The notes beneath the pieces are model-generated. The model was not told where the DNA came from. It did not search any database and saw nothing but the letters and a program-made list of their open reading frames with translations. A stretch of DNA of 64,000 nucleotides, from NCBI GenBank assembly GCA_050084515.1, contig CM114271.1, positions 45,570,001 through 45,634,000 of the forward strand. Reading direction: 5' to 3'. Source of the stretch: Blasia pusilla. Its lineage: Eukaryota. How positions within the stretch are numbered: position 1 is the first letter of the stretch; every line of letters begins with the position of its first letter. Both the position numbers and the translations under genes were made by a program. Of this stretch, positions 1 to 64,000 are shown piece after piece.

Positions 1-343
1 GTATCGCGCTCCTTTATTTTTTGCTTCCGATGTTATGACGTTGGGGGGTACGCCCGCCGAGGCTTTTCGGCTGGCCTCCAGGCTATGTGAGCGTGGAGTT
101 GGAGTTCTTGCATCACGTTCAAAGATGATTGCAGAGGAGGTGATGGACCTGCCCTTGGAGCGGATGCTCGAGCCATCCACGTCAGATTCATGGCAGGCTG
201 CGGCTGCTAGGATGGCAGAGATGCCCGCTGAACCCGCGAAAGAGTGTGCCATGGCTTCTCCTGGTGTTGTGTTGCTAGATAACCAAGGAGAGGTCTTCCA
301 GTTGGTGAGTCCCGGAGGTAGAGCTTTTAGTCCGTAGCGCGTC

Positions 344-703
344 TTGTTGGATTCAGAAGCGCAACCCCTAATGTTGGGGAAAGCGTCATTCAGAGGATTG
401 GGCTTGACGAGAGCCGATATGGAGCGTTGTCCATTCCGGATACAAACATCCTTGGGTGGAGTAAGTACCACACAATATATCACCCGAAAGGAGGTCGTGA
501 TGAGGATTCGCTCGGGACATCCTACAGATGAGTCCGTGGTGCGAGCCAAGGCGATAGTGACTGATGAAGAGACTCACGACGTCTTGGTTGATGGAGCAGT
601 GTTATACTCGATGGGGTTTGCCCTGGATTACTGGGAGGAGTCAGCGTCCGACAGACCAGGATGGCACTCAGGTGATGGGCGTCTTAGCTCATTACCCGTT
701 TGA
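344..703 (+). pseudogene. Retrotransposon aspartic protease (degenerate)
   Basis: VLLDSEAQPLMLG resembles the D(S/T)G active site; downstream HDVLVDGAVL matches the usual D-hydrophobic-G segment; in-frame stops flank it. Confidence 0.7.
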
Positions 704-1062
704 TTCACAAGTGCAGTGATCGAGCAACGGCCAGGAGAGGTGGCGACCTTAGCAGCATTTAGCAGTGCCATCACTTGGCCTAGTGATTTGATTGAGGGAC
801 ATGTCCATGCAGAGGATACTCCCATTCCTGAGATTTCTATGGAGAGGAGTGTTATGGTAGCCGCATCATTCCGCGGAGGAGAGGTATAATTGTGGGGCTC
901 GACTAAGGAGCTTCGATGATTGGCAGATGAGCAGGTGCAGACCGCGTGGAGCAAGGCGTTTGCACCGAAGCGTGATGGGTCTAAGAAACCCGAGGTTGCA
1001 GGGAGTGCTACAATGACACCCTTAGATACCACACCCATTGTGTGGTGTATCCCGGAGGAGGG

Positions 1063-2010
1063 TATTCGAGTGTTAGATCTATTTGGAGGGATTAGCACCT
1101 GGTTAGCTGCTGTTTTGCAGGCAGGAGTGCGAGTGCAGCACTACCTGTATGTGGAGAGTGATGATGTTGCAAGGTGCGTCTCACTACGATATGTGGCGCA
1201 GTTACACGTACGTTTTCCCGACTTCTTGTCTGCGTCCGCGGTACAGGGGTACCAGAGTTCCCTATCGAGGGATATTTTGTTGCTGGGGCATAGGACTTAG
1301 AGCGGGTAGTGACCATTGATTTGGTCATTGTCGGTTGGCCATGTCAAGGCCAATCGAGTGTTGGACGAGGCAACGGGTTGGCTGACACTCGGTCCAGGTT
1401 GTTTTGGGAGATGTTGAGGGTCTTACGACACTTGCAGGAGCACCAAACTTGTTCTCCAGCCTACATTTTGGAGAACGTGCCGATCTTAGGAGACTCTAGG
1501 TCACGGGTGGTGACGACTACTCATCAAGTGCATGCCTGGATCGGCCCAACAATGTTCTTGGATGCGGCGAGTGTAGGGTCTAGAGCCCATCGCCCGCGTC
1601 TATGATGGACCAACTTGGTGCCCCATGCGGTGTTACCGAGGGCGTATGCAAGAGTGGAGCACCCCTTCCATTTGTTAGTGGATTCCATTCTGGATCCAAG
1701 TCGTCGATCACAGGCAGTGAGGCACGATGATCAACCACCATTGACTGTGGTCAACAGGGTAGGCAGGCCGCGGGCAACCTTGCCCACATTTGTGAGTTTT
1801 CCCGCTTCTTATGCATACAAGGAGGCCAGTCCTGGCTTGGTTTAGGATGACCAGGTTCAGCGGTTGGTGGAGCCCAACACCAACGAGAGAGAGCGAGCAA
1901 TGGGATTTCCCACAAGAGTGAGGGCAGTACCGTAAGTGTCAGAGGCATCACGACGCCATGTCTTGGATCAGGCGATGGACTTGAACTGCTTGACATGGAT
2001 CCTCATCTTG
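1063..2010 (+). pseudogene. C5 cytosine DNA methyltransferase domain within retrotransposon pol (non-permuted motif order)
   Basis: Motif I VLDLFGGIST, II YLYVESD, IV IVGWPCQG (Cys codon 1342), VI YILENVP, VIII RAHRPRL-WTN, IX ERERAMGFP, X VLDQAMD. Split by stops and a frameshift. Confidence 0.92.
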
Positions 2011-2342
2011 GGAGTGGCTGAGCAGCGCCATATGAGATCACAACGGTTGCATTGGTGAGCCCCATGCCTACCGAGACGGTGGAGGCAAAGGCTGGGGGCG
2101 AGACCCGAGGAGATCTACACACCAAGGGAGATTGGGAGAGACACCCTTGGACTTCTTGGGATGTTTTGCAAGTACGCCAGGAGATGATAGCCACAACATC
2201 GAGCGTAGTTCCGGGCACTACACATGGAGGAGATCAGACTTTGCAGTTGGCTGCAGGAGAGCGGCCGAGTGTTGTTGTTCGAGACGAGGTTGCACCATAG
2301 CAACCACCGATACCCGCGCCGGAGAGTCCCACCGTAGTCACG

Positions 2343-2619
2343 ATGGAGACTTGGGAGCCAGATATGGGCCCTAAGTTGACAAGAGGAGAGCGGCGCCAGA
2401 TACATCAGTTCCTGAGGAGTTATAGGAGCTGCTTTGCATTTAGCATGGAGGATTTGGGTACGCTAAAGGGACCGAGGATCCGCATTGAGTTTTCGAGTGA
2501 TACGTTGATCTTCCGACGATCCTACAGGTACACTGATATGGAGAGGGCTCTGATTTAGAGTAGGAGCCAGGCTGAGTTTCAGAGGGTCATGGATAGGATC
2601 TTGGCTGGTTTGGATTTTG
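2343..2619 (+). pseudogene. Reverse transcriptase N-terminal part (internally deleted), cut by the MULE insertion
   Basis: LTRGERRQIHQFLRSYRSCFAFS..IFRRSYRY then AEFQRVMDRILAGLDF; the frame resumes at 12366 as ARCYIDDIVVFS. Confidence 0.85.
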
Positions 2620-3317
2620 GGGGGCTGGTATTCTGGCAGGAGAGAGTAAGAGAGGAGAGGAAGAGAGGAAGAGAGGAGAGTCTCTCTTCAAAAAAAAGGG
2701 CCAAATCCGCCTCCTCTCTTCAAAACTTTTTGACAGATTTGAAATTTTTGTTTGCTTTCAAATTCAGGAAATCTTTAGAAGAGAATAGGTAGTGGTCCAT
2801 ATTTGGCCCTAAAAAAACCTCCTTTTTCCTGGGGGCGAAAAAAAGTAGACATCATAAGACCACTACAAACGTTTTTCCATCACTCTCCATGTGAGCCTAA
2901 GTTTCTTAACATTACCTGTCTTGGTCTACAAAAAGCAGTGCTCATGGGTATTTTTGTTAGAGGACCACCCGGATGCCAACCTCTCTTTTTGCAAGGATTG
3001 TTGCCTGCATCATGGCCTCCCTTGAATTGCCCCATAACCAACTTTCTGTTGGTTCTGAATGGTGTCTGCTCAAGACCAACTTTGTGAAATGTGAACACAT
3101 GAGAGGATAATTGAACCAAAAGATTGTTAGCTGTCTGGAGTAAAGAGGAACTAATGTCCCTTCATTCAGATCGTAAAGCTGAGAGACCGAGAAGCTGCAC
3201 CCCTCCCAACCCGTAAAAAAGCTCACCATAAGAAAGGAAAGATTTTTAGAAGTGATTTTCTTCCACCCTGCACCCACAAAAATCTAACAGGTTGGGAATC
3301 CGAAATGGCAATCTGAC

Positions 3318-4410
3318 AGGTAGTAGGAATCCTGCACATCTTAGACAAGAAAAGAAGCCTACAACTGGTTTGACGAATGTAGGGAACGAGCCAAAAGTTA
3401 AGAAGCCCGCCACAATGCGTCAGAAGTTGGTCATAGGGAAAGAGTCCGATCACTCAAGCAGCCAACCTGTCGGAATCCGACAACTTGCCTGGAAATGGTT
3501 AAAAAGTTGCAGTGGGCAAAAAGAAAAAAGTTGCAACCCATCGGAATCATACGGGTTGCAAAATTGTAATTCTGAGTAGCTAAAAGAACACAATCCACAA
3601 GTCCAAAAAAATATTCCAGCTAACTTTTACAAACACCATTATTGGTTGAAAAAATCTCGTCCTTTATTACCTCCGAAGGAACCTCGGAAATGTACATTTG
3701 ACCTAGTCTCCGATTTCTTCAGCCTCATCATCTACAAATTTACTCCTAACTCTCCTCGGTGACAGTACCAAAGGAATGTCCTGGGATACAAGTGGCTCCT
3801 CTAGCCGATTGTAGACAGGGATCGAAAATGTTGGCGAATTCGAGAGCCTTGGCCCCCCCTAGTTACGCCATAACGGTCCCATGTAACATGATTTGAGTCC
3901 CATCGCCTTCCTCGGCAGTATCCCTTGTACGCTCTGCAATATGACATCCATCCAGTATCAATATGTGCTCTGTCCTTGGTAATACTATTATGGAAATCGC
4001 CAGGTAGTAGGAATCCAACACGTCTGAGAGAAGAAAAGAAGCCTACGCCTGCCTTTACGAGTTGAGGGGAAGGTGCCAAGGGAAGAAGCCCGCCAGACTG
4101 CCTCTTAAGTTGGACCAATAGGGAAAGAGTCTGATCAGGCAACCTGTCGGAATCCGACAGGTTGCCTGGAAGTGGTAAAAAGCTGTTGTCGTCAAAAAGT
4201 GAAACTTGCAAGCAGGAGAAATCCAACGGTTTGCAAAATAGAAGTCCGCGGAGTTCATAGACGATCACATTCGAAAAGACAAAAAATGTTCAGCAAACTT
4301 TTGCAAGCACCACCATCGTTCGAAAAAATCATCTCCTTTATATCATCCGAAAAAAGCTCAGAACTGTACATTTGATCTATTCTATGAAATCTTTTGCCTC
4401 ATCATCAAAT
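3318..4410. repeat. Diverged tandem duplication (period ~680 bp) in the MULE left arm
   Basis: CAGGTAGTAGGAATCC..GAAAAGAAGCCTAC..GAAGCCCGCCA..GGGAAAGAGTC..palindrome..GCCTCATCATC occurs at ~3318-3735 and ~4001-4410; also present in copy 2 (~54630-55780). Confidence 0.75.
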
Positions 4411-4462
4411 AGCTCCCTACTCCAAACGCTGCAGTCAAGCTGGGTCCTTGAGTTCTTTGAAC

Positions 4463-7400
4463 TCACTCATCATCGTCCGAGAGCTCTTGCAAAATTACTT
4501 TCGCCCTTGCCCTCCCGATTTTCGGAATCGTTGGAAGTGACGATGGAGTCACTACCAATGGTGGGTCTGGAACCGGAGCTCTCGGCTTCGGTGGAGAGTT
4601 GTACGCCCCAACGAGCCTTTCATATTCTACCTTTGCCTCCTTGCAAAGGTCAAACAGTTCCTGCCTTCCCTCGAGGCAGAGAATGTTTCTGCCACTCTGC
4701 CAGGCGCCTTTGATACTTGCCCCTGAAAGTCCCACTAAGTCGAACACCAAGTCACCCGGCCTTGAGTAGAGCTCGATGAGCGTTTGCATCAGGGCTGGCG
4801 ACTTTTCCCTTCCTCCCAGAAGTGGGGTGCCGTCTTGCATGTAAATTCCCGGGGGGGAATTGTACAAACTATCTAAGCTGTACCCATCTGAGCATGGATC
4901 CACAGGATCTTGGATCTTGAACACCTGGAAATTGTGCTCAGGCCGAACGAAGCAGTAAACGTAGGTCCATCTGTAAAGAACCACGTTGGAAACAATGTCA
5001 GCAACTTGGCACAATGTGCAACACGTCACCAAAGAAGGCTTGACCCTAGAGAACTTTTTTCAATTACTAACTTTGGAGCAACCTGTCGGAGTCCGACGGG
5101 TTGGTCATGGATGGGTTGGCTGGCCTAGAGCAGCCCATGCTCGGCTGAGAGCAACCCGTCGCTTTCTGACGGGTTGCAGCTTTCCGAAAACACAAGGAAA
5201 AACCAAAAGCAACTGTAACCCGTCTGGTTCCGACGGGTTGCAGGTACACCACGGTTTTCCCTGTGTTTCTAGGAAAGATGCAACCCGTCGGGTTCCGACG
5301 GGTTGCAGGTACACCATGGTTTTCCCTGTGTTTCTGGGAAAGATTCAACCCGTCGGAAACCGACGGGTTGCTCTTAGCCGAGCATGGGCTGCTCTAAGCC
5401 AGCAACCCATCGCCTTCCAACGGGTTGCTCACGGACAAAAACATCGAAGATATACTATCTGAAATTCACACGCATTGAGATTATACTAAAGAATTGAGCC
5501 TTACCCGAATCTGACTCACCGCGGATCGGAGTGGGTACTAGTTTTTTATGATCCAAGATTGCGCCGTCCTCCTCTTTAGCGACCTCTTGACGCACAGGAG
5601 GTTGAAGAGCTCGTCCTCGCTCCCTCCAGTCAACACTAAGAAGCAGCCCCTGTCACTCAGATAGGCGTCTGCAAAGGAGAACAATAGCGCCATTTGGTCA
5701 TAAGAGAGCGGCACATTCCTCTCAGGTACCCCGTCCGACGGATTCTCGCCCCACAGTCGCAACCCCGAGGGCACATCAGCGATCAAGAGATCCACCGCAA
5801 CCTCTTTGATCACTCCATTCACCGTCCAGGAAGCATGCCCGTTTCGTTGGAGCTTCCGTCCCACCGTTGTCAATTTATCAATGGCTGGTGTCGACGCTTG
5901 AGAACTGAAGCTTTTCAGCTCATCCAGTAAAGGAGTGAACTGAAGGAGGACGCTTGTCCGGGTCGTTGTTTGTCTGTGTCTTCCCAAGGATGATGGACTG
6001 TATTCTCCTTGGGACAACCCTGGCACCCCTTGCTTCCGCTTCTCTCGAGTCTGTAGACGGCTTGTCGGGGTCTCTATGACCTCAGACTCTGGTGGGGTTT
6101 TTTCCGCCGAAGACCTAGTCCGACCCTCTCTCCCCGCTCACCCGGACGATTCTGCCTCTGGCCTTGAATCTTCAGCCTCTCTTTGGGAAGACTCGGCCTC
6201 GGAATTTTTCCCTCCCCCCGCCTTGCCTTTGAGACCCGCTGTGGATTTGTCTTTGGCTGTGCGGACCTTTGAAGCCAACTCAGTTGTCTCGTGGGCTTGC
6301 TCTTCCGCATCTCCTCCGAAGAAGTCTTCAAGCTGCACAAAATTGGGGATGTTGTCTTGTCCTGAGGCCACTGCATCATGAAGCACTCGTACATACTTAT
6401 TGGTGATGTCTTCAGAGTCGTTGAAGTCAATCCAAATGGGGCAATTCTCCACCTCCCAATCGGACATGTGCTGCCCCATCTCCATGTCGTACATGGAGAA
6501 TGTCTCTCCATCAGGCGGCGAAGCCCACAATTTCAAGGCTGCCGGTAATTTTCCCCAGGTACATGCATTCTTACAATGGACGAGGTACCTGAAGACCATC
6601 CGTTGGGCAGCTTTTACTCGAACTGAATCGGCCGTTTGCTCCTGTAGATCTCGCTTCTTCTTGCTTGATCCCGTTTGTTCCCCTCGATTTCTTCGTCAAG
6701 CTCTGTCTGAGGGAGGACGCAAACCTTGAACATTGTCTTGAATCCTGGGTTTTTGATTGGCTTGTCCCGGATGTCGTCGAGCCAAACCTCGAAATCTACA
6801 GAACTTTCCAGGTTTGCTTCATCCGGAATGGGCTCTAATCTTTTGAGCTCCGCTTGCAGACCGTCCAGCACGGACTTCCCCATAACCCGCAACGCGTCCC
6901 AGAACGACCATTCGCGTAGCCAGTGGGAGATCATTGGATCGGACACACCTAGAGGATGGTGTGCCACCCTCTTTTGGGCCTCTGTGCCCTCGAGACTGAT
7001 TTTCATCAGTTGGATCCTCCTAAACTCGCTTATGCCGGACAACGCAAACCGATGCACGCGATCCAGGGACACTTTCTCCCCAATCCGACCTTGCGGATCT
7101 TCATCCCTTTTCCGCTGGCGCTTGATAATCGCCTTCAACTCCTTGTAAAAATCCCGACCAAGTTCGGGGTTGAGAATGCTGATGTATCGCTACATCTTGC
7201 TCGCCGTGTATTTCGTTGATGCAAATATTGAAGCTTGGATGAATTTCTCACGCTTAGACCCAGATACTTTCTCCCTCCGCTCCAGCTCCAGTGCAGCGCT
7301 CTTCTTCGCGGCCTGTATCTTCGACCAGCAAAGGATGGTTACAGCTCCATCTTGGGAAATAAACTTATTTGCCCAAGTTTTCTTCTTTATCTGTGCACCC

Positions 7401-7549
7401 TTTGCAAGCATCTGATTTACTAGGGCGTCGCCCAAGAACCCCTTGTACTCTGCCGGTGCGTCGTAAGCACCTTCTTCACCCGATCGCAGTCCTCGATCCA
7501 CTGGTGGGTGACATTCCCCTCCGATACAATCTTGCACATCCAAACTCAA
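4463..7549 (-). pseudogene. MULE cargo gene, 3' part: helical region plus beta-class N4C/N6A DNA methyltransferase-like domain (intron 4971-5504)
   Basis: VDLLIADVPSG (5763-5795, like IDLIxxDPPYG) precedes FADAYLSDRGCFLV, then REKSPALMQTLIELYSRPGDLVFDLVGLSG..GAWQSGRNILCLE (like KP..L..LI..S.PGD.VLDPF.GSG...A...GR...G.E). GT-AG intron with CTGAC branch site. Confidence 0.8.
5077..5430. repeat. Array of GCAACCCGTCGG-n-CCGACGGGTTGC palindromes in the methyltransferase intron
   Basis: Several imperfect copies, e.g. 5280-5306 GCAACCCGTCGGGTTCCGACGGGTTGC. Confidence 0.9.
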
Positions 7550-7730
7550 CCCGTCAGAAAATTTGTAAGTTACATGGGTTCCTGCAACCCGTCGGACTCT
7601 GACGGGTCGTCACAGCTCAAGGTCGGATTCTAGCAACGAGCTAAATGATGCAACCCGTCAGAGTCCGACGGATTGCATTCACATTTGTGAATGCCTGATT
7701 TCAACCCGTCGGACTTCGACGGGTTCCAAC
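7545..7730. repeat. Palindrome cluster at the fused intron/promoter junction of copy 1
   Basis: CAACCCGTCGGACTCTGACGGG, CAACCCGTCAGAGTCCGACGGATTG, CAACCCGTCGGACTTCGACGGGTT. Confidence 0.85.
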
Positions 7731-7967
7731 AAAATGAAGTGTGCTTTGCAACCCACGTCTCTGCTTCCCAAATCCGGTAACACATTGCAATGTGAATGAA
7801 TTGCATGCAACAGTGATCCATTGTGTCAGACAATGTCACCTACCGAACTTCATCTTGTTAGTAAAAATCTGTCAGGAGTATCTGTTTTCCTATTCACTAT
7901 AAATTAAAAATTCTCATTCTGATTCTCTTTCTCATTCTCACCCTCCTCCCGTACGAAATTTTTGGGA

Positions 7968-10900
7968 ATGGATAATTATGTGAAGCTCACTGGTGGCAGT
8001 CATCTGGCGGCCCTTCCTCAATCAGAAATCATTTGACCGCAAGCTCGTGAGTCTTTCATAGCAGTGGATGAAAATTTTCTCTCTGTTCGATTTCTTCTCC
8101 AAATTGAAACCATCTTTGTATTCAAAGATGTTAGGATGGACGGTACGGAGGACATAATAGGTGAGAGAGTCCAGCCAATGACTGCAGACCATAAAGTATG
8201 GAATCTCCTATCTCTAGCAAATGGTCAATACAGAGTTTACGGCCTGCCCCTGAATTTGTCTGTTTCCAAAGTAGACGGTGGAGAATTTCCTAGTGCTCCG
8301 AGCTCTACGTTTGCAACTCCTAGCCCAGTACATCCGGCTTCAACTCCAACTTCACACGCTCGTATCAATGTTGTTCTTCCTGAAGAGATTCCGGATGTTA
8401 TCAACCTCAGTGGATCTGTCGGACACCAACCGGGCCCTCTGTCCGCCTACTCGTTCCTCTTGCGAGTATCAGGCAATAGTTTGCTTTCGTCTGGCCTTGA
8501 AAATGTTCAAGCACATTCTTGTCGATTTAGCCGCCGCCACGTATGATGGTAATTGCATTTTTGAGTTGCCTCCACTTGCTGCTCCTGCTCAAAAGAAAGA
8601 CGGAGGACGCCTGAAGGGTATGGACAGAAAGTCTGATTGTCATCGATGGTGCAGGCTTCAACGGACTAGTGCTTCAATTCCAGATGGTCCTTGGATTGTC
8701 TCCCGCCGCCAATGCGTGGGAGCCTTGGAGTGTAGAAGTCCAGCATGCCCGTATCTAGAGCGCAACGGGCGAGTCAATACGTCGCAGTTCCCCCCCAAGA
8801 ATGCAAAAACTCCATACGAGGTCGGTGCCACCATACTGCCGAGAGGCCATCAATGTCCTCATTGTCAGGCATCGCCCTTCTGCGTTGGAGCGTGACCTGC
8901 ATAGATATTTTTCATTGTCCACGACTTGGGCTCCACGTCAAAGTACACAAGGCTGGCAGTTCATGTTGGCTCCCACACTCATCCTGTGATCGATGCAATT
9001 CAAAGACACATCAAGGAGGATGTGGCGAAGAAAGTTGCCGAGGTCTACAGAAACTCTCCGGGTTCAAAGCCCGGAGTGATCAAGCTCACAACGGCATCAA
9101 AAATTTTTGAACAATTGCTTGGAATCCCTGGACAGGGCGAGAGCACGGCGGCTGAGGAGAAACAACTTTGGGAAAATCTCGCATTTCTTGCTGATCCTGA
9201 ATGCTTCCGGAATGAGCTGTGTCAAATATGAGTTTTGGATGGAAAGACGGCCGAAATGGATGCCATCGCCAGAATCAAGGCCAACTCCAGATTTCCATTC
9301 ATTCAGAGATGGCAGTTCATGGGCCAAGGAGGCGAGGGATCCATGGCCTATGTCTTCAAAATGTCAACCATAGGTCCCTCGAGTGGCCTCAATCTTATAG
9401 ATTGAATGAGGGAAGGGGAAGATCTTTACGGCAGCTGGGTAAGCTTTGATATTTGCTACAGAGTGCTGAACGGATGGTTGACGATGGGTGCTCATGTTTA
9501 TGACCATGTGGAGAAGGGACTCAAAACTATATTTGTCTATGAAGTAAAGGCAGAAGACGTTGGCAGTTTGAAGATGTGCTGGTTACTCTTATTGGAGGTG
9601 GTGAAGGAAAACAAAAGGCCACCTCCGGAAATTTATTGGTTCATGGGGGACATTGCACAACCTGGGTGGATTGCTATCTAGGAAGTGTTCTGGGGTGGAG
9701 AGGTTCAACCGGAGAGGGTAAGGTCGGATGCTTTCCATTGGCAACAGTCTGTGACCCAGTACACAAAATCTTGCATCAAGGAGAATAAGAGGACAGAACA
9801 TGTCACTCTACTCCAACGCTGCAAGGACAGCAAAACCTTGAAGCAGGCCATGGAATGCCAGGAAGAACTTCATGGGTGGTGGAGGAAGCATGCGATTGAG
9901 GGGAAGTACAAAGAGTTGTGCTCTTGGTTGAGTTGGTGGACTGTACTTATGAGAGAATGGGGAAACTTCATGCGGCAGGTGAGTTCACTATTTTGTCTTG
10001 TCAAGCTCACGCTGAGAATTTTTTGTAAAGTTGCAGCTCAAGTTGAGAAGCGTGGGAACTATAGGGATTTCAAATCGAAAAAACCAAACAAGCTCTCGGA
10101 TGCGACGGGTTGCCCGAGTGTGCAACCCGACGGAAACTGATGGGTTTCCCAAGTGTGCAACCCGACAGAAACCGAGGGGTTGCATCCAGAATTTGGTGCA
10201 ACCCGAGTGTGCAAGCCAATGGAAACCGATGGGTTGCAGAGTCATTCATGGGATGCCTCGGCCTTGCAACCTGTCTAAATCCGACGGGTTGTAGTAGGTG
10301 GGTTTAGGGTTGCAACACGTCGGGACCCGACGGGTCGCAGAGTCGTTCATGGGATTCCTTGGCCTTGCAACACGTCTGGTTCAGACAGGTAGCTTATGTC
10401 TTTGAATGCTGAGTTATTTTTGTTCCCTTCTAACATTGTCGTCGTTGCAGGGATTGAACGTTCATGAAAATGCCCTCTACCCCAACACAAGTGGAGCAGA
10501 AAGTGTTCATTCCTCCTGGAGGTCATCACAAGCATGCCAACGAATTTCACTTGTGGAGGCATGCCAACAAGTCCAGGCAAGAGCAATGCTACAGTCTGCA
10601 ACATCCCATATCTTCCTCACAAAAGGCATAACAAAAGGAAGGGGGCCGTCGATCTATGAGCTCTATGTCAGGGCGGTTGTGAGATCTGGTGATGAAAAAA
10701 ATGTATGTGGAAGCCTTCAACCGGTGCGTAGCTGGAACTCCCCTCGAGCAAGACGTACACATTGGTGGGGATATTCATGGGCGGGTTTCAAGATGTCCCA
10801 TACAGATGGTGGTAGAGCAGTCCGAGCGAGACTCGTAGAGACCAGATAAGTATCTTGACTTCAGGCAGGTGAAGAGGCAGCATTGAGGAACGAATCGGGT

Positions 10901-11953
10901 GATTGATTTGGATGAGGAAATTACGCCGCCCAGGTATTCGGGGATCCAGGACCCGTCCCAAATCCATGATGGAGTTACTTCTCCAAAATCAGTGAATGTT
11001 TATTTCAAAAGCCCTCCGTTGCTGGAAGTTCGCATCATCCTGTCACTGGGGTGGTTCAACAATATGGGATTCCGGTAATGGAGGTGGATTGCAACCTAAA
11101 ACGGTGGCATATATCTCGGAGCAACCTTGGACGTGGACCCACTTGCAGGGCAGGATCTGATGGCATTAGGAGAGCATGCGGCACTTTCCTAAATAAGAAC
11201 TGTACAAGGACTGGACGACCATTGCCTAGGTTTTGGGGACTCAAAACCTTTGATCGTTTCACGAGGACCGGGGATCAATTGAAGTACTTCTTCTGCCCAA
11301 ATGAATCTTGCGCTTTCCGGAAGTCTTATCCGGTTGCCATTGGAGCTGCGGGGAATACCCCCACGATTTGGCCCATCGCCGCAGATACGAACATCACTCA
11401 AGACGAAGTGGACAATCTTACAAGTCCCGGTTTCAGACTCGTAGACGGGGGAAGTTCGGAGCATGTTCGCATTACAGATACCTTCGAATTTTGTATTCAA
11501 CCCAAGATTGATGTCAACATGTACCTGGAGAAGGTGGATGATCTCAATCCACTATTTCTGTTTGAGTCTAGAAATGGGGTGAAGAGAAACAGAATGTGTA
11601 GGCCAACGGTGGAGAGAGCAAAGTGAATTGCATCAGCTCGGGAGGCAAAAATGGAGATCATCGCCATGAAAGATATCTTGAGTGGCAATGGAATAGGAAG
11701 GATGTATTGGATCAGGAACAACACTGTAAATTCAAGTGTCACAGGGGTGTATGTGGTGCACATCTGTTGCTTTCCCACATGTTCATATGATGACTTTGTC
11801 CAAAGAGAGACAAGTGGCAAAAGGTATTTCCCTTGTAAGCACATGTACTATGTGTTGCTGGTAGTTTTAAGAGAGTCGAAGGTGGGAGTAGGAATCCACC
11901 AACCAATTCTGTCCCTCAAAGAAGTGCGAAGTATTTTAAACAAACCACTTTGA
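7968..11953 (+). pseudogene. MULE transposase: GCM-like Cys/His region, DDE core, C-terminal SWIM finger; intron 9979-10450
   Basis: CVGALECRSPAC..CPHC..HVGSHTH; SFDICYRVLNGW..FMGDIAQPGWIAI..DAFHWQQ; NTSGAESVHS; SWIM CCFPTCSYDDF..PCKHMYYV. In-phase CAG|GTGAG..TTGCAG|GGA intron; several stops. Confidence 0.85.
10095..10390. repeat. Palindrome array in the transposase intron
   Basis: Repeated TGCAACCCG..CGACGGGTTG variants confined to intron 9979-10450. Confidence 0.85.
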
Positions 11954-12365
11954 GGATGCAAAATGAGGTTTTAGATTGTACTTTCATTTTTCAAGAACCT
12001 TCACTTTGAGCTTCAACTCTATTCAGCCCAGGGCAAATGGTAGATTGTTTCCAAACCTTGGATGGAAAAAGTGATTGATTCCACACTTATGATTCCACTG
12101 ATTTTTTAGTTTTGTATATTTTGTGCAATTTGCAACCGGTCGAACTCAGATGGGTTGCCAAAATATGGAAGAGAAAAAAAATTTTGTGGGACTGCTTAAG
12201 AACTGAACAAAAAAGTGCAAAAAAATTCACACAAAAAGTTTCCTCTCTTCAACCCAACAGAAACTCTCTTAAAAAAAAGTATCTATTTCGGTTGAAGGTA
12301 GTTTCCTCTCTCCTCTCTTCCTCTCTTCCTCTCTTCCTCTCCTCTTACCGCACCTCTGGATTTTG

Positions 12366-13315
12366 CTAGGTGTTATATTGATGACATTGTAGTCTTTAGC
12401 GCCACGTTTGAGGAGCATGAGCGACATCTAGAGGAGGTGTTTGGACGATTGCAATCACGTGGGCTGAAGCTACATCCAGGAAAGTGCAAGTTCTTCTACG
12501 ACCAGATTAAGTACTTGGGTCATACGATATACCCAGGGGGCCTTGATGTTCAGCAGACAAAGGTAGAGGCTATCTCACACATTCCACGCCCTACAGATGT
12601 GAGACGTGTTTGTGCATTCATGGGATTGGTGAACTTCTATCGGCGGTACGTCAAGGGATTCAGTTCGATTGCCAAGCCGCTGACCTTGCTGACCAAGGTG
12701 GATCACGAGTGGCACTGGGGGGATGAGCAGGAGCGAGCATTTCAGTTGCTCAAGGACAAGTTGAGCTCCACGCCCATCTTGAGGAGACTGATCAGGGGGT
12801 GTCCTTTCCAGTTGCACACAGATTGGAGCATGTTGGAGCTTGGAGCGGTGCTCACCCAGCATGATGATGAGGGTAGAGAGTTCGTGGTGGCTTACGCTAG
12901 CCGCTCGAACAACGCTTTAGAGGCGAAGTTCAACTCGTATGAGGGTGAGTGCTTGGCTACAGTGTGGGCTGTCACGCATTTCAGGTGTTACTTATTCGGC
13001 AAACCCTTTACCATCATTACTGATCATCAACCACTGAAGTGGTTGATGGAGTCCGACAAGCTTATAGGGAAGCTTGCGAGATGGGCTATGTTGCTGTAGG
13101 AGTGTGATTTTCAGGTGGTACATAGATCTGGGACACTCAACCAGGATGCGGATGGGTTGAGTCGTAACCCATGCCCGAGTCAACGAGATGCGACTAGAGC
13201 TCAATGGCATGGAGAGAGTGATGAGAAGTTAGTGGTAGGATGGCACGCGTCAGGCTATTTAGGCATGTTGGCCTATGGAGAGCCAGAGTATGGAGACTTC
13301 GATGGCGAGGTCTAG
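12366..13315 (+). pseudogene. RT C-terminal part and RNase H of the gypsy element
   Basis: YIDDIVVFS, GLKLHPGKCKF, FMGLVNFYRRYV, LHTDWS, VVAYASR, TDHQPLKWL, NQDADGLSR. Confidence 0.92.
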
Positions 13316-13414
13316 TGGAGAGTCCTTGGATCTCGAGGCCAATGAGGAGATGACAGGTGGCCAAGATATTCATGATGATGGAGTAGTCTTGGAGTACCTT
13401 CGTACTGGCAGCGT

Positions 13415-14694
13415 TGTCGTATAATAAAATCAACCAGTGTGTAAACTCCTTCGTCATTAAGTGTTAGATAGAGTTTCATTAGTATTAAGTAAATTGGCTT
13501 AGAAAAAGGAGATTCTTATGTTTAAACCTCTTTATGGTGCCTCTTTTATGCAGGCCCAACTTTAGGAAAAGGAGGTAATAAATAAAAGATGACTTTATAA
13601 AAGTAAAGTAGTTGCTTTAATGAAAAGCAAAAGTAGTCTTGGTTGGTGGCTAGGTTAGTTGGGGTAATTTGGAAAATATCATGTGGGTAAAAGAGGATAT
13701 TTTGGAAGAGATAAGAGGAAATCTACTTGTATCAAAATGTGATTGGCTAAGCCTTGGGAGGAAGTCATGTGGCACAAGATAAGATAAGCTCTATTTCGTA
13801 CTCTTGTGGATCCCTTGTGAGTATATAAAGAGGAGGGATCTTCAAGGGTTCATCACCTTCTATTCCACATCTTGAGTCTCTCGTGTCTCTCTTGAGTGTA
13901 TGGCTTTGGGATTGCTTGCTCTTCCAATGAGAGTGGATCACCCCTCTTGGGAGAGTAACTTGACTATGGTCTATTCTTTGAGAGATTTATAGAGTGTGGT
14001 GTGTGTGTGTGTGGGGATGAGAGGTTTGTCACCGTAGAGGAGTTTAGTCATACTAAAATAGCGGAAGTTTTGGCTTGTTACTTCCCCAATGAGAGTGGAT
14101 TACCCCTCTTGGGAGAATAACTCCGCCAAAACCCATTCTTGAGGAGAGTAGAGAATATGTGTCAAGCATGGATAGGGGTGGAGCACGAGCTGTGCCCGAC
14201 TTTCCTTTCCTCAATCCTTACCATGTCAAGGTACTCTTTGTAGATAGGCACTGGTTCACTCGCTATTTAGTTTATCACTTTGGGGAGGCATTCATGAACC
14301 AGGTCATGCAATCTCCAACTCCGGTGATTCTTCCTATCGTCACATATGGAAGGACATGGGATTGTACTTTGTATGTCCTTATATAGCCATCCATGGATGT
14401 CAATAGGTCTGGTCAAGTAGGGTTTAACACTAGTTGTGCTATCTTCCTCGTGTACAAACGTAAAATAGTTTATAGGGATTTTATAGTTAGGAATTTCGGG
14501 GTCCGATGTTACGAAGAAGTGATCGCCTCGGCAGATTCCATTTGTGATACATTGGCATCGTGAGAGAATGGAGAGTGTACATCATAATTTTGTATTGAAA
14601 AAGGAGAACTTATTAGAGAGTTCACCTTGCATCGACCGCATCTACCGCAGCGAGAAGGCCCGCCCTTGCTCGAAGAAAGATTCTCGACACGACA
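13415..14694. mobile_element. Solo LTR (1280 bp), copy A, 4-bp TSD GCGT
   Basis: Ends TGTCGT..ACGACA; GCGT at 13411-13414 and 14695-14698; removal restores the host frame TGSVASNVGARERDRIL; near-identical to 58921-60194. Confidence 0.88.
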
Positions 14695-14698
14695 GCGT

Positions 14699-16047
14699 TG
14701 CGAGCAACGTGGGTGCTAGAGAGCGGGATCGAATCCTATAGCGGGCCAGATGATTCCGTTGGGAGGGGACATATGTTTTGAGGGTTTGGGAGGATGGTAG
14801 AGTATGCGTAGTGCCACATTCTTTGCAGAGAGCACGACTAGTGCAGCATGCCCACGAGGAGTTGGGTCACTTTGGGATGAAGCTTAACGTCATGACTTGC
14901 TCCATTCAGATATTGGTGGCGAGGCATGCAGACTGACGTTCAGCAGTTTGTTGCCAGGTGCATGGTGTGTGATCGGGTCCAAGCATCGTTCAATGCTCCA
15001 ACTCCATAATTGCATCTATTACTGATCATGGGCTTAGGGTATAGATGGAGTTTGGATTTTGCAAGACCTTTGCCTTTGACGGAGCGTCACAATTGTTATG
15101 TATTGGTGATTGTCGAGCACTTCTCGAAGTGGATCGAGTTGGTTGCATTGCCTGACAAAGCGAGTGAGGGAGTAGCTTATGCCTTGACAGAGTGCTGAGT
15201 CATTATGACACACAGGCTGAGGTGTTGACAGACAAGGTACCGAGTTTCGCGGTGAGTTCCACGCCTTGTGTGATCAGGCACTGATCGACCACCGTACGAC
15301 TTCGCGAGATCATCCCGAGGCGGAAGGATTAGCGGAGAGAGTTGTGCAGATGGTGAAGAGGGGTTTACCCAAGTATGGCTTGCAGAGAGGTCACCTAGGA
15401 GATTGGGACCTCCAGTTGCCATGGTTGGCGATGGGATACAGATTCAGTAGGGAGGCATCCTGAGCGTCTTTTTCACCGTACTTGCTACTTTATGGCCGGA
15501 TTCCAGATTTACTTGCGGCCATTCGTCGAGATGTTGTAAGGTGCTAGACCTTGATGACCCAGATATATGGATGCGAGCATGTTCTCAGAGGGCTGAGTTG
15601 TTTCAGCGAGTGATGCCCATGGCGTTCGAGAACTTGGCGATTACGCAGCATCAGGGTACGTTGAGGTATGGGACTATTCGGGGTGGTGGTTATCAACCAA
15701 CTATCCGGAGGTTTCATCAAGGAGATTATGTCTACTTGCAGCAGACGGCACCGACAAAGTTGGATATAACTGCTTGTGTTCTCTTGCTGGAGGGACGCAA
15801 TGGTATGGTATGGAAGGACCATGTGCGTAATTGTGCGCCACGTCACCTTCCTAACATTGATGGTACAGTAGATCCAAGCTTAGCAGTAGTTCTTGCAGAC
15901 TTGGGTTGTATGTTGTGTGGTTCTTCACGTGATGCGGCCATAATGCTAATCTGTGATGAATGTTCGAGAGGTTGGCATATGGCGTGTCTGACGCCACCTC
16001 TCACTAGGGTTCTTCGAGGATGATGGATGTGTCCCAAATGTTCATAG
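14699..16047 (+). pseudogene. Integrase (HHCC finger and core) with C-terminal PHD finger
   Basis: HAHEELGHFG..CMVCDR; RWSLDFARPL..EHFSKWIE; HPEAEGLAERVVQ; PHD CMLC..ICDECSRGWHMACLTPPL..WMCPKC (15907-16044). Confidence 0.9.
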
Positions 16048-16235
16048 AGGAGATACTACGTAGGTTTCAATTTCGAATTTTTCTGTGACATGGATGATAG
16101 GAAGGCGACTAACAATGGGGCCACATGAGCACCCGACCTTTTTGCTCTTAGCGTCCTAGAGATGTATGTCGTGGTAGGTAGGGATAGATGGCTATCTGGA
16201 GTTAGAGGGACCTAACCACCAGCTAGAGGGGCGAT

Positions 16236-17004
16236 TGGAGATATTTTGGTACTTCTTGCCTCTGTGTATGGATGCCATGAGTTAGCATGGGATCGTGTGT
16301 GTTTGTGTGTGTGTTCGATGAAAGCGATGTATGTTGTGTAGCGATGTGTATACGCACGATAATTGTGACGACTGTTAGAATAGATCGATGGGATCTAGCA
16401 GAGCGTCTTCACGAGTAGTAGAGGACATGCCCAGGAGGTTGAGGATGACCACCTGAGGCCTCAGGAAACCTGAGAGAGCAATTTTTCCCTTCGTTTCGGC
16501 TCATTTGGAGCCATATAGAGAAACTTACTATTTTGGGTAAGTTTCCATGTTGGTGATAGTTGACTTTCCACTTTGGGAAGTGGCCCTTGACCCGCTACAC
16601 CAGGTCAAAAGCCAAGGAGGTGACCTACGAGCATAGGTTACCGTTGAGAGGGCTTGGGAGAGGGAAGGGAGTATACCTCCAAGAGAGAGAGCTTGAGAGC
16701 TCATTCTCTCTTTGTTGAACCTCTTGGCATGAGGCGGCGGAGCTATGGTCCCTTGCCTTGTGAGTGTAACCCAAGCCTCTCATTAGGAGAGTGGGTTTGG
16801 TTTGACAGGAGAGAGAGAGTGCACACCTTTGAGAGCTATGGTGTGAGATGGTGTAGAGAGAGATTGAATCTTACTTTAATTGGAGATATTTTGGTACTTC
16901 TCGCCTCTGTATATGGATGCCATGAGTGAGCATGGGATCGTGTGTGTTTGTGTGTGTGTTCGATGACAACGATGTATGTTGTGTAGCGATGTGTATGCGC
17001 ACGA
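16236..17004 (+). repeat. 3' LTR of the methyltransferase-bearing gypsy element, with its first 124 bp repeated at 16881-17004
   Basis: Begins TGGAGATA after AGAGGGGCGAT; the homologous LTR piece at 53587 also begins TGGAGATA. Confidence 0.7.
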
Positions 17005-19384
17005 AAACTTCCTCAAGCCAAGTGCGCGAGAGGAGGTGAAAAACTTAGACGTAAGGTCCACATTTGAGTGACAGAAAGTACCATTGTCAAAGTAGTAGTT
17101 CATATTTGCCCCATAAGTAGTTTCCAGCAATGATGTGTAATTAGTTAATTATAATGCATGTGAGGTGTTGTGAATTTGTTTGTTGTTTCCAACTTTCCTT
17201 GTGTTGGCCTTGAAATGATTCAGTGAAAACTCAGAGGAAGGAGTTGGAAAAGATTGGGGAGTACAGATAGATGCTCGTTCAAGCCATTCATTCCTGCACT
17301 TTGAAGTTCCTTGATATGGCCATGGTTGAGAATGGGATTGCAACCATCAAACAACCACTCAGGGACCTTCCTTTCTTCATTGTTGTTGATGAAGGAGACA
17401 ACACTCAATCAGGTGGTAAGGGATCTACCCAAAGCTCCAAAGGTAGTGGTTCTCTACCCGATCCTATATCTTCAGCTTCGTCAAAGCGCCCAATTATTCT
17501 TGTTGATGATACTTACGTTAGCCAGATTGTAGCCATGGAGATCGCCGTTGCATCACCATTATCAAGAGGACCATCAAGTGTTGTTGTGAATCTTAGAATC
17601 TTTTGTTGTGTCTGGCTGAGGTATATCCTGAAAAAGTAGCAGTGAACCATACCTCTGCTGAAATTATTCTGATCCTGGTATCCATCCTTATACTCGGAAA
17701 ATCTCATGTTCTAGCTTGTGCACTTAATGATGATTCCTATGATCTAATTAGTGTGTGCGTCAAGATCCTTTCCAACCCCGATGATGTCATGCAAACTGTA
17801 TGGCTCAAGTATTTTCGGGAGAGCTTTGTGAAAATGATCCCAGAGAGATAGCACCGCGAGACAAAGGAACAACACTGCACATGTGTCTAAAGCACAGTCG
17901 AATGCCCTTAGTGACTTCCATCACTTAAGAGGAGAAAGGTAACGAAACTGAATGGACTTTCCTGTCATTCTAGACAATAGAGAACTTAGTAATTGTTTTG
18001 TGTATCAACTTAGCTAAGAAATTTGTGAGGCATTCAGGGAATGACCCAAATTGATTTGGAAGGTAAGGTGAAGAATCACGTGAAGCAAGCTATTGGGGAG
18101 TTCACTAAAGATCGTGACAACACAAAAAAACTCAACAGAGTTCTACAACTCATAGGATTCAGCGACCCAATTTATTCTTAGGCATATGTGACGGTTCACC
18201 AGATCAACAAGTGAATTCATAATGGCTACCCAAGATCTTCAGTCTATCGAATGTAAGAACTCATTCACATGTTGAGCTCAAATTCTACCAGAATTAGCAT
18301 AGGCGGGAAATGTAAAAGATTCCCATAAGCTCAACCACCTACAAACTCCATCGATGCTACATTAACACACTGAGTCGGCGTGCGTGCCTCAATACAAAGA
18401 CCCCATCACTTCTAAGCCCTTGACTCAACTTTTAGGCCCTCAATTGCACGCCACGGACTCTACTATCAATTCGTTTGAAGTCCCTCTCAATGCTCCATTT
18501 GGAATGCCCCTTTCGAACGAACAAGAACCAACAATCACATTAGAATTGACTTCAACATTGCACGAACCAGCAATGAGATTCTAGCGTGGGAATTGAAGAG
18601 CTTGAAGAGTCTTTCTTGCAAGACATTAGATCCTAGCAAGGTCATCCTAACAATCATATACAAGTAGAAATGGTAACATACAATAGCAAGAGAGTATCCG
18701 ATTGACGACACCTTTTCACATCTCCAACTCCTCCAATAAATCTTGCTCACTCACTTCTAGACCTGGAAGCCTTCTAAATTCCTTACTACCAGGCTATCAG
18801 CCAAAGGTTAGCTTATTTGCAAACACATTCACCGTTTGTAGATGAAATTGAAGACCAAAGTTAGAGGGAACTTTTGAGTGGAAGATAGGCAACCTCCAAT
18901 GTTTAAGGGCCAAATGTCTTTCACTCTCAAGAGAAGTGACTGTTTGTGGATGAAATCGAAGATCAAAGTTAGAGGGAACTTTTGAGTGGAAGAGGTGCCA
19001 TTAAAGCCATAGGCACCGAGTGCATGATGAACCAAATCATCTCTTATTTTTGAAAGTGAGACTTTGGAAGTATATTTTTTCCTTTCCCACACGCCAAACT
19101 GCCGTAAATATGTTTTGAGAGCTTCACTTCTTATAGACTCAATAATTATTTTTTTACTTTTATCCTCCTACTTTTAGTAACCCCCCCTATATTTGGTTAA
19201 TAGTATAGATGCTACCCACGTAGAAATATTTCTTGGCATATGTTACCGCTATACCATATGTTGCCTTTGCGACCCTTAGTGTGGTGAGGGGAAAGGCATT
19301 TGAGGCATCTGTAGAATATTTGGCTCCATTAATTTAGTTATTCTCTTAAATAGGATACATTTTGAAATCGGAGGAGGATTGAAT

Positions 19385-19494
19385 GGACACGTGTCAACAT
19401 CAGAAGAGTTTTCTCTAACCCCATCCTCTTTTAATTATATAAATTAAAAAAGATGGGTTTAGAGAATCCCTCCTTCTGTTATTGATACATGTCC
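19385..19494. repeat. Imperfect ~110-bp inverted repeat (MITE-like hairpin)
   Basis: GGACACGTGTCAACATCAGAAG..TTCTCTAACCCCATC..TTTTAATT pairs with AATTAAAAAAGATGGGTTTAGAGAA..CTTCTGTTATTGATACATGTCC. Confidence 0.65.
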
Positions 19495-20974
19495 TCTATC
19501 ATGGTAGATGAGGCGTAGGGCGAGATAGTATGGAGGCCTTAGGAAGGTCTTGTACTTCCCTCTTTTAAAAGGTCATATGTGATCTTTTACCAGGTGACAT
19601 AGGAGTGTAAGTCACCCTTCCCTTTATGAGGAATGGCAACCTTGGAGAGGCTTACCCTCCCATCTATGTGTGTAATCACTTGGACCTATAAGGTTGAGGA
19701 TTAGATGGTAGTTTGTCTCATGAGGGAACCACATGTGTAGTTGTTAAGGAGTTAGTACTTGGTGTACTCTAGGTTATTAGTAACCTCATAAGGGGGAGGT
19801 TACATGTATGTATAGGTCACCCATAGAGATGCCTAGGGGGAGTATACCTCAGATGAAGCTCATTCAAAGCTCATCTTCCTTGGGAGTTAGGATCAGACCC
19901 ATGTTGGGATCTGTGATACTGAATATTTTGAGACAAACTTGGGATTAAAATGATTGAATTTTTTATTAATAATTGATAAACTTTGAAGACCCCTATCAAA
20001 TCTGCCCTTGAATTCATGATTTTTTTTTAACGTTTATCCTATACTAAGCAAAAGTAAAAAATGGGTAAGGTTTTAGTAATAATAATTAATTATACTTGAC
20101 TCAAATTCAAACATCTTCCCCGATGAAATCTTCTAGAGTCTCTTTCATTTGTTCAATCTTTCCTCATTTGAAAATTTAAAATTATTTTTTCTAGGTTCAT
20201 GCAAACAAACTTTAAAGTTTAGTTTTGAGGGGAAATCAAAATTTCTTTTGGGAAAAAAAGAAAAGGATAATATGATAATAGTAGGACAAGAATTATTCTT
20301 CAAGAAAAAGGAAGACATCTTATTTCTATATTATTTTTAACTTTCAAGTTCAATTGGGGAAAATACTAATTCCTCTTTGGGGGAAAAAATCACCAAAATA
20401 AGATTTTTTTTGTATTTATTGGAAGATGGAGATTGGAAAAGGGATAAATTATTTTTTTAAGATTAATAAAAGAAAATACATATTTGAATTGAATTTTAAA
20501 GGAAAATAATGTTTGAATTGTGATTAGTGAGCAATATTATATGGGGTATAATTTGAAAGGGATTTGAGTGGAATAGAAAACAAAATTTCCTTATCAATAA
20601 ATATTATATCTAAATAAGTACATCTAAATATTACTAATTTAGAATTGTTTTGAGAAAGTTAGATAAATAAATAATTTGTGCCTTGATTCATATGTTATGG
20701 AAAGGGAAATTGAATTTTAATAGAGAAGGAATAGATTTTGTTAGAATTTTATGGAAGGGTGAATTTACTTACTAGACTAAGATATCATTTAAATTTGAAT
20801 TGAGGAGTGTAATTACTTACAAGAGTGAAATGTAATAATTCTTCTAAGATTTTATAGAATAGAAATTATTTTTAATTAGAAAATAAGAATATGATTATTT
20901 TTTAAAATAAGAGTATCAATTAAAATGCGATATTTTGGGAAAGTACGTAATCTTGAATTTAAGTAGGGTGGTGT

Positions 20975-21980
20975 AGATGGTCCCCAAGTTACATCTATAA
21001 CTCTTGCAGAGTCTCAACCCAAATGAAGTTGGGACGACAATCTCAAAAATGTCTTTTTTGGACCCAAACCATTAAACCTTGAATGAAAAGAAGGCCTTTT
21101 AATTTTTCATCTTGTCCAACTTTCCTATCTTGAGCTGAATTTTGCAAACATAATCACCAAAGTGTATCTAGCACTCATGCAAAGTTTCATCTAATATGGA
21201 GTTGTTACCAAAACCTAAAAAATTGGTAAGTACTTTTTGGACCCGAACCATTATATTTTCAATCAGAAGAAGACTTTTTCAATTTTAATCTTGTCCAACT
21301 TTCCCATCTTGAGCTAAAATTTGGCCTACATGGTCTTGAAGGTGCATATTCCACTCTACCAAAGTTTCAATTAAAATGGAGTTGTGACCAAAACCTCAAA
21401 AATTAATAAGTCCTTTTTGGACCAGAACCATGTATCAAACCTTCTATCAAAATACAGTTTTTTTATTTTTCATCTTGTCCAACTTTCCCATCTTCAGTTG
21501 AAATTTGGCACACATGGTCCCCAAGGTGGATCACCCACTCTTGAAAAGTTTCACCCACGATGGAGTTGAGACCATAAGATCTAAAATTAATAAGTCTTTT
21601 TTGGACCCGAACATTCAAACCTTTAATCAAAATAAGATTTTTCCAATTTTCATCTTGTCCAACTTTTCCATCTTGAGCTGAAATTTGGCCCATATGGTCT
21701 CCAAGGTGCATGTTCCATTTTTGAAAAGTTTAACCAAAAATCCAGTTGTGAACAAAACCTCAAAAATTAATATATCCTTTTGGACTAGAACCTTATATTA
21801 AACCTTGGATGAAAAGAAGGTCTTTTCATTTTTCATCTTGTCCAACTTTCCATCTTGAGTTGAAATCTGGCAGATATGGTTCTTAAGGAGGATGAAGCAC
21901 TCTTGCAAAGTCTCAAGCAAAATAGAGTTGTGACCAAAACCTCAAAAATTGGTAAGTACTTTTTGGACCAGAACCATCTA
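20975..21980. repeat. ~181-bp tandem repeat, about 5.5 copies
   Basis: TTTTTGGACC..AACC recurs near 21059, 21239, 21419, 21602, 21781, 21964; CATCTTGTCCAACTTT recurs with the same period. Confidence 0.9.
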
Positions 21981-22618
21981 TACTATTAACGAAACATGGG
22001 GAGGTTACTAAAAGGGGAAAGAAAGAAAAGTGAAGACGCTATAAGAAGTGAAGCTTACGAGGAGTTGAATATTTTTTGTGGTTACCAATTTGATGTTAGC
22101 CTTTGGTATTTCTTTTTGCAATCTATTCTTTGCATCTCGGTCCTTCTTGGCATCTCGGCCTCTTTTCTATTGAAATCAGATCTTGGACTATAGTTGGACT
22201 AATCGTGCCGTGGTTGGCATGTGTTCGAGACATTCAAAAATACTAGACGAACATGTGTTGCACACACTGATCACCTGCTAGATGGAGACACATGTAGACG
22301 TTTGACAGACATTGTAAATTTTGAATATCGATAAGTATTTCTTACTTTCCCTCACTTTCCTACTTTGGAGTAGGAAGAGGCGGGAAAACTCGAGTCCTGC
22401 ATCCACGTTGAATCTCGCAGCTTTCTTGCTTCCTAATCTACTTCAAATTGGTAACCCTTCCTTATTTGCATCCATGTCAAATTTGCTTGCTAATGTTCTT
22501 TAATTGTGCAACTCCTCCTTATTTGCTGCCACGTCAAAGTTTTCTTGCAGATTAGTAGCCCGCAACTCCAACTATTATAGCATTTCAGCGCATTGAATTC
22601 ACGATAAGTAGGCCTTCA

Positions 22619-22620
<2 letters not shown>

Positions 22621-22650
<30 letters not shown>
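22621..22650. repeat. (TC)15 microsatellite
   Basis: Seen directly. Confidence 0.95.
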
Positions 22651-22654
<4 letters not shown>

Positions 22655-22804
22655 GTTCACAATATTTCCAAACTCTTGTAAGCAAATAGCTACATAAGAA
22701 TTAGTGATAGTGACATTGAGGCCATGCATCCCTTTTGCATAAAGTTTCAACTATTGTTTGAATATTTCATGCACTGAGCATTTGAAATGACGTCTTGAAC
22801 ACTA

Positions 22805-24200
22805 TCAAGAATATTGCAAGGGGCAAGAATATAGTTGAGCCGTAGTAAAAATCTCCTCACCTTCTATCCAAAAATTGTGATTGGCCAAAGTAGTCTCAAT
22901 CTCTCGTGCCTTCTCCCTTTGCCTCCCATCCTTGCCATTGAAATACTCCCTGAAAGCATTGGTGGCAACCATGGCATGGAACGCCTCCCTCAATTGTAAG
23001 ACGCATCCCAACATGATAAAGTTTGTGGGAAAGCGTGTGTTTGAATGAAGCAAAAATTGTCTCTTCACTAGATTGGTTTCCATGAATTTGGTCGTCACCC
23101 AAGTTCTAGTCTTCACCAATACTACCATCTCACGAGCTTGTGCAAAAATCTTGTCTATCCAAGGCCATTTACCCCACTCTTCGCAGACTAGATCAAGAGA
23201 ATGTGATACCCATCCATCCCAAAGAATATGAGGAAACTTTGCTTTGATAAGTTTCCCTATTGCTCCCTCATTGCTAGCATTGTCTATCACAAGTTGCAAC
23301 ACATTCTCTAGACTGATGGGCATGATAGTTCTCTCTATGTGACTTGCCAACCATTCAGCCATTTGGGATTCCCCCTTGGTGTCTACCAACTTAATCATAA
23401 CCTCACCTTGTGGACACGAGACCATGATGTTCACTAAAGACTCGCTCCTCACATTGGTCCAAGAATCCGTTATGATCATGGCCCCCAAACGCAAATTTTC
23501 TAATATGCCATCCACCTTTTCCTTCACCTTCCCCATATGTTTCTCAAGTAGGGTGGTGCACAACGAATTGTAACTAGGACTTGAGTAACCCTTCACCTTT
23601 TTTGTTGCCAACACTGCTTGTTTGAAAATATCTTGTTGTACTACGTTGAATGGTATTCCATATTTGTAGAAAAACTTTGCCCACATGCCATTTATAAATT
23701 ATATTCCTTGGATGTTGAAAGAAACTCTCAGATTGGCTTGCTTCTTCCCATAATACTCTCCCTGAAATGGGCCCAACAAGTCCTCTGCATTCCTCGAGAC
23801 TGTCACACGGTGGTATGTCTGCAACCCCATCAACATTTTGCACAACATAGACACTATTTTTTGTATGTTTTGAACCTATTTATAATGGAGTCATTTCTTC
23901 CACTTTACTCGTAGGTCTTGCTTCCCTTCTTTGTCCATTTCCAAGTTGTAACTTATTTCAGAGATCCCATTGCACGTTGGGGGGGACCTTCATACATAAT
24001 TTGGCATGATGGTTATCTTGATTCCCATCCTTTATCTTTCATCTCTCTCCTATAAAATACTCCACCATCCACCTGCTATGATAGGTTTTCATAGAAGAAG
24101 AACAATACTTGCATTGCCATGTGCTTGATGTTCCACCTTCCACCTGTACTTCTTCCAAATGTTCCTTCATAACATGTTGGAGTTCTCTAGCTTTGGTCAT
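22805..24200 (-). pseudogene. hAT-family transposase remnant (BED-like finger plus DUF659-type core)
   Basis: WAKFFYKYGIPFNVV..SPSYNSL..ITDSWTNVRSESLVNIMV..QLVIDNASN..FPHILW..HSLDL..TRFPTNF; upstream WQCKYC..HHAKLC. Confidence 0.85.
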
Positions 24201-24481
24201 GACTACAGGTAGACACTAACCCCACCTAACAATATTTGGATAATTTGCAACAATTTATTATGTCAATAGTAGGATATATCGACCGGTAAAATATATGCAA
24301 CTACAAATTACACCAAATTTTGTTCTTGAATGCTCCAATAACAAACTTGGCACACTTACTATGAACAAGAAAGATCAATATGCTTATGTAGATAACCGAG
24401 ATATATCTTAACTTGTCAGGGTTATCCAATGGCAAAACATATCTCACTTATCAAGTTCAACTATCTATAGAAGAAAAAAAC

Positions 24482-24610
<129 letters not shown>

Positions 24611-25454
24611 AGGGAGAAATGCGATTGATCTATCCTAACTTCTTTATCTACTCTAAATTTCCAACAAATCTATTTTGCAATACAACCATCCTATTCAAAT
24701 CTATTTTAACATTCTCCTTCCTCTCTCCACCACTACTATCCCCAATTCTTCAATTACTCTAATTTCTAACTAATCTATCATCTACTACAACAACCCTGAT
24801 CCAACCTCTCAAGCCATCAATCACCCTACCTCTAGAAAATCCCATTTAAGACCCCAACCAGAATCATCAGGCCTGGCCACAACCCAATGGCCCGCATCAA
24901 GCCCGTAATCAACCCGTGCCTAGCTTGGACGCAGGCTCTATAGCCCGCGCCCTAACTCGCAGGCGGGCTCCAAGGCCCGCGCCCGCACCCTAGCATGTGC
25001 ACAGCATGCGCGTGGGCTCTAAATAGCCCGCATGCCGTCCACATTGTGCCCTCTTGTAGCCCGCGTTGCGACTATGGCTTGCACCCTGGCCGAGACCCTT
25101 CATCCAAGCCTACATTGATTCCCGCGGTTGGAGCCCGCACAGTCAACCCGGGCGCCCAAAAAAACCGTGCTTGCGACTGATTTTCCATATTCGTGGTCAT
25201 GTCCGGACATGTCTGTCCCATGGACGGACTTGCCCGTTTCCGTGCAAACTTGAAAATAACTCCATGAATAGAGTCATCTCTAAATGACTCTATTCATGCC
25301 ATGATAAACGATTAGGCTTTTGTGACTCCATGAGTCATTAGTCATGGCCAATCATTTATGATCATTTATAACTAAGATGAGTCATATGAGCTAGTTATTA
25401 AAACCATGATTTATTCAAGTGCTATTTGTAATAGCGCCGTTTCCTCCACTTCAC

Positions 25455-26040
25455 TCAAGGGTCTTCCTCCACTTCTTTGTCCATTTCCCACAAGTATCTT
25501 GTTTCACAGATCGCGTTGCACACTAGTAGGAATCTTCACATATGATTTGGCATAATGGGTATCCTGATTCCCATCCTTTATCTTTCATCTCTTTCACGTA
25601 AAATGCTCCACCATCCGCTTGCTATGATAGGTTTTCATAGAATATGAACAATACTTATGTTGCTATTTGCTTGATGTTCCACCTTCCATATGTAATTCTT
25701 CCCAATGATCCTTCACGATTTTTTGGAGTACTCTGGCTCTGGTCATGACTACATGTAGATACTAACCCCATCCAATGATATTTGGACAATTTACAATGTC
25801 AATAATAGGATATACATATTGACCAATGAAGTGTATGCAAATTGCATCAAATATCGTTCTTCAATACTCTAATAATAATCTTGTAATATTCACTATGAAC
25901 AAAAAAGATCAATATGCTAACCTAGATAACCGAGATACCTTCAATTCTCAAGGTTATCCAATGGCAAAACATATTCTCACTCATCAAGTTTACTTATCTA
26001 TGGAGAAAAAAAATTCCACAAAAGAGTAGAGAGAGGGAGA
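25455..26040 (-). repeat. Second diverged copy of the hAT 5' region (BED exon and upstream sequence)
   Basis: Collinear with ~23925-24490 (e.g. GATTCCCATCCTTTATCTTTCATCTCT, GCTATGATAGGTTTTCATAGAA, GGTTATCCAATGGCAAAACATA). Confidence 0.8.
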
Positions 26041-29000
26041 CATAAAGGGAGGAATAAGATTGCGAGGGTATATAATTAGAATCCTCTCCTACCTGCACAT
26101 GACCCCATACATCAACCAAGCTTAAGCCAGAAGCTAGCCTTGCGGAGCCCACTTTAGCTCGTACCCTCTAACTGTCGCGACCCTCATGGCCAAACGAGTG
26201 CCAAAACGGAACATCGAAACACTAGCGAGCTCACGCTAAGATGGTTCGCGCGTTGGAGTGGTCTCGGACAAGAGATGAGACACAACCAAGGCTTCGCATT
26301 TCATATGTTGTGGTCGCGACTTAGAAACCTGGACCAAACGCGGATCAAGACTTGAGAGAAGTCAAGTCTAGGAAGTGCGTTGCCAAAGGAAGGAATCCGG
26401 ATTTGGGACGCCATTAGCGTTTGAGAGTTTTTTACTGTATTTATGGCAATAAATTTTAGTGCCAAGATGCGTTTGGAACAAGTAAGGATGCGTTGGAAAG
26501 CTTATGGAAAGCCAGTTTAGTTGCACTAAAGATCTTTGCAAACACACAAGTATCGGCTAAGAAACAACCCAAAAACGATTGTAAATAGAGTCGGGTTGAG
26601 GGCCACAATGAACCTTTCTTTTCCAAAGGTGGGGGGTTAGTGGAGATCCCCAAAAGTACTAGTAAGGGGGAAGGTCTCCAAGGGTGCTTGGGACTCGAAC
26701 CCCACTTTGGGCACGACGGGGCGGCTCAAGGGCATGGAACGGATCGGGAGTTTGGAGTTGGGCTTGAAAACCTGAACCAAGTCTATTGAGATGAATTTTA
26801 GAGATCCCTCTTGGATTCCAACCCGAGAATCAATTACTTGGATCGCGGTTAGGAACTCGCACGAGGCTCGTTGAATAGTGACGACTGCTAGGCGCGTAAG
26901 TGCCATTTTAGGTTCCTGTACTAACCAAAAATTATGTTCCAATTCTTGAAGGACTTGCTGTGTTAAGAACCTAGGAATGAGGGAAGGTTGAGCTTGATGA
27001 GATGCCGAGTTGAGGACTCGGTGGGTTGGAAGGCCGCTTGAGCCAAAGCCAGACTAACATGAATATGTTCGGGTGCAGAGTAGGCGATGAGATCGTGTCC
27101 TACTGAACATACGCTTCTCCAACACTAAGATTGACATTCAAGGAGAGTAGGCGCATGACACTAATACTGTCCTGAGCCTCAACCCGCAATACCCACATGC
27201 TTTGAAACTAGGCCCATAATCAGCTAGCATGGTCTGCACCTAAGCCCGCACCTTGCCTTCCTTGCCCCATGAGGGGCCACACTAAGCCCGCACTATGCTC
27301 TCATGGTCCGCTCGCACGCCATTCTGCGTCTGGCCTACTCTTAACTTGCTAGGTCCACGAGGGGCCTTGCGTCAAGCTTGCAAGTTTCCCGTGTTGTATT
27401 TGTGGCTTGCCTTGAGCCTTCAACATGCATCCTTCATCCCAACCCGTACGTATTCCCTCAACTAGAGCAAAAAATGTGACCCAAGCACCAAACAAACTCG
27501 GGCTAGCAACTAATTTGGCATGTTTGTGGACATGTCTGTCCCATGGACGTGCATTTCCATTTTGGTGCAACCTTATTTACATGTGCTTGTCACATAGCAA
27601 CCTTCCGCAACAATTGGGTTGAAGCAAATCAAGCATTTGCACCATATTTTTGGCGTGAGGGCCCCTCCTTCAGCTATTGCGATTAGCTTCATTCAATCAC
27701 AAATATCTTGCTCTTATGTGCGCGGATTGAGAAGTGTTGGTGCCAACATAAAAAAAGCATAGCTGACACTGTTTGGATCCATTGCATGGTCCCATGCTGC
27801 ATGGAAAGAAGCGGCTATAACTAGTTGATTAGTTGAGATACAATCATATCAACATATTTGATGAGACGACCCTTACGTTGAGTTGTTACAGGGGTGAGTT
27901 CTCCCATATTGCCCCTTGCTCTCCATCGCAGCCATTCATCCATTTCTTGTTGTCGTCTTGCCATGATGGATTTGTAGGCCCTCATGCATTGCTCCTTATG
28001 ATGTGCCATTACAACTCTCTGTCTTCTCTGGAGCTCATCTCTGGAAATTGATTCGTTCACTACGATCCTTTCCATCTCTCTCTTTAGTCTCTTGTACTCT
28101 GAGAAAAATTTTGGTGCTTCCCCTTCACAATGTTAAATTTTGCTTCCAAATCAAATGTGCATTGGGAATTCTTTATTAAACTCTCCAACTATGATAGCCA
28201 AGACATAAGCTCGCTATTTTCCAGAGCACTCTCCCCACAAAATGTTTCGGAATAGCACTATTGTGTAAAGGGCTATGGAACTCTCTCTATGCCCATCAAA
28301 ACTCATAGTACGACCTACATTAAGGTCATTCAAGACACCTCCTTCCCCACCTAGACTTGCCTTTGGTTTTTATTTTCGTCATCTATCTCCTCTTTGGTTG
28401 GTGGATTTCTTCTATGTCAATCCAAAAAGATATAAGGCCCCTAAGGCTTCTCGACAATCCACCATGATGGTCTTGGCATGATGACTCTCGTCATGGAAGA
28501 ACCGCTCATTGCTCTCCTCCATCTAGATAAGAAGATGATGGTTGTTGTTCACGTCAACGATATAGGCCCATACTTATTAAGTTTGGCATAGTATGAACCC
28601 TTAGTCGTTTTGAATGCAGTGGTGGGGATATTTCATCTTGAGCTTTTGGTCTCTTATCGCTTCTCGAAGACCCATCCTCCTCATCATCATAATGAACCTC
28701 CATGCCCTTCATCAACTCCCCAAAATTGGGCTTGACAAATACCTTGCTCACTAACTTCCTCTTCTTTGTTGGGAGATCTTCATAACTTGCAAGGCAATTG
28801 AACAAGGCCCAATCCTTCTTCCACTCAGCTTTTCCCACTTTCCTTGCAAGTTCACTGATTGCACGATCCGTCCACTTGAGCCACAACTTTTTGAACTCTA
28901 CTTGAAGAATATCTAGGCTGATATATGGCGTTGTCCAAGTGCGGCTACAATTAATCTTCGGTGACAAATAGTGAGACCGTATTCTTGATCACGGGCGTTG

Positions 29001-31743
29001 GCTGTCTCGATATGTCGTAGGATTCTTCCCCTCTTCTATCATCCTCGGAAGTCATCCTAGAGGACTACGGTCTTCATGAGGCGGCAACTCCATCTTCAAC
29101 TTGTCTTCTACCAAAATTCCAAAGGAAATATCTTTATGAGAAGATTTCAATAATAGTAACACAATGACATACAATACATCCATGGATCATACATCCTTGA
29201 TCGTTTACAATCATTGAGAGTTACACCTCAACATATTTCAATCATGTTTAAAACTTCTTGTAAAAAATATACAATCCTCAAACAAATTTATTTATAGTCA
29301 TACTATCGTGGTTATAATTAATAATCCCATCACCATATACTCAACAAGCATATCTAGATGATCTTAATCCAAAATCTATATGGTCTACATCTAATATTTT
29401 TGCATTTGCTCTTATATATGCAATAAGGTTTTCTAGGCTTTTGCGATTAGAGGAGTTTAGAGCCAATGCCCACTTTCGAATCCTCTCCAACAAGTCCATC
29501 TAACATTCGCGTAGGCATCCCTGATAGCAAGGTTGTATGTCACACCTAATTGAGGGCCTAATCCAAAACTAATTCTGCTCTCAAAGAAAAGGAGGAAAAA
29601 CATGAAGAATGGAGAGAAAATGTGAGTTACTTAGTCCCTATTCATCCCCTTATGAGCATTTTGGGCCCCACTTGTGATCCCTTTGCTCATAGTTTTATGT
29701 TTAAAACCCACTATAGATCGCTAGAAGTTATGAAGAGGGGAGGTAAGTTTGTACTTAACCTCCACCAATCAAACTCCGCCACGTGTCTTCATGGGGGGTT
29801 TGTGGGATGCTAGAAATTAGCCACGTGATGAGTTGGGATTGATTGATTGGACGTGGGTTAGGCAATGACCTCCAACGGGCCTCTAGGATCTTGCAAGCTC
29901 GACATGGACTTGACACAATGAATCGAGGCGGTCTAAGATGCAGGCCCAACTCATCTGTGACGCCTACATCTTATGGCGTCATAGATGAGTCCGACCTGAG
30001 CTAGAAATTGCTCAAAGAGGGCATCAGGTTGTAGGGATGAGATGCGGGCTACCCAAGCCATGGAAAAATGTTACATGCAAGGTTACAAGCGGACACAGAC
30101 TTTATCTATGTGTAACCTTGCAAGTCTTCCGTCTGGGTTTTTGGGATACCGATGGCCCTCATTGGCTTGGGATGGAGGAATGGATGTGGGCAAGGATTGA
30201 GCCGGTGTGTCGGTGTACATGCATGAGCCCTTGTGAGTCCCATATATCAGCTCACGATGGGCCCGCTCAAAGGCTCAAAGACAACATATTATTGGATTGG
30301 GTGCGTCTTGGCTGAGCTTGGATCTTTGTTGTGGATAGGGCAGGCCATGAAAAATTAGACTTGCACTTACATGTCCATCCTAGGGACAAACATAAGTTGA
30401 AGGCCACGTACCATGTTTGTGTACAACCTTGGAAAATTGGAATCCCCCTTGAGGAAATTGATTTATGTGGATTGGACTCATGTAAAAAACTTGTTAAATA
30501 TGACAACGAAATGAAAATGACTTAGACAAGGATGATTTGTGAGTTCAAGAATTGATAACAAAAGAATGACTTATGAGTCATCACCATATGAGCTTTCTTT
30601 TGAAAATCCACAAGTTAAAACTCAAATCAAAGGAACAAACACACAAAATACATATGTATCATGAAATAGAACGAGTTTTTAAAATATTGAGATGAATAAG
30701 GCTCACATTCAAAATGTGAACCTTATGCTAGGAATGGCCTCTAGCTCCAAAAAATACACAACTTGAATAAAAAAGGATAGGAGACTTCATTAAGTACAAA
30801 AAGAGACTCAAAGAGCCAAAGTGCTCTATGGCCTGAACCAGTGGGAGGATAAAAAAAAGAGAGGATGGATCCCTAATATCTTGAACCTTACCAACCAAAA
30901 AAAAAACATCAATCCAAGATTTGGTTTTCTTATTTCTAATCTCTTTCCCGTAACTAAAATTACTTAAAGAAAATTTCATTCATGTAATAGAGCAAGTTAT
31001 GATTCATTAAAAAATTGATTCGGAATGGCTATTCTTTCACCAAGCACAATCTTCCTAGATTGAATTAGTCTCTAATATACTTATCCCTATTTCGCACCTA
31101 ATTTTTTTTGAATTGATTTGGAGCACTCTTATTGCTTGCATTGAGATTGTAATGTACGAACTTAAAATCACGGCAACTTTCTAAGGATAATCTTTGCACT
31201 ATAGATCTAGAATCCCATCACCAATTCCCCTATCAATTTAATCCTTTGTCATTAGTAAGGTGTCTTAATACTCTTTCTTTGATGCTCTTCAACAAACTTG
31301 GATAAATCATAAAGCAAAGAAAAAATTGTGCACAACTACAAGATTATGGTCATTAAAACCAAAGGGTCCATGACTAGATATATCAATTTCCTTATGGTGA
31401 AAACTAAGTGTGACATGGAAACTCAAGATGGCATTCGTAAGGTATTGATCTATTGGGCTGAAAGAGTAATAATTCCTAAAATAAGATAGAGCTACTTTAT
31501 CTATCGAACCAATTCAACCATAGTCATAATTTTTTCCCCTAGGAGAGGGCATCTTGGTAATTTTGAAATGGGAATAATAGTCTACTACCCTTAATCCAAT
31601 CCAACAACCCTACATTTCAATGCATAGATATTTTCTCCATTTCAATCCAATTAGGTTGTGTTAAGAGTTATGAACACATGTGAAATGTAAAGAAGATAAA
31701 AAGCTAATTGTAAATCCTTGCAATCTAGGATACTCAACTAGTT

Positions 31744-34211
31744 TTACCTAGCTGTAATATTGGTAGTCCAATTTATGGTAGGAAAGCTCTCGTTGGAGGA
31801 CCTAGCAGAAGATCGTGATCCTTGATGAACTCGTTGATATTCGTCAAAAGTAGAAGCAATGAGGTTAGATGGAGAATGATTTGAAGGTGTTATGATCCCT
31901 TGTTGATGCTCCTCTAGATCCAGAGCTTCACTCAATGCAATAACAACTTGTTGTATATCTCGTCTATTCATTGCAGAAGGCTCCAAACATGCCATTGCTA
32001 TCTCAACAACTCTCCATGCAGAGTCTAGATTATATTTTGTGGCTAGCGCAAGATCGATTATCTCTTGGATAGAGTTTTTCTGTCGAGAATCTCCCACCTG
32101 TTGCAATAAACTCTTTCATTTTTAGAATTACTCAATAATATGATCTAAAGGGATAAGGGTGCCCTTGTTTCTATAGATTACCAAGAAAACTGAAATTCCG
32201 AAGATCTCATTAGAACCACTAGCAAATAACCAAATTTAAGGCTAAAATCCAATAATGAGGTGAAAGTTCAATTAAAGAGATTTGCAAAAGAAAAAGAATT
32301 CTAAATTCCTAACATTGGAATCAAGAATCCTTTTCATGCACATGGATATTAAGACACAAGTAAAAATTAAGGAATCATTTGAGTAGTAGTGGCCATGTGT
32401 AGTCCATACTTTCTTTGATTGTAGGTGATGATGATTTCATACAACCTTTTCCCTTCTTTTTGTGATTGATGTAACGAGGCAAAATAGAGGGAGGAAACAT
32501 GACAATAAAGTCATGTCATTAAAGCATGTATTATTTTCATACAATTGCACTTACCCAATCTATGAGAGTGGATGTCACGCCATTTGGAAATTGAATTGTG
32601 TTGTATTTTTTTCCAGTGATAACTTCAAGCAAAACAACGCCAAAGCTGTAGACGTCACTCTTTAAGTTCAATCGATTCTCCTTGAAGTACCTGACCAATG
32701 ACCACCCCAAGTTCTATCTTAAACATGAAGATATTTTATGAGGTTGTGGAAATTTTTTGAATTTAGGAAGCATGGATGGTCTAAGTGGAGAAGAGACTTA
32801 CTCTGGATCAAGATAGCCGAAGGAACCCTTCACTCCAGTTATAATCTCAATTTGATTATCCTGGGTTGTGCTTTTTGAAATGCCAAAATCTGATATTTTG
32901 GCCATGAGCTTATCGGCCAATAAAATATTGCTTGGTTTTATGTCTCGATGAATAACGGAGGGAGAGCAAGAATGATGCAAGTACTCGATTCCTGGAGAAA
33001 TATAGAAGCCACAAACAGAAAAAACAATTGTATATCTTCTCATGAGTTGTGGGATGATTTTGGGTATGAAATAAAATGGATGGAATGAAGAGGTTATTAG
33101 AGTGAGAAAAAGGAAATGCTTACCATAGAGGTGCTCTTGCAAAGTCCCTTGAGACATGAATACATATACTAAAACTCGCTCATTTTCTTCCTTGCAATAA
33201 CCTACAAAAGATACCAAATTTTTGTGGTGTAATCTTGACAGGAGCATTACCTAGCCACATCCACCACCAAATGTTGAATGAGATTCAAAGCTCAGTAATT
33301 GAAAGTGTCTATAGTTAAGCCTAGAAAGACTTTGAATGCCAACCATAATCATGCTTTTGGTTTGTTGTGGATCATAAGTTTGTATGATCTTTTACACTTA
33401 TTTCCAATTAATCAAAATCTTAGTGATGCTTGATCCTACTTTGACATATGAATTGGTTGATGACGACGTGATTTACCTCGTTCAAAAATTCCTTTTCTCC
33501 TTGGTGAGAATTTCCTTTGTTTACTTTCACTGCAACCCCTTGACCGTCAGGCAGTTGTCCGTAGTAAACATCTCCGTAGCCACCTTTACCAATTTTTCTT
33601 GAAAAGTTGTTTGTGGCATGAAGTATCTCGATTTTTGAGAAAGAAATAGGTTGGTTTGGATCTCTAGGCTTGTTTGAAAATGAATAAACCCCATGGGCAA
33701 CAACTTTCACATCAGATTCACCTGGACTAACAAAAAGAACCCATTCAATACTCACAAATAGAAGAGCAGGCCCTTCGTAGGAAACCATTTGAGCGGCAGA
33801 TCGTAATGCTCCCAAAAAAGCAGCTCCTTGCATCCGATCGAGCCAATTTCCTGAGATGTGCGCTTTTCCGTCGTATTTTGGTCGTGACAGTGCCCCGCCC
33901 TACGGGCCGGAAAACATAAAGATATTCATTGAATTTAGGACTAGACTACATATTATAAAAATTCACATAAGTAGACAACCATTACTCGATTGAGTAAGTA
34001 TTTTCATACCTTGATGTTTGGAATTCTTCCTCTTTCTATACACACAAATTAAAATCATCGCTAGAAGTAGTAGCCGAAGTGCGCCACCTATTGCTGCACC
34101 CACTATGGGCCCAATATTGGAGCTTAAGCCCTTGGAAGGAGATCTTGGTGAGGACGATGGTCGTAAGCAGGAATTTCCTCCAAAACAGAGGTATGGATTA
34201 TCATTTGCCCT
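31744..34211 (-). pseudogene. Receptor-like kinase (TM plus RD kinase), no ectodomain exons, one kinase exon deleted
   Basis: IGKGGYGDVYYG..VAVK, LSRLHHKNLVSFVGYC, HRDIKPSNILL..KISDFG, GSFGYLDPE, SDVYSFGVVLLE; lacks the LDWRTRLDI exon seen in the + copy. Confidence 0.88.
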
Positions 34212-36171
34212 GTAAAAATTCCAAAATAAGCAATGTTATTTTTGTAGATTAACAATGTCCTTGATCATTCAATCATTTGAAACTTGATCATTCACTCCCT
34301 TATATACAACACGTATCATTGAATTGCAACTTAATTACGACTATAAAGGAGAGGAAGGATTTCCTACGAAAAAGTCAATGTGCCCGTATCAATTTTCTTC
34401 GATAGACCTCATGGTAGATCTCCCTCCAAGAGGTTATGATCCAAATTTCTGGACAATATGCACAAAATACCATAGTTACATGCCACTCATCCATTGTATA
34501 GTTAAGACAAACAATTTGTAATATTTTTGGTCATAACAGTATCTATCTTCTAATCTAGATAATGAAAAATAAATTCTTAAGGTGATCTTAACAACTACAA
34601 CTTCAAATTGTGATCCAAATCTTTCTACTTTTCTTGAATAGATTATCAATATCATAATTGGTGTCTTATGATCCTTTTGCTGAGGAATCCGTATGCTGAG
34701 GGCTGGAGCTTGCCGCTTGGGCAACTTTTTTCTACTTCATTGCATTGAATCAGCTCTGCGGCTTCTGAGGGAATGAATAGCCCTAGAATCATCTGCGTAG
34801 AGGCGAGGCCCGAGCCTTAAATCGTATGCAGCTACAGTTTGGCGATTCGAAATTGAGTGAACTAGGGAATGAGGACGCGGAAGGAAAGTAGAGAGCTAAA
34901 AGAGGATATGATCATCTCTGGCAGGACTTGTGAGCTTCTGCTCGTCCTATTCCCCCAGTCAAACAATCTCCTCAGTCGGATGAAGAACCGGTAGGCGAAT
35001 TCGTCCTATTAGTTTCCAGTAACATCTGAGCATTTGACTAGCATCTCACATTTGAAAGAAACAAGTCAATTAGATTTTGCGCGTGTGAGGGGAATTTAGA
35101 AACAGGTTCCCATGTGGTCTGGGTACAACAACAGCGTGTCAATTCCAGATTCATAGGAGAGCACAGCGGTAAGTTGAACTCAATCCACTCCGAGTTGTCT
35201 GCTCAACGCATTTCAAGAACTTCTCTTGGACCATTCCTGTCTCTCCGTAAGCCTGTGTATCCCAATTGGTATTTCTATTCAACGTCAATGTCACATATAC
35301 TTAAGGGTGACTCATGGCAGTAAGGAAATGTCCTAGCAAATCCGGCGGCTTCATGGCGTTTCGATTCCAGGCATGGAATCTTGTAAAGTCGATGGCAGTT
35401 TTGTTTCCCTGGCAGAAATAGACTGCAGAGATAACGTCGAGCGACATCCTCTCTTCCATTACGGATTCATTGCCGTAAGGTCGAGGGACCTGGCTGTCGC
35501 CAATTAATCAACGCAGGTTTTGAGTGCGTAACGGAAACTTGTCCGATTATGACTCCGCATGCCCTTGGGACCAGGCGAACCATTGATTTTGTTTGGCAAC
35601 TCTCTCGTATCTCTGGCAATCATAGAAGAAGTGTTTCTCACTTTTATAGGACTTAATGTTGTGAGTTCCATTCCGATGTACACTGCCGGATCAGTGCAGC
35701 GCTAACTTCAGCACAACTCGAAAGATGATCGGCTTCGTTTGTGGCCTTTGCGCGACGCTCACGGGCCGACGATATGAAGTATTGATCGTAAATGTCCTCA
35801 ACGGGATTGATCACAGGAGATGGAGCGAGTGAAGCTTGCAATAGATGTGAAACAAGTTTCGGCACTGAGTAAATTCGGAGCAGAGATTTCTCAATGACAC
35901 AGTCGTGACGGAGAAATATTGCGCATTAAGTAGTATTTGGACTGCGTGGCAAACTGGGATGAGTGAAGATGGAATCCAATATCATATGACAGGAGTTTGT
36001 AGTGGAGGGAGAGGGAAATTAATTCGATTTGATTTCCTCATGTGCAGAAAGTGTTCGATAGACGCTCATGGGAGATACAATTTGACGTAGAAGCAGAAAG
36101 TCCGAACAACACAAGGTGATCATTAACTACGCCGCCTTATTTGGAAAATGTCGTCGGTACGGCTGCACACA

Positions 36172-39100
36172 ATGAGTCGAGGACGTGCGGGGGAAGTCCT
36201 GTTCTGTGTGGTCGTGTGGTGTTTGAGTTTTCTGCAGACGACGAACGCTCAAATAGGTACTTCCATCTTCAAGTTCGTAGCTGAATTGCCTCGCAGTTCT
36301 GGCACAATTCGAGGATACTTGAATCATGTCAAGCCAATTCTTCTTGAGCCATTGGTGAAGGGAATTTAGGACCTAAATAGGATTGTGCGTGCAGCTTCTT
36401 TCGGGTTGGTTTCAGCATATTTGTGGTAACTACAGAGACTCGTTCGATCTTTGAGCGCAGGTTTCATCAGCATCGATTGCGGCACGGGTTCCAACTACAC
36501 TGACAATCGCAAGAGTTTTTGGGTAAACGATGAAAGATACAGAATGGCATAGTAGATATCTCGGGAGCGAATCTCAACACAAATCAAGTGAATGATATTG
36601 GCCCGCAGTTGCAGACGATCAGATACTTCCCTGGGACCCAGAGCAAGTCGTGTTACATGATTCCTGAAGTCGAAGCGAACCAGTTGTACCTTGTTCGCTT
36701 GATGTTCCTCGCTGGTGACTTGACTTCCAAGCTGGGGAAATCGATCACCTTCGGCGTGACACTTGGAAATTACCGGTGGGAGGATGTTGTAATCGATGAT
36801 CCTCTCACTCCTGTGATCATGGAAGCTGTACTTACAACGATGATGAGTCCGTGGCCTAAAATGAGTCTGAAAGTGTTTAAAATTTCAGATAATCATTGAT
36901 AGTTAGGTTTTTCATGGTAAAGTTGTCTGCAATCATAAGACACCAATTATGATATTGATGATCTATTCAAGAAAAATAGAAATAATTTGGATCACAATTT
37001 GAAGTTGCAGTTATTAAGATCACCTTCAGATTTTTTTTCATTATCTAGATTAGAAGATAGATATTGTTATGACCAAAAATATTACAAATTGTTTGTCTTA
37101 ACTATACTATGGATGAGTGGCATGTAACTATGGTATTTTGTGCATATTGTCCATAAATTTGGATCATAACCTCTTGGAGGGAGATCAACCACAAGGTCTA
37201 TCAAAGAAAATTGATACCGGCACATTGACTTTTTAGTAGGAAATCCTTCCTCTCCCTTTTAGTCCTAATTAAGTTGCAATTCAATGATACGTGTTGTATA
37301 TAAGGGAGTGAATGATTAAGTTTGAAATGATTGAATGATCAAGGACATTGTTAATCTACAAAAATAACATTGCTTATTTTGGAATTTTTACAGGGCAAAT
37401 GATAATCCACCTCTGTTTTGGAGGAAATTCCTGCTTACGACCATCATCCTCACCAAGATCTCCTTCCAAGGGCTTAAGCTCCAATATTGGGCCCATAGTG
37501 GGTGCAACAATAGGTGGCGCACTTGGGCTACTACTTCTAGCGATGATTTTAATTTGTGTGTATAGAAAGAGGAAGAATTCCAAACATCAAGGTATGAAAA
37601 TACTTACTCAATCAAGTAATGGTTGTCTACTTATGTGAATTTTTATAATATGTAGTCTAGTCCTGAATTCAATGAATATCTTTATGTTTTCCTTCCTGCT
37701 CTTCTATTTGTGAATATTGAATGGGTTCTTTTTGTTAGTCCAGATGAATCTGATGTGAAAGTTGTTGCCCATGGGGTTTATTCATTTTCAAACAAGCCTA
37801 GAGATCCAAACCAACCTATTTCTTTCTCAAAAATCGAGATACTTCATGCCACAAACAACTTTTCAAGAAAAATTGGTAAAGGTGGCTACGGAGATGTTTA
37901 CTACGGACAACTGCCTGATGGTCAAGAGGTTGCAGTGAAAGTAAACAAAGGAAATTCTCACCAAGGAGAAAAGGAATTTTTGAACGAGGGAAATCACGTT
38001 GTCATCAACCAATTCATATGTCAAAGTAGGATCAAGCATCACTAAGATTTTGATTAATTGGAAATAAGTGTAAAAGATCATACAAACTTATGATCCACAA
38101 CAAACCAAAAGCATGATTATGGTTGGCATTCAAAGTCTTTCTAGGCTTAACTATAGACACTTTCAATTACTAAGCTTTGAATCTCATTCAACATTTGGTG
38201 GTGGATGTGGCTAGGTAATGCTCCTGTCAAGATTACACCACAAAAATTTGGTGTCTTTTGTAGGTTATTGCAAGGAAGAAAATGATCGAGTTTTAGTATA
38301 TGTATTCATGTCTCAAGGGACTTTGCAAGAGCACCTCTATGGTAAGCATTTCCTTTTTCTCACTCTAATAACCTCTTCATTCCATCCATTTTATTTCATA
38401 CCCAAAATCATCCCACAACTCATGAGAAGATATACAATTTTTCCTTTGAGAAATGGTTCAAAGGTTCTATTATTTGCTTTATTGAAAGGAAATTGTTTTG
38501 ATGGAGGGAAAAAATCTTGGAATATTGGGAATAAACTTGAGTGTGTTCATGAGATTCCCTAATTTCCACCAACTTGTTTCTCTCTTTGAAATAGGTGAAG
38601 GAGGGACTGCTGTACCACAACCACTAGATTGGCGAACAAGATTAGATATTGTCCTCAACGCTACTCGAGGTGATGATGATATTGGGATTTAGCATGCATC
38701 TAAATTCATGCATATGGATCATAGTGTTAGGGAGATGTGTGCATTTAGAGCACTTATACCTTTCAAATGAAGGATGTGTGATTCTCTTTACTCAAGAAGA
38801 GTCCTTCATGCGATCAATTCATTGTTCTACTCTAACTACTACAAGTTTTTTCTGTTTGTGGCTTCTATATTTCTCCAGGAATCGAGTACTTGCATCATTC
38901 TTGCTCTCCCTCCGTTATTCATCGAGACATAAAACCAAGCAATATTTTATTGGCCGATAAGCTTATGGCCAAAATATCAGATTTTGGCATTTCAAAAAGC
39001 ACAACCCAGGATAATCAAATTGAGATTATAACTGGAGTGAAGGGTTCCTTCGGCTATCTTGATCCAGAGTAAGTCTCTTCTCCACTTAGACCATCCATGC

Positions 39101-40127
39101 TTCCTAAATTCAAAAAATTTCCACAACCTCATAAAATATCTTCATGTTTAAGATAGAACTTGGGGTGGTCATTGGTCAGGTACTTCAAGGAGAATCGATT
39201 GAACTTAAAGAGTGACGTCTACAGCTTTGGCGTTGTTTTGCTTGAAGTTATCACTGGAAAAAAATACAACACAATTCAATTTCCAAATGGCGTGACATCC
39301 ACTCTCATAGATTGGATAAGTGCAATTGTATGAAAATAATACATGCTTTAATGATAGGACTTTATTGTCATGTTTTCTCCCTCTATTTTGCCTCGTTACA
39401 TCAATCACAAAAAGAAGGGAAAAGGTTGTATGAAATCTTCATCACCTACAATGAAAGAAAGTATGAACTACATATGGGCACTAATACTCAAATGATTCCT
39501 TAATTTTTACTTGTGTCTTAATATCCATGTGCATGAAAAGGATTCTTGATTCCAATGTTAGGAATTTAGAATTTCTTTTTCTTTTGCAAATCTCTTGAAT
39601 TGAACTTTCACCTCATTATTGGATCTTAGCCTTAAATTTGGTTATTTGCTAGTAGTTCTAATGAAATCTTCGGAATTTCATTTTTCTTGGTAATCTATAG
39701 AAACAAGCGCATCCTTATCCCTTTAGATTATGTTATTGAGTAATTCTAAAAATAAAAGAGTTGATTGCAACAGGTGGGAGATTATCGACAGAAAAATTCT
39801 ATCCAAGAGATAATCGATCCTGCGCTAGCCACAAAATATAATCTAGACTGTGCATGGAGAGTTGTTAAGATAGCAATGGCATGTTTGGAGCCTTCTGCAA
39901 AGGATAGACCAGATATACAACAAGTTGTTATTGCATTGAGTGAAGCTCTGGATCTAGAGGAGCATCAACAAGGGATCATAACACCTTCAAATCATTCTCC
40001 ATCTAACCTCACTGCTTCTACTTTCGACAAATATCAACGAGTTCATCAAGGATCACGATCTTCTGCTAGGTCCTCCAACGAGAGCTTTCCTACCATAAAT
40101 TCGACTACCAATATTACAGCTAGGTAA
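36172..40127 (+). pseudogene. Malectin-like-domain receptor kinase (LRR-I-type): signal peptide, partial malectin, TM and kinase; rest of ectodomain absent
   Basis: MSRGRAGEVLFCVVVWCLSFLQTTNAQI; GFISIDCG..LQTIRYFPG..SCY..LYLVRLMF; TM IVGATIGGALGLLLLAMILICVYRKRK; kinase exons. Donors appear mutated to GG (~37988) and AT (~39316). Confidence 0.85.
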
Positions 40128-40889
40128 AACTAGCTGAGTATCCTAGATTGCAAGGATTTACAATTAGCTTTTTATTACATTTCACATGTGTTCATAACTC
40201 TTAACACAACCTAATTGGATTGAAATGGAGAAAATATCTAGGCATTGAATTGTAGGGTTAATGGATTGGATTAAGGATAGTAGAGTATTACTCCCATTTC
40301 AAAATTACCAAGATGCCCTATCCTAGGGGAAAAAATTATGACCATGGTTGAATTGGTTCAATAGATAAAGTAGCTCTATCTTTTTTAGGAATTATTACTC
40401 TTTCAGCCCAATAGATCAATACCTTACGAATGCCATCTTGAGTTTCCATGTCACACTTAGTTTTCACCATAAGGAAATTGATATATCTAGTCATGGACCC
40501 TTTGGTTTTAATGACCATAATCTTTTAGTTGTGCACCATTTTTTTCTTTGCTTTATGATTTATCCAAGTTTGTTGAAGAGCATCAAAGCAAGAGTATTAA
40601 GACACCTTACTAATGACAAAGGATTAAATTGATAGGGGAATTGGTGATGGGATTCTAGATCTATAGTGCAAAGATTATCCTTAGAAAGGTGTCGTGATTT
40701 TAAGTTCGTCTTATGTCTCAGACAGCCCACGATATGGTGTGGTTCTTGAATTTAGCTGTTCCGGTCATGAATCAACTGCAAGATGTCCTCCACCTGGACG
40801 ACACAACGCTGGTGGACAAGTATTTACAAGGCTTACATGACCTCAACTGTCGGGCTTAGGCTTCGTCCAACCATGAAGTACAGTGGAAA

Positions 40890-41645
40890 GTGGCGGAAAC
40901 AACTCTTCAGTTGCGGGATCAAGAAATCGAAGACACCAAAACCACGCTTCGCAAAGTTCAAAGCGACTTAGTCCAAAATCAGTACGAAGCACGTAATGCA
41001 CGCCAATGGGAGAGCTTGGCGATTAACCTGGAGTGTGGGGCTGATCAGTTAGCTTCGCAGATCAAGGAAGCTTCGCACCTCATTCAACAATATCGACACC
41101 AGATACATCGCGTGCACAACGAATTCAAGAAATTGGCCACCCAACATGCTGAATCTTCGAAACTGCTTCAAGAACAGCAAGAAACAAACAAAGACTTACT
41201 AGCGCAATGGTCAGAGGTTATAGGGAGGATCGCGGTATTGGAAGCGGAGCAAAAACTGCTTAACAAAGTGCAGTTAGGCCCGAAAGATATCAAAGAGTTA
41301 ATCGAGGAAGCTGCCAAGAGTTTCGAAGAACAAATGAATGAAGAAATCGACTACATCAACAAACATTGGAAGCGCCAATTTGACAATCATACAAAGTCTC
41401 TTCCCGAAGTTGTACCCACTCTTTCAATTACTCTTGAAGACTTACCAGTATTTACTCCATCTGATGTCTTAGTCCAGAACGAAGTACTAGGGAGTAAATT
41501 AGTTGTTAACAAGTCGCGAGAAAGAATGCGCAATCACACCCCTAACATTATCAACAAACCTTCTACTATTCACGGTCGTTTTGTGCCTACATCTGAATTT
41601 GATAGTTTAGATGATACTTTTATGGAGATAGGAGAAACATCATGA
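40890..41645 (+). CDS. Coiled-coil ORF upstream of the PPT (5'-truncated retroelement accessory ORF)
   Basis: 251-aa ORF with heptad-like composition; paralogue at 44051-44965. Confidence 0.5.
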   Translation: MAETTLQLRDQEIEDTKTTLRKVQSDLVQNQYEARNARQWESLAINLECGADQLASQIKEASHLIQQYRHQIHRVHNEFKKLATQHAESSKLLQEQQETNKDLLAQWSEVIGRIAVLEAEQKLLNKVQLGPKDIKELIEEAAKSFEEQMNEEIDYINKHWKRQFDNHTKSLPEVVPTLSITLEDLPVFTPSDVLVQNEVLGSKLVVNKSRERMRNHTPNIINKPSTIHGRFVPTSEFDSLDDTFMEIGETS

Positions 41646-41684
41646 AGTGTTCGCCGGGGCGGCTCACATTTGAGGGAGGGGGTA

Positions 41685-42941
41685 TGTGATACCCACAATT
41701 TTGTACTCTTGAAGAATATATCTTTTTATTCAACGAAGACTCTTGTATATTATGATTTTTATTATGATTATTTATTATTATGAAGAAGAATGAGTGAATC
41801 ACGAAGCTCCTAGGACAAGGCAGAGAGATGGAAGATCAAGGATTTGCCTTAGAGGAGAGGAAAACACAAAACGAAGTCTCAAGACTCAGAACGAAGCTTA
41901 ACGAAGCTCAACGAAGATGTACGAAGCTCTGTTTTTGAAGTACTTTGCTACATAACGAAGCATCACGAAGAAAAGAAGAAAGAAGTACTTCGCTCTTGCA
42001 CGAAGAACGAAGCACCAGAATTAAGAACGAAGCATGAAGTACTTCGTCCTCGAAACAAGAGGAAGAGCTTCGTCCTCAAGGGAAGAAGAAGAAGTCCAAA
42101 CTTCGCAGCGAAGTGAAGCTAAGAAGGACTGTGATTTCAAGCGACACATAGTTAGAACAATTAGACTAGGAAAGGGCGCGACCCTTTGTATTAAATTGGT
42201 AGTTAGGACAGTTTTGTACTACGGATTCACAGGGATCACAGGAAAAGCTAAGAGAACCATAGATCTAGGTAGTTAGAAACAGTGAAGAGACACTAGCTTC
42301 ATCAAGAACGTTTCGAATCTTAGGATCACTTCCATTCTAGCAAATATTTAAGAAGCAAGGCAGAAGCCATAATCATCATTCTCTTACGAGGTCCTTATGT
42401 TGTAGGAATGGTCCGAGCAAGAGAGTAGTACCCTCTCGAGCTTGTATACACTTTGTAGCTTTCTCGTTCTTGATGGAGTAGTAAAGCAATCATTCATTCA
42501 TTCTGATGTGCGATGCTTATGTCTGAGTATTCTTTTTGGTGCAGAGTGAAGAGTGAACCATTGGAACCTTTCTCATCAATGAAATAATCAACATGAGTTG
42601 TAAAAAATCTGTTTGATAGAGAGTAGCCTGCCGAGACGGATTGAGTTTCGAAAGTAGGAGAAGCCAACTTCCATGTTGAGATCTCTGTGAGGTTTCTTGA
42701 TGTCGAGAGGAAAATCTACCTGAACATGCTTTCAATTCCACTAGAGAGAATCGAGAAAAGATCCTTTGGTACTAAGAAAGATTAGAAGATATTGATAAGA
42801 CATTGAATATAACTCACACACATTTAAATACAACTATTACAACAGAATTGTAATTCAGAACTCTCTTTTCATCAAACAATGATCCTCTTGGGGATCGAAC
42901 TTATTAAAACGACTATAAACTAGAATCACTTGTACATTACA
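41685..42941 (+). repeat. LTR, 1257 bp
   Basis: TGTGATACCC..GTACATTACA after a PPT; similar to 45441-46660. Confidence 0.88.
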
Positions 42942-43039
42942 AAGCGCCAGACTAACTGTTGCAGTTCCGGCGCCAACACCAATAGCCGCAAAACGTTGGG
43001 ACTATATAAGCGTCCTTATGGAACCAGACGGGTATTTTC

Positions 43040-45401
43040 ATGGATAGGGTAAACACAAAGTTGCGGAGCAGACCAAAGCGGGGCGTTCACCGAGATCGAC
43101 GTACTAGCATGCCTCGTGAAGACTCCACGCCCATTCTGCGAAGTGCAGCAATGCCTATGGTCAAGCTGTCCCCAGAGCTGGTCGAAGCAATGGAAGAGCG
43201 ATCTTTGGCGACTTTCTTTCAATCAAATTGGACATTGACATCATGAGAAATCCTCGGGGAGCTTCGTTCCTCAACGGTAGCAGCCAAGTTTCGAAGAAAG
43301 GGTCTTTGATATCGAGCTCAGCCCCAACAATGGACATCGGATGATTAGCGAGCCACTTATATGCTCCCGGCTGCTCCAGAGTATGAGTACGATACTGAGG
43401 CCCTGGTGAAACACGAAGATTTGTTGGCACTCGGCCGTGTAACGTCTGATCGTCTGGGCAGGAATGGTTATAAGGCTACGTCGCTATCTCCACCATTGTT
43501 TGGACAGTTTTGTAAGCATTTGATGACGTTATTTTATCCCGCTCGATCTTACTACCTAATAAATAAGCTCGTCAGGATGTGCTATATCCTTTGGAATTAG
43601 CACCTGGACCCCGAAGCACCGGGAGTCAACTTCGCTTCCTTTGTCGACGAGCACGTACGAGAAATGCTGGAGGCACTTCATCCAAGCACAAAGTCATTCT
43701 TATCTCCTTTTTTAATCCATCTATATATTCATAAGCAGGAATTAACGGCAGACGAAGCGCTCGATTGGTCGCAAGTCACTCCCGTCCGCTTACCAAGAAA
43801 GAGCGGAGCGGTCACTAGTGGGAGCCGCGAAGCCACACCGCCACGCAAAGCAGCCCTAAAGCAACATCCGCATACTTCGGCTTCAGGCAAAGTTGAGGAA
43901 TTCACCGAACTGCCGAGACCGAAGCGCGGCAGGGTCAATTTCAAAACACCCTCGGAACTAGAACCTGCTACTCAAGAGGACTCCGATGAGACGCCCCATA
44001 CTAGCAATCACCGTCCTGCACTTCGTCTCATGTCTTAGACAGCCAACGATATGGTGTGGTTCCTGCATTTAGTTGTTCCGGTCATGAATCAACTTCAACA
44101 CGTTCTCCACCTGGACGACACAACGACGGTGGACGAGTATTTACAAGGCCTAGATGACCTCAACTGTAGGGCCCAAGCTTCGTCCAACAACGAAGTACAG
44201 CGGAAAGTGGCGGAAACAACTCTTCACCTACGGGATCAAGAACTCGAAGACACGAAAACCACGCTTCGCAAAGTTCAAAGTGACTTAGTCCAGAATCAGT
44301 TCAAAGCACGGAACGCGCGCCAATGGGAGAGCTTGGCGATTAACCTAGAGTGTGGGGCTGATCAGTTAGCTTCACAGGTCAAGGAAGCTTCGCAACTCAT
44401 TAAACAATATCGACACCAGATACATCGTGTTCTGAACGAATTCAAGAAATTGGCCACCCAACATGCTGAATCTTCGAAATTGCTTCAAGAACATCAAGAA
44501 ACAAACAAAGACTTACTAGCGCAGTGGTCAGAGGTTACAGGGAGGATCGTTGTCTTGGAGGCACAGCAGAAACTGCTTAACGAGGTGCAGTTAGACCCTG
44601 AAGATGTCAAAGAGTTAATTGAGGAAGCAGCCAAGAGCTTCGAACAACAAATGAATGAAGAGATCGACTATATCAACAAACATTGGAAGCGCCAATTCGA
44701 CAATCATACAAAGTCTCTTCCAGAAGTTGTGCCCACTCTTTCGATTACTCTTGAAGACTTACCATTATTTAATCCATCTGATGTCTTAGTCCAGAATGAA
44801 GTACTGGGGAGTAAATTATATTGGATTCTCAACATCCACTCCTCTGAGCACCATTTATTTGATCAGCCCCCTTGTATGAGGAGAAGCCTAGATCGATGGT
44901 TCCGACTTAGACGTCGAAGGAGTCATAGTAATATGGCGAGGTGGTTTCGGAGTAAGCGTTACTAGGTTTATCTAACCTATATTGCATCGGGTGGGGGCAC
45001 CTGATGCAATATAGGTTAGATATAGGCAAATTTTTCTATTAATAGAAACGAAGAAAAATAGGTAAAAACCTAGTTTTCCCGAGTAGTCAAATAGTCGGGA
45101 GCCGCAGCGGTAGCGCATTCTCGTATGTCGAGTTATCTCCCAGTTCAGGTTCCATCGAAGCTCTTCTGTGAGCGCACGGACGGACTAGGCCACTTTGTAT
45201 CTCTAAGTTTTATAAAGATTTTAGTGATTTCGTCACTTTCTGTTTTCTCACAAATTAGTTGTTAATAAGTCGCGAGAAAGAATGCGCAATCATACCCCTA
45301 ACATTATCAACAAACCTTCTACTATTCATGGTCGTTTTGCGCCTACACATGAATTTAATACTTTAGACGATACTTTTATGGAGTTAGGAGACACATCATG
45401 A
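43040..45401 (+). pseudogene. Long accessory ORF in the retroelement 3' region (globular N-part plus coiled coil), with stops and an insertion
   Basis: Same-frame ORF pieces 43040-43246, 43361-43600, 43664-44038, 44051-44818, resuming after 45257; TATA-like CTATATAAG near 43002. Confidence 0.6.
44819..45252. mobile_element. 434-bp insertion (probable small solo LTR), TSD AATTA
   Basis: Absent from the paralogous unit (GTAAATTAGTTGTT near 41494); AATTA at 44814-44818 and 45253-45257; ends TCTCACA. Confidence 0.75.
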
Positions 45402-45440
45402 AGTGTTCGCCAGGGCGGCTCACATTTGAGGGAGGGGGTA

Positions 45441-46660
45441 TGTGATACCCATAATTTTTTACTCTTGAAGAATATATCTTTTTATTCAACGAAGACTCTT
45501 ATACATTATGATTTTGATTACGATTATTTATTATTATGAGGAAGAATGAGTAAGATTAAAATGAATCACAAAACTCCTGGGACAAGGCAGAGAGATGGAA
45601 GATTAAGGATTTGCCTTAGAGGAGAGGAAAATGCAATAACGAAGTCTCAAGACTCAGAACGAAGCTGAACGAAGCTCTGTCTACAAAGTGCTTCGCTCTA
45701 TAACGAAGCATACCGAAGCATGAAGAAGAAGAGAAAGGAGTACTTCGCTCTTTTGAGAAGCGCGAAGCACGAAGCACCTGAAATAATAATGAAGAATGGA
45801 GCGCTTCGTCATCATGAAGTCCAGCGAAGCGAAGCTAAGAATGATTGTGATTTCAAGCGACGCATGTTAGAACAGTTAGACTAGGAAAGGGCGCGACCCT
45901 TTCTATCAAATTGGTAGTTAGGACAGTTTTGTACCGCGGATTCACAAGGATCGTAGGAAAAACTAAGAGAACCATAGATCTAGGTAGTTAGAAATAGTGA
46001 AGGGACACTAGCTTGATCAAGAACGCTTCAAATCTTTGGATCACTCCTACTCCAACGAGTATTTAAGAAGCAAGATAGAAGCCATAATCATCATTCTCTT
46101 ACAAAGTCCTTATGCTGTAGGAATGGTCTAAGCAAGGGAGTAGTACCCTCTCGAGCTTGTATACACTTTTGAAGCTTTCTCATTCTTGATGGAGTAGTGA
46201 AGTACTCATTTCTTCATTCTGATGTGCGATGCTTATGTATGAGTATTCTTTTTGGGTCTGCAGAGTGAAGAGTGAACCAGGCGAACCTTTCTCATCAATG
46301 AAATAATCAACATGAGTTGTAGGAAATCTGTTTGATAGAGAGTAGCCTGCCGAGATGGATTGAGTTCCGAAAGTAGGAGAAGCCAACTTCCATGTTGAGA
46401 TCTCTGTGAGGTTTCTTGATGTCGAGAGGAAAATCTACCTGAACATGCTTTCAATTCCACTAGAGAGAATCGAGAAAATATCCTTTGGTACTAAGAAAGA
46501 TCAGAAGATATTGATAAGATATTGAATATAACTCATACATCTTTAAATACAACTATTACAACAAAATTGTAATTCCGAACTCTCTTTTCATCAAACAATG
46601 ATCCTCTTGGGGATCGAACTTATTAGAATGACTGTAAAATATAAACTCTTGTACATTACA
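45441..46660 (+). repeat. LTR, 1220 bp
   Basis: TGTGATACCC..GTACATTACA after a PPT. Confidence 0.88.
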
Positions 46661-46945
46661 AATGGTCTCTAGTTTAGTTTACTTACAAATTTACTTACAT
46701 GTGCAGCCCATGGATGGAACTCCATCACAACCCATAATGCCTTCGCAAGATGCGGTAATATAATTGTACATATGGATGAATATTCAACTATCTTTAGATG
46801 TATGATTGGTATGTAATAAATTGAGTGGTAGAAGCCTATCATTATGATTTCACTAATCTTTATTCATCAAATGGTCTCTAGTTTAGTTTACTTACAAATT
46901 TTCTTACATGTGCAGCCCATGGATGGAACTCCATCACAACCCATA

Positions 46946-48105
46946 ATGCCTTCGCAAGCATATCCCCCTCCTCCACCCCCATGGGCACAAAGCGAGATGC
47001 CATGATGGGTACCTATGATGATGCAATCACCGATGGGTTATGGAAGTCAATTTCAGCCACCATCGACCAATGGAGCTCAATCATCTATGAACATCCCATC
47101 CCCATGGGTAAGTAGGCTTACTATTCTGCCCTTTCTTGTTTTGCACACGGGAATTCAATTAATTGGAAGTCTAACTAGCTAATTGTATTTCTTTTGTGGA
47201 CACAAGGGACATGGGCCATTCCAACCGCCGCCCCCAACACCGTTGGCACCTCCATTGGCTAACGGGAATACGGACAACGAATTATACCGTAGGTCTCAAT
47301 CTTGCGCAACACCAAGCCCATCAGAAAATTTGACCCCGCAAGCAGGTGCATCTAAAGGTAACTTCTCACTTGGTTCCGAGTTTGCAAATTTATATTGAAT
47401 AGGTTGTTGTATTATGAAAGTTGTGAAACTGTTACTAGTATAAGTTGGTCTTATAGTTAATATAGTTCAACATAATTATGATTTGGTGAGTTAAAAATTT
47501 TTTGCCCTACATTTTTTACATCTGAGAATTGGGATGGTGGTATATTTGTAGGAGAACGGCAGAGTCGCACAAAGCGTGATTTGTGGACTCGTGATGTGTC
47601 CATTAGGAAGGAGCAGAACTTAAAACCTAGATGTGAGCTCATGCCAAATGGTATTCCGTCGCCTAGAGTTCCAGGTTATGAGCCTTGGCTAAATGAATTG
47701 AAGGTATGGGTGATGAGGTACTTGGACTTATCATGCATTGAGATTAGTAAACAGAATTCTATCAGCATGGCTGCTGTTCAGAATCACATCCTTGAGGCAT
47801 ACACATATGTTGGTGCATCATCTCTTTCGCTTGATTTCATGAAGAAAAAAATAGCACAACTATTGAAAACCGAGCGATCCAATGTCAAGAACTATTGGAC
47901 ATTACATGGGGCTCATCGTGCAGTCCCGTGCCACCCTGATACCGATGAGGAGTCATGGAATCGATTAGTAGATTATTGGCTGTATGAGGAGGGCAAAATG
48001 AAGGCAGAAAAGATGGCTCGAGCAAGGGCCAAGGTCCAGACTTTAAATTTCTCCGGCCGTGCAGGTTTAGATGGACTTGATGTAAGTCATCTTGGCATTC
48101 CCTAG
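46946..48105 (+). pseudogene. CACTA/En-Spm TnpA-like (Ptta-type) gene remnant with Pro-rich N-terminal exons
   Basis: EESWNRLVDYWLYEEGKMKAEKMARARAKV..SGRAG resembles the Ptta/En-Spm family motif. Confidence 0.65.
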
Positions 48106-48664
48106 TTTTCTTGCTAATGTTATATAATGGTAGAAAACTTCCATTATTGCTTCATTTCCATATTTGCATTGAACCCTTTCACATGCATGAATTTCATAAT
48201 TTATGTATTTAAGGAACATATGGAGGTGCAACAACGTACCTCAAAGGAGTCCTTGGGCACGGGGCTAGAATGTATGGAGAGAAACGAGTTGCCTAAGCAA
48301 CCAGGTTTCACACAATTGAGTTCATCGGTTAATGTAAATGCATAACTCTTTACTTACCCGTTGGCTTACGACTCTTTACTTACCCGTTACCCGTTGACCT
48401 TCATCTGATTGGTTCATGGAGTTAGTATCATATCCTTAATCATGTTGAATTATGGTGTTAGTATCATGGTTGTATCTGAGTGTGTAATTGCAAAACCATA
48501 GTTTTTTGGTACCTAATTGATCGTTGGATTATATATGCAGAGTGTGGAATCTAGAGTCACTATTCAATTGGAAGAAGTGGAAAAGAAATAGAGCGCAGAT
48601 TTGGATGATGTGAAGTTGCATATGGAACGGCAGAACAAAGCATTAAGTGTACTCATGAAAATGG

Positions 48665-50400
48665 TAAGCTATTGGTTACAAATGGGTTTACAAAATCAAG
48701 TGCAATCAAGATGGTACAATTTACAGATAGAAAGCGAGATTGGTGGCTAAGGGCTATGCACAATAATATGGCATCGATTGTGAGGAAACATTTAGCCTTG
48801 TTGCAAAGATGGCGACTACGAGAACAGTGGTTGCAATTATAGTAAGTAAGAAGTGGAGATTACATCACATGGACGTCAAGAATACCTTCTTGAATGGAGA
48901 TCTATACAAGGAGGTATATATGACTCAACCACCTGGATACGAGCATCCTAAGTTTCCATTTCGCGTATGCAGGTTGAAGAAAGCTCTATATGGGCTCAAA
49001 CAAGCTTCTAAGAGCTTGGTATGGCAAGATCACATACGTCCTACAAGATTTGGGTTTTAGGATATGTGATTCTGATTGCCCGTTATATATCTTGAGAGGA
49101 CAAGATCATATGGTTCTCATTGTGTTGTATGTTGACGATCTCCTGATTAGTGGGAGTACTGAAGAAATGGTACAACAAGTCAAGCTTAAGTTACAAGCAA
49201 ATTTTGATATCAAGGACTTGGGAGAACTTGAGTACTTTCTTGGTATTGAGTTTATCAAAGTTGGAGAGAGCATGTGGTTACTACAACGACAATATGCTCT
49301 TCATATGCTTTCAAAATAGGATATGACGGCTTGTAAGCCAATCTCTACATCGTTACATCAAAGTGTGAAGCTAAGAGTGGATGAAGGAGAGTTGCTTGCA
49401 GATTCTAATATGTACAAGTGCATGGTTGGAAGTTTGATCTATCTAACTTTAACTATATCAGATTTGATTTATATTGTTGGCCTAGTGAGCCAGTTTATGC
49501 AAGAACCTCAAAAACCTCACCTTGACGCTGTGAGGAGGATTATACGATTTGTGAAATTCTCTATTCAATTCGGGCTTCAATTTGAACTGTCTCCGAGTTT
49601 TCAATTAGAGGGATTCACAGATGCTGATTGATTAGGAATCGTGTCTGATCGACACTCCACATCTGGTTATACATTCTTTGGGAAGCGCAGCTATACGTTG
49701 GGCTTCAAAGAAGCAACCTACAGTTGTTTTATCTTCAACAGAGGCTGAGTACAGAGGAGCAACCAATGCAACATGTGAGGCGGTGTGGCATCATCGATTA
49801 CTTCTTAAGATTGGTGTTAGTAACTTAGGACCTAGTGTAACATATGCAGACAATATTAGTAGCATCAAGCTTGCTAATAACCCAATGTTTCATGCTCGTA
49901 CAAAGCATGTTGAGGTGCACTATCATTTTATTAGAGAGAAAGTGCTTGCAAGAGAAATTGATCTTGTGCATATAAATACAGATTGGCAAATTGCTGACAT
50001 CTTTACAAAGGCATTGTCTAGAGATAAGTTTGAGATGTTTAGAAATAATTTAGGCGTTAGAGATATCGATATGAGCTTAAGGGGGAGTATTGAAGATAGA
50101 GTTACAATCAAGCTGATGAGACACCTGAATTGCTATATTTGGTACTCACACGAAGTAGGGAAGCTTAATCTTGGTTAGTCAGTTAAGCAAGATTCTCTTA
50201 ACTAGGGTAAATTAATCATAGTTAGTCTAACTCGAGACTATGGTTAAGGTTAGGGTTAGGTTTGCTTGTATATACCTTATATAATTGAGAAGGGGATCAT
50301 CTTCCATTCATTCTCTCATTGCAAATTTTGTTCTCCATGGTGGTGTGTGAGTGTGAGAACCGTTTTCCACCAGTTATGCTTCTTTAGCAGTGTTCCACAC
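48665..50400 (+). mobile_element. Ty1/copia 3' fragment: RT, RNase H, PPT and probable LTR from 50088
   Basis: KARLVAKGYAQ, HMDVKNTFLNG, LKKALYGLKQA, LYVDDLL, GFTDAD, SSTEAEY, HARTKHVEVHYHFIRE, ADIFTKAL; TTAAGGGGGAG at 50077-50087. Confidence 0.92.
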
Positions 50401-50404
50401 TTTT

Positions 50405-51835
50405 ATGATTGGTCATTTGGAGATTTTTTATGACGCAAAAGTGCATGTTCCAACAAGATTTCATGATTTATAGGCCAGCGGAAGAAGAGGGGAGCCAAAA
50501 AATGTCAAAGAAAGAGAAAGATGAATGATGTAGGAGTAAAGGTCCAAGTCTCCTTTCAATTTTACTTGTGTTACCCACGCACCCGAAGCTCTCACCGTTG
50601 GATGGACGTGAAACACAAGGGATGTAGGTTTGGCAATGTCCTCTTGCTCTTTGACGGTGTGGATCTTGGATATCATTCTCTATACTCAGTTAAAAATTTG
50701 GAAACCTCACTTAGGGTTTTTGATTTTGAATTCCTTCTATAGGTAGTCATTTGGATATTTTTTATGATGCGGAAGTGCATGTTCCAACAAGGTTTCATAA
50801 TTTATGGGTCAGCGGAAGAAGAGGGGGGCCAATAAATGTCAAAGAAAGAGGAAAATGAATGATGTAGGAGTGAGGTTCCAATTCTCCATTGAATTTTACT
50901 CATCTTATTCACGCACTTAGAGCTCCCACCGTTGGATGGAAGTGAAACACAAGGGATGTGGGGTTGGCAATGGCCTCTTGCCCTTGGATGGTGTGGATCT
51001 GGGATATCATTCTCCATATTAAGTTAAAAATTCTGAAGCCTCATTTTGGGTTTTTGATTTTTAATTCCTTCTATGGGTTGTCATTTGGAGATTTTCTTTT
51101 TCTATTGGGAGCATGAGATGGAAGTGCATGTTCCAAAACGTTTTCATGATTTATGGGCTAGCAAAAGAAGAGGGTAGCCAAAAAATGTCAAAGAAAGAGG
51201 ACGATGAATGATTTAGGAGTAAGGTTCCAAGTTTCTATTGAACTTTACTCGTCTCATCCACGCACCCGGAGCTCCCACAGTTGGATGGACGTGAAACACA
51301 TGAGATGTGGGGTTGGCAATTCCCTCTTGCCCTTGGACAGTGTGGACCTTGGATATCATTCTCCATCCGCAGTTTAAAATTCTGAAACCTCACTTACAGT
51401 TTTTGAGTTTTAATTCCTTCTATAGGTGGTGATTTGGAGATTTTCTATCACACAGAAGTATATGTTCCAACAAGGTTTCATGATTTATGGGCCAGCGGAA
51501 GAAGAGGGGGGCCAAAAAATGTCATAGAAAGAGGAAGATGAATGATATAGGAGTAAGATTCCAGTCTTCTTTGAATTTTAATCATCTTACCCATGCACCC
51601 AAAGCTCCCACCATTGGATGGACGTGAAATAGGCGGGATGTGGGTTTGGCAATGCCCTCTTGCCATTGGACGGTGTGGATCTTGGATATCATTCTCCATA
51701 CTCAGTTAAAAATTCTGAAACCTCATTTAGGGTTTTTGATTTTGAATTCCTTCTATGGGTGGTCATTTGGAGATTTTATTTTTTCTGTTAGGAGCGTGAT
51801 GCAGAAGTGCATGTGCCAAAAAGGTTTCATGGGCA
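50405..51835. repeat. ~340-bp tandem repeat, about 4.2 copies
   Basis: GTCATTTGGAGATTTT..GTGCATGTTCCAA..GAAGAAGAGGG recurs near 50410, 50744, 51078, 51428, 51760. Confidence 0.9.
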
Positions 51836-53284
51836 CGGGGATGAAAGAATAAAGTTTGGACGTGAGATCAATATGGTGTTGGACGTTTATGAGAGTTTAG
51901 ACACGGATGCATCGATGTTGATACATCGTCTACTAATGTGAGGATGACAAGGATATTTTTTGAATGACGTGGAATGTGAGGGATTTTGAAGGCTTGATGT
52001 GGCATGAAAGAGGAGGATGACATGGGAACTTGATGACGTGGGGTTCGTGTTTGGCACAATTGACTAGGGGGTTCGTGTTTGGCACGGGATAAGAACAACG
52101 AGCACGCAAAGTGGAGTGGGCCATTTGAGCTTGTTGTGAACCGAGAGGTCGGTGTGCACGATTGAGATTCCCAAACCACTCTGAATTCAATGACCCTTCA
52201 TTGGATGGCTTTTTGGCTTGGTGTCACCCGACTTGCTATCTCCCAAGTTCACACCTTCCCATTCGGAGGTTTTTCAGACCTCTACTTTCTTTTTTTTCTC
52301 AGTCTTAACTCCTTGCCAACGCGCCCTAGCTACTTTGTCTACTGCGTACACAAGAGCATGAGTGACAAAGAGTGTGTGCCTACTTTTTAATTTCCAATTT
52401 CTGAAATGTGAACCAGATTCTTGATATATATCCTACAATGCAAGCGGCAATATTTGCAGTATTTCAAGACGTTGGGCAATGAAAACCGAGTGCTATATCA
52501 AAATTGGAGCTTGGATGTTTGCTGAGCTGACGCTGCATTTGATTTCAAGTACTCCCTTGCAAAGTATGAATGCACCATGTATGTACTAGTGTGTTGTATG
52601 CTCGCCAGTGCTCCCCTGCAAGGAACAAATGTAGTCTACTACTATGTAGACTCTCGTTGATTACATGGACATAATGGCTCTGGTCCCCAATAATGATAGA
52701 ACGTAGTCTACTACAATGTAACATTAGTAGCTTGAATCAAGGATCTACATTTTGACTGAATGTGTTATGATACGAAGAATCTCAGCATGTAAATATTGAA
52801 TCCAAATTTATATTTGGTAGCTTTTGTATTCCTCTCGTGTATTACACTCTGTAGTAATTTTCTGCCCACCTCATGAACTTGTTTGAGATATAGAAAACCA
52901 AACATTGGCTAAGGTCTTTGTAGGATGTTAATCAAATAGTCCAGAAATATTTTCTCATCAATTAGGGTAGCTGGAAATCGGCCCAGTGAATCATTTAGGC
53001 AGAAATAGTTCCACTTTTGGCAGCTCAATGAGTGAAGAAGGAAAAACTTGCTTGGAAGATCTTGAATCTTACAACTTTCCCTTTTTATTTCATCAAAATA
53101 AGAAGATAATGAATCTAGCAGGCACTAGCTCACCTACCATTGTCGTTTGATGTTGCAAAACCAGATGGGTCTTTTGCCATCTGGGCTATGGGCAGTACTA
53201 ACACTACCAATAGCAATAGATCCAAGAGTCCTTGAGGCCCAATGTACTGCACCTCCTATTGAATAGATCTACATTGGTAGCATA

Positions 53285-53440
53285 TGTGGATAACTTGCGC
53301 TTTTTAGGATTTGATACTAGAGTCCAGGTTTTATTTTTGTGGAAAGACGCAATTTTAACCTCCGTAGCAGTTTGCCATTCATGAACATCTAGTCTAGAGA
53401 GGGCATTTGTTATAGTGATTGGATCAGATTGGATACAAAA
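53285..53440 (-). pseudogene. Copia RT N-terminal fragment
   Basis: DPITITNALS..EWQTATEVKIASFHKNKTWTLVSNPKKRK resembles EP.T..EAL..W..AM..E..SL.KN.TW.LV..P..RK. Confidence 0.65.
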
Positions 53441-53586
53441 CGAAATAAGAATGTTTGAGCCAGCAACATCATAACTATGTTTTGGTCTAGATGTTTGTAA
53501 TGACTTCTTGTGATGAAAAGAAGTGGGCAGATGTCTCATGGATTTTTCTTTAGCAACAGCACTTGCAAGATCCAATAGAGCGCCTT

Positions 53587-53991
53587 TGGAGATACTAAAG
53601 GATAGCCTCAAGAGGCCGAGTATGACCTGCTGAGGCCATGGATAACTTATGAGAGCTGGTTTTCCCTTTGTTTTGGCTCATTTGGTGCCATATTGAGGAA
53701 ATAAATATTTCGGGTAAGTTACCATTTTTTTTAGTTGACTTTCCACTTTGGAAAGTGGCCCTTGACCAACTAGAGTACGTCAAGAGCTAAGGAGATGACC
53801 TGCAAGCATAGCTTAATGCGGAGAGGGCTTGGGAGAGGGAAGGGTGTATGCCTCCAAGAGAGAAGGCTTGAGATCTCATTCTCTCTTTGTTTAACCTCTT
53901 GGCATGAGGCGGCAGAGCTATGGTCCTTGCCCTGTGTGTGCAACCCGCCTCTCATTAGGAGAATGGGTTTGGTTTGACATGAGAGAGAGTG
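53587..53991 (+). repeat. LTR piece of the same family as 16236-16880, interrupted by MULE copy 2
   Basis: Starts TGGAGATA; collinear with ~16445-16821 (TTGACTTTCCACTTTGG, CCTCTTGGCATGAGGCGGC, GGGTTTGGTTTGACA..GAGAGAGTG). Confidence 0.85.
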
Positions 53992-56900
53992 GGGGGCTGG
54001 TATTCTGGCAGGAGAGAGTAAGAGAGGAGAGGAAGAGAGGAAGAGAGGAGAGTCTCTCTTAAAAAAAAAGGGCCAAATCCGCCTCTTCTCTTCAAAACTT
54101 TTTGACATATTTGAAATTTTTGTTTGCTTTCAAATTCAAGAAATATTTAGAAGAGAGTATTTAGTGGTCCACATTTGGCCCTAAAAAACCTCCTCTTTCC
54201 TGGGGGCGAGAAAAAAGGAGACATCATAAGACCACTACAAACATTTTTCCATCACTCTCCATGTGAGCCTAAGTTTCTTAACATTCCCTGTCTCGGTCAA
54301 CAAAAAGCAGTGCCCTTGGTATTTTTGTTGGAGGACCACCCAGATGCCAACCTCTCTTTTTGCAGGGATTGTTGCCTGCATCATGGCCTCCCCTAAATTT
54401 CCCCATAATTACCCCATAACCATTCATAACTTGGTTATGAATGGTGTCTGCTCAAGACCAACTTTGTGAAATGTGAACACATCAGATCCTAAGGCTGAGA
54501 AACCGAGAAGCTGCACCCCTCCCAACCCGTAAGAAAGCTCACCATAAGAAAGGAAAGATTTTTAGAAGTGATTTTCTTCCACCCTGCACCCACGACGATC
54601 TAACAGGTTGGGAATCCGAAATGGCAATCCGACAGGTAGTAGGAATCCTGCACATCTTAGACAAGAAAAGAAGCCTACAACTGGTTTGACGAATGTAGGG
54701 GAACGAGCCAAAAGTTAAGAAGCCCGCCACAATGCATCAGAAGTTGGTCTCACCGGGATAGAGTCCGATCACTCAAGCAGTCAACCAGTCGGAATCCGAC
54801 AGCTTGCTTGGAAATGGTTAAAAAGTTGCAGTGGGAAAAAAGCAAAAATTTGCAACCCGTCGGAATCATACGGGTTGCAGAATTGTAATTCTGAGTAGCT
54901 AAAAGAACACAATCCACAAGTCCAAAAAAATATTCCAGCAAACTTTTACAAACACCATTATGGGTTGAAAAAATCTCGTCCTTTATTACCTCCGAAGGAA
55001 CCTTAGAAATGTACATTTGACCTAGTCTATGATTTCTTCAGCCTCATCATCTACAAATTTACTCCTAACTCTCCTCGGTGACAGTACCAAAGGAATGTCC
55101 TGGGATACAAGTGGCTCCCCAGGCCGATTGTAGACGGGGATCGAAAATGTTGGCGAATTCGAGAGCCTTGGGCCCCCCCTAGGTACACCATAACGGTCCC
55201 ATGTAACCTGATTTGAGTCCCACCGCCTTCCTCGACAGTATACCTTGTACGCTCTGCAATGTGACACCCATCCACTATCAATATGTGCTCTGTCCCCGGT
55301 AATACCATTATGGCAATCGCACAGGTAGTAGGAATCCAACACGTCTGAGAGAAGAAAAGAAGCCTACGCCTGCCTTTACGAGTTGAGGGGAAAGTGCCAA
55401 GGGAAGAAGCCCGCCAGACTGCCTCTTAAGTTGGACCAACAGGGAAAGAGTCCAATCAAGCAACTTGTCGGAATCCGACAGGTTGCCTGGAAGTGGTAAA
55501 AAGGGTGCAGTGGTCAAAAAGTGAAAAGTTGCAAGCAAGAGAAATCCGACGGGTTGCAGTGGTCATAAAGTGAAAAGTTGCAAGCAGGAGAAATCCGACG
55601 GGTTGCAAAATAGAAGTCCACGGAGTACATAGACGATCACATTCGAAAAGACAAAAAATGTTCAGCAAACTTTTACAAGCACCACCATCGCTCGAAAAAA
55701 TCTTCTGCTTTATATCATCCGAAAAAGCTCTGAATCAGACATTTGATCTATTCTATGAAATCTTTTGCCTCATCATCAAAAAACTCCCTACTCCAAACGC
55801 TGCAGTCAAGCTGGGTCATTGAGTTCTTTGAACTCACTCGTCATCGTCCGAGAGCTCTTGCAAAATTACTTTTGGCCTTGCCCTCCCGATTTTTGGAATC
55901 GTTGGAAGTGACGATGGAATCACTACCAAGGGTGGGTGGAACCGAGCTCTCCGCGGTGGAGAGTTGTACGCCCAACGAGCCTTTCGTGATTTCGCCTTTG
56001 CCTCCTTGCAAAGGTCAAACGATTCGCCTTCCCTCGAGGCGTAGAATGTTCTGCCACTCTGCCAGCGCCTTTGATACTTGCCCTGAAAGTCCCACTAAGT
56101 CGAACACCAAGTCACCCGGCCTTGAGCAGAGCTCGATGAGCGTTTGCATCAGGGCTGGCGACTTTTCCCTTCCTCCCAGAAGTGGGGTACTGTCTTGCAT
56201 ATAAATTCCCGGGGGGAAATTGTACAAACTATCTAAGTTGTATCCATCTTAGCATGGATCCACAGGATCCTGGATCTTGAACACCTGGAAATTGTGCTCG
56301 GGCCGAACGAAGCAGTACACGTAGGAGTGGTCCATCTGTAAATAAGCACGTTGGAAACAATGTCAAGAACTAAAGAAGTCGGCTTTGAGAACATTTTCAT
56401 TCATCGACTTTGGATCAACTGTCGAGTCCGACGGGTTGTTTTGTCCGGACCAACCCGCCGCCTTCCGACGGGTTGGGTGACTAAGACAACCCGTCGGGCT
56501 CCGTTGTTTTTGTCCGTGAGCAACCCATCGGAAGTCGACGGGTTGCTGGCCTAGAGCAGCCCATGCTCGCCTGAGAGCAACCCGTCGCTATCAGACGGGT
56601 TGCAGCTTTCCGGAAACAGAGGGAAAAACCAAAAGCAACTGCAACCGTCGGGTTCCGACGGGTTGTAGGTACACCACGGTTTTCCCTGTGTATGTGGGAA
56701 AGATGCAACCCGTCGGTTTCATCTTTCCCATCACGGACAAAAAAAACGGAGATTGACACTCATTATACTCACTCAACGGAGATGAACACTCATTATACAC
56801 ATCATTAAAATATAATTGAGATTATAGTACAGGAATTGAGCCTTACCCGAATCTGACTCGTCGCGGATCGGAGTGGGTACTCGTTTTTTATGATCCACGA

Positions 56901-58920
56901 TTGCGCCGTCCTCCACTTTAGCAACCTCTTGACGCACTCGAGGTTGAAGAGCTCGTCCTCGCTCCCTCCAGGCAACACCAAGAAGCAACCCCTGTCACTC
57001 AGATAGGCGTCTGCAAAGGAGAACAATAGCGCAATCTGGTCATAAGAGAGCGGCACATTCCACTCAGGTACCTCGTCCGACGGATTCTCGCCCCAAAGTC
57101 GTAACCTCGAGGGCAGATCACCGATCAAGAGATCCACCGCAACCTCTTCGACCACTCCATTCACCGCCCAGCGCGTGCGTGTTCGTTTGCTGGAGCTTCC
57201 GCCCAGCGTTGTCAATTTATCGATGGTGGTGTCGACGCTTGAGAATCAAGCTCTTGACTCATCCAAAGAAAGGAGTGAATCAAGGAGGACGCTTGTCCGG
57301 GTCGTTGTTTGTCTGTGTCTTTCCAAGGATGATGGACTGTATTCTCCTTGGGACAACCCTGGCACCTCTCGCTTTCGCTTCTCCCGAGTCTGCGGACGGT
57401 TTGTCGGGGTCTCTATGACCTCAGACTCTGGTGGGGTTGTTTTCGCCAGGACCTGGTCCGACCCTCTCTCCCCGCCGCCGACGATTCCGCCTCGGCCTTG
57501 AATCTTCAGCCTCTCTTTGGGAAGACTCGGCCTCTCGAAGTTTTCCTTCCTCGCCTTGCCTTTGAGACCCATTTGTGGATTTGTCTTTGGTGTGGGGACC
57601 TTGGAAGCCAACTCCGCTGTCTCGTGGGCCTGCTCTTTGCATCTCCTCCGAAGAAGTCTTCAGCCGCACTAAATTGGGGATGTTGTCTTGTCCTCGAGGC
57701 CCCTTTGCATCATGAAGCACTCGTAAATCCTTATCGGTGATGTCTTGAGGGTCGTTGAAGTCGAGCCAAATGGGGCAATTCTCCACCTCCCAATCGGACA
57801 TATGCTGCCCCATCTCCACGTCGTGCACATGGAGAATGTCTCGCATCCGGCGAAGCCCACAATTTCAAGGGTGCCGATAATTTTCCCCACGCACTGCATT
57901 CTTACATTGGATGAGGTACTTGAAGACCATCCGTTGGGCGCTTTTAGTCGAACAGTAATCGGCCGTCATTGTCCTCTGAGATCTCGCTTCTTCTTCGCTT
58001 GATCCCGTTTGTTCCCCTCTACTTCTTCGTCAAGCTCGCCGAGGAGGACGCAAACCTTGAACGTTGTCTTGAATCCTGGTTTTTGGTTGGCTTATCCCGG
58101 ATGTCGCCGAGCCAAATCTCAAATCTCGTAACTTTCAAGGTTTGCTTCATCGGGATGGGCTCTATTCTTCGAGCTCCGCTTGCAGGACCGCCCAAAGACG
58201 GACTTCCCGATAACCCGCAACGCGCCCCGTAACGACCATTTGCGGAGCGGTGGGAGATCATCGATCGGACACACCCAGAGGATGGTGTGCCGCCCTCTTC
58301 GGGCCTCTGTGCCCTCGAGACCGATTTTCATCGGTCGGATCCTCCTAAACTCGCTTATGCCGGATAACGCAAAACCGATGCACGCGATCCAGGGACACTT
58401 TCTCCCCAATCCGACCATGCAGATCTTCATCCCTTTTCGGGCGCTTGATAATCGCCTTGGCTCCTTGTAGAACTCCGGACCAAGTTTGGGGTTGAGAATC
58501 TTGATGTATCGCTGCATCTTGCTCGCCGTGTATTTCGTTCTTGTCGCAGATAGTGCGGTTCGATGAATTTCAGCAAGACCGAGACGCAGATACCTTCTCC
58601 CTCCGCTCCGGCTCGGTCAGGCGCTCTTCTTGCGGCCTGTATCTTCGACCAAAGCAAAGGATGGTTAATTTGCGCATCTTGGGAAATAAACTTATTTGCC
58701 CAAGTTTTCTTTTTAATCTGAGCACCCTTTGCAAGCATCAGATTGACAAGGGCATCGCCCAAGAACCCCCTGTAGTCTCCCAGAAGCGTCGTAAGCACCT
58801 TCCTCACCCGATTGCAGTCCTGGATCCAGTGGTGGGTGACATTCCCCTCCGATACAATCCTGCACATCCAAACTCAACCCGTCAGAAAATTTGTAAGTTA
58901 CATGGGTTCCTGCAACCCGT

Positions 58921-60194
58921 TGTCGTATAGTAAAATCAACCAGTGTGTAAACTCCTTCGTCATTAAGTGTTAGATAGAGTTTCATTAGTATTAAGTAAAT
59001 TGGCTTAGAAAAAGGAGATTCTTATGTTTAAACCTCTTTATGGTGCCTATTTTATGCGGGCCCAACTTTAGGAAAAGGAGGTAATAAATAAAAGATGACT
59101 TTATAAAAGTAAAGTAGTTGCTTTAATGAAAAGCAAAAGTAGTCTTGGTTGGTGGCTAGGTTAGTTGGGGTAATTTGGAAAATATCATGTGGGTAAAAGA
59201 GGATATTTTGGAAGAGATAAGAGGAAATCTACTTGTGTCAAAATGTGATTGGCTAAGCCTTGGGAGGAAGCCATGTGGCACAAGATAAGATAAGCTCTAT
59301 TTCGTACTCTTGTGGATCCCTTGTGAGTATATAAAGAGGAGGGACCTTCAAGGGTTCATCACCTTCTATTCCACATCTTGAGTCTCTCGTGTCTCTCTTG
59401 AGTGTATGGCTTTGGGATTGCTTGCTCTTCCAATGAGAGTGGATCACCCCTCTTGGGATAGTAACTTGACTTTGGTCTATTCTTTGAGAGATTTCTAGAG
59501 TGTGGTGTGTGTGTGTGGGGATGAGAGGTTTGTCACCGTAGAGGAGTTTAGTCATACTAAAATAGTGGAAGTTTTGGCTTGTTACTTCCCCAATGAGAGT
59601 GGATTACCCCTCTTGGGAGAATAACTCCGCCAAAAACCTATTCTTGAGGAGAGTAGAGAATGTGTGTCAAGCATGGATAGGGGTGGAGCACGAGCTGTGC
59701 CCGACTTTCCTTTCCTCAATCCTTACCATGTCAAGGTACTCTTTGTAGATAGGCACTGGTTCACTCGCTATTTAGTTTATCACTTTGGGGAGGCGTTCAT
59801 GAACCAGGTCATGCAATCTCCAACTCCGGTGATTCTTCTTATTGTCACATATGGAAGGACATGGGATTGTACTTTGTATGTCCTTATATAGCGATCCATG
59901 GATGTCAATAGGCCTGCTCAAGTAGGGTTTAACACTAGTTGTGCTATCTTCCTCGTGTACAAGCGTAAAATAGTTTATAGGGATTTTATAGTTAGGAATT
60001 TTGGGGTCCGATGTTACGAAGAAGTGATCGCCTAAGCACTTCCATTTGTGATACCTGTCGTGAGAGAATGGAGAGTGTACATCATAATTTTGTATTGAAA
60101 AAGGAGAACTTATTAGAGAGTTCACCTTGCATCAACCGCATCTACCGCAGCTAGAAGGCCCGCCCTTGCTCGAAGAAAGACTCTCGACACGACA
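58921..60194. mobile_element. Solo LTR (1274 bp), copy B, 4-bp TSD CCGT, inserted in a MULE palindrome
   Basis: TGTCGT..ACGACA; CCGT at 58917-58920 and 60195-60198; removal restores GCAACCCGTCGGACTCCGACGGG. Confidence 0.9.
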
Positions 60195-60800
60195 CCGTCG
60201 GACTCCGACGGGTCGTCACAGCTCAAGGTCGGATTCTAGCAACGAGCTAAATGATGCAACCCGTCGGAGTCCGACGGATTGCATTCAGATTTGCTAATGC
60301 CTGGTTTCAACCCATCGGACTCCGACGGGTTGTGCAACTGAACATACTAATGTGAACATAGCAATTTGACGCGAAATTTGGGGAAACAACTTCCGAATGC
60401 AACCCGTCGGACTCGGAGGGGTTGATTTCGGCCAAAAACAGTTTTGAGGCAAGCAACCCGTCGGACTCCGACGGGTTGCTTTGGGCAAAAAATATTCTAA
60501 ACCTGCGGTCAGTCGAACAACTCGTCGGAGTTCGACGAGTTGCATTCTTCAAAAAACATCCTGACAAGGCGGTGAGACGAGCAACCCGTCGGACTCTGAC
60601 GGTTTGCTTTGGGCCAAAAACTAATTAAATCTGTGGTCAATCGAACAACTCGTCGGAGTCCGACGAGTTGCATTCTTAAAAAAACATCCGAAAAAGTGTC
60701 GAGTCGAGCAACCCGTCGGAGTCCGACGAGTTGCTTTCGGCAAAAAAAAACCTAACCCATTCATCAATCGAGCAACTCGTCGGAGTCCGACGAGTTGCGT
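60195..60800. repeat. Regular palindrome array (~64-bp period) in the intron after the ParB-like exon
   Basis: Units near 60256, 60307, 60399, 60453, 60517, 60581, 60645, 60708, 60772; 60451-60481 is a perfect inverted repeat around one central base. Confidence 0.93.
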
Positions 60801-62377
60801 AAAGTGTTAAAGATACTCACGGTTCATGGCATGCATTGCCATCTCCACCGTCGCCATGTGATGAAGGAATGGGTGAAGGACCACTGCCTTCAGAAATGTG
60901 CCTCCAATGAGTTGGGCCGCTCCTCCGCAAACTTGGTCCACGCCATGAACCTGTGATTTCCATCCCAGATGAAGAAATGCAGATTCCTCATCCAGCTGAA
61001 TTCCGCGAACTCAACTTGCCTTCTGAAATCCTGGTCTCGCATCCTCTAGAATGTGTCAAGCTTTTCCAAGTCCTTCTCCGTAACCAGAGCTTGGGTTCCA
61101 TGCTCGTCGTAAGGCTGAACATAGAAGGGAGGAAAGCTGTCCACGTAGGATGCTGTCGCCGCCGATTGTTTAAGCTTCGCGATGTCCTCGTCGGACTGAA
61201 TTTTATGGACGTATTCCATTGTCCGCAATCGGCAGAGTGGAATCCTCGGGGCGTTGTGGCCTCCATGAGTGCCATCTGCTTTACCACCTGTCAGAACCGG
61301 GACAAGATGAATAAGCTACACTGAATTCCCAATGAATTGCAATTCACATAATTCAAAAAACCCAGATCCTCTCTTACCCGCTCGAAAATGGGGTTGGTTT
61401 CTTGACCAGCTAACTTGTCTGAGACAGAAGCTGGAAAATCGACTGGGAACTCGTCGATCCGATAGAGGTCGATGTCCTCCGCCGGGCTTGGAGTCGAGAA
61501 TGACCGCTCTCCGGCTTCTTCGCCATGTCCACCATCTCCACGCTGGCGGTCCTCATGACCTCGTCGTCATCGATTTCAACTTCTGGCGCTTCCACTATGT
61601 TGATTGTGTCCCCGGACTTCATGGGGGACATTTCCCGCATCTCAACACTTTCGGTTGGACGGGCAGGGCTATCTTCAATGGCTATCGCTTTTTCCCTCCT
61701 CGCTTTAGCCAATTCTGCTCTCCTCACCGACGCGTCCAGACGCTTCTTTTCTCTCTTTTCGTCGGCGATCCTTTTCTTCAAGGCCTGCAACGTCTCAGCC
61801 TCTGCGTTCTGTTTATCGAGCGCCTCTTGAACACGTCTTGCAAGAAGCACTTGGTTGTGCATCTCCGCTTCCCTTTCCCGCTCCTCGATTTCCTGCTGCC
61901 TAATTTCATTTGCCAAACGAGGCCGGAGATCTTGACGCAGAGTCCTAATGGACTTGAGTGAAGCTCCTGACTTGTTGGCTTGTGATTTTTTCCTCATCAT
62001 TTTTTCCGGAAATGCCTCCATCTATGTCCACGACGAATCCCTTGATCAGTCGCCTTGCTGATGTCGAGATGGGTAGCTTGAATTGCCTTGATGGGTAGCT
62101 CGAATCGTCTCGCGATCGTTCAGTTGAACCGTCTCGCTGTCGTTCGGTCAAACCGTCTCGCTGTCGTTCCCTCCTATCGACTCGCGATGTGTCTCCGTGT
62201 GAAACGCCCTTCAGATCGATCATCGCGCGGGAGAGTGAGGAATGAAGATCGCGAAATGAGAAACCGAAATGAGCGATTTTCGCCCTATTCATACTTTTCT
62301 AGCCGTTTGGTGACCGTTGGGTCCCGGTCCTTCGACGGCAACGCGTCGGAGGTTATGGAAGTCCAGAGGTGAAAAAT

Positions 62378-62975
62378 GGCAACCCGTCGGAGTCCGACAG
62401 TTGCGCGCGCCTCCGCCATCCTAGGTACGCCGCCACGCGCGCGCGAAAGCAACCCGTCGAGACCGACGGGTTGAGCGCCGCCGTCCTTTTCGAAAAGAAC
62501 GCGAGGTACCGTGCAACCCGTCGGAGACCGACATGTTGCGCGCCTCCGCCCGTGTTTGGGACGGAACGGACGTACCAGGAAATCCGTCGGAGACCGCTGC
62601 GGTTGCACGCCCTCGTCAAGGGTTAAGAACGCAGCTTCCGTGCAAGTCGCCGAGTCCGGCCTGGTCGCACACTTCATGTAAGCACCACAAGGCGAGGCCC
62701 TTGCGCAACTCGTTGGAAGGCGACGGGTTGCACGCCTCGCCGTCTTTGGGCAAATAGGTGAGGCACCCGCGGAACTCGTTGGGAACAGACGGTTTGCACG
62801 CCTCCGGCATCTTCGGGCAAGAAGGAGCGGTATCCGAGCAACTCGTCGGAGAGCGACGGGTTGCTTGCTTCGTCAATGTTTGGTAGAAGCATGCAACCCG
62901 TCCGAAGCCAACAGGTTGTAGGCTTCAGTTAGCTTCGGGTAATTTTGGAGTTACCAGGACTCCGACGGGTTCCAA
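62378..62975. promoter_or_regulatory. CpG-rich palindrome array in the head-to-head intergenic region (putative bidirectional promoter)
   Basis: Multiple GCAACCCGTCGGAG..CGACGGGTTGC variants between the - strand cargo gene (~62292) and the transposase ATG (63194). Function is inferred. Confidence 0.6.
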
Positions 62976-63193
62976 GTGTGATTTGCAACCCTCTACTTCC
63001 CAAATCCAGTAACATATTGCAATAGAATTGAATGTGTTACAGAATTGGATCCATTGTGTCAGACAATGTCACCCACCAAATTCATCTTGTCAGTAAAAAT
63101 CTGTCAGGAGTATCTATTTTCCTATTCACTATAAATTAAAAATTCTCATTCTCATTCTCATTCTCAGTCTCCTCCCGTTGGAATCTTCTTGGA

Positions 63194-64000
63194 ATGGATA
63201 ATTATGTTAAGCTCACTTGTGGTAGTCATCTGGCGGCCCTTCCTCAATCAGAAATCATTCGACCCCAAGCTCGTGAGTCTTTCATAGCAAAGTGGATGAA
63301 AATTTTTCATCTGCTCGATTTCTTCTCCAATTGGAACCATCTTTGTATCCAAAGATATTAGGTGGACGATACGGAAGACATAATAGGTGAGACGGTCCAG
63401 CCAAAGTGACCTCGCATCGTAAAGTATGGAATCTCCTACCTCTAGCAAATGGTCAATACAGAGTTTACGGCCTGCCCCTGAATTCGTCTGTTTCCCAAGT
63501 AGACGGTCTAGAATTTCCTAGTGCTCCGAGCTCTATGTTTGCAACTCCAAGCTCTGCAGATCCGGCTTCCACTCCAACTTTGCACGCTCGTAACAATGTT
63601 GTTCTTCCTGAAGAGATTCCGGATGTTATCAACCTCAGTGGATCCGCTCGGACACCAATTGGGCCCTCTGTCGCCTACTGTTCCTCTTGCGAGTATTAGG
63701 CAATAGTTTGCTTTGCCTCTCGGCCTTGAAAATGTTCAAGCACATTCTTGTCGATTTAGCCGCCGCCCACGTACGATGGTAATTGCATTTTTGAGTTGCC
63801 TCCACTTGCTGCTCCTGCTCAAAAGAAGGATGGAGGATGCTTGAAGGGTATGGACAGAAAGTCTGATTGTCATCGATGGTGCAGGCTTCAACGGACTAGT
63901 GCTTCCATTCCATATGGTCCTTGGATTGTCTCCCTCCGCCAATGCCTGGGAGCCTTGGAGTGTAGAAGTCCAGCATGCCCGTATCTAGAGCGCAACGGGC
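63194..64000 (+). pseudogene. MULE transposase copy 2, 5' part (frameshifted, cut by window end)
   Basis: Homologous to 7968-8770; MDNYVKLT start; CLGALECRSPACPYLERNG. Confidence 0.88.

Follow-up and report, generated by a model that had tools for sequence, protein, structure and literature searches.

Retrotransposons that carry a C5 DNA methyltransferase (DNMT) have been described in the dinoflagellate Symbiodinium and in the streptophyte Klebsormidium nitens (de Mendoza et al. 2018, PMC5890265). The same article is cited for DNMT retrotransposons in PMC12344493, and a 2026 preprint contains the wording “streptophytes (Gypsy-DNMT3)”. According to the accessible part of the original description, the K. 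nitens element KnitGypsy-Dnmt3 is of the Gypsy type, carries an intronless and non-rearranged Dnmt3-like domain in its coding region, conserves the key residues of that domain with a Ka/Ks below 0.2, and has the layout A-coding-B-A-B (legend of its fig. 4c). The Symbiodinium elements SymbioDIRS-Dnmt3 and SymbioLINE-Dnmt are also retrotransposons with a C5 DNMT under purifying selection, Dnmt3-like in the case of the DIRS elements, but they belong to other classes (with a tyrosine recombinase and a LINE endonuclease, respectively) and the acquisition of the DNMT in Symbiodinium was judged to be independent by the authors (PMC5890265). The accessible part of that article mentions neither Marchantia nor liverworts, and no report of a DNMT-carrying retrotransposon in a land plant was found in the openly accessible articles searched.

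The locus analyzed here lies in a stretch of 64,000 nucleotides from Blasia pusilla (GCA_050084515.1, CM114271.1:45570001-45634000), hereafter called the window. Based on sequence identity and anatomy, the DNA from beyond the left edge of the window to about position 17007 is very probably one old, dead Ty3/Gypsy-type insertion that belongs to a family with a fixed DNMT3-like methyltransferase. The family shares with KnitGypsy-Dnmt3 the Gypsy-type organization, the intronless and non-rearranged Dnmt3-like domain within the coding region, a low ratio of nonsynonymous to synonymous changes (0.086–0.15 between subfamilies compared with <0.2; PMC5890265), and a streptophyte host, and differs from it in that the window comes from an apparent land plant. 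No K. nitens sequences were among the returns of the protein searches and the cluster look-up, and the likeness to KnitGypsy-Dnmt3 rests on its published description. As far as sequence comparison can tell, the family is a land-plant and Closterium branch of a kind of element previously known from Klebsormidium. What is added here is that the DNMT sits in ORF1, upstream of a conserved stop, that a PHD finger is present, and that the DNMT of algal relatives is placed elsewhere; for the land-plant elements, the novelty lies in their description and not in their occurrence.

Anatomy and decay of the window element

The features of the element are listed in table 1. The window element follows the order PR-RT-RNase H-IN and its integrase is of the DDE (rve) type, with the protease (PR) placed by alignment and the rve core below its Pfam cut-off (E = 5.3e-5, 23.9 bits compared with 32.6 bits). 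The gag region and the 5′ repeat lie beyond the window edge. The window contains no second copy. The first-pass annotation had placed C5 methyltransferase motifs in order in the interval between PR and RT, and this placement holds for motifs I, IV, VI, VIII, IX, and X within the domain. The ORF at 1294–1602 matches Pfam family PF00145 with E = 8.6e-12 and 45.5 bits (cut-off 22), well outside what chance would give. The motif order is canonical and the domain is collinear with its intronless relatives in the family alignment, which agrees with the earlier remark that introns were not evident.

Table 1. Features of the element and their positions in the window
Feature	Position (nt)	Strand	Basis or detail
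ORF1 remnant (gag-PR-DNMT)	1–2297	+	tblastn to Marchantia P0008 residues 526–1243
Retropepsin-like protease	338–703	+	aligns to VLLDSGAQPLMLGK of P0008, P0005, P0016
DNMT3-like C5 DNA methyltransferase domain, pseudogenized	1063–2010	+	PF00145, motifs I–X in canonical order
Motif I, LDLFGGIST	1073–1099	+	frame 2
Motif IV, GWPCQG	1333–1350	+	frame 1
Motif VI, ILENVP	1465–1482	+	frame 1
Motif VIII, SRAHRPRL	1579–1602	+	frame 1
Motif IX, ERERAMGFP	1885–1911	+	frame 1
Motif X, LDQAMDLN	1963–1986	+	frame 1
Conserved in-frame stop, ORF1/ORF2 boundary	2298–2306	+	TAG then CAACCA; homologous stop in 54 of 58 copies
ORF2 start (RT N-terminus)	2301–2619	+	tblastn, L066 ORF2 residues 21–96 at 2343–2570
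Nested DNA transposon, 9,737 nt, interrupting RT	2620–12356		terminal inverted repeats 2643–2680 / 12308–12345; 9-bp target duplication TGGATTTTG at 2611–2619 and 12357–12365
RT C-terminal part (YIDD) and RNase H	12356–13273	+	Pfam RVT_1 8.5e-14, RT_RNaseH 5e-32
Unassigned segment of about 1.4 kb separating RNase H from integrase, probably another insertion	13274–14684		about 35 codons here in relatives
Integrase (H2C2 zinc finger, rve core) and C-terminal PHD finger	14685–16071	+	tblastn; Pfam Integrase_H2C2 6.8e-7, PHD 1.3e-10
3′ end	16223–17007	+	B1/B2 identity; layout common to L003 and L078
Purine-rich PPT-like run	16223–16233		conserved ahead of B1 in window, L003, L078
Repeat B1	16234–16362		129 nt
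Repeat A2	16363–16878		516 nt
Repeat B2	16879–17007		95.2% identical to B1 over 126 nt

The PR-DNMT part of the window copy contains seven in-frame stops and two frameshifts. Four of the stops lie within frame 2 (2–1290) and three within frame 1 (1294–2057; TGA 1603, TAG 1843, and TAA 1933), with TGA 1603 and TAG 1843 replacing conserved tryptophans; the frameshifts are located near 1285–1293 and near 2010–2057. The protease region shares 49% identity with that of the Marchantia protein P0008 (tblastn) and its active site DSG is mutated to DSE (VLLDSEAQ, 341–364). No Pfam match was obtained for the window protease, even when it was translated through the stops with X, and the relatives P0033, P0027, and L066 (a locus from environmental DNA) match protease family PF13650. 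RT begins at about 2346 and lacks some 114 internal codons near 2559–2571, such that AEFQRVMDRILAGLDF at 2571–2618 corresponds to L066 ORF2 residues ~211–226. Across the nested DNA transposon the RT continues seamlessly (LDF/ARCYIDD) into a C-terminal part that, together with RNase H, is 63% identical to L066 ORF2 residues 227–534. Insertion ends were sought for the segment between RNase H and integrase and none was clear. Three or more frameshifts and three or more stops interrupt the integrase-PHD stretch, and five stops were counted over all ORF2 segments. The window copy is a dead pseudogene and nothing at this locus therefore methylates anything. A plant-type receptor-kinase gene was also seen by eye inside the window and, with the grouping of the element among liverwort copies, makes a land-plant host likely, probably a bryophyte. 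Among sequencing runs, nine rows from six studies share some of the words of the stretch, each of them fewer than half; no RNA run is among those listed, which carries no information on expression.

The A-coding-B-A-B layout of KnitGypsy-Dnmt3 (PMC5890265) is recognizable in part in the terminal repeats. The complete layout is found in L078 (A1 1765–2074, B1 10380–10494, A2 10497–10837, B2 10857–10971), its 3′ part (B1-A2-B2) in the window and in L003, and the order A1, B1, A2, followed by the end of the locus, in L004. Most relatives, unlike KnitGypsy-Dnmt3, end after B1: in 12 loci whose 3′ flank extends for 1 kb or more, some of them duplicates of one insertion, the element stops directly after B1 and gives way to unrelated flanks. 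These copies have the structure A-internal-B with TG...CA ends, and a clean 4-bp duplication was present in one of the four loci checked (L052, TTCA). The two ends of the relatives are thus unlike each other, with A at the 5′ end and B at the 3′ end, and the 5′ end of the window copy lies outside the window. Two readings as a standard LTR were rejected: B+A since no B precedes A1 in 17 out of 17 loci with a 5′ A, and A+B since A1 is not followed by a B.

ORF1, ORF2, and the conserved stop between them

A metagenome scan picked out 254 candidates by pattern. Relationship was confirmed for 149 of them, and 80 were kept as the locus set. The DNMT is found at the same place in all 80 loci, with PR upstream in 49 out of 51 and RT downstream in 50 out of 56 testable loci, and each locus with enough flank shows the order GAG-PR-DNMT-RT-RH-IN-PHD at the DNA level. 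No repeats or duplications that bound the DNMT as a separate insertion were found. The first-pass annotation had named two observations that would speak against its reading, namely sister copies that lack the domain and a domain delimited as an insertion of its own. With the DNMT present in 80 out of 80 loci and no such boundaries found, the reading stands in this respect.

Only 10 of the 80 loci contain a DNMT match without stops, indicating that most of the copies seen are dead. L066 is intact throughout. Its ORF1 (1369 aa) is an uninterrupted gag-PR-DNMT reading frame with Pfam matches to the protease and DNA_methylase families, and its ORF2 (1047 aa) contains RVT_1, RNase H, H2C2, rve, and PHD; all domains exceed their Pfam cut-offs except PR (22.4 compared with 24.3 bits). 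In each of the nine intact copies with an RT, the reading frame of the DNMT is also that of the RT. The proposed check for a methyltransferase in frame with pol was thus positive, with a conserved stop in between. This stop qualifies the view of the methyltransferase as an integral domain of the polyprotein. The domain is a fixed part of the family, but it is not a plain internal domain of pol because the stop separates it from RT. In the clade of the window, ORF1 (gag-PR-DNMT) ends with the DNMT as its C-terminal domain.

The stop was surveyed in 58 copies (57 loci and the window). It is located in frame about 66 nt before the RT match and is present at the homologous position in 54 of them: TAG or TAA is followed by CAA or CAG in 48 copies, and the stop is kept with a changed next codon in six. 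Two copies have TAC instead. In 40 out of the 48 copies the context is CAACCC and departs at the final A from UAG-CARYYA, the type I readthrough context of plant viruses (PMC5382211). The full context is present in the window and L001 (TAG CAA CCA), in L066 and L069 (TAG CAG TTA), and in L074 (TAG CAA TCA). These five copies resemble the tobamoviruses, where a leaky type I stop of the form UAG-CARYYA is found upstream of the polymerase (PMC5382211). Tobamoviruses are RNA viruses, whereas the family consists of retrotransposons with mostly CAA-CCC and a putative readthrough.

The conserved UAG-CAA stop suggests leaky readthrough. Gag-PR-DNMT would then be the main translation product and RT-RH-IN-PHD would be made by occasional readthrough of the UAG, an arrangement that is somewhat favored by the present evidence. 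With the DNMT in ORF1 ahead of a leaky UAG, the methyltransferase would be produced, and probably packaged, at Gag-like levels. A less probable explanation, though one with real weight, is that ORF2 is expressed by splicing, reinitiation, or a separate transcript, or that the stop is a shared inactivating mutation of a large dead subfamily. The imperfect CARYYA context of the majority of copies is compatible with this, as are the mostly decayed state of the loci that contain the stop and the existence of a related clade with one continuous ORF (the sister group P0033, P0215, and P0343, which has no stop). Against it, the homologous stop is common to subfamilies that are only about 49% identical in protein sequence and include L066, where the TAG between ORF1 and ORF2 is the sole stop in 2,416 codons. 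Furthermore, the Marchantia gene models P0006 and P0008 terminate at a tail that matches the end of ORF1, and ORF1 and ORF2 share a single frame in the nine intact copies with RT.

Kind and possible roles of the methyltransferase

A family profile built from ten members was compared with all PDB sequences. The best matches were DNMT3A (2e-18), DNMT3C (4e-17), and DNMT3B (3e-16), followed by tobacco DRM (2.6e-9), HaeIII (3.5e-7), HhaI (6e-7), AtDRM2 (1.4e-5), and DNMT2 (1e-4); DNMT1 was absent from the matches at E ≤ 0.01. The window fragment alone gave the same ranking with weaker scores. An AlphaFold2 model of the intact L066 DNMT domain (15-row alignment, pLDDT 69.6, pTM 0.70) was used as a Foldseek query and, among the matches listed, every row was DNMT3A, 3B, or 3C (best E = 4.9e-15, target-normalized TM 0.76–0.80). 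The score ranking by profile and by predicted fold, which is not a phylogeny, supports DNMT3 as the closest kind of enzyme. Together with the motif order, it is in line with the earlier statement that the domain is not permuted in the manner of plant DRMs. The family DNMT is like host DNMT3 in its catalytic fold and motif order, but it lacks the PWWP, ADD, or DUF partner domains of host DNMT3 and DRM and, unlike these, is fused to gag-PR; DRM is circularly permuted and the family DNMT is not. The protein searches returned only transposon-borne relatives and no host DNMT3 or DRM sequences, and the Marchantia domain was found only in generic PF00145 clusters in the ESM Atlas.

The dN/dS ratio of the DNMT was calculated by the Nei–Gojobori method for the 10 stop-free loci, among which the distant pairs are saturated. 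The ratio was 0.139 for L066–L069 (dS 0.27), 0.10 for L066–L074, 0.086 for L069–L074, and 0.13–0.15 for L001 compared with the L004 group. These values show that the DNMT of the family is under purifying selection between subfamilies. Ratios among the recent copies L004, L008, L011, and L012 are 0.56–0.69, as expected from decay after insertion, and add no support. An alignment of 15 family members shows no variation in the PCQ, ENV, and RxR catalytic motifs or in motif I, which binds SAM.

The second chromatin-related domain of the family is the PHD finger at the C-terminus of the integrase. Among solved structures, the L066 finger is closest to those of CHD4, PHF12, PHF21A, KDM5A, KDM5B, and ATXR5, and fingers of CHD4, PHF12, PHF21A, KDM5, and ATXR5 mostly bind histone H3 that is unmethylated at K4. 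Chromoviruses are Gypsy elements with a chromodomain on the integrase. As in the family, their integrase ends in a domain that reads histones and presumably serves targeting, but in chromoviruses this domain is a chromodomain and not a PHD finger. By this analogy the PHD finger is a lead for insertion targeting. A tentative proposal, less probable than the readthrough itself, is that the enzyme methylates the cDNA of the element or its new insertion and that the PHD finger steers integration to chromatin with unmodified H3K4.

An unlikely alternative is that the DNMT is integral and selected but acts on RNA, serves the particle structurally or by binding DNA, or acts on host chromatin in trans. 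It gains some weight from SymbioLINE-Dnmt, which did not methylate DNA in yeast, and from the RNA methylation discussed by the same authors (PMC5890265). The invariant catalytic and SAM motifs and a predicted fold that matches DNA-bound DNMT3 structures speak against it; the dN/dS of about 0.1 fits a working enzyme and does not name its substrate.

Hosts, relatives, and origin of the family

A word-indexed protein search identified 36 proteins at E ≤ 1e-3 among 1671 candidates, and the best relatives are 58–66% identical, with E-values down to 1e-98 at 62–66% identity. The named rows include 13 from Marchantia polymorpha, two from Calypogeia fissa, and two from Sphagnum, so that a single notable case in a land-plant genome, as first proposed, gives way to a family that, on these matches, proves to be common in liverworts and mosses. 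Databases list the close relatives from Marchantia, Calypogeia, Sphagnum, and Closterium under the label hypothetical protein. Pfam matches in six relatives revealed the order CCHC, protease, DNA_methylase, RVT_1, and RNase H within one ORF of P0033 (1875 aa) and matching partial orders in the others. A cluster look-up added two named Closterium proteins, both with the PR-DNMT order, and an HMM search of 1.84 billion representatives returned 12,153 proteins at E ≤ 1e-3, 2,469 at E ≤ 1e-10, and 512 at E ≤ 1e-30.

The DNMT part of P0037 as a query identified 113 proteins, mostly with the order RT-RNaseH-DNMT-IN-PHD, among them proteins of Monoraphidium neglectum and Cymbomonas tetramitiformis. 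These green-algal Gypsy elements (MNEG_11595, CYMTET_8324, and many metagenome ORFs) have a DNMT that is 38–48% identical and the same integrase with a C-terminal PHD finger as the family of the window, but carry the DNMT between RNase H and integrase and not between PR and RT. No published description of RT-RNaseH-DNMT-IN-PHD elements from green algae as such was found. In a FastTree phylogeny of 143 DNMT domains (148 proteins with a match, six short ones dropped and the window fragment P0001 added back) the two DNMT layouts require one change. A quick, unrooted IQ-TREE phylogeny of 60 hand-picked rows (35 PR-DNMT and 25 RH-DNMT-IN, with the long-branched P0139 left out) contains one branch that splits the two layouts (SH-aLRT 99). 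The Closterium and single-ORF forms branch first on the PR-DNMT side, and the window is placed in a clade of 14 rows with Marchantia and Calypogeia copies (SH-aLRT 100).

The Marchantia proteins raise the question of whether the gag-PR-DNMT ORF1 has been domesticated as a bryophyte host gene. Models such as Mp_4g09160 and Mp_8g17980, which stop after the DNMT, carry gene annotations. Such a domestication is nevertheless very improbable given the many near-identical copies (P0008 represents 18 member sequences), other Marchantia models that run on into RT-RNase H (P0010), and the DNA of the relatives, which continues into RT-RH-IN-PHD and is bounded by terminal repeats. A host DNMT3 gene or pseudogene that lies inside this one Gypsy copy by chance or was captured by it once would account for the DNMT3-like sequence and fold, and the window copy is broken and cannot by itself show co-translation, but at the family level this origin is refuted by the placement between PR and RT in all 80 loci and the shared frame in the nine intact copies with RT, and it is further opposed by the uninterrupted ORF1 of L066 and the unbounded domain.

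The observations can be combined, as a possibility that falls short of an even chance, into an old green-lineage retrotransposon family that carries both a writer and a reader of chromatin marks and has left a fossil in the window. Being encoded in ORF1, upstream of a leaky UAG, the DNMT3-like enzyme would reach Gag-like levels, and the integrase PHD finger would read H3 unmethylated at K4. The DNMT would have moved once, being located after RNase H in the chlorophyte type and after the protease in the streptophyte type, and the latter would span Closterium to liverworts and mosses. [quoted passage not shown] Near-identical and seemingly intact ORF1 copies would still be present in Marchantia polymorpha.

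Cytosine methylation is the main mechanism by which plants silence transposons, and a transposon with its own de novo methyltransferase therefore represents a paradox that, to our knowledge, has been studied only in Symbiodinium and Klebsormidium. The present analysis extends the same kind of element to the land plants Marchantia, Calypogeia, and Sphagnum and to the alga Closterium. The window copy, being dead, can serve only as a witness. Marchantia is transformable and methylation mutants exist, so that the target of the enzyme, whether it helps or restrains the element, and the readthrough of the stop can be addressed there. If the combined reading of writer and reader is true, transposon-encoded DNA methylation would be testable in a genetically tractable land plant.

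Relatives of the element with a methyltransferase

Among the metagenome loci related to the Gypsy element in the window, a stop codon lies between the protease and the C5 methyltransferase (DNMT) in several members, approximately 380 nt 5' of the DNMT match, resulting in DNMT-only open reading frames of 438-451 amino acids (table). The L066 locus, which is intact throughout, contains no stop at the corresponding place between protease and DNMT. The stop could serve as a second site of recoding, or it could be a mutation common to the members of a single subfamily.

Gypsy elements that are apparently of algal origin (database proteins P0037-P0142, related via the DNMT domain) form a large group with a different domain layout, RT-RNaseH-DNMT-IN-PHD, and some of them carry an additional G-patch (PF01585) or chromodomain (PF00385). 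One of these proteins bears the name of a bacterial MAG and presumably represents a mislabelled eukaryotic contig.

Host gene and other repeats of the window

The receptor-like kinase was the sole clear host gene noticed by eye in the window. Within an AT-rich stretch (GC ~0.30), a unit of ~180 nt is repeated in tandem about five times (21046-21981).

Features of the window and of related loci (window positions unless stated)
Feature	Location	Strand	Remarks
Nested DNA transposon	2620-12356		splits RT; terminal inverted repeats, 9-bp target duplication
hAT-like transposase ORF	22805-23698	minus	likely transposon remnant; by eye only
Receptor-like kinase exons, plant-type	32798-33899	minus	HRDIKPSNILL, DFGISK; by eye
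Coiled-coil ORF, two copies	40860-41645, 44039-44965	plus	likely transposon remnants; by eye only
Copia-like RNase H/RT tail	49636-50178	plus	likely transposon remnant; by eye only
Protease-DNMT stop	9617-9619 of each locus		L004, L025, L029, L072
Protease-DNMT stop			also in L001, L008

The nested DNA transposon

Based on its termini and target duplication, the nested transposon is presumably Mutator-like, and a second, partial copy is located at ~55700-58900. A palindrome of ~29 nt (TGCAACCCGTCGG..CCGACGGGTTGCA) is present in many copies between 3459 and 12158, and these may be subterminal binding-site repeats. The minus-strand ORF 4463-5056 weakly matched the Pfam family N6_N4_Mtase (PF01555) at E = 9.2e-5, a score under the cut-off, and gave weak PDB matches to M.RsrI and DpnA (E = 0.02-0.03), and the ORF upstream of it (5538-6134, minus strand) encodes LLIADVPSG at the expected place of a DPPY-like motif. 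ORFs closely resembling these were found in the second copy (56805-57245, minus strand). The nested element may represent a DNA transposon family that carries an adenine or N4-cytosine methyltransferase-like gene.

Follow-up and report, generated by a model that had tools for sequence, protein, structure and literature searches.

A DNA transposon of Blasia pusilla with a ParB-like and methyltransferase-derived cargo gene and palindrome arrays of its own

Transposons of brown, red and green algae have been described in 2025 as carrying accessory genes for ParB-like proteins and DNA methyltransferases (PMC12477816; 10.1101/2025.02.11.637652), with inverted-repeat arrays reported beside the ParB-like genes (10.1101/2025.02.11.637652). 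For example, Sola1-1_Ec32 of Ectocarpus is described as encoding an opposite-strand protein of ~1,100 aa that joins a ParB-like part to a beta-type DNA methyltransferase, and this protein has been proposed to act on the element itself by binding and modifying it (Dinatale et al. 2025, PMC12477816). The accessory genes of red-algal Plavaka elements are described as PAG2, an N6A methylase with a SET domain, and PAG3, a ParB-like protein with a 2OG oxygenase; PAG genes are also reported on Mutator elements of Chondrus and on Zisupton elements, and as moving between superfamilies (Petroll et al. 2025, 10.1101/2025.02.11.637652).

More distant parallels have been reported elsewhere. Fusions of the ParB-CTPase fold to N6_N4_Mtase domains in prokaryotes and phages are described as enriched on mobile elements, and the arginine of their GxxRxxA motif (box II) as required for NTP binding (PMC12704722). 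VANC proteins of Arabidopsis VANDAL MULEs are described as anti-silencing factors with short target motifs that form arrays in the non-coding DNA of the element (PMC10398659), MpDN4MT1a/b of Marchantia sperm as CG-directed beta-class N4-cytosine methyltransferases (10.1101/2021.02.12.428880), and DUF3723 as an accessory gene conserved in the Starship elements of fungi (PMC9156397). Here we analyze a 64,000-nt stretch of Blasia pusilla DNA (the window; CM114271.1, 45,570,001-45,634,000, forward strand, GCA_050084515.1) for which a ParB-like and methyltransferase gene on a MULE had been predicted from the letters. The accompanying statement that no description of such a combination existed is outdated, given what the 2025 algal reports describe (PMC12477816; 10.1101/2025.02.11.637652).

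Two decayed copies of one element

The window contains two copies of one element, as had been predicted, with the following boundaries and presumed transposase parts:

2620-12356, unstranded: transposon copy 1, complete ends (blastn and target-site duplication)
53990-64000, unstranded: transposon copy 2, right side cut by the window end (blastn to copy 1, 89-94% identity)
63380-64000, plus strand: start of the presumed transposase gene, copy 2 (ORF list, blastn)
8037-11953, plus strand: remainder of the presumed transposase gene, seen in copy 1 only, in-frame stop at 9679-9681

A blastn comparison of 50001-64000 with 1-30000 pairs 53990-58920, 60195-60331 and 62974-64000 with 2618-8770 (identity 89-94%). 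Both copies open alike, the left end of copy 2 reading GGGGGCTGGTATTC as in copy 1, and the termini form inverted repeats that are GA-rich and imperfect. A 9-bp target-site duplication, TGGATTTTG, brackets copy 1 at 2611-2619 and 12357-12365. Copy 1 sits in a Ty3/gypsy reverse transcriptase whose frame is restored when the copy is excised in silico (...AGLDF|ARCYIDDIVVFS). We conclude that the element is a DNA transposon with a 9-bp target duplication and is probably Mutator-like; the predicted MULE is supported by the duplication of copy 1, but profile searches with the presumed transposase gene gave no match to a Mutator transposase.

The family is a high-copy one in a bryophyte-like plant genome, and both copies in the window are dead. 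Each is a pseudogene, damaged in its own way:

58921-60194, unstranded: solo-LTR-like insertion in copy 2, foreign to the element, 1274 bp, TG...CA ends, CCGT duplication
4466-7609, minus strand: cargo remnant of copy 1, comprising the middle region and both methyltransferase-like halves

Copy 2 has suffered an in-frame stop and frameshifts as well as the solo-LTR-like insertion, which lies within one palindrome and is 97% identical to 13412-14698. The remnant in copy 1 has in-frame stops at 7192-7190, 6140-6138 and 5540-5538. Copy 1 has no equivalent of 60332-62973 and so lacks the ParB-like half, which was lost through a deletion between palindromes; this weakens the original prediction.

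The divergent cargo gene

The cargo gene is a multi-exon gene on the minus strand, head-to-head with the presumed transposase gene. Its product would run from a long helix through a ParB-like segment and a conserved middle region to a methyltransferase-derived domain, and in an intact element the gene would comprise ~1,000 codons divergent from the transposase gene. Its 5' parts are:

61384-62021, minus strand: exon 1, ATG at 62021, long charged coiled-coil-like helix followed by an acidic tail
60823-61290, minus strand: ParB-like exon, IPLCRL ... FFIWDGNHRFMAW (60976-60938)
57246-58873, minus strand: middle region with ISYD/VHRF, HWLREWSFW and ENCPIWIDF (tblastn with Riccia P0002)

Exon 1 contains a frame change near 61480-61560 and a GTAAGA donor at ~61383; the middle region of copy 2 is spread over at least four reading frames. 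An AF2 model of the first cargo ORF (203 aa, 62021-61413) has one long helix at residues 20-116 with pLDDT >90, in agreement with the predicted coiled coil. RNA reads are strand-specific and low-level, and their orientation over the cargo region is opposite to that over 63008-64000, which bears out a gene opposite the transposase. The predicted splicing found no such backing, as none of the RNA-read joints listed is a canonical splice joint.

The segment IPLCRL...WDGNHRFMAW of the ParB-like exon fits GxxRxxA. In copy 2 this exon carries an in-frame TAG at 61048-61046, a frameshift near 60900 and a GTGAGT donor at ~60822. An intact ORF, P0004, is homologous to it (E 4.6e-11, 37% identity) and keeps both IPLCRL and FFIWDGNHRRLAW. 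The nearest language-model neighbours of the segment are DUF3723 (0.96), a ParB_N-bearing cluster (0.92; ParB_N on 11% of its members) and DUF6551 (0.90). However, searches of Pfam, NCBIfam, PHROGs and PDB with the window exons and P0004 gave no ParB-family match, the only trace being DUF1015 at E 0.12; the PF12520 (DUF3723) HMM did not match the segment, and the AF2 model of P0004 (pLDDT 41) is unusable. Thus the GxxRxxA part of the original prediction stands in an intact homologue while its ParB profile or fold does not, and the motifs, this homologue and the language-model lead suggest that the segment may adopt a ParB fold.

An exhaustive phmmer search found three proteins, of which two, P0001 and P0002 from Riccia fluitans and R. 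sorocarpa, are real homologues at 30-38% identity. They span the middle region together with the N-terminal half of the methyltransferase-like domain, so that this part of the cargo protein is conserved among liverwort homologues; the source of P0004 is a third one beside these two genomes. Between copy 1 and copy 2 the cargo dN/dS is 0.61 (636 codons). The purifying selection that had been expected thus appears, between these two copies, as mild constraint only.

These observations bear on the possibility that the minus-strand region is a functionless fragment of a host or foreign gene, carried as a passenger after capture as in Pack-MULEs. Many stops and frameshifts in both copies and the persistence of copy 1 without the 5' half of the cargo would fit such a capture, but the Riccia homologues and the intact ORF from a third source, a dN/dS below 1, and a divergent promoter region of its own with strand-specific RNA all speak against it. 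So does the similar depth of the DNA run over the ParB-like and methyltransferase-like parts, although depth is not copy number. We regard a passenger fragment as highly improbable.

Palindrome arrays

A CpG-rich palindrome of 27 bp is present in both copies and nowhere else in the window. Allowing ≤3 mismatches, CAACCCGTCGGAGTCCGACGGGTTG has 35 strand matches compared with 0 in each of 100 shuffles, and each of the 33 full palindromes (≤2 mismatches per arm) falls within one of the two copies. Arrays were found at four places in copy 2:

54777-55608, unstranded: array inside a ~680-730-bp tandem duplication, 3' of the cargo stop codon
56417-56722, unstranded: array in the intron separating the two methyltransferase-like halves
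60194-60805, unstranded: array in the intron 3' of the ParB-like exon, 64-bp unit x5.4
62369-62975, unstranded: array in the divergent region from the cargo ATG to the transposase start, units ~66 bp

None is in coding sequence: one array follows the gene, two occupy introns and one lies in the divergent promoter region, so the prediction of element-confined arrays in introns and promoter was correct. The higher-order unit of the array at 60194-60805 is 128 bp and combines two palindrome variants, both symmetric. In the arrays at 56417-56722, 60194-60805 and 62369-62975 the CpG observed/expected ratio is 1.08-1.46, compared with 0.63 in the window at 20-50 kb.

The palindromes could instead be cis elements of transposition (transposase sites or structural hairpins) or a recombinogenic satellite unrelated to the cargo. 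Copy 1 also has lone palindromes at 12133, ~200 bp inside its right end, at 3534, ~900 bp inside its left end, and at 10158 and 10313 in a transposase intron. Strong hairpin folding is predicted (z -10); copy 1 suffered its deletion by way of palindromes, and a palindrome in copy 2 took the LTR insertion. However, most palindromes are grouped in arrays in the interior of the element, around the cargo gene, and not at the termini, and published algal arrays are described as tied to a ParB-like gene (10.1101/2025.02.11.637652). Compensatory change is also weak (6 cells vs 2.5 in shuffles, with 10 of 500 shuffles equally high) and is largely one amplified variant. A role in transposition or as a satellite is therefore considered rather unlikely.

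Alternatively, transcribed hairpins could make the arrays sources or targets of small RNAs that feed RNAi, for host silencing or self-regulation, with no need for protein binding. The strong hairpin potential, the location of arrays within transcribed introns and an opposite-strand RNA joint at 60387/60453 seen in both RNA runs are compatible with this, but the 12-bp stems are short as Dicer substrates and RNA depth is very low over the arrays, dipping across that at 56417-56722. A small-RNA function appears very improbable to us.

The methyltransferase-derived domain and known systems

The last part of the cargo product is encoded in two pieces:

56805-57245, minus strand: methyltransferase-like N-terminal half with VDLLIGDLPS, LWGEN..VPEWN and SWIIKN (phmmer P0001/P0002, alignment)
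55837-56248, minus strand: methyltransferase-like C-terminal half, REKSPALMQTLIEL..GDLVFDLVGLSG, motif-I region (profiles, alignment)

The C-terminal half of copy 2 is frameshifted relative to copy 1 (4466-4924). Pfam N6_N4_Mtase matches at E 9.3e-5 in copy 1 and 0.002 in copy 2; the match is confined to the motif-I end and its 22.9 bits fall under the gathering score of 26.7. In the PDB, the top sequence matches were M.RsrI (E 0.018) and DpnA (E 0.03); these two account for four of the five matches at E ≤10. NCBIfam gave a methyltransferase match at E 0.011, and five PHROG methyltransferase families were matched (best E 2.6e-6). A tblastn search with the motif-I exon hit 335 plasmid and 213 phage records. 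For 22 of the 25 plasmid matches listed, the annotation at the locus is a DNA methyltransferase; the other three lack a feature or annotation. The 30 phage matches listed comprise 24 DNA methylases or methyltransferases, four without annotation, and two named 'gp52' and 'unknown' whose RefSeq twins are labelled DNA methyltransferase. Several weak but concordant searches thus indicate that the domain descends from beta-class N6A/N4C DNA methyltransferases.

The motif IV region precedes motif I in the cargo, but neither is canonical. DLPS occupies the motif-IV position (57119-57108), which reads D[LV]P[SKT] in 4/4 sequences instead of (D/N/S)PP(Y/F) and has neither the second proline nor the aromatic residue; the same D-[L/V]-P-S type occurs in both Riccia homologues. 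Motif I is DLVGLSG, in LVFDLVGLSG at 56110-56081 on the minus strand, and not DPFxGSG. Alignment by hhalign sets the N-terminal half on VDLVIADPPY, but with a probability of only 0.3% (E 0.19). NFPPG (56221-56207), which the original prediction may have had in mind, was rejected as a catalytic motif, as it lies ~30 residues ahead of motif I, the wrong topological position. Canonical amino-methyltransferase activity is doubtful because of this motif IV; the predicted methyltransferase is upheld as to beta-class ancestry but not as to a canonical catalytic motif.

An active self-marking enzyme, targeted by its ParB-like part to the palindromes and writing 6mA or 4mC on or near the CpG-rich arrays, is unlikely. 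The motif order, nearest sequence matches to N6A/N4C enzymes, a CpG observed/expected ratio that stays high in the arrays (1.3-1.46), and the CG-site activity reported for a beta-class N4C methyltransferase of liverworts (10.1101/2021.02.12.428880) would agree with it. Against it stand the two altered motifs, the sub-threshold Pfam score, and a precedent described in DIRS1 for inactive transposon methyltransferase domains (PMC4738411).

The best explanation of the whole, which we give an even chance of being right, is that these are dead copies of an element whose ParB-like, methyltransferase-derived cargo acted on its own palindromes. The cargo protein would recognize the 27-bp palindromes in the promoter, introns and 3' region of the element as ParB does parS, and would assemble in cis on the element. 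Once assembled, it may change the chromatin state of the element or shield it from silencing, with the methyltransferase-derived domain serving as a SAM- or DNA-binding module and not as a canonical amino-methyltransferase. Binding and an effect on silencing are inferred.

Known systems share parts of this arrangement. The domain pair is that of the prokaryotic and phage fusions (PMC12704722); those fusions, as described, match Pfam models, whereas the Blasia cargo matches none for ParB and matches weakly for methyltransferase, and no ParB domain is present in the three plasmid methyltransferases that, among the matches listed, are nearest to the motif-I exon. VANC is likewise a MULE-borne accessory protein with arrayed motifs, a functional analogy only (PMC10398659), as VANC is described with neither a ParB nor a methyltransferase domain and a sequence relation was not found. 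MpDN4MT1a/b, compared by description, also place a prokaryote-type beta-class amino-methyltransferase domain in a liverwort lineage, but as host genes with an intact TSPPY and, in that account, no ParB-like part (10.1101/2021.02.12.428880). DUF3723, the nearest language-model neighbour, resembles the ParB-like segment in being borne by a transposon accessory gene, but its hosts are described as fungi and its carriers as tyrosine-recombinase elements (PMC9156397).

Like Sola1-1_Ec32 among the algal elements, the Blasia element is a large DNA transposon with a ParB-like/methyltransferase gene opposite the transposase, a likeness drawn from the published description. It differs from that brown-algal Sola1 element, as reported, in its 9-bp duplication and Mutator-like type, its bryophyte-like host, its non-canonical motif IV, and its palindrome arrays in introns and promoter (PMC12477816). 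As with Plavaka PAG3, tandem inverted-repeat arrays adjoin the ParB-like gene and self-binding or self-modification is the common idea, although the ParB-like and methylase domains are described there on two proteins and here apparently belong to one gene (10.1101/2025.02.11.637652). The Blasia element may be read as a land-plant-type variant of the algal accessory-gene transposons.

Anatomy of the element and its palindrome arrays

The window is eukaryotic DNA with many repeats. Comparison of 50001-64000 with 1-30000 by blastn identified 53990-64000 as a second copy of an element present at approximately 2618-8770, with blocks that are 89-94% identical. The first copy (copy 1, 2620-12356) is bordered by the 9-bp direct repeat TGGATTTTG (2611-2619 and 12357-12365), and its excision in silico restores a Ty3/gypsy reverse transcriptase frame (...AGLDF joined to ARCYIDDIVVFS) with RT, RNase H and RVT domains downstream of the rejoined frame at 12302-13099. 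The pol gene split by this insertion (RVT_1, RT_RNaseH) occupies 2022-2619 and 12366-13099. The target duplication lies within the 9-11 bp expected of the Mutator/MULE superfamily, and the element also has the terminal inverted repeats of that superfamily, as imperfect GA-rich ends of approximately 45-60 bp in which 7 of the outermost 11 bases match when counted by eye.

Both copies carry a palindrome with the consensus GCAACCCGTCGG-N3-CCGACGGGTTGC. Allowing up to 3 mismatches there are 35 strand matches in the window versus 0 in 100 shuffles, and every full palindrome (33 of 33, up to 2 mismatches per arm) lies inside the two copies with 0 elsewhere in the 64 kb. The transposon of the original prediction, with its opposite-strand cargo gene and its own palindrome arrays, is real and has the anatomy described.

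Palindromes and palindrome arrays of the element
54777-55608, array 3' of the cargo stop codon, inside the ~680-730 bp tandem duplication, copy 2
56417-56722, array in an intron of the cargo gene, copy 2
60194-60805, array in an intron of the cargo gene, 64-bp unit repeated 5.4 times with a 128-bp higher-order unit, copy 2
62369-62975, array between the two divergent genes, copy 2
10158 and 10313, palindromes found only in the span of copy 1, in a transposase intron
3534 and 12133, palindromes near the element ends, copy 1

The ParB-like exons of the cargo gene lie between two of these arrays, 60194-60805 and 62369-62975. CpG observed/expected is 1.08-1.46 in the arrays at 56417-56722, 60194-60805 and 62369-62975 versus 0.63 for the window background, and folding of the arrays gives strong hairpins (z -10). 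Palindrome arm positions pair in 87.4% of cases, and compensatory double changes occur in 6 cells versus 2.5 in shuffles; 10 of 500 shuffles reach this number. The changes come mostly from a single CTC/GAG variant that was amplified within the higher-order repeat, and they are thus weak evidence for selection on symmetry. A metagenome scan with the palindrome pattern returned 0 loci. At neighboring palindromes (60387/60453), reads from both raw RNA runs, as well as one contig, connect opposite strands, which is the signature of a hairpin or of template switching, or else reflects an inverted copy elsewhere.

Copy 1 has no equivalent of 60332-62973, and its deletion junction falls in ...GACTYCGACGGGTT..., a part common to two palindromes in which copy 1 has T and copy 2 has C, so copy 1 is a deletion derivative that arose by recombination between palindrome units. 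Copy 2 is interrupted at 58921-60194 by a 1274-bp insertion with TG...CA ends and a CCGT duplication that lies inside one palindrome and is 97% identical to 13412-14698. These two ~1.28-kb units, with TG...CA ends and 4-bp duplications (CCGT, GCGT), have the look of solo LTRs. Transcription in the window is highest, by a wide margin, over this unit (up to 100-200x, plus-strand RNA), and RNA reads join its end back to its start (60194 to 58921; 1 read in run X22 and 8 in run X23). Additionally, the 3' part of the element contains the tandem duplication of ~680-730 bp (54621-55051 and 55310-55777, 75-81% identical). The sequence left of copy 2 (53577-53989) is 82.7% identical to 16400-16817, approximately 4 kb right of copy 1, and is another repeat family near both copies. 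A low-GC block is present at 20001-22000 (GC 0.298, versus 0.35-0.53 elsewhere in the window).

Structure, decay and transcription of the cargo gene

Parts of the cargo gene as represented in copy 2
ATG at 62021, minus strand, cargo exon 1, a 203-aa ORF
61290-60823, minus strand, ParB-like exon, reads ...RIPLCRLRTMEYV...FFIWDGNHRFMAW..., after a GTAAGA...CAG intron
Intron with the array 60194-60805 and the LTR insertion, between the ParB-like exon and the middle region
Middle region, ~1.6 kb, minus strand, between the array/LTR intron and the motif-IV-like exon
57245-56805, minus strand, motif-IV-like exon, VDLLIGDLPSRLRLWGENPSDEVPEWN...SWIIKN
Intron with the array 56417-56722, between the two methyltransferase-like exons
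56248-55837, minus strand, last (motif-I) exon, ...REKSPALMQTLIELCSRPGDLVFDLVGLSG...

Splicing is deduced from GT...AG sites, from breaks in the open reading frames and from the gene models of homologues, which end at these exon ends; the joints listed from the RNA runs included no canonical intron joint. AlphaFold models residues 20-116 of the 203-aa ORF as a single helix (pLDDT above 90) that is followed by an acidic tail. Upstream, 62100-62185 contains approximately 3 units of a 24-bp tandem repeat in what is presumed to be the 5' leader.

Neither copy is able to encode the cargo protein. In copy 2 an in-frame TAG and a frameshift interrupt the ParB-like exon, and the last exon shows a frameshift against copy 1, in which 4466-5059 forms a single open frame. 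The cargo remnant of copy 1 contains in-frame stops at 7192-7190, 6140-6138 and 5540-5538. Both copies at this locus are dead, and the value consequently resides in the family and not in the locus. Across 636 codons the copies give a dN/dS of 0.61 (0.35-0.81 for individual pieces), which is mild constraint mixed with post-insertion decay.

Transcription was assessed with two stranded RNA runs carrying the same species label, with reads placed at 88% identity or higher; depth was low, and such reads may derive from any copy of the family. At 55660-56327 first-mate depth was 6.75-8.03 and 5.7-11.9 on the plus strand in the two runs, versus 0.01-0.99 and 0 on the minus strand. Most bins of 56662-58665 and 60336-62339 had first-mate depths of 0.1-4.8 (plus) and 0-1.5 (minus), while at 63008-64000 first mates from run X23 were mainly on the minus strand (0.94-3.79 versus 0-0.08 on the plus strand). 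Under the usual library chemistry, the RNA is minus-strand over the cargo and plus-strand over the transposase, in agreement with the head-to-head layout. An RNA joint between 55295 and 55825 was considered as an intron and rejected, as it has non-canonical ends and fits a copy variant of the tandem duplication; it probably comes from family copies with a different repeat number. DNA run depth, which is not copy number, was roughly comparable between the ParB-like and helix bins (5,313-21,074) and the methyltransferase-like and middle bins (3,466-9,298), and suggests that the 5' half of the cargo is carried by many copies.

Relatives and ancestry of the cargo protein

An exhaustive phmmer search of 1.84 billion representatives with the motif-IV-like exon returned 3 proteins at E<=1e-3. 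Two are real homologues:

KAL2653794.1, Riccia fluitans
KAL3687003.1, Riccia sorocarpa

The third (P0003) is of low complexity and unrelated by eye, and was dropped. The Riccia proteins are 30-38% identical to the cargo; their matches extend over the middle region (ISYD-V-RF, W-FW, NCPIWIDF) and over the N-terminal half of the methyltransferase part. A search for longer homologous proteins with the motif-I exon found none, and a search for near relatives of the Riccia homologue P0002 returned only itself. A metagenome scan with a sequence alignment gave one locus with a 31-residue match that was judged spurious after reading its ORFs. The cargo family is rare in protein databases and is present in liverworts.

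For the C-terminal domain, descent from a beta-class amino-methyltransferase holds on sequence comparison. The last exon matches Pfam N6_N4_Mtase (PF01555) with 22.9 bits (E 9.3e-5) for copy 1 and 18.6 bits (E 0.002) for copy 2. Neither score reaches the 26.7-bit gathering score, and the matches extend over profile positions 165-220 of 221 only. It also matches five PHROGs methyltransferase families (best E 2.6e-6) and a family in NCBIfam (E 0.011). In phmmer against PDB sequences M.RsrI (E 0.018) and DpnA (E 0.03) are on top and constitute 4 of 5 matches at E<=10, with alignment across the HPTQKP...DxFxGSG region in which the motif-I region GDLVFDLVGLSG aligns with GSTVLDFFAGSG of M.RsrI. By tblastn the last exon matches 335 plasmid records, of which 22 of the 25 listed fall under an annotated DNA methyltransferase and 3 under no feature or annotation. 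It likewise matches 213 phage records; the 30 listed comprise 24 with a DNA methylase or methyltransferase annotation, 4 without annotation and 2 called only 'gp52' or 'unknown', whose RefSeq twins are annotated as DNA methyltransferase. In three plasmid genes that were checked, PF01555 matches at E 1e-36 to 1e-46 and a ParB domain is absent.

The upstream, motif-IV-like exon has no profile match. When it is aligned by hhalign to three plasmid enzymes, VDLLIGDLPS falls on VDLVIADPPY and SDRGCFLVL falls on the strand that follows, which is topologically right and not significant (probability 0.3%, E 0.19). As a lead, the nearest named Atlas clusters of P0002 are UPF0020/N6_N4_Mtase methyltransferases at 0.85. 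Complex prediction of the two halves gave a score of 0.32 and a mark of 0.34, which weighs neither for nor against their association. In both copies the motif-I region is downstream of the motif-IV-like exon, as in beta-class enzymes, whose motif IV is (D/N/S)PP(Y/F/W) after strand 4. At that position all four aligned sequences instead read D[L/V]P[S/K/T] (DLPS, DVPS, DLPK, DLPT). The SAM loop of motif I is degenerate (DLVGLSG), and NFPPG (NSPPG in copy 1), approximately 30 residues before motif I, corresponds to the segment preceding HPTQKP and not to motif IV. Given these three features, canonical N6A/N4C activity is doubtful. 

ParB/Srx proteins contain a strand starting I-P-L followed by box II, GxxRxxA, which is nucleotide-binding. 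The segment conforms to this pattern, with GNHRFMA at 60961-60941 as box II; the box-II arginine of the ParB-CTPase fold is named in PMC12704722. A word-based search with the ParB-like exon, read through the TAG with X at the break, returned a single protein, the ENA record P0004 (240 aa, intact frame, E 4.6e-11, 37% identity over 89% of the query). P0004 retains IPLCRL and FFIWDGNHRRLAW, has GNHRRLA as box II and continues as the window does past its frameshift. For the window exons and P0004, Pfam, NCBIfam and PHROGs contained no match to a ParB profile (PF02195 or its clan), and phmmer or profile searches of PDB gave no ParB-like match. The sole profile trace for the segment is DUF1015 (E 0.12), which we take to be a member of the ParB clan. 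An AF2 model of P0004 from a 3-row alignment reached pLDDT 41, and tblastn of two ParB-like ORFs against plasmids gave no match. Atlas feature searches with P0004 residues 90-240 provide leads to fungal DUF3723 clusters (0.96, 13 of 30 hits), to a cluster with ParB_N on 11% of its members (0.92) and to viral DUF6551 (0.90). PMC9156397 describes DUF3723 as a conserved Starship accessory gene, and PMC12704722 includes DUF6551 fusions among the ParB-CTPase proteins assayed. A ParB-like identity for this segment is plausible, and we regard it as fairly probable.

Superfamily label and comparison with known systems

MULEs are recognized by a DDE transposase on MULE/IS256-type profiles (PF10551, PF00872) and a SWIM finger. 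The transposase gene is spliced and broken (copy 1 has a stop at 9679-9681), which lowers the power of profile searches, and Pfam gave no match at E<=0.1 for 9 ORF pieces or at E<=10 for a 245-aa read-through. NCBIfam returned no transposase family, and tblastn against plasmids found no IS256 relatives. By eye the gene contains D...D...DAFHW, GAESVHSSW and a C..C...CKH finger as candidate transposase signatures. A CACTA/Plavaka identity is ruled out by the 9-bp duplication and the absence of CACTA termini. That identity had been considered because in red algae homology of accessory genes is reported to have led to misclassification as MULE (10.1101/2025.02.11.637652). The duplication and the inverted ends fit Mutator-like elements, and "Mutator-like" is the best label; this assignment is plausible, as is the ParB assignment of the cargo.

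The original prediction knew of no description of the combination. However, two reports describe ParB-like/methylase accessory genes in Sola1-1_Ec32, a 21.5-kb element (Dinatale et al. 2025, PMC12477816), and in red-algal Plavaka, where PAG2 is an N6A methylase plus SET and PAG3 is ParB-like plus a 2OG oxygenase and is adjoined by tandem arrays of inverted repeats (Petroll et al. 2025, 10.1101/2025.02.11.637652). PAG homologues also occur on Chondrus Mutator, Zisupton and Fanzor-encoding elements (same source). Proteins that fuse the ParB-CTPase fold to N6_N4_Mtase show enrichment in prophages (PMC12704722). Our literature search found no land-plant or bryophyte case of such a module, and supplements may hold more.

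A broader reading is that a ParB-like/methyltransferase-derived self-recognition module with parS-like arrays is an ancient cassette that hops between transposon superfamilies across eukaryotes and reaches bryophytes on a Mutator-like element, that its methyltransferase domain is now conserved in the present lineage as non-catalytic or differently catalytic, and that it may share ancestry with liverwort sperm N4-cytosine methyltransferases. We consider this reading improbable as a whole. If the shared ancestry were true, an epigenetic writer of the host would be related to an accessory gene of a transposon. The host beta-class N4C methyltransferases of Marchantia have TSPPY (10.1101/2021.02.12.428880).

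The family has a palindrome of a compact 27 bp, a catalytic motif that is conserved but non-canonical, and homologues in liverworts. Its palindrome, its GxxRxxA arginine and its D-x-P motif, one of each, offer clear reagents for asking whether such proteins bind, clamp, methylate or shield. To our knowledge, transposon proteins that recognize their own arrays and change their own epigenetic state are known experimentally from VANDAL/VANC alone, and the algal ParB-like/methyltransferase accessory genes are known from annotation only. By analogy, the cargo protein might bind the palindromes and counteract silencing.

The cargo gene has in common with the algal ParB-like plus DNA-methyltransferase accessory proteins a position on a DNA transposon and an opposite-strand orientation, as well as tandem inverted-repeat arrays beside the ParB-like gene. 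The algal proteins were compared by description; here methyltransferase ancestry is supported and the ParB-like part is indicated by motifs. The element is most appropriately classed as a land-plant-type form of the newly recognized ParB-like plus DNA-methyltransferase accessory module with cognate inverted-repeat arrays, and such a bryophyte-type version would extend the module to land plants.

What the first reader, a model, noticed from the sequence alone, without database searches (positions are those of the whole stretch)
60195..60800. Phased palindrome array with symmetric substitutions, avoiding the recognisable exons
Six units recur every 63-64 bp (about 6 helical turns), alternating in a ~128-bp dimer. 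Variants CAACTCGTCGGA-TCCGACGAGTTG change both arms and keep the symmetry. Arrays occur in the MTase intron, the post-ParB intron, the transposase intron, the promoter and the 3' flanks, not in recognisable exons. This looks like sites for a dimeric protein (parS-like) or intronic hairpins. Symmetric CCG deamination could also produce the paired changes.
Basis: partly seen in the sequence, partly recalled or inferred. Interest (0 to 1): 0.78.

Follow-up and report, generated by a model that had tools for sequence, protein, structure and literature searches.

The report
Plant transposon's phased parS-like docking sites
A very abundant plant jumping gene keeps rows of one mirror-image DNA word in its introns, spaced here by whole turns of the helix, most likely as landing sites for a bacterial-type ParB protein it encodes; a similar design was reported in seaweeds in 2025, so this extends a known kind.

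Summary
The array is real: six units at 64,64,64,63,64 bp (60454-60797), a ~128-bp dimer and four more units. It lies in a spliced intron (58860-60820) of a ~12.3-kb Mutator-like transposon with 9-10-bp target duplications and roughly 900 or more copies. The intron belongs to a cargo gene: ParB/Srx-fold domain with GxxR kept, helical region, beta-class N4/N6 methyltransferase fold with a degenerate catalytic motif. All 41 motif-picked loci checked belong to this family. In old lineages the spacers have diverged to shuffled-level identity, while the arms stay 81-87% consensus and spacings keep whole helical turns (R=0.61, best period 10.6 bp). The 'symmetric substitutions' are one inherited C/T variant, not covariation: 22 symmetric private changes against 16.6 expected. 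Best reading (0.6): self-recognition sites for the ParB cargo protein, working like parS or VANC targets; binding is inferred, not shown. Algal transposons with ParB cargo and inverted-repeat arrays are published; the land-plant Mutator carrier, conserved phasing and probable pseudo-methyltransferase were not found in my searches.

The parts
60191..60797 (.). Array of 10 palindromic units in the post-ParB intron; last six at 63-64 bp in a ~128-bp dimer
58860..60820 (-). Post-ParB intron of the cargo gene (GT..AG), holding the array and a solo LTR
   Evidence: joint 58859-60822 in 3 of 3 RNA runs (2, 3, 2 reads); frames
58921..60194 (.). Solo LTR inserted into one palindrome, 4-bp target duplication CCGT (58917-58920, 60195-60198); 97% identical to 13412-14698
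60821..61290 (-). Cargo exon 2: ParB/Srx-fold domain (WDGNHR); frameshifted and with stops in this copy
61345..62021 (-). Cargo exon 1: charged, coiled-coil-like N-terminus (limits approximate)
56847..58859 (-). Cargo exon 3: helical region and first half of the methyltransferase (motif IV DLPS in this copy, DVPSG in copy 1)
56451..56665 (.). Palindrome array in the methyltransferase intron (5 units; intron inferred)
55838..56339 (-). Cargo exon 4: SAM-binding half of a beta-class N4/N6 methyltransferase (limits approximate)
   Evidence: PF01555 E=9e-5, below the curated cut-off, on the copy-1 equivalent
55461..55605 (.). Palindrome cluster (3 units) in a probable last intron of the cargo
   Evidence: a joint 55295-55825 skips it but its middle is unresolved
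54782..54877 (.). Palindrome pair 3' of the cargo
62380..62918 (.). Palindrome array in the divergent promoter region between cargo and transposase
63196..64000 (+). Start of the Mutator-like transposase (continues past the window; C-terminal SWIM)
53992..64000 (.). Element copy 2, 13,573 bp with the LTR, ending about 3.56 kb past the window; 10-bp target duplication
2620..12356 (.). Element copy 1, 9,737 bp, 9-bp target duplication; lacks the segment equivalent to 60332-62956 (cargo exons 1-2), lost between two palindrome half-sites sharing 15 bp
10123..10392 (.). Palindrome array in the transposase intron of copy 1 (6 units; intron inferred)

Best explanation
The array is a bank of binding sites that a Mutator-like transposon keeps in its non-coding DNA for its own cargo protein, a ParB-fold / helical / methyltransferase-fold fusion. 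The site is two 11-bp half-sites (core GTCGG) facing each other across a fixed 3-bp centre, as for a dimer. Units are gained and lost by tandem duplication and unequal exchange; in this intron, spacings that keep neighbouring sites on one face of the helix are retained, which suggests cooperative or bridging binding. The likely purpose is self-recognition for anti-silencing or self-regulation, as with VANC on VANDAL. Shown: the array, its confinement, splicing of the intron, persistence and phase across lineages, the folds and motifs. Inferred: that a protein binds, that it is the cargo, that it dimerises, binds a nucleotide or slides, and that it alters methylation. The methyltransferase domain may be catalytically dead.
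For: 41 of 41 loci picked by the motif have at least 300 bp of homology to a palindrome-masked element. 136 of 141 ParB-exon matches of 100 aa or more have two or more units downstream, including 16 of 18 under 80% identity. In 8 old-lineage copies the spacers match a young copy no better than shuffles (0.47-0.57 vs 0.46-0.52) while arms match consensus at 0.81-0.87. Positions 7-12 are invariant in 47 of 48 consensus arms. Phase: six old lineages, 64 distinct spacings, R=0.61, best period 10.58; spacings under 80 bp and without 62-66, n=27, R=0.57, 10 of 10,000 random draws. ParB exon model pLDDT 92; top matches ParB-CDP, Noc, KorB (Foldseek E 5e-3 and weaker; VIA Z 8.8, rmsd 2.1, 91 aligned); G 54 of 59, R 53 of 59 in GxxR. 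Cargo is transcribed and spliced at low level. Precedent: ParB accessory genes beside inverted-repeat arrays in red-algal transposons. AtMu1 transposase binds TIRs, whereas these arrays are internal.
Against: No binding data. No helix-turn-helix match was seen for the helical region (one full-length model, mean pLDDT 54; inconclusive). Foldseek gave no match at E 0.001 or better. Cargo and transposase always travel together in what I held, so the two candidate binders are not separated; the site did not change with cargo divergence down to about 64% identity, so co-evolution is not shown. Inserted copies show no protection from methylation-type decay (CG 6.4% arms vs 6.2% flanks). Other arrays of the element are not at whole turns. 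Units were selected by similarity to the consensus, which inflates arm identity. The old lineages were grouped by eye, and some spacers contain ~10-bp sub-repeats, so slippage could contribute to the phase.
Confidence: 0.6

Rival explanations
1. The palindromes are binding sites for the transposase, used for synapsis or self-activation, compensating for the short, degenerate terminal repeats.
For: Ends share only weak inverted similarity plus GA-rich tracts. AtMu1 transposase alone can bind and activate its family. Phased sites suit a bridged transpososome.
Against: The strongest arrays are 2.3-10.3 kb inside the element; the terminal 600 bp hold only one degenerate unit. AtMu1 peaks are at TIRs. 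Published ParB-plus-array elements use other transposase superfamilies.
Confidence: 0.15
2. The sites are bound by a host transcription or chromatin factor that the element has recruited.
For: One array sits in the divergent promoter region; palindromic sites suit many dimeric host factors (general knowledge).
Against: All 41 sampled motif loci are in this family, the 25-bp site is long for a host factor, and the element encodes a protein of a family known to bind palindromes.
Confidence: 0.1
3. A neutral minisatellite: a palindrome that promotes slippage and unequal exchange, spreading through introns with no function; phase comes from ~10-bp slippage.
For: Unit number varies from 0 to 15 among 118 copies. 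Inserted copies decay at the flank rate. Copy 1 lost 2.6 kb between half-sites.
Against: Arms persist while spacers become unalignable; the same site sits in seven clusters with unrelated spacers; CG-rich core invariant among consensus units; phase holds in lineages with unrelated spacers.
Confidence: 0.08
4. The units act as RNA hairpins in introns (splicing aid, small-RNA source or decoy).
For: The intron RNA folds far better than shuffles (-287 kcal/mol, z=-16.7); the intron is transcribed and spliced.
Against: Any palindrome array folds so. The conserved A-N-T centre cannot pair in a hairpin. No compensatory change beyond one inherited site. Arrays also lie in the promoter region. Helical phase has no role in RNA. 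No Rfam match near a gathering score.
Confidence: 0.07

Closest known systems
Plavaka (EnSpm/CACTA) elements of red algae with accessory gene PAG3 (Petroll et al., bioRxiv 10.1101/2025.02.11.637652; passages read)
   Same: DNA transposon with a ParB-like accessory protein and tandem arrays of inverted repeats, proposed to bind and modify its own element; massive amplification.
   Different: There ParB is fused to a 2OG oxygenase and the PF01555 methylase is a separate gene (PAG2, with SET); carrier is EnSpm; arrays are described as adjacent to PAG3. Here ParB and methylase fold are one protein, the carrier is Mutator-like, arrays fill introns and promoter, the host is a land plant. The passages read do not mention helical phase.
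Sola1-1_Ec32 of Ectocarpus (PMC12477816; passages read)
   Same: 1104-aa protein with ParB-like domain plus N4/N6 methyltransferase domain, on the strand opposite the transposase: the same architecture and arrangement.
   Different: Sola carrier, brown alga; no array or catalytic-motif status in the passage read. Sequence homology to that protein was not tested.
VANDAL/VANC of Arabidopsis (PMC5735166; passages read)
   Same: Mutator-like element with a cargo gene; family-specific motif in tandem arrays in introns, intergenic and terminal non-coding DNA; rapid gain and loss of units; C- and T-type variants.
   Different: VANC motif is a 9-bp non-palindromic word in one orientation; binding and demethylation are shown there, not here. 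The cargo here is ParB-fold; no sign of VANC homology in Pfam scans.
Bacterial ParB-parS, KorB and VirB (PMC12704722 passages; VirB abstract; KorB listing only)
   Same: ParB fold with GxxR and a Box III-like asparagine; palindromic site; VirB is an anti-silencer that loads and slides; ParB-N6N4 methyltransferase fusions are common in phages.
   Different: No ParA in the element, no HTH detected, nucleotide preference unknown (the paper says it cannot be predicted), site 25 bp against 16 bp for parS (recalled).
Marchantia DN4MT1 4mC methyltransferases (bioRxiv 10.1101/2021.02.12.428880; passages read)
   Same: Beta-class amino-methyltransferase fold in an early land plant.
   Different: DN4MT1 has an intact TSPPY motif and no ParB mention; here motif IV is D[LMV]P[ST]G.

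Membership tests
Mutator/MULE superfamily | 9-11-bp target site duplication | tested here: met
   6 of 12 elements had both ends paired; 5 perfect 9-10-bp duplications, one 8 of 10
Mutator/MULE superfamily | MULE-type transposase | tested here: met
   Atlas first hit 0.96, 187 features, PF10551 on 61% of members; SWIM E=0.009, below cut-off; no direct Pfam MULE hit
Mutator/MULE superfamily | Long terminal inverted repeats | tested here: not met
   Only short degenerate inverted ends with GA-rich tracts; non-TIR MULEs such as VANDAL exist (recalled)
ParB/Srx fold | Fold of the ParB N-terminal domain | tested here: met
   Model pLDDT 92; VIA Z 8.8 to KorB, 7.9 PadC, 6.9 Srx, top eight rows all of this fold; Foldseek E 5e-3
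ParB/Srx fold | Box II GxxR motif | tested here: met
   G 54 of 59, R 53 of 59; later asparagine 51 of 55
Canonical ParB-parS system | Central helix-turn-helix that reads parS | tested here: inconclusive
   Helical region of a Riccia relative modelled within 1089 residues; domain not searched alone
Canonical ParB-parS system | CTP binding, clamp closure and sliding | not testable with these tools
   Needs biochemistry
Canonical ParB-parS system | Partner ParA gene | tested here: not met
   Only cargo and transposase ORFs found in the element
Beta-class N4C/N6A DNA methyltransferases | Fold and motif order (IV before I) | tested here: met
   M.BceJIV Z 7.8 (rmsd 4.0, 173 aligned), M.MboIIA Z 7.4 on the Riccia relative; PF01555 E=9e-5 below cut-off
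Beta-class N4C/N6A DNA methyltransferases | Catalytic motif (D/N/S)PP(Y/F/W) (motif recalled) | tested here: not met
   D[LMV]P[ST]G in both element copies aligned and in 14 Riccia proteins; fern relatives DLPTR and DVPFG
Algal ParB-accessory transposons (PAG3, Sola1-1_Ec32) | ParB-like accessory gene plus inverted-repeat arrays in one DNA transposon | tested here: met
Algal ParB-accessory transposons (PAG3, Sola1-1_Ec32) | Sequence homology to those proteins | not tested
   Their sequences were not in hand
VANDAL/VANC | Cargo binds the arrayed motif and removes methylation | not testable with these tools
   Bulk copies show no protection from decay, which does not test active copies
Independent MITE or dispersed minisatellite | Occurs outside the host family | tested here: not met
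   41 of 41 loci inside the family; all from the first 9 Mb of contig C1, some overlapping

The most novel reading that the evidence does not exclude
A land-plant transposon uses a phage-derived, nucleotide-gated ParB clamp: it loads at helically phased palindromes in its introns, spreads over the 12-kb element as VirB or KorB do in bacteria, and carries a catalytically altered methyltransferase fold that shields, reads or re-marks cytosines, giving family-specific escape from silencing.
Probability: 0.2. Interest if true: 0.85.

Novelty: new variant of a known kind. Interest (0 to 1): 0.57.

Why it matters
[quoted passage not shown] This family gives a precise 25-bp candidate site, an invariant core, a spacing rule from hundreds of copies, expressed spliced cargo, and relatives in a liverwort and a fern. 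That makes the binding and anti-silencing claim directly testable in early land plants. If true it would be a second, independent anti-silencing system in plant Mutator elements after VANC, and possibly a ParB clamp working on eukaryotic chromatin.

Tried and rejected
Covariation: naive tables and an ancestry-controlled test (24 groups of 8 or more, 781 of 1105 units; 324 units in smaller groups left out; columns over 30% polymorphic left out) gave no excess. First idea that 60332-62956 was a nested insertion or cassette: rejected, it is the normal state and copy 1 is the deletion. Palindromes as general deletion hot spots: 14 distinct junctions, 1 with both ends at arrays, 10 with one, but masking and nested insertions confound this; inconclusive. 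Search for other ParB-cargo families with different palindromes: two protein searches returned what appears to be the same family. Whether non-autonomous derivatives keep the arrays was left open. Word-based protein search with the ParB exon found nothing; Pfam did not name it. No HTH listed in fold searches, which is weak. Dimer prediction gave no answer, score 0.00, no evidence either way. No RNA holder listed; raw-read runs were laid instead. Rfam: three chance-level rows. The identity column was mis-registered and not used; the landmark tally failed and was redone for copy 2 only. Copies L105, L112, L123 had no units downstream of ParB and were not examined further; low-identity rows caused by frameshifts were left out of the old-lineage set.

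Full report
Observation. The interval holds ten units of CAACYCGTCGGA-N-TCCGACGRGTTG from 60191 to 60797; the last six are 64,64,64,63,64 bp apart and the earlier ones 66,51,92,54. TRF supports a 128-bp dimer (83% matches) over the 64-bp monomer (69%). The window has 46 units at 7 or fewer mismatches against 0-2 in 20 shuffles. The genome (390 Mb, 26 contigs) has 3076 exact matches and none to the reversed control. The host is a plant by its genes and by the named relatives below; 'probably a bryophyte' is my inference.

The element. The window holds two copies of one transposon: 2620-12356 and 53992 to about 3.56 kb past the window end. Among 12 elements examined, 6 had both ends paired; 5 have perfect 9-10-bp target duplications and one has 8 of 10; full length is about 12.3 kb. 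Ends are short, degenerate inverted repeats. The plus-strand gene is a Mutator-like transposase (Atlas 0.96, MULE on 61% of cluster members; weak SWIM). Copy number: 897 exact matches to a back-translated ParB motif, 505 to one left-end word, about 2,000 first-look candidates. Copy 1 lacks 60332-62956, lost between two half-sites that share 15 bp. A solo LTR (58921-60194) has inserted into one palindrome of copy 2.

The cargo. The minus-strand gene has a charged N-terminus, a ParB-like exon (60821-61290), a helical region and a split methyltransferase. Reads from three RNA runs under the same species label (one study) join 58859 to 60822 (2, 3 and 2 reads), so the array is in a real GT-AG intron; cargo depth is low and reads may come from any copy. 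The ParB exon of an intact copy has 141 relatives; of ten looked up, six are from Riccia sorocarpa, three from Adiantum nelumboides and one is unnamed, and Riccia has full-length forms of about 1,200 aa with the same layout. Its model (pLDDT 92) matches ParB-CDP, Noc, KorB and sulfiredoxin, and GxxR is kept. The C-terminal part of a Riccia relative matches beta-class amino-methyltransferases at middling Z (7.8, 7.4). Motif IV reads D[LMV]P[ST]G here and in Riccia, without the aromatic residue of DPPY (canonical motif recalled), so catalysis is doubtful.

Confinement and placement. All 41 loci picked by the motif alone (some overlapping, all from the first 9 Mb of C1) align to a palindrome-masked element. 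A full element has seven clusters. In copy 2, 0 of 26 units lie in exons that cover 55% of it; only one intron is RNA-confirmed. Of 141 ParB-exon matches, 136 have two or more units downstream.

Constraint. In 118 copies (1105 units) private changes in the arms occur at the flank rate (CG 6.4% vs 6.2%; CHG 5.1% vs 7.1%): inserted copies decay like methylated DNA. Between lineages the picture differs. In eight old copies (ParB about 64-79% identical) spacers match a young copy no better than shuffles, while arms match the consensus at 0.81-0.87 (unit selection inflates this). Positions 7-12 are invariant in 47 of 48 consensus arms, while outer positions tolerate asymmetry. The centre is fixed at 3 bp between 11-bp arms but varies in other arrays (1,432 matches with other centres).

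Symmetry. Position 5 is C/C in 521, T/T in 328 and mixed in 224 units. It is mostly C/C in the oldest lineages, so T/T is a derived unit spread by duplication, perhaps one or two events at a CHG site. Symmetric private changes were 22 against 16.6 expected; non-symmetric 100 against 100.7. Covariation is therefore not shown.

Phase. Spacings peak at 51-55, 62-67, 73-76, 83-85, 92-96 and 103-107 bp. For 40 spacer types R=0.72 at 10.5 bp; for 20 distinct lengths R=0.55, p=0.0025. In six old lineages (11 copies, grouped by eye) 64 distinct spacings give R=0.61 and a best period of 10.58; under 80 bp and without 62-66, n=27, R=0.57, reached by 10 of 10,000 random draws; 30 globally distinct lengths, 0 of 10,000. 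Against this: the other arrays are not at whole turns (pooled n=22, R=0.41, phase +3.7 bp), lineages share ancestry, and ~10-bp slippage could add to the signal.

Mechanism. A two-fold site with fixed centre length, invariant inner core, exclusion from exons and whole-turn spacing fits a protein dimer binding double-stranded DNA with contacts between neighbours. A hairpin fits less well: ACT or AGT fills the centre in 1032 of 1105 units although a one-base loop cannot form, and the strong fold follows from any palindrome array. The cargo is the likeliest binder because ParB proteins bind palindromes and the arrays are internal, whereas AtMu1 transposase peaks at TIRs. Anti-silencing is inferred from VANC and VirB. 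None of binding, dimer, nucleotide use or methylation effect is shown. Confidence 0.6; transposase 0.15; host factor 0.1; neutral 0.08; RNA 0.07.

Known relatives and novelty. Red-algal Plavaka elements carry a ParB-like PAG3 beside tandem arrays of inverted repeats, and an Ectocarpus Sola element carries a ParB plus N4/N6 methyltransferase protein opposite its transposase. So the design is in print. Six searches listed no paper on such an element in land plants, on helical phase, or on a degenerate methylase; most subscription papers are not searched, the 2011 review cited by the Ectocarpus paper was not read, and the Bostrychia supplements (Table 6, Fig. S13) were not seen and may bear on this. 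Earlier AI notes of this scan describe the same design in other eukaryotes; I did not check them and do not count them as support. Papers seen: passages of PMC4738411, PMC5735166, PMC12477816, PMC12704722, 10.1101/2021.02.12.428880 and 10.1101/2025.02.11.637652; abstract and section 7 of 10.64898/2026.08.24.746577; abstract of 10.1101/2023.06.01.543266; listing only for the KorB papers.

Verdict. Observation confirmed; parS-like reading partly supported; covariation not supported. New variant of a known kind; interest 0.57.

Noticed in passing
window 338-1605 and 12357-16000: Copy 1 sits inside a Ty3-like retroelement region that carries a C5 cytosine methyltransferase ORF (PF00145, E=9e-12) and an RT/RNase H-like ORF.
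   Followed up: no
window 58921-60194; L001:2186-3025; L014:33-518: The same LTR family is found inside three copies of the transposon; here it split a palindrome. It is the most expressed part of the stretch and reads join its end to its start.
   Followed up: partly
window 60332-62956; L233: Copy 1 lost cargo exons 1-2 between palindrome half-sites; L233 appears to have a similar array-to-array loss.
   Followed up: partly
window 60479-60772: Each 39-bp spacer carries an A-tract at a similar offset, so the tracts are also in helical phase and could bend the DNA.
   Followed up: no
window 54621-55072 vs 55310-55801: Internal duplication of about 450-500 bp (68-74% identity) at the cargo 3' end, each copy with a palindrome cluster.
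   Followed up: no
G000:C1 7.6-11.5 Mb: About half of the first 100 ParB-motif matches on C1 cluster in this 4-Mb stretch.
   Followed up: no
L056:6510-6986: The ParB exon resembles fungal DUF3723 clusters (31% of members) and ParB_N (11%) in the Atlas.
   Followed up: no
window 31156-40709: Inverted duplication (96-99%) of a receptor-like kinase gene region.
   Followed up: no
window 20977-21983 and 50410-51777: Tandem arrays with 180-bp and 334-bp units.
   Followed up: no
window 22805-23698 and 47482-48105: Remnants of a DUF659 (hAT-like) transposase and a weak Transposase_24 match.
   Followed up: no

Follow-up and report, generated by a model that had tools for sequence, protein, structure and literature searches.

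A broken ParB/Srx-like exon in Blasia pusilla as the probable remnant of a ParB-methyltransferase-like gene in a repeated, mobile-looking unit

The minus-strand segment at positions 60821 to 61287 of the window (the whole stretch of 64,000 nucleotides of Blasia pusilla DNA that was analysed) is very probably the second exon of a multi-exon gene of about 7 kb, which runs from ~62.0 to ~55.0 kb on the minus strand and lies within a repeated, mobile-looking unit. The intact protein, of ~1,200 aa, would consist of a disordered N-terminus, a nucleotide-binding domain of the ParB/Srx fold, a long helical middle region and a methyltransferase-like domain of the beta class (N6_N4 type). The copy in the window is dead, as its lesions show, and has no function of its own. 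What is new here is a sizeable land-plant family that escapes Pfam and is transcribed and spliced.

The original prediction described an exon that the open reading frame track had missed and that has to be read past a stop and after a 1-nt shift, and every item it listed is present in the sequence, including the GTGAGT donor at 60820-60815 (Table 1). Frame A (60890-61045, minus strand) reads RMRDQDFRRQVEFAEFSWMRNLHFFIWDGNHRFMAWTKFAEERPNSLEAHF and continues the ORF at 61046-61315 in the same frame, with one TAG (61048-61046) between them; frame B (60807-61010) includes ...LKAVVLHPFLHHMATVEMAMHAMNREYL, and the two frames join at 60895-60893. On a reading of the sequence the 5' acceptor is placed at 61288/61287, where no RNA joint is listed. 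Because homologs run uninterrupted over both breaks (e.g., ...WHPRVRCVILIPPV..YKQIEVAMHNLN), the stop and the frameshift are regarded as lesions of the window copy and not as features of the gene.

Table 1. Features of the window that bear on the ParB/Srx-fold exon, the gene and the repeated unit.
Feature	Position	Strand	Basis or remarks
Repeated unit, copy 1	2619..8770	-	Copy comparison
Repeated unit, copy 2 (extends past the window end)	53991..64000	-	Copy comparison
C-terminal exon with acidic tail FVDDEAEE (55057-55034)	55025..55363	-	Common to Riccia proteins
Methylase-like domain, second half	56066..56329	-	SAM-binding motif I FDLVGLSG at 56104-56081; N6_N4_Mtase E 0.002, 18.6 bits
Methylase-like domain, first half	56820..57143	-	Motif-IV-like G-D-L-P-S at 57122-57108
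Next coding exon, ..IVSEGNVTHHWIQD.. at 58858-58817	58430..58859	-	Homologous to residues after MHNLN in Riccia proteins
Intron, with palindrome array and solo LTR inside	58860..60820	-	GT at 60820-19, AG at 58861-60; RNA joint
Solo LTR, TG..CA ends, 4-bp target duplication CCGT	58921..60194	.	97% identical to 13412-14698
Array of the 25-bp palindrome CAACYCGTCGGA-N-TCCGACGRGTTG, 9 units	60257..60797	.	Spacings 51, 92, 54, 64, 64, 64, 63, 64 bp
ParB/Srx-fold domain exon, pseudogenised	60821..61287	-	ORF reading, phmmer relatives, tblastn
MHAMN landmark of the ParB-fold exon	60836-60822	-	Sequence
Frameshift, ...SLEAHF / LKAVVLHPF...	60893..60895	-	Homologs continuous across the site
DGNHR landmark of the ParB-fold exon	60964-60950	-	Sequence
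In-frame TAG within the ParB exon	61046..61048	-	X90 of the read-through peptide; residue present there in homologs
PRIPLCRL landmark of the ParB-fold exon	61249-61226	-	Sequence
Putative first exon (inferred), low-complexity, coiled-coil	61379..62021	-	ATG at 62021; frame breaks
Two more palindrome arrays, 66- and 67-bp periods	62449..62864	.	Upstream of the gene

A phmmer search of 1.84 billion representative proteins with the read-through peptide, its TAG entered as X, returned 74 relatives at E<=1e-3, including 18 at E<=1e-10 and a best match at 8.3e-17. Twenty relatives were looked up and 10 of them carry a name, eight from Riccia sorocarpa and two from Adiantum nelumboides, so that the named relatives all come from one liverwort and one fern. 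The Riccia paralogs form at least 26 clusters; they number dozens and are fragmentary and spread over many large contigs. In public annotation, family members are called 'hypothetical protein' or, for some paralogs in UniRef, 'trimethylguanosine synthase', which is a mislabelling. It had been proposed that a lack of DGNHR conservation across the family would speak against the exon, and the motif is instead nearly invariant among 52 homologs (D in 46 and E in 6, G in 48, N in 52, H in 51, R in 46). At the level of sequence, the resemblance to a protein family is far beyond chance.

The ParB/Srx assignment itself holds by structure but not by sequence profiles. The profile search that had been suggested as a check, against Pfam ParBc (PF02195), gave no match at E<=10 for the window peptides and none at E<=1 for any of 56 family members. 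Neither the peptide nor a family profile recovered a ParB in sequence searches of the PDB, and Pfam, NCBIfam and PHROGs yielded nothing for the N-domain except weak hints of DUF1015 (4 of 56 members), DndB (1 of 56) and DGQHR (TIGR03187 against P0003, E 0.0011 and 18.8 bits, under the 58.85 cut-off). By comparison, an AlphaFold2 model (pLDDT 83.8, built on 56 sequences) of the best homolog, P0002, which stands at 33% identity and represents that homolog and not the broken peptide of the window, aligned with Caulobacter ParB (7bm8_A) at Z 9.4 and rmsd 2.2 A over 95 residues (VIA-align). Eighteen chains reached Z>=8 against this model, those among the matches listed being ParB, Noc or KorB, and a wide structure search without Foldseek recovered 13 of 48,161 PDB chains at Z>=2, 12 of which belong to the ParB/Srx superfamily. 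Foldseek with the N-domain model gave 0 matches at E<=1e-3; its best rows against the PDB were all ParB, Noc or Srx (best E 7e-3, probability 1.0), and a fold search of a viral library gave ParB-like phage proteins, none closer than E 2.2e-3. Such modelling supports a ParB/Srx fold for the N-terminal domain, which would presumably bind an NTP.

The succession strand-DGxHR-helix-strand-helix-N, on which the original prediction had relied, is seen in the P0002 model, where strand 160-164 has D164 at its end, helix 166-178 is opened by N166-H-R, and a further strand and a helix ending in N come after it; a helical insert of ~45 residues lies between strands. DGNHR corresponds to residues 164-168, where the central strand meets the next helix, and a phosphate-binding-type motif (G-x-x-R type) is found at this strand-helix junction in the model and across the 52 homologs. 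Canonical ParB proteins carry an arginine-rich phosphate-binding motif, of the GERRxR type, at a strand-helix junction, and by position we take DGNHR to be equivalent to ParB box II.

That the exon belongs to a longer gene is indicated by two Riccia gene predictions, P0078 (1207 aa) and P0011 (1191 aa), which carry the ParB-like domain at the N-terminus and the methylase-like domain at the C-terminus and are collinear in tblastn with the minus strand of the window from 61.27 kb to 56.07 kb. Residues 264-340 of P0009 map to 58858-58625. Pfam gave no match in the middle region of P0078 (aa ~340-940), and no homology was found for the putative first exon. The cDNA link between 60821 and ~58860-58910 that had been called for was found in RNA-seq data, in which 60822 is joined to 58859 by seven reads (2, 3 and 2 from three runs), each having its first mate on the plus strand; these are raw-read runs sharing the species label, aligned at >=88% likeness, and they cover one junction. 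Together with the collinear Riccia proteins, the joint supports the suggestion of a single ParB-methyltransferase fusion protein. Both of the proposed TGCAG acceptors are present (58914-58910 and 58864-58860); the reads use the one at 58860, and the one at 58910 is rejected. At the junction the reads depart from the window sequence and hence stem from other copies; transcription and splicing occur in other members of the family. At the donor site the window copy has one letter where the RNA reads have two, and the splice phase is for that reason not fixable from the window copy.

For the C-terminal domain, Pfam N6_N4_Mtase (PF01555) scores 22.9 and 18.6 bits on the window pieces and 23.7, 26.2 and 24.8 bits on P0078, P0076 and P0079, all under the 26.7-bit gathering score, and a precomputed match to this family exists for 4 of 26 Riccia paralogs. 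PHROG DNA methyltransferase families matched at 8.7e-7 to 4.3e-6, and the family profile matched DpnA (E 0.0011; residues 171-229), RsrI and CcrM; the profile matches of this domain span motifs X-I-II only. Foldseek with a model of the domain recovered CcrM (1.1e-6), M1.HpyAVI, M.BceJIV and MboIIA, with 79 matches at E<=1e-3, which lend weak support given a poor AlphaFold model (pLDDT 49.9). An intact SAM-binding motif I (D-x-F-x-G-x-G type) and, after it, an acidic motif II lie C-terminal to motif IV (GDIVIDFAGGWGAT...CIVAE in Riccia, GDLVFDLVGLSG...LCLEG in the window). Motif IV reads D-[LMV]-[PS]-[ST] in all 14 covering rows of alignment A2 and never (D/N/S)PP(Y/F/W); besides the GDLPS of Table 1, the window has ADVPS at 5780-5766. 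The domain may be inactive for want of the PP-aromatic core of motif IV. It resembles the beta-class N6-adenine methyltransferases CcrM, M1.HpyAVI/DpnA, M.RsrI and M.MboIIA in motif order (IV...X-I-II), in the SAM-binding motif and in being matched best by their profiles and folds, but these enzymes have DPPY at motif IV and the window copies fall under the Pfam cut-off. Searched in phages by tblastn, the methylase part gave just 46-residue matches to a stand-alone Lactobacillus phage methylase, and a search of metagenome contigs with P0016 gave no related loci.

The repeated unit occurs twice, at a distance of 51 kb; its left end is sharp and the same in both copies, and the flanks are unrelated. 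Copy 1 has no counterpart of ~60200-62950, the ParB exon included, and carries 118 bp with three palindromes instead (7593-7710). The two copies differ about equally at the three codon positions (e.g., 16/22/24), and to judge from their sequences the copies have decayed neutrally. Both are dead, copy 2 because of the stop, the frameshift, the missing donor letter and the solo LTR in its intron, and copy 1 because it has lost the ParB exon. The solo LTR was inserted into one palindrome unit and is missing from a contig of run X1 (kind not recorded), in which 58916 is joined to 60195.

The unit would have been mobile. In the window, the unit showed neither terminal inverted repeats nor a target duplication nor a recognisable transposase, and an inverted counterpart of its 22-nt left terminus is missing, the sole inverted match to the left end being a GA-rich low-complexity stretch at 12308-12345. 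Neighbouring ORFs on the plus strand (8037-11950) are conserved between the copies; they had no Pfam match at E<=10 and no homolog in word-index searches. In the ESM Atlas, the ORF at 10970-11623 gave no usable match and that at 9682-10137 a lead of 0.87 to a cluster with MULE in 19% of its members. From their motifs, these plus-strand ORFs may encode a Cys-rich, SWIM-like transposase. DIRS-type retrotransposons also carry a methylase domain, and this source was rejected because neither an RT nor a tyrosine recombinase occurs in the unit, and the RT at 12302-13096 is part of a separate fragment of Ty3 type.

The 25-bp perfect palindrome has 30 matches in the 64-kb window against 0 expected, all of them within the two copies, and it is restricted to the repeated element. 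TRF reports a period of 64/128 over 60445-60798. This element-specific array is a concrete candidate binding site, and we tentatively offer a scheme that is possible without being probable. The protein would recognise its own element, plausibly via the palindrome arrays acting like parS sites; NTP binding by the ParB domain would lead to a clamp or oligomer on the DNA, and the element DNA would then be methylated (6mA or 4mC) or otherwise marked. The scheme presumes both DNA binding and methyl transfer. A role of this kind has been suggested for ParB-methyltransferase accessory proteins carried by algal transposons. An extended form of it, which we consider unlikely, is that land plants (at least those of bryophyte/fern grade) harbor an active transposon lineage with its own epigenetic writer, in which a ParB-type, NTP-gated clamp, loaded on arrays of 25-bp parS-like palindromes within the element's introns and flanks, spreads a fused, non-canonical amino-methyltransferase that deposits 6mA/4mC. 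If true, embryophytes would possess a DNA-marking system other than 5mC that a transposon encodes and directs at itself. The family bears on the disputed non-5mC DNA methylation of plants.

Several other readings have to be weighed against this scheme. The same architecture might contain no DNA methyltransferase at all, the C-terminal part being a SAM- or DNA-binding pseudo-enzyme, or acting on RNA or protein, with the ParB-like domain providing the main activity in the form of NTP-dependent DNA clamping, partition-like tethering or anti-silencing. We hold this to be a serious possibility, if a minority one. It would account for the unusual motif IV in 14 of 14 rows, for Pfam scores below 26.7 bits in the window pieces and the three Riccia proteins scanned, for matches limited to motifs X-I-II and for the UniRef label of trimethylguanosine synthase on some paralogs; against it, the SAM-binding motif I and the acidic motif are conserved, DNA N6-adenine methyltransferases head the structural and profile matches, and the non-canonical motif IV has been kept in liverwort and window copies that share ~25-30% identity, a sign that some function was maintained. 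The ParB-like domain might instead be a nuclease or a small-molecule kinase-like ATP enzyme (as in sulfiredoxin, SerK or ParB-like nucleases), making the gene a selfish module akin to restriction-modification or addiction systems. This is somewhat unlikely. Its motif is of the DGxHR type, as in DGQHR, DndB and DUF1015, and not GERRxR, and the weak profile matches are to these same three families, but the top Z scores go to the CTP-binding clamps ParB, Noc and KorB (8.0-9.4) as against 4.5-6.5 for Srx, SerK and SbnI, a small gap in a shared fold that is no proof of function.

A host (domesticated) gene family, segmentally duplicated and with no mobile element involved, would explain why TIRs, target duplications and a transposase were not found in the window and why members are transcribed and correctly spliced. 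We consider it very unlikely given two copies separated by 51 kb that share an identical, sharp left end and have unrelated surroundings, neutral decay that has left one copy a deletion derivative and the other with an LTR insertion, dozens of fragmentary Riccia paralogs on many large contigs, an element-specific palindrome array and the precedent of algal transposons. As for a chance resemblance in non-coding DNA, the missing Pfam match and a frame broken twice could be cited in its favor, yet 74 homologs with a best E of 8e-17, conserved motifs, a fold that matches ParB-like proteins only and RNA spliced at the exon end leave it practically no probability, and a chance ORF is rejected on these grounds.

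Among known systems, sulfiredoxin is the common ParB-fold protein of eukaryotes, a single-domain enzyme of ~100 aa. It shares the fold of the N-domain model (Z 5.2-6.5) but stands below ParB, Noc and KorB in Z and has no sequence match to the present family. Those clamps match the modelled N-domain at Z 8.0-9.4 and rmsd 2.1-3.2 A over 87-100 residues, and the palindromic sites in arrays recall parS. The present family differs from them in having DGNHR in place of the arginine-rich box and a helical insert of ~45 residues, and in being eukaryotic, intron-bearing and fused to a methylase. Eukaryotic ParB-fold proteins are generally equated with sulfiredoxin, and fusions of a ParB-CTPase fold with an N6_N4 methyltransferase, found via Pfam PF02195, occur in phages and prophages (PMC12704722). 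The two-domain pairing on mobile DNA is identical to ours; these fusions, however, are prokaryotic and are found by PF02195, which misses the present family.

In the portions of the literature available to us, ParB-methyltransferase passenger genes of transposons are mentioned briefly and from brown, red and green algae only. In red-algal Plavaka elements, the accessory gene PAG2 combines a PF01555 methylase with SET and PAG3 a ParB-like domain (HHpred to 7BNR_B, E 0.29) with a 2OG oxygenase, and the ParB-like protein is proposed to bind and modify its own element (bioRxiv 10.1101/2025.02.11.637652). As described there, the Plavaka genes resemble the present family in a ParB-like domain seen by remote methods only, in a PF01555-type methylase and in tandem inverted-repeat arrays that adjoin the ParB-like gene, but their domains sit on two proteins with other partners, whereas here they are fused, and the arrays of the window are intronic or upstream of the gene. 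Nearer in architecture is the transposon Sola1-1_Ec32 of Ectocarpus, which encodes an accessory protein with a ParB-like domain and an N4/N6 DNA methyltransferase of predicted function (PMC12477816). The present family, which is likened to the algal proteins by domain description and not by sequence comparison, comes from land plants, and the window gene is a pseudogene beside which no transposase was found. The two have in common an N-terminal ParB-like and a C-terminal amino-methyltransferase domain in one protein of ~1,100-1,200 aa on a repeated element, as well as transcription opposite in strand to the neighbouring gene.

The evidence supports the minus-strand stretch 60821-61287 as a decayed exon of a gene fusing a ParB-fold domain to a methylase-like domain. 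Two reading frames make up this exon: frame 60890-61045 gives ...RQVEFAEFSWMRNLHFFIWDGNHRFMAWTKFAEERPNSLEAHF and is in the same frame as ORF 61046-61315, separated from it by one TAG, while frame 60807-61010 gives ...LKAVVLHPFLHHMATVEMAMHAMN. The peptides, frame shift, GTGAGT donor and TGCAG acceptors named in the original prediction were all found in the sequence at the positions it gave. Homologs read without interruption across both lesions, e.g. ...WHPRVRCVILIPPV..YKQIEVAMHNLN, and the TAG and frameshift are thus attributed to decay of the window copy. As a whole, the observation was confirmed and its interpretation supported.

Coordinates of features in the window
Feature	Position	Strand	Remarks
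In-frame TAG	61048-61046	-	between ORF 61046-61315 and frame 60890-61045
Junction of the two ParB-exon frames (frameshift)	60895-60893	-	
Donor GTGAGT	start 60820	-	
TGCAG acceptors	ends 58910 and 58860	-	
Copy 2, aa 174-283 of Riccia protein	61249-60926	-	tblastn
Copy 2, aa 435-537 of Riccia protein	58511-58206	-	tblastn
Copy 2, aa 938-1046 of Riccia protein	57143-56820	-	tblastn
Copy 2, aa 1057-1142 of Riccia protein	56329-56066	-	tblastn
Copy 1, aa 348-579, 596-1014, 1048-1175 of Riccia protein	7453-4586	-	tblastn
aa 264-340 of homolog P0009	58858-58625	-	directly after MHNLN
Copy 1 of repeated unit	2619-8770		
Copy 2 of repeated unit	53991-64000		cut by window end
Solo LTR in copy 2 intron	58921-60194		1274 bp, TG..CA ends, target duplication CCGT
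PHD-finger ORF	15451-16020	+	E 9e-8; just downstream of LTR 13412-14698
DUF659 ORF	22808-23698	-	E 6e-31
Paralogous long coiled-coil-like ORFs	40860-41642, 44039-44962	+	~3 kb apart

A phmmer search of 1.84 billion representative proteins with the window peptide (TAG read as X) returned 74 relatives (E<=1e-3), of which 18 were at E<=1e-10 and the strongest had E 8.3e-17 and 33% identity; the peptide matched nothing in Pfam at E<=10 and no PDB sequence. The 20 relatives checked for taxonomy comprise eight from the liverwort Riccia sorocarpa, annotated as hypothetical proteins, two from a fern, Adiantum nelumboides, and ten environmental or Logan records. The motifs IPLCRL..VR, GY...FYV, WD..W....F, VWDGNHR..AW and AMH.lN are kept in the ParB-like domain of the homologs. 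Conservation of DGNHR, chosen beforehand as one of the points on which the prediction could be refuted, holds across the family (n=52 homologs: D 46, with E in 6, G 48, N 52, H 51 and R 46).

The original prediction of a ParB N-terminal domain stands by structure and fails by sequence profile. ParBc matched 0/56 family members, placing the domain outside Pfam ParBc by family-profile membership, and the family profile retrieved no ParB from PDB; the only profile matches were weak (DUF1015 in 4/56 members, best E 0.0056; DndB in 1/56), besides a sub-threshold match to TIGR03187 (DGQHR) in one homolog. The top homolog (33% identical to the window peptide) was modelled with AlphaFold2 from the 56-sequence alignment, and this model reached a mean pLDDT of 83.8. 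Foldseek against PDB gave this model no match at E<=1e-3, its best rows being ParB, Noc, sulfiredoxin, SerK, KorB and PadC with weak E-values (best 7e-3). VIA-align superposed it on Caulobacter ParB with Z 9.4 and rmsd 2.2 A over 95 residues, and Z>=8 was obtained in 18 chains, all ParB, Noc or KorB among the matches listed. A search independent of Foldseek over 48,161 representative chains found Z>=2 in 13, of which 12 belong to the ParB/Srx superfamily (KorB 8.1, PadC 7.4, pNOB8 ParB 6.7, sulfiredoxin 6.5, SerK 5.6 and others); Atu1540, SspE, BrxU and 9jfl are here taken by us to be ParB-like. In a viral library the model matched ParB-like phage proteins only, none close. A strand of the model ends at D164 and the next helix opens with N166-H-R, after which come a further strand and a helix with N as its last residue; DGNHR is preceded by a helical insert of ~45 residues. 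Since the predicted structure matches ParB/Srx although sequence profiles do not, we regard the modelled fold assignment as sound.

That this exon belongs with the methyltransferase-linked exons in one gene, as had been proposed, is supported by predicted proteins, collinearity and RNA reads. A DGNH[RQ] domain at approximately residues 170-330 and a C-terminal N6_N4_Mtase-like domain are both present in two predicted Riccia proteins, P0078 (1207 aa; DGNHR) and P0011 (1191 aa; DGNHQ), which are collinear by tblastn with the window minus strand. Three RNA-seq runs with the same species label, mapped to 55000-62100 at >=88% likeness, contain the joint 58859<->60822 in 2+3+2 reads, with the first mate on the plus strand in all, consistent with minus-strand RNA if the libraries are of the usual stranded type. 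AG at 58861-60 closes the skipped part; of the two proposed acceptors the reads use the one near 58860, not the one near 58910. The spliced reads hold two letters between the sides whereas the window has one (60821) before GT, indicating that they derive from other, better-preserved copies; the two letters close the splice phase as ..N-T-I-V-S.., and the missing letter at the donor explains why this phase could not be fixed earlier. RNA depth over the ParB exon is low (0.3-5.6 in the three runs). Further downstream, a joint at 55295-55825 (11 reads) has non-canonical ends and loose read ends are many at 55825, 56081 and 55175, so the 3' exon structure of expressed copies differs from that of the window copy. 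The gene's 3' region also contains an internal duplication (3305-3732 ~ 3990-4406; 54621-55072 ~ 55310-55801).

Pfam N6_N4_Mtase scored 22.9 and 18.6 bits in the window pieces and 23.7-26.2 bits in the Riccia proteins, just under its cut-off of 26.7 bits, and a precomputed PF01555 match exists in 4/26 Riccia paralogs. PHROG DNA-methyltransferase families were matched at 1e-6 to 1e-7, the family profile over motifs X-I-II found DpnA/M1.HpyAVI (E 0.0011), M.RsrI and CcrM, and a poor domain model (pLDDT 49.9) first matched CcrM, M1.HpyAVI, M.BceJIV and MboIIA. Motif I and the next acidic motif are conserved. Motif IV reads D-[LMV]-[PS]-[ST] instead of DPPY in 14/14 rows covering the position, and because of this non-canonical form the methylase-like domain may be inactive. 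Several Riccia methylase-part paralogs (P0076, P0078, P0079 and others) bear the UniRef label 'Trimethylguanosine synthase', probably an automatic mis-annotation; their sole family signal is N6_N4 DNA methylase.

The repeated unit carrying this gene is probably a mobile element. Copies 1 and 2 are 87-91% identical and share a sharp left end, GGGGGGCTGGTATTCTGGCAGG, with unrelated flanks; their differences are spread evenly over codon positions (e.g. 16/22/24), pointing to neutral decay. Copy 1 lacks a counterpart of ~60200-62950, ParB exon included, and has 118 bp with three palindromes in its place, a loss ascribable to deletion between repeat arrays. Of a perfect 25-bp palindrome, CAACYCGTCGGA-N-TCCGACGRGTTG, the 64-kb window contains 30 occurrences (<=3 mismatches) versus 0 expected: 12 in copy 1 and the plus-strand region next to it, 18 in copy 2 and none elsewhere. 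Its tandem arrays, of 64-67-bp period, lie in the intron that follows the ParB exon, in a methylase-region intron and upstream of the gene. Plus-strand ORFs 8037-11950 and 63391-64000 diverge from the gene's 5' end and are conserved between copies, with no family match. They are Cys-rich (CRSPACPYLERNG...CPHCQ), with a SWIM-like C..C...CKH near 11700-11800, and we presume that they may be the element's transposase. No TIR of the unit was found in the window. Immediately inside the left end (2643-2680 / 54013-54052) the sequence is GA-rich and of low complexity, and its inverted match at 12308-12345, by the start of the Ty3-type ORF, was rejected as a TIR, the sequence being too simple.

ParB and N6_N4 methylase fusions are described as enriched in phages and prophages, with sulfiredoxin the common eukaryotic representative of the ParB-CTPase fold, in a 2025 ParB-CTPase survey (PMC12704722). 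A 2015 review of eukaryotic adenine methylases describes ParB-linked clades in algae and chytrids, and its section 8 and ParB passages make no mention of a land-plant ParB-methylase (PMC4738411). A Sola1 element of Ectocarpus encodes a 1104-aa ParB-like and N4/N6 methyltransferase protein in the orientation opposite to its transposase (PMC12477816), and in Bostrychia PAG2 combines PF01555 with SET and PAG3 a ParB-like domain with a 2OG oxygenase, tandem inverted-repeat arrays adjoining PAG3 (10.1101/2025.02.11.637652). The literature searched contained no report of ParB-methylase genes in bryophytes or ferns. By likeness to the published descriptions of the algal proteins, the gene would belong, as a land-plant representative, to a class until now noted in algae. 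From fold, architecture and published suggestion, it can be speculated, with considerable doubt, that the protein would bind the palindrome, that its ParB-like domain would clamp in an NTP-gated manner and that it would then methylate its own element.

The window is of eukaryotic, plant-like character, with Ty3-type RT/RNase H, a PHD finger and the DUF659 ORF among its other contents; DUF659 is typical of hAT-type transposase-related genes. Several ORFs appear kinase-like or copia-like by eye, and the two coiled-coil-like ORFs had no Pfam match. The solo LTR is 97% identical to 13412-14698, an LTR downstream of the Ty3-type RT/RNase H ORF (12302-13096), and its empty site occurs in one contig of sequencing run X1 (contig kind not on record). 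Strong transcription (depth 20-230) runs across it on the opposite strand from the ParB-methylase gene, and RNA reads join its end to its start (60194->58921/58922) with 3-18 extra letters.
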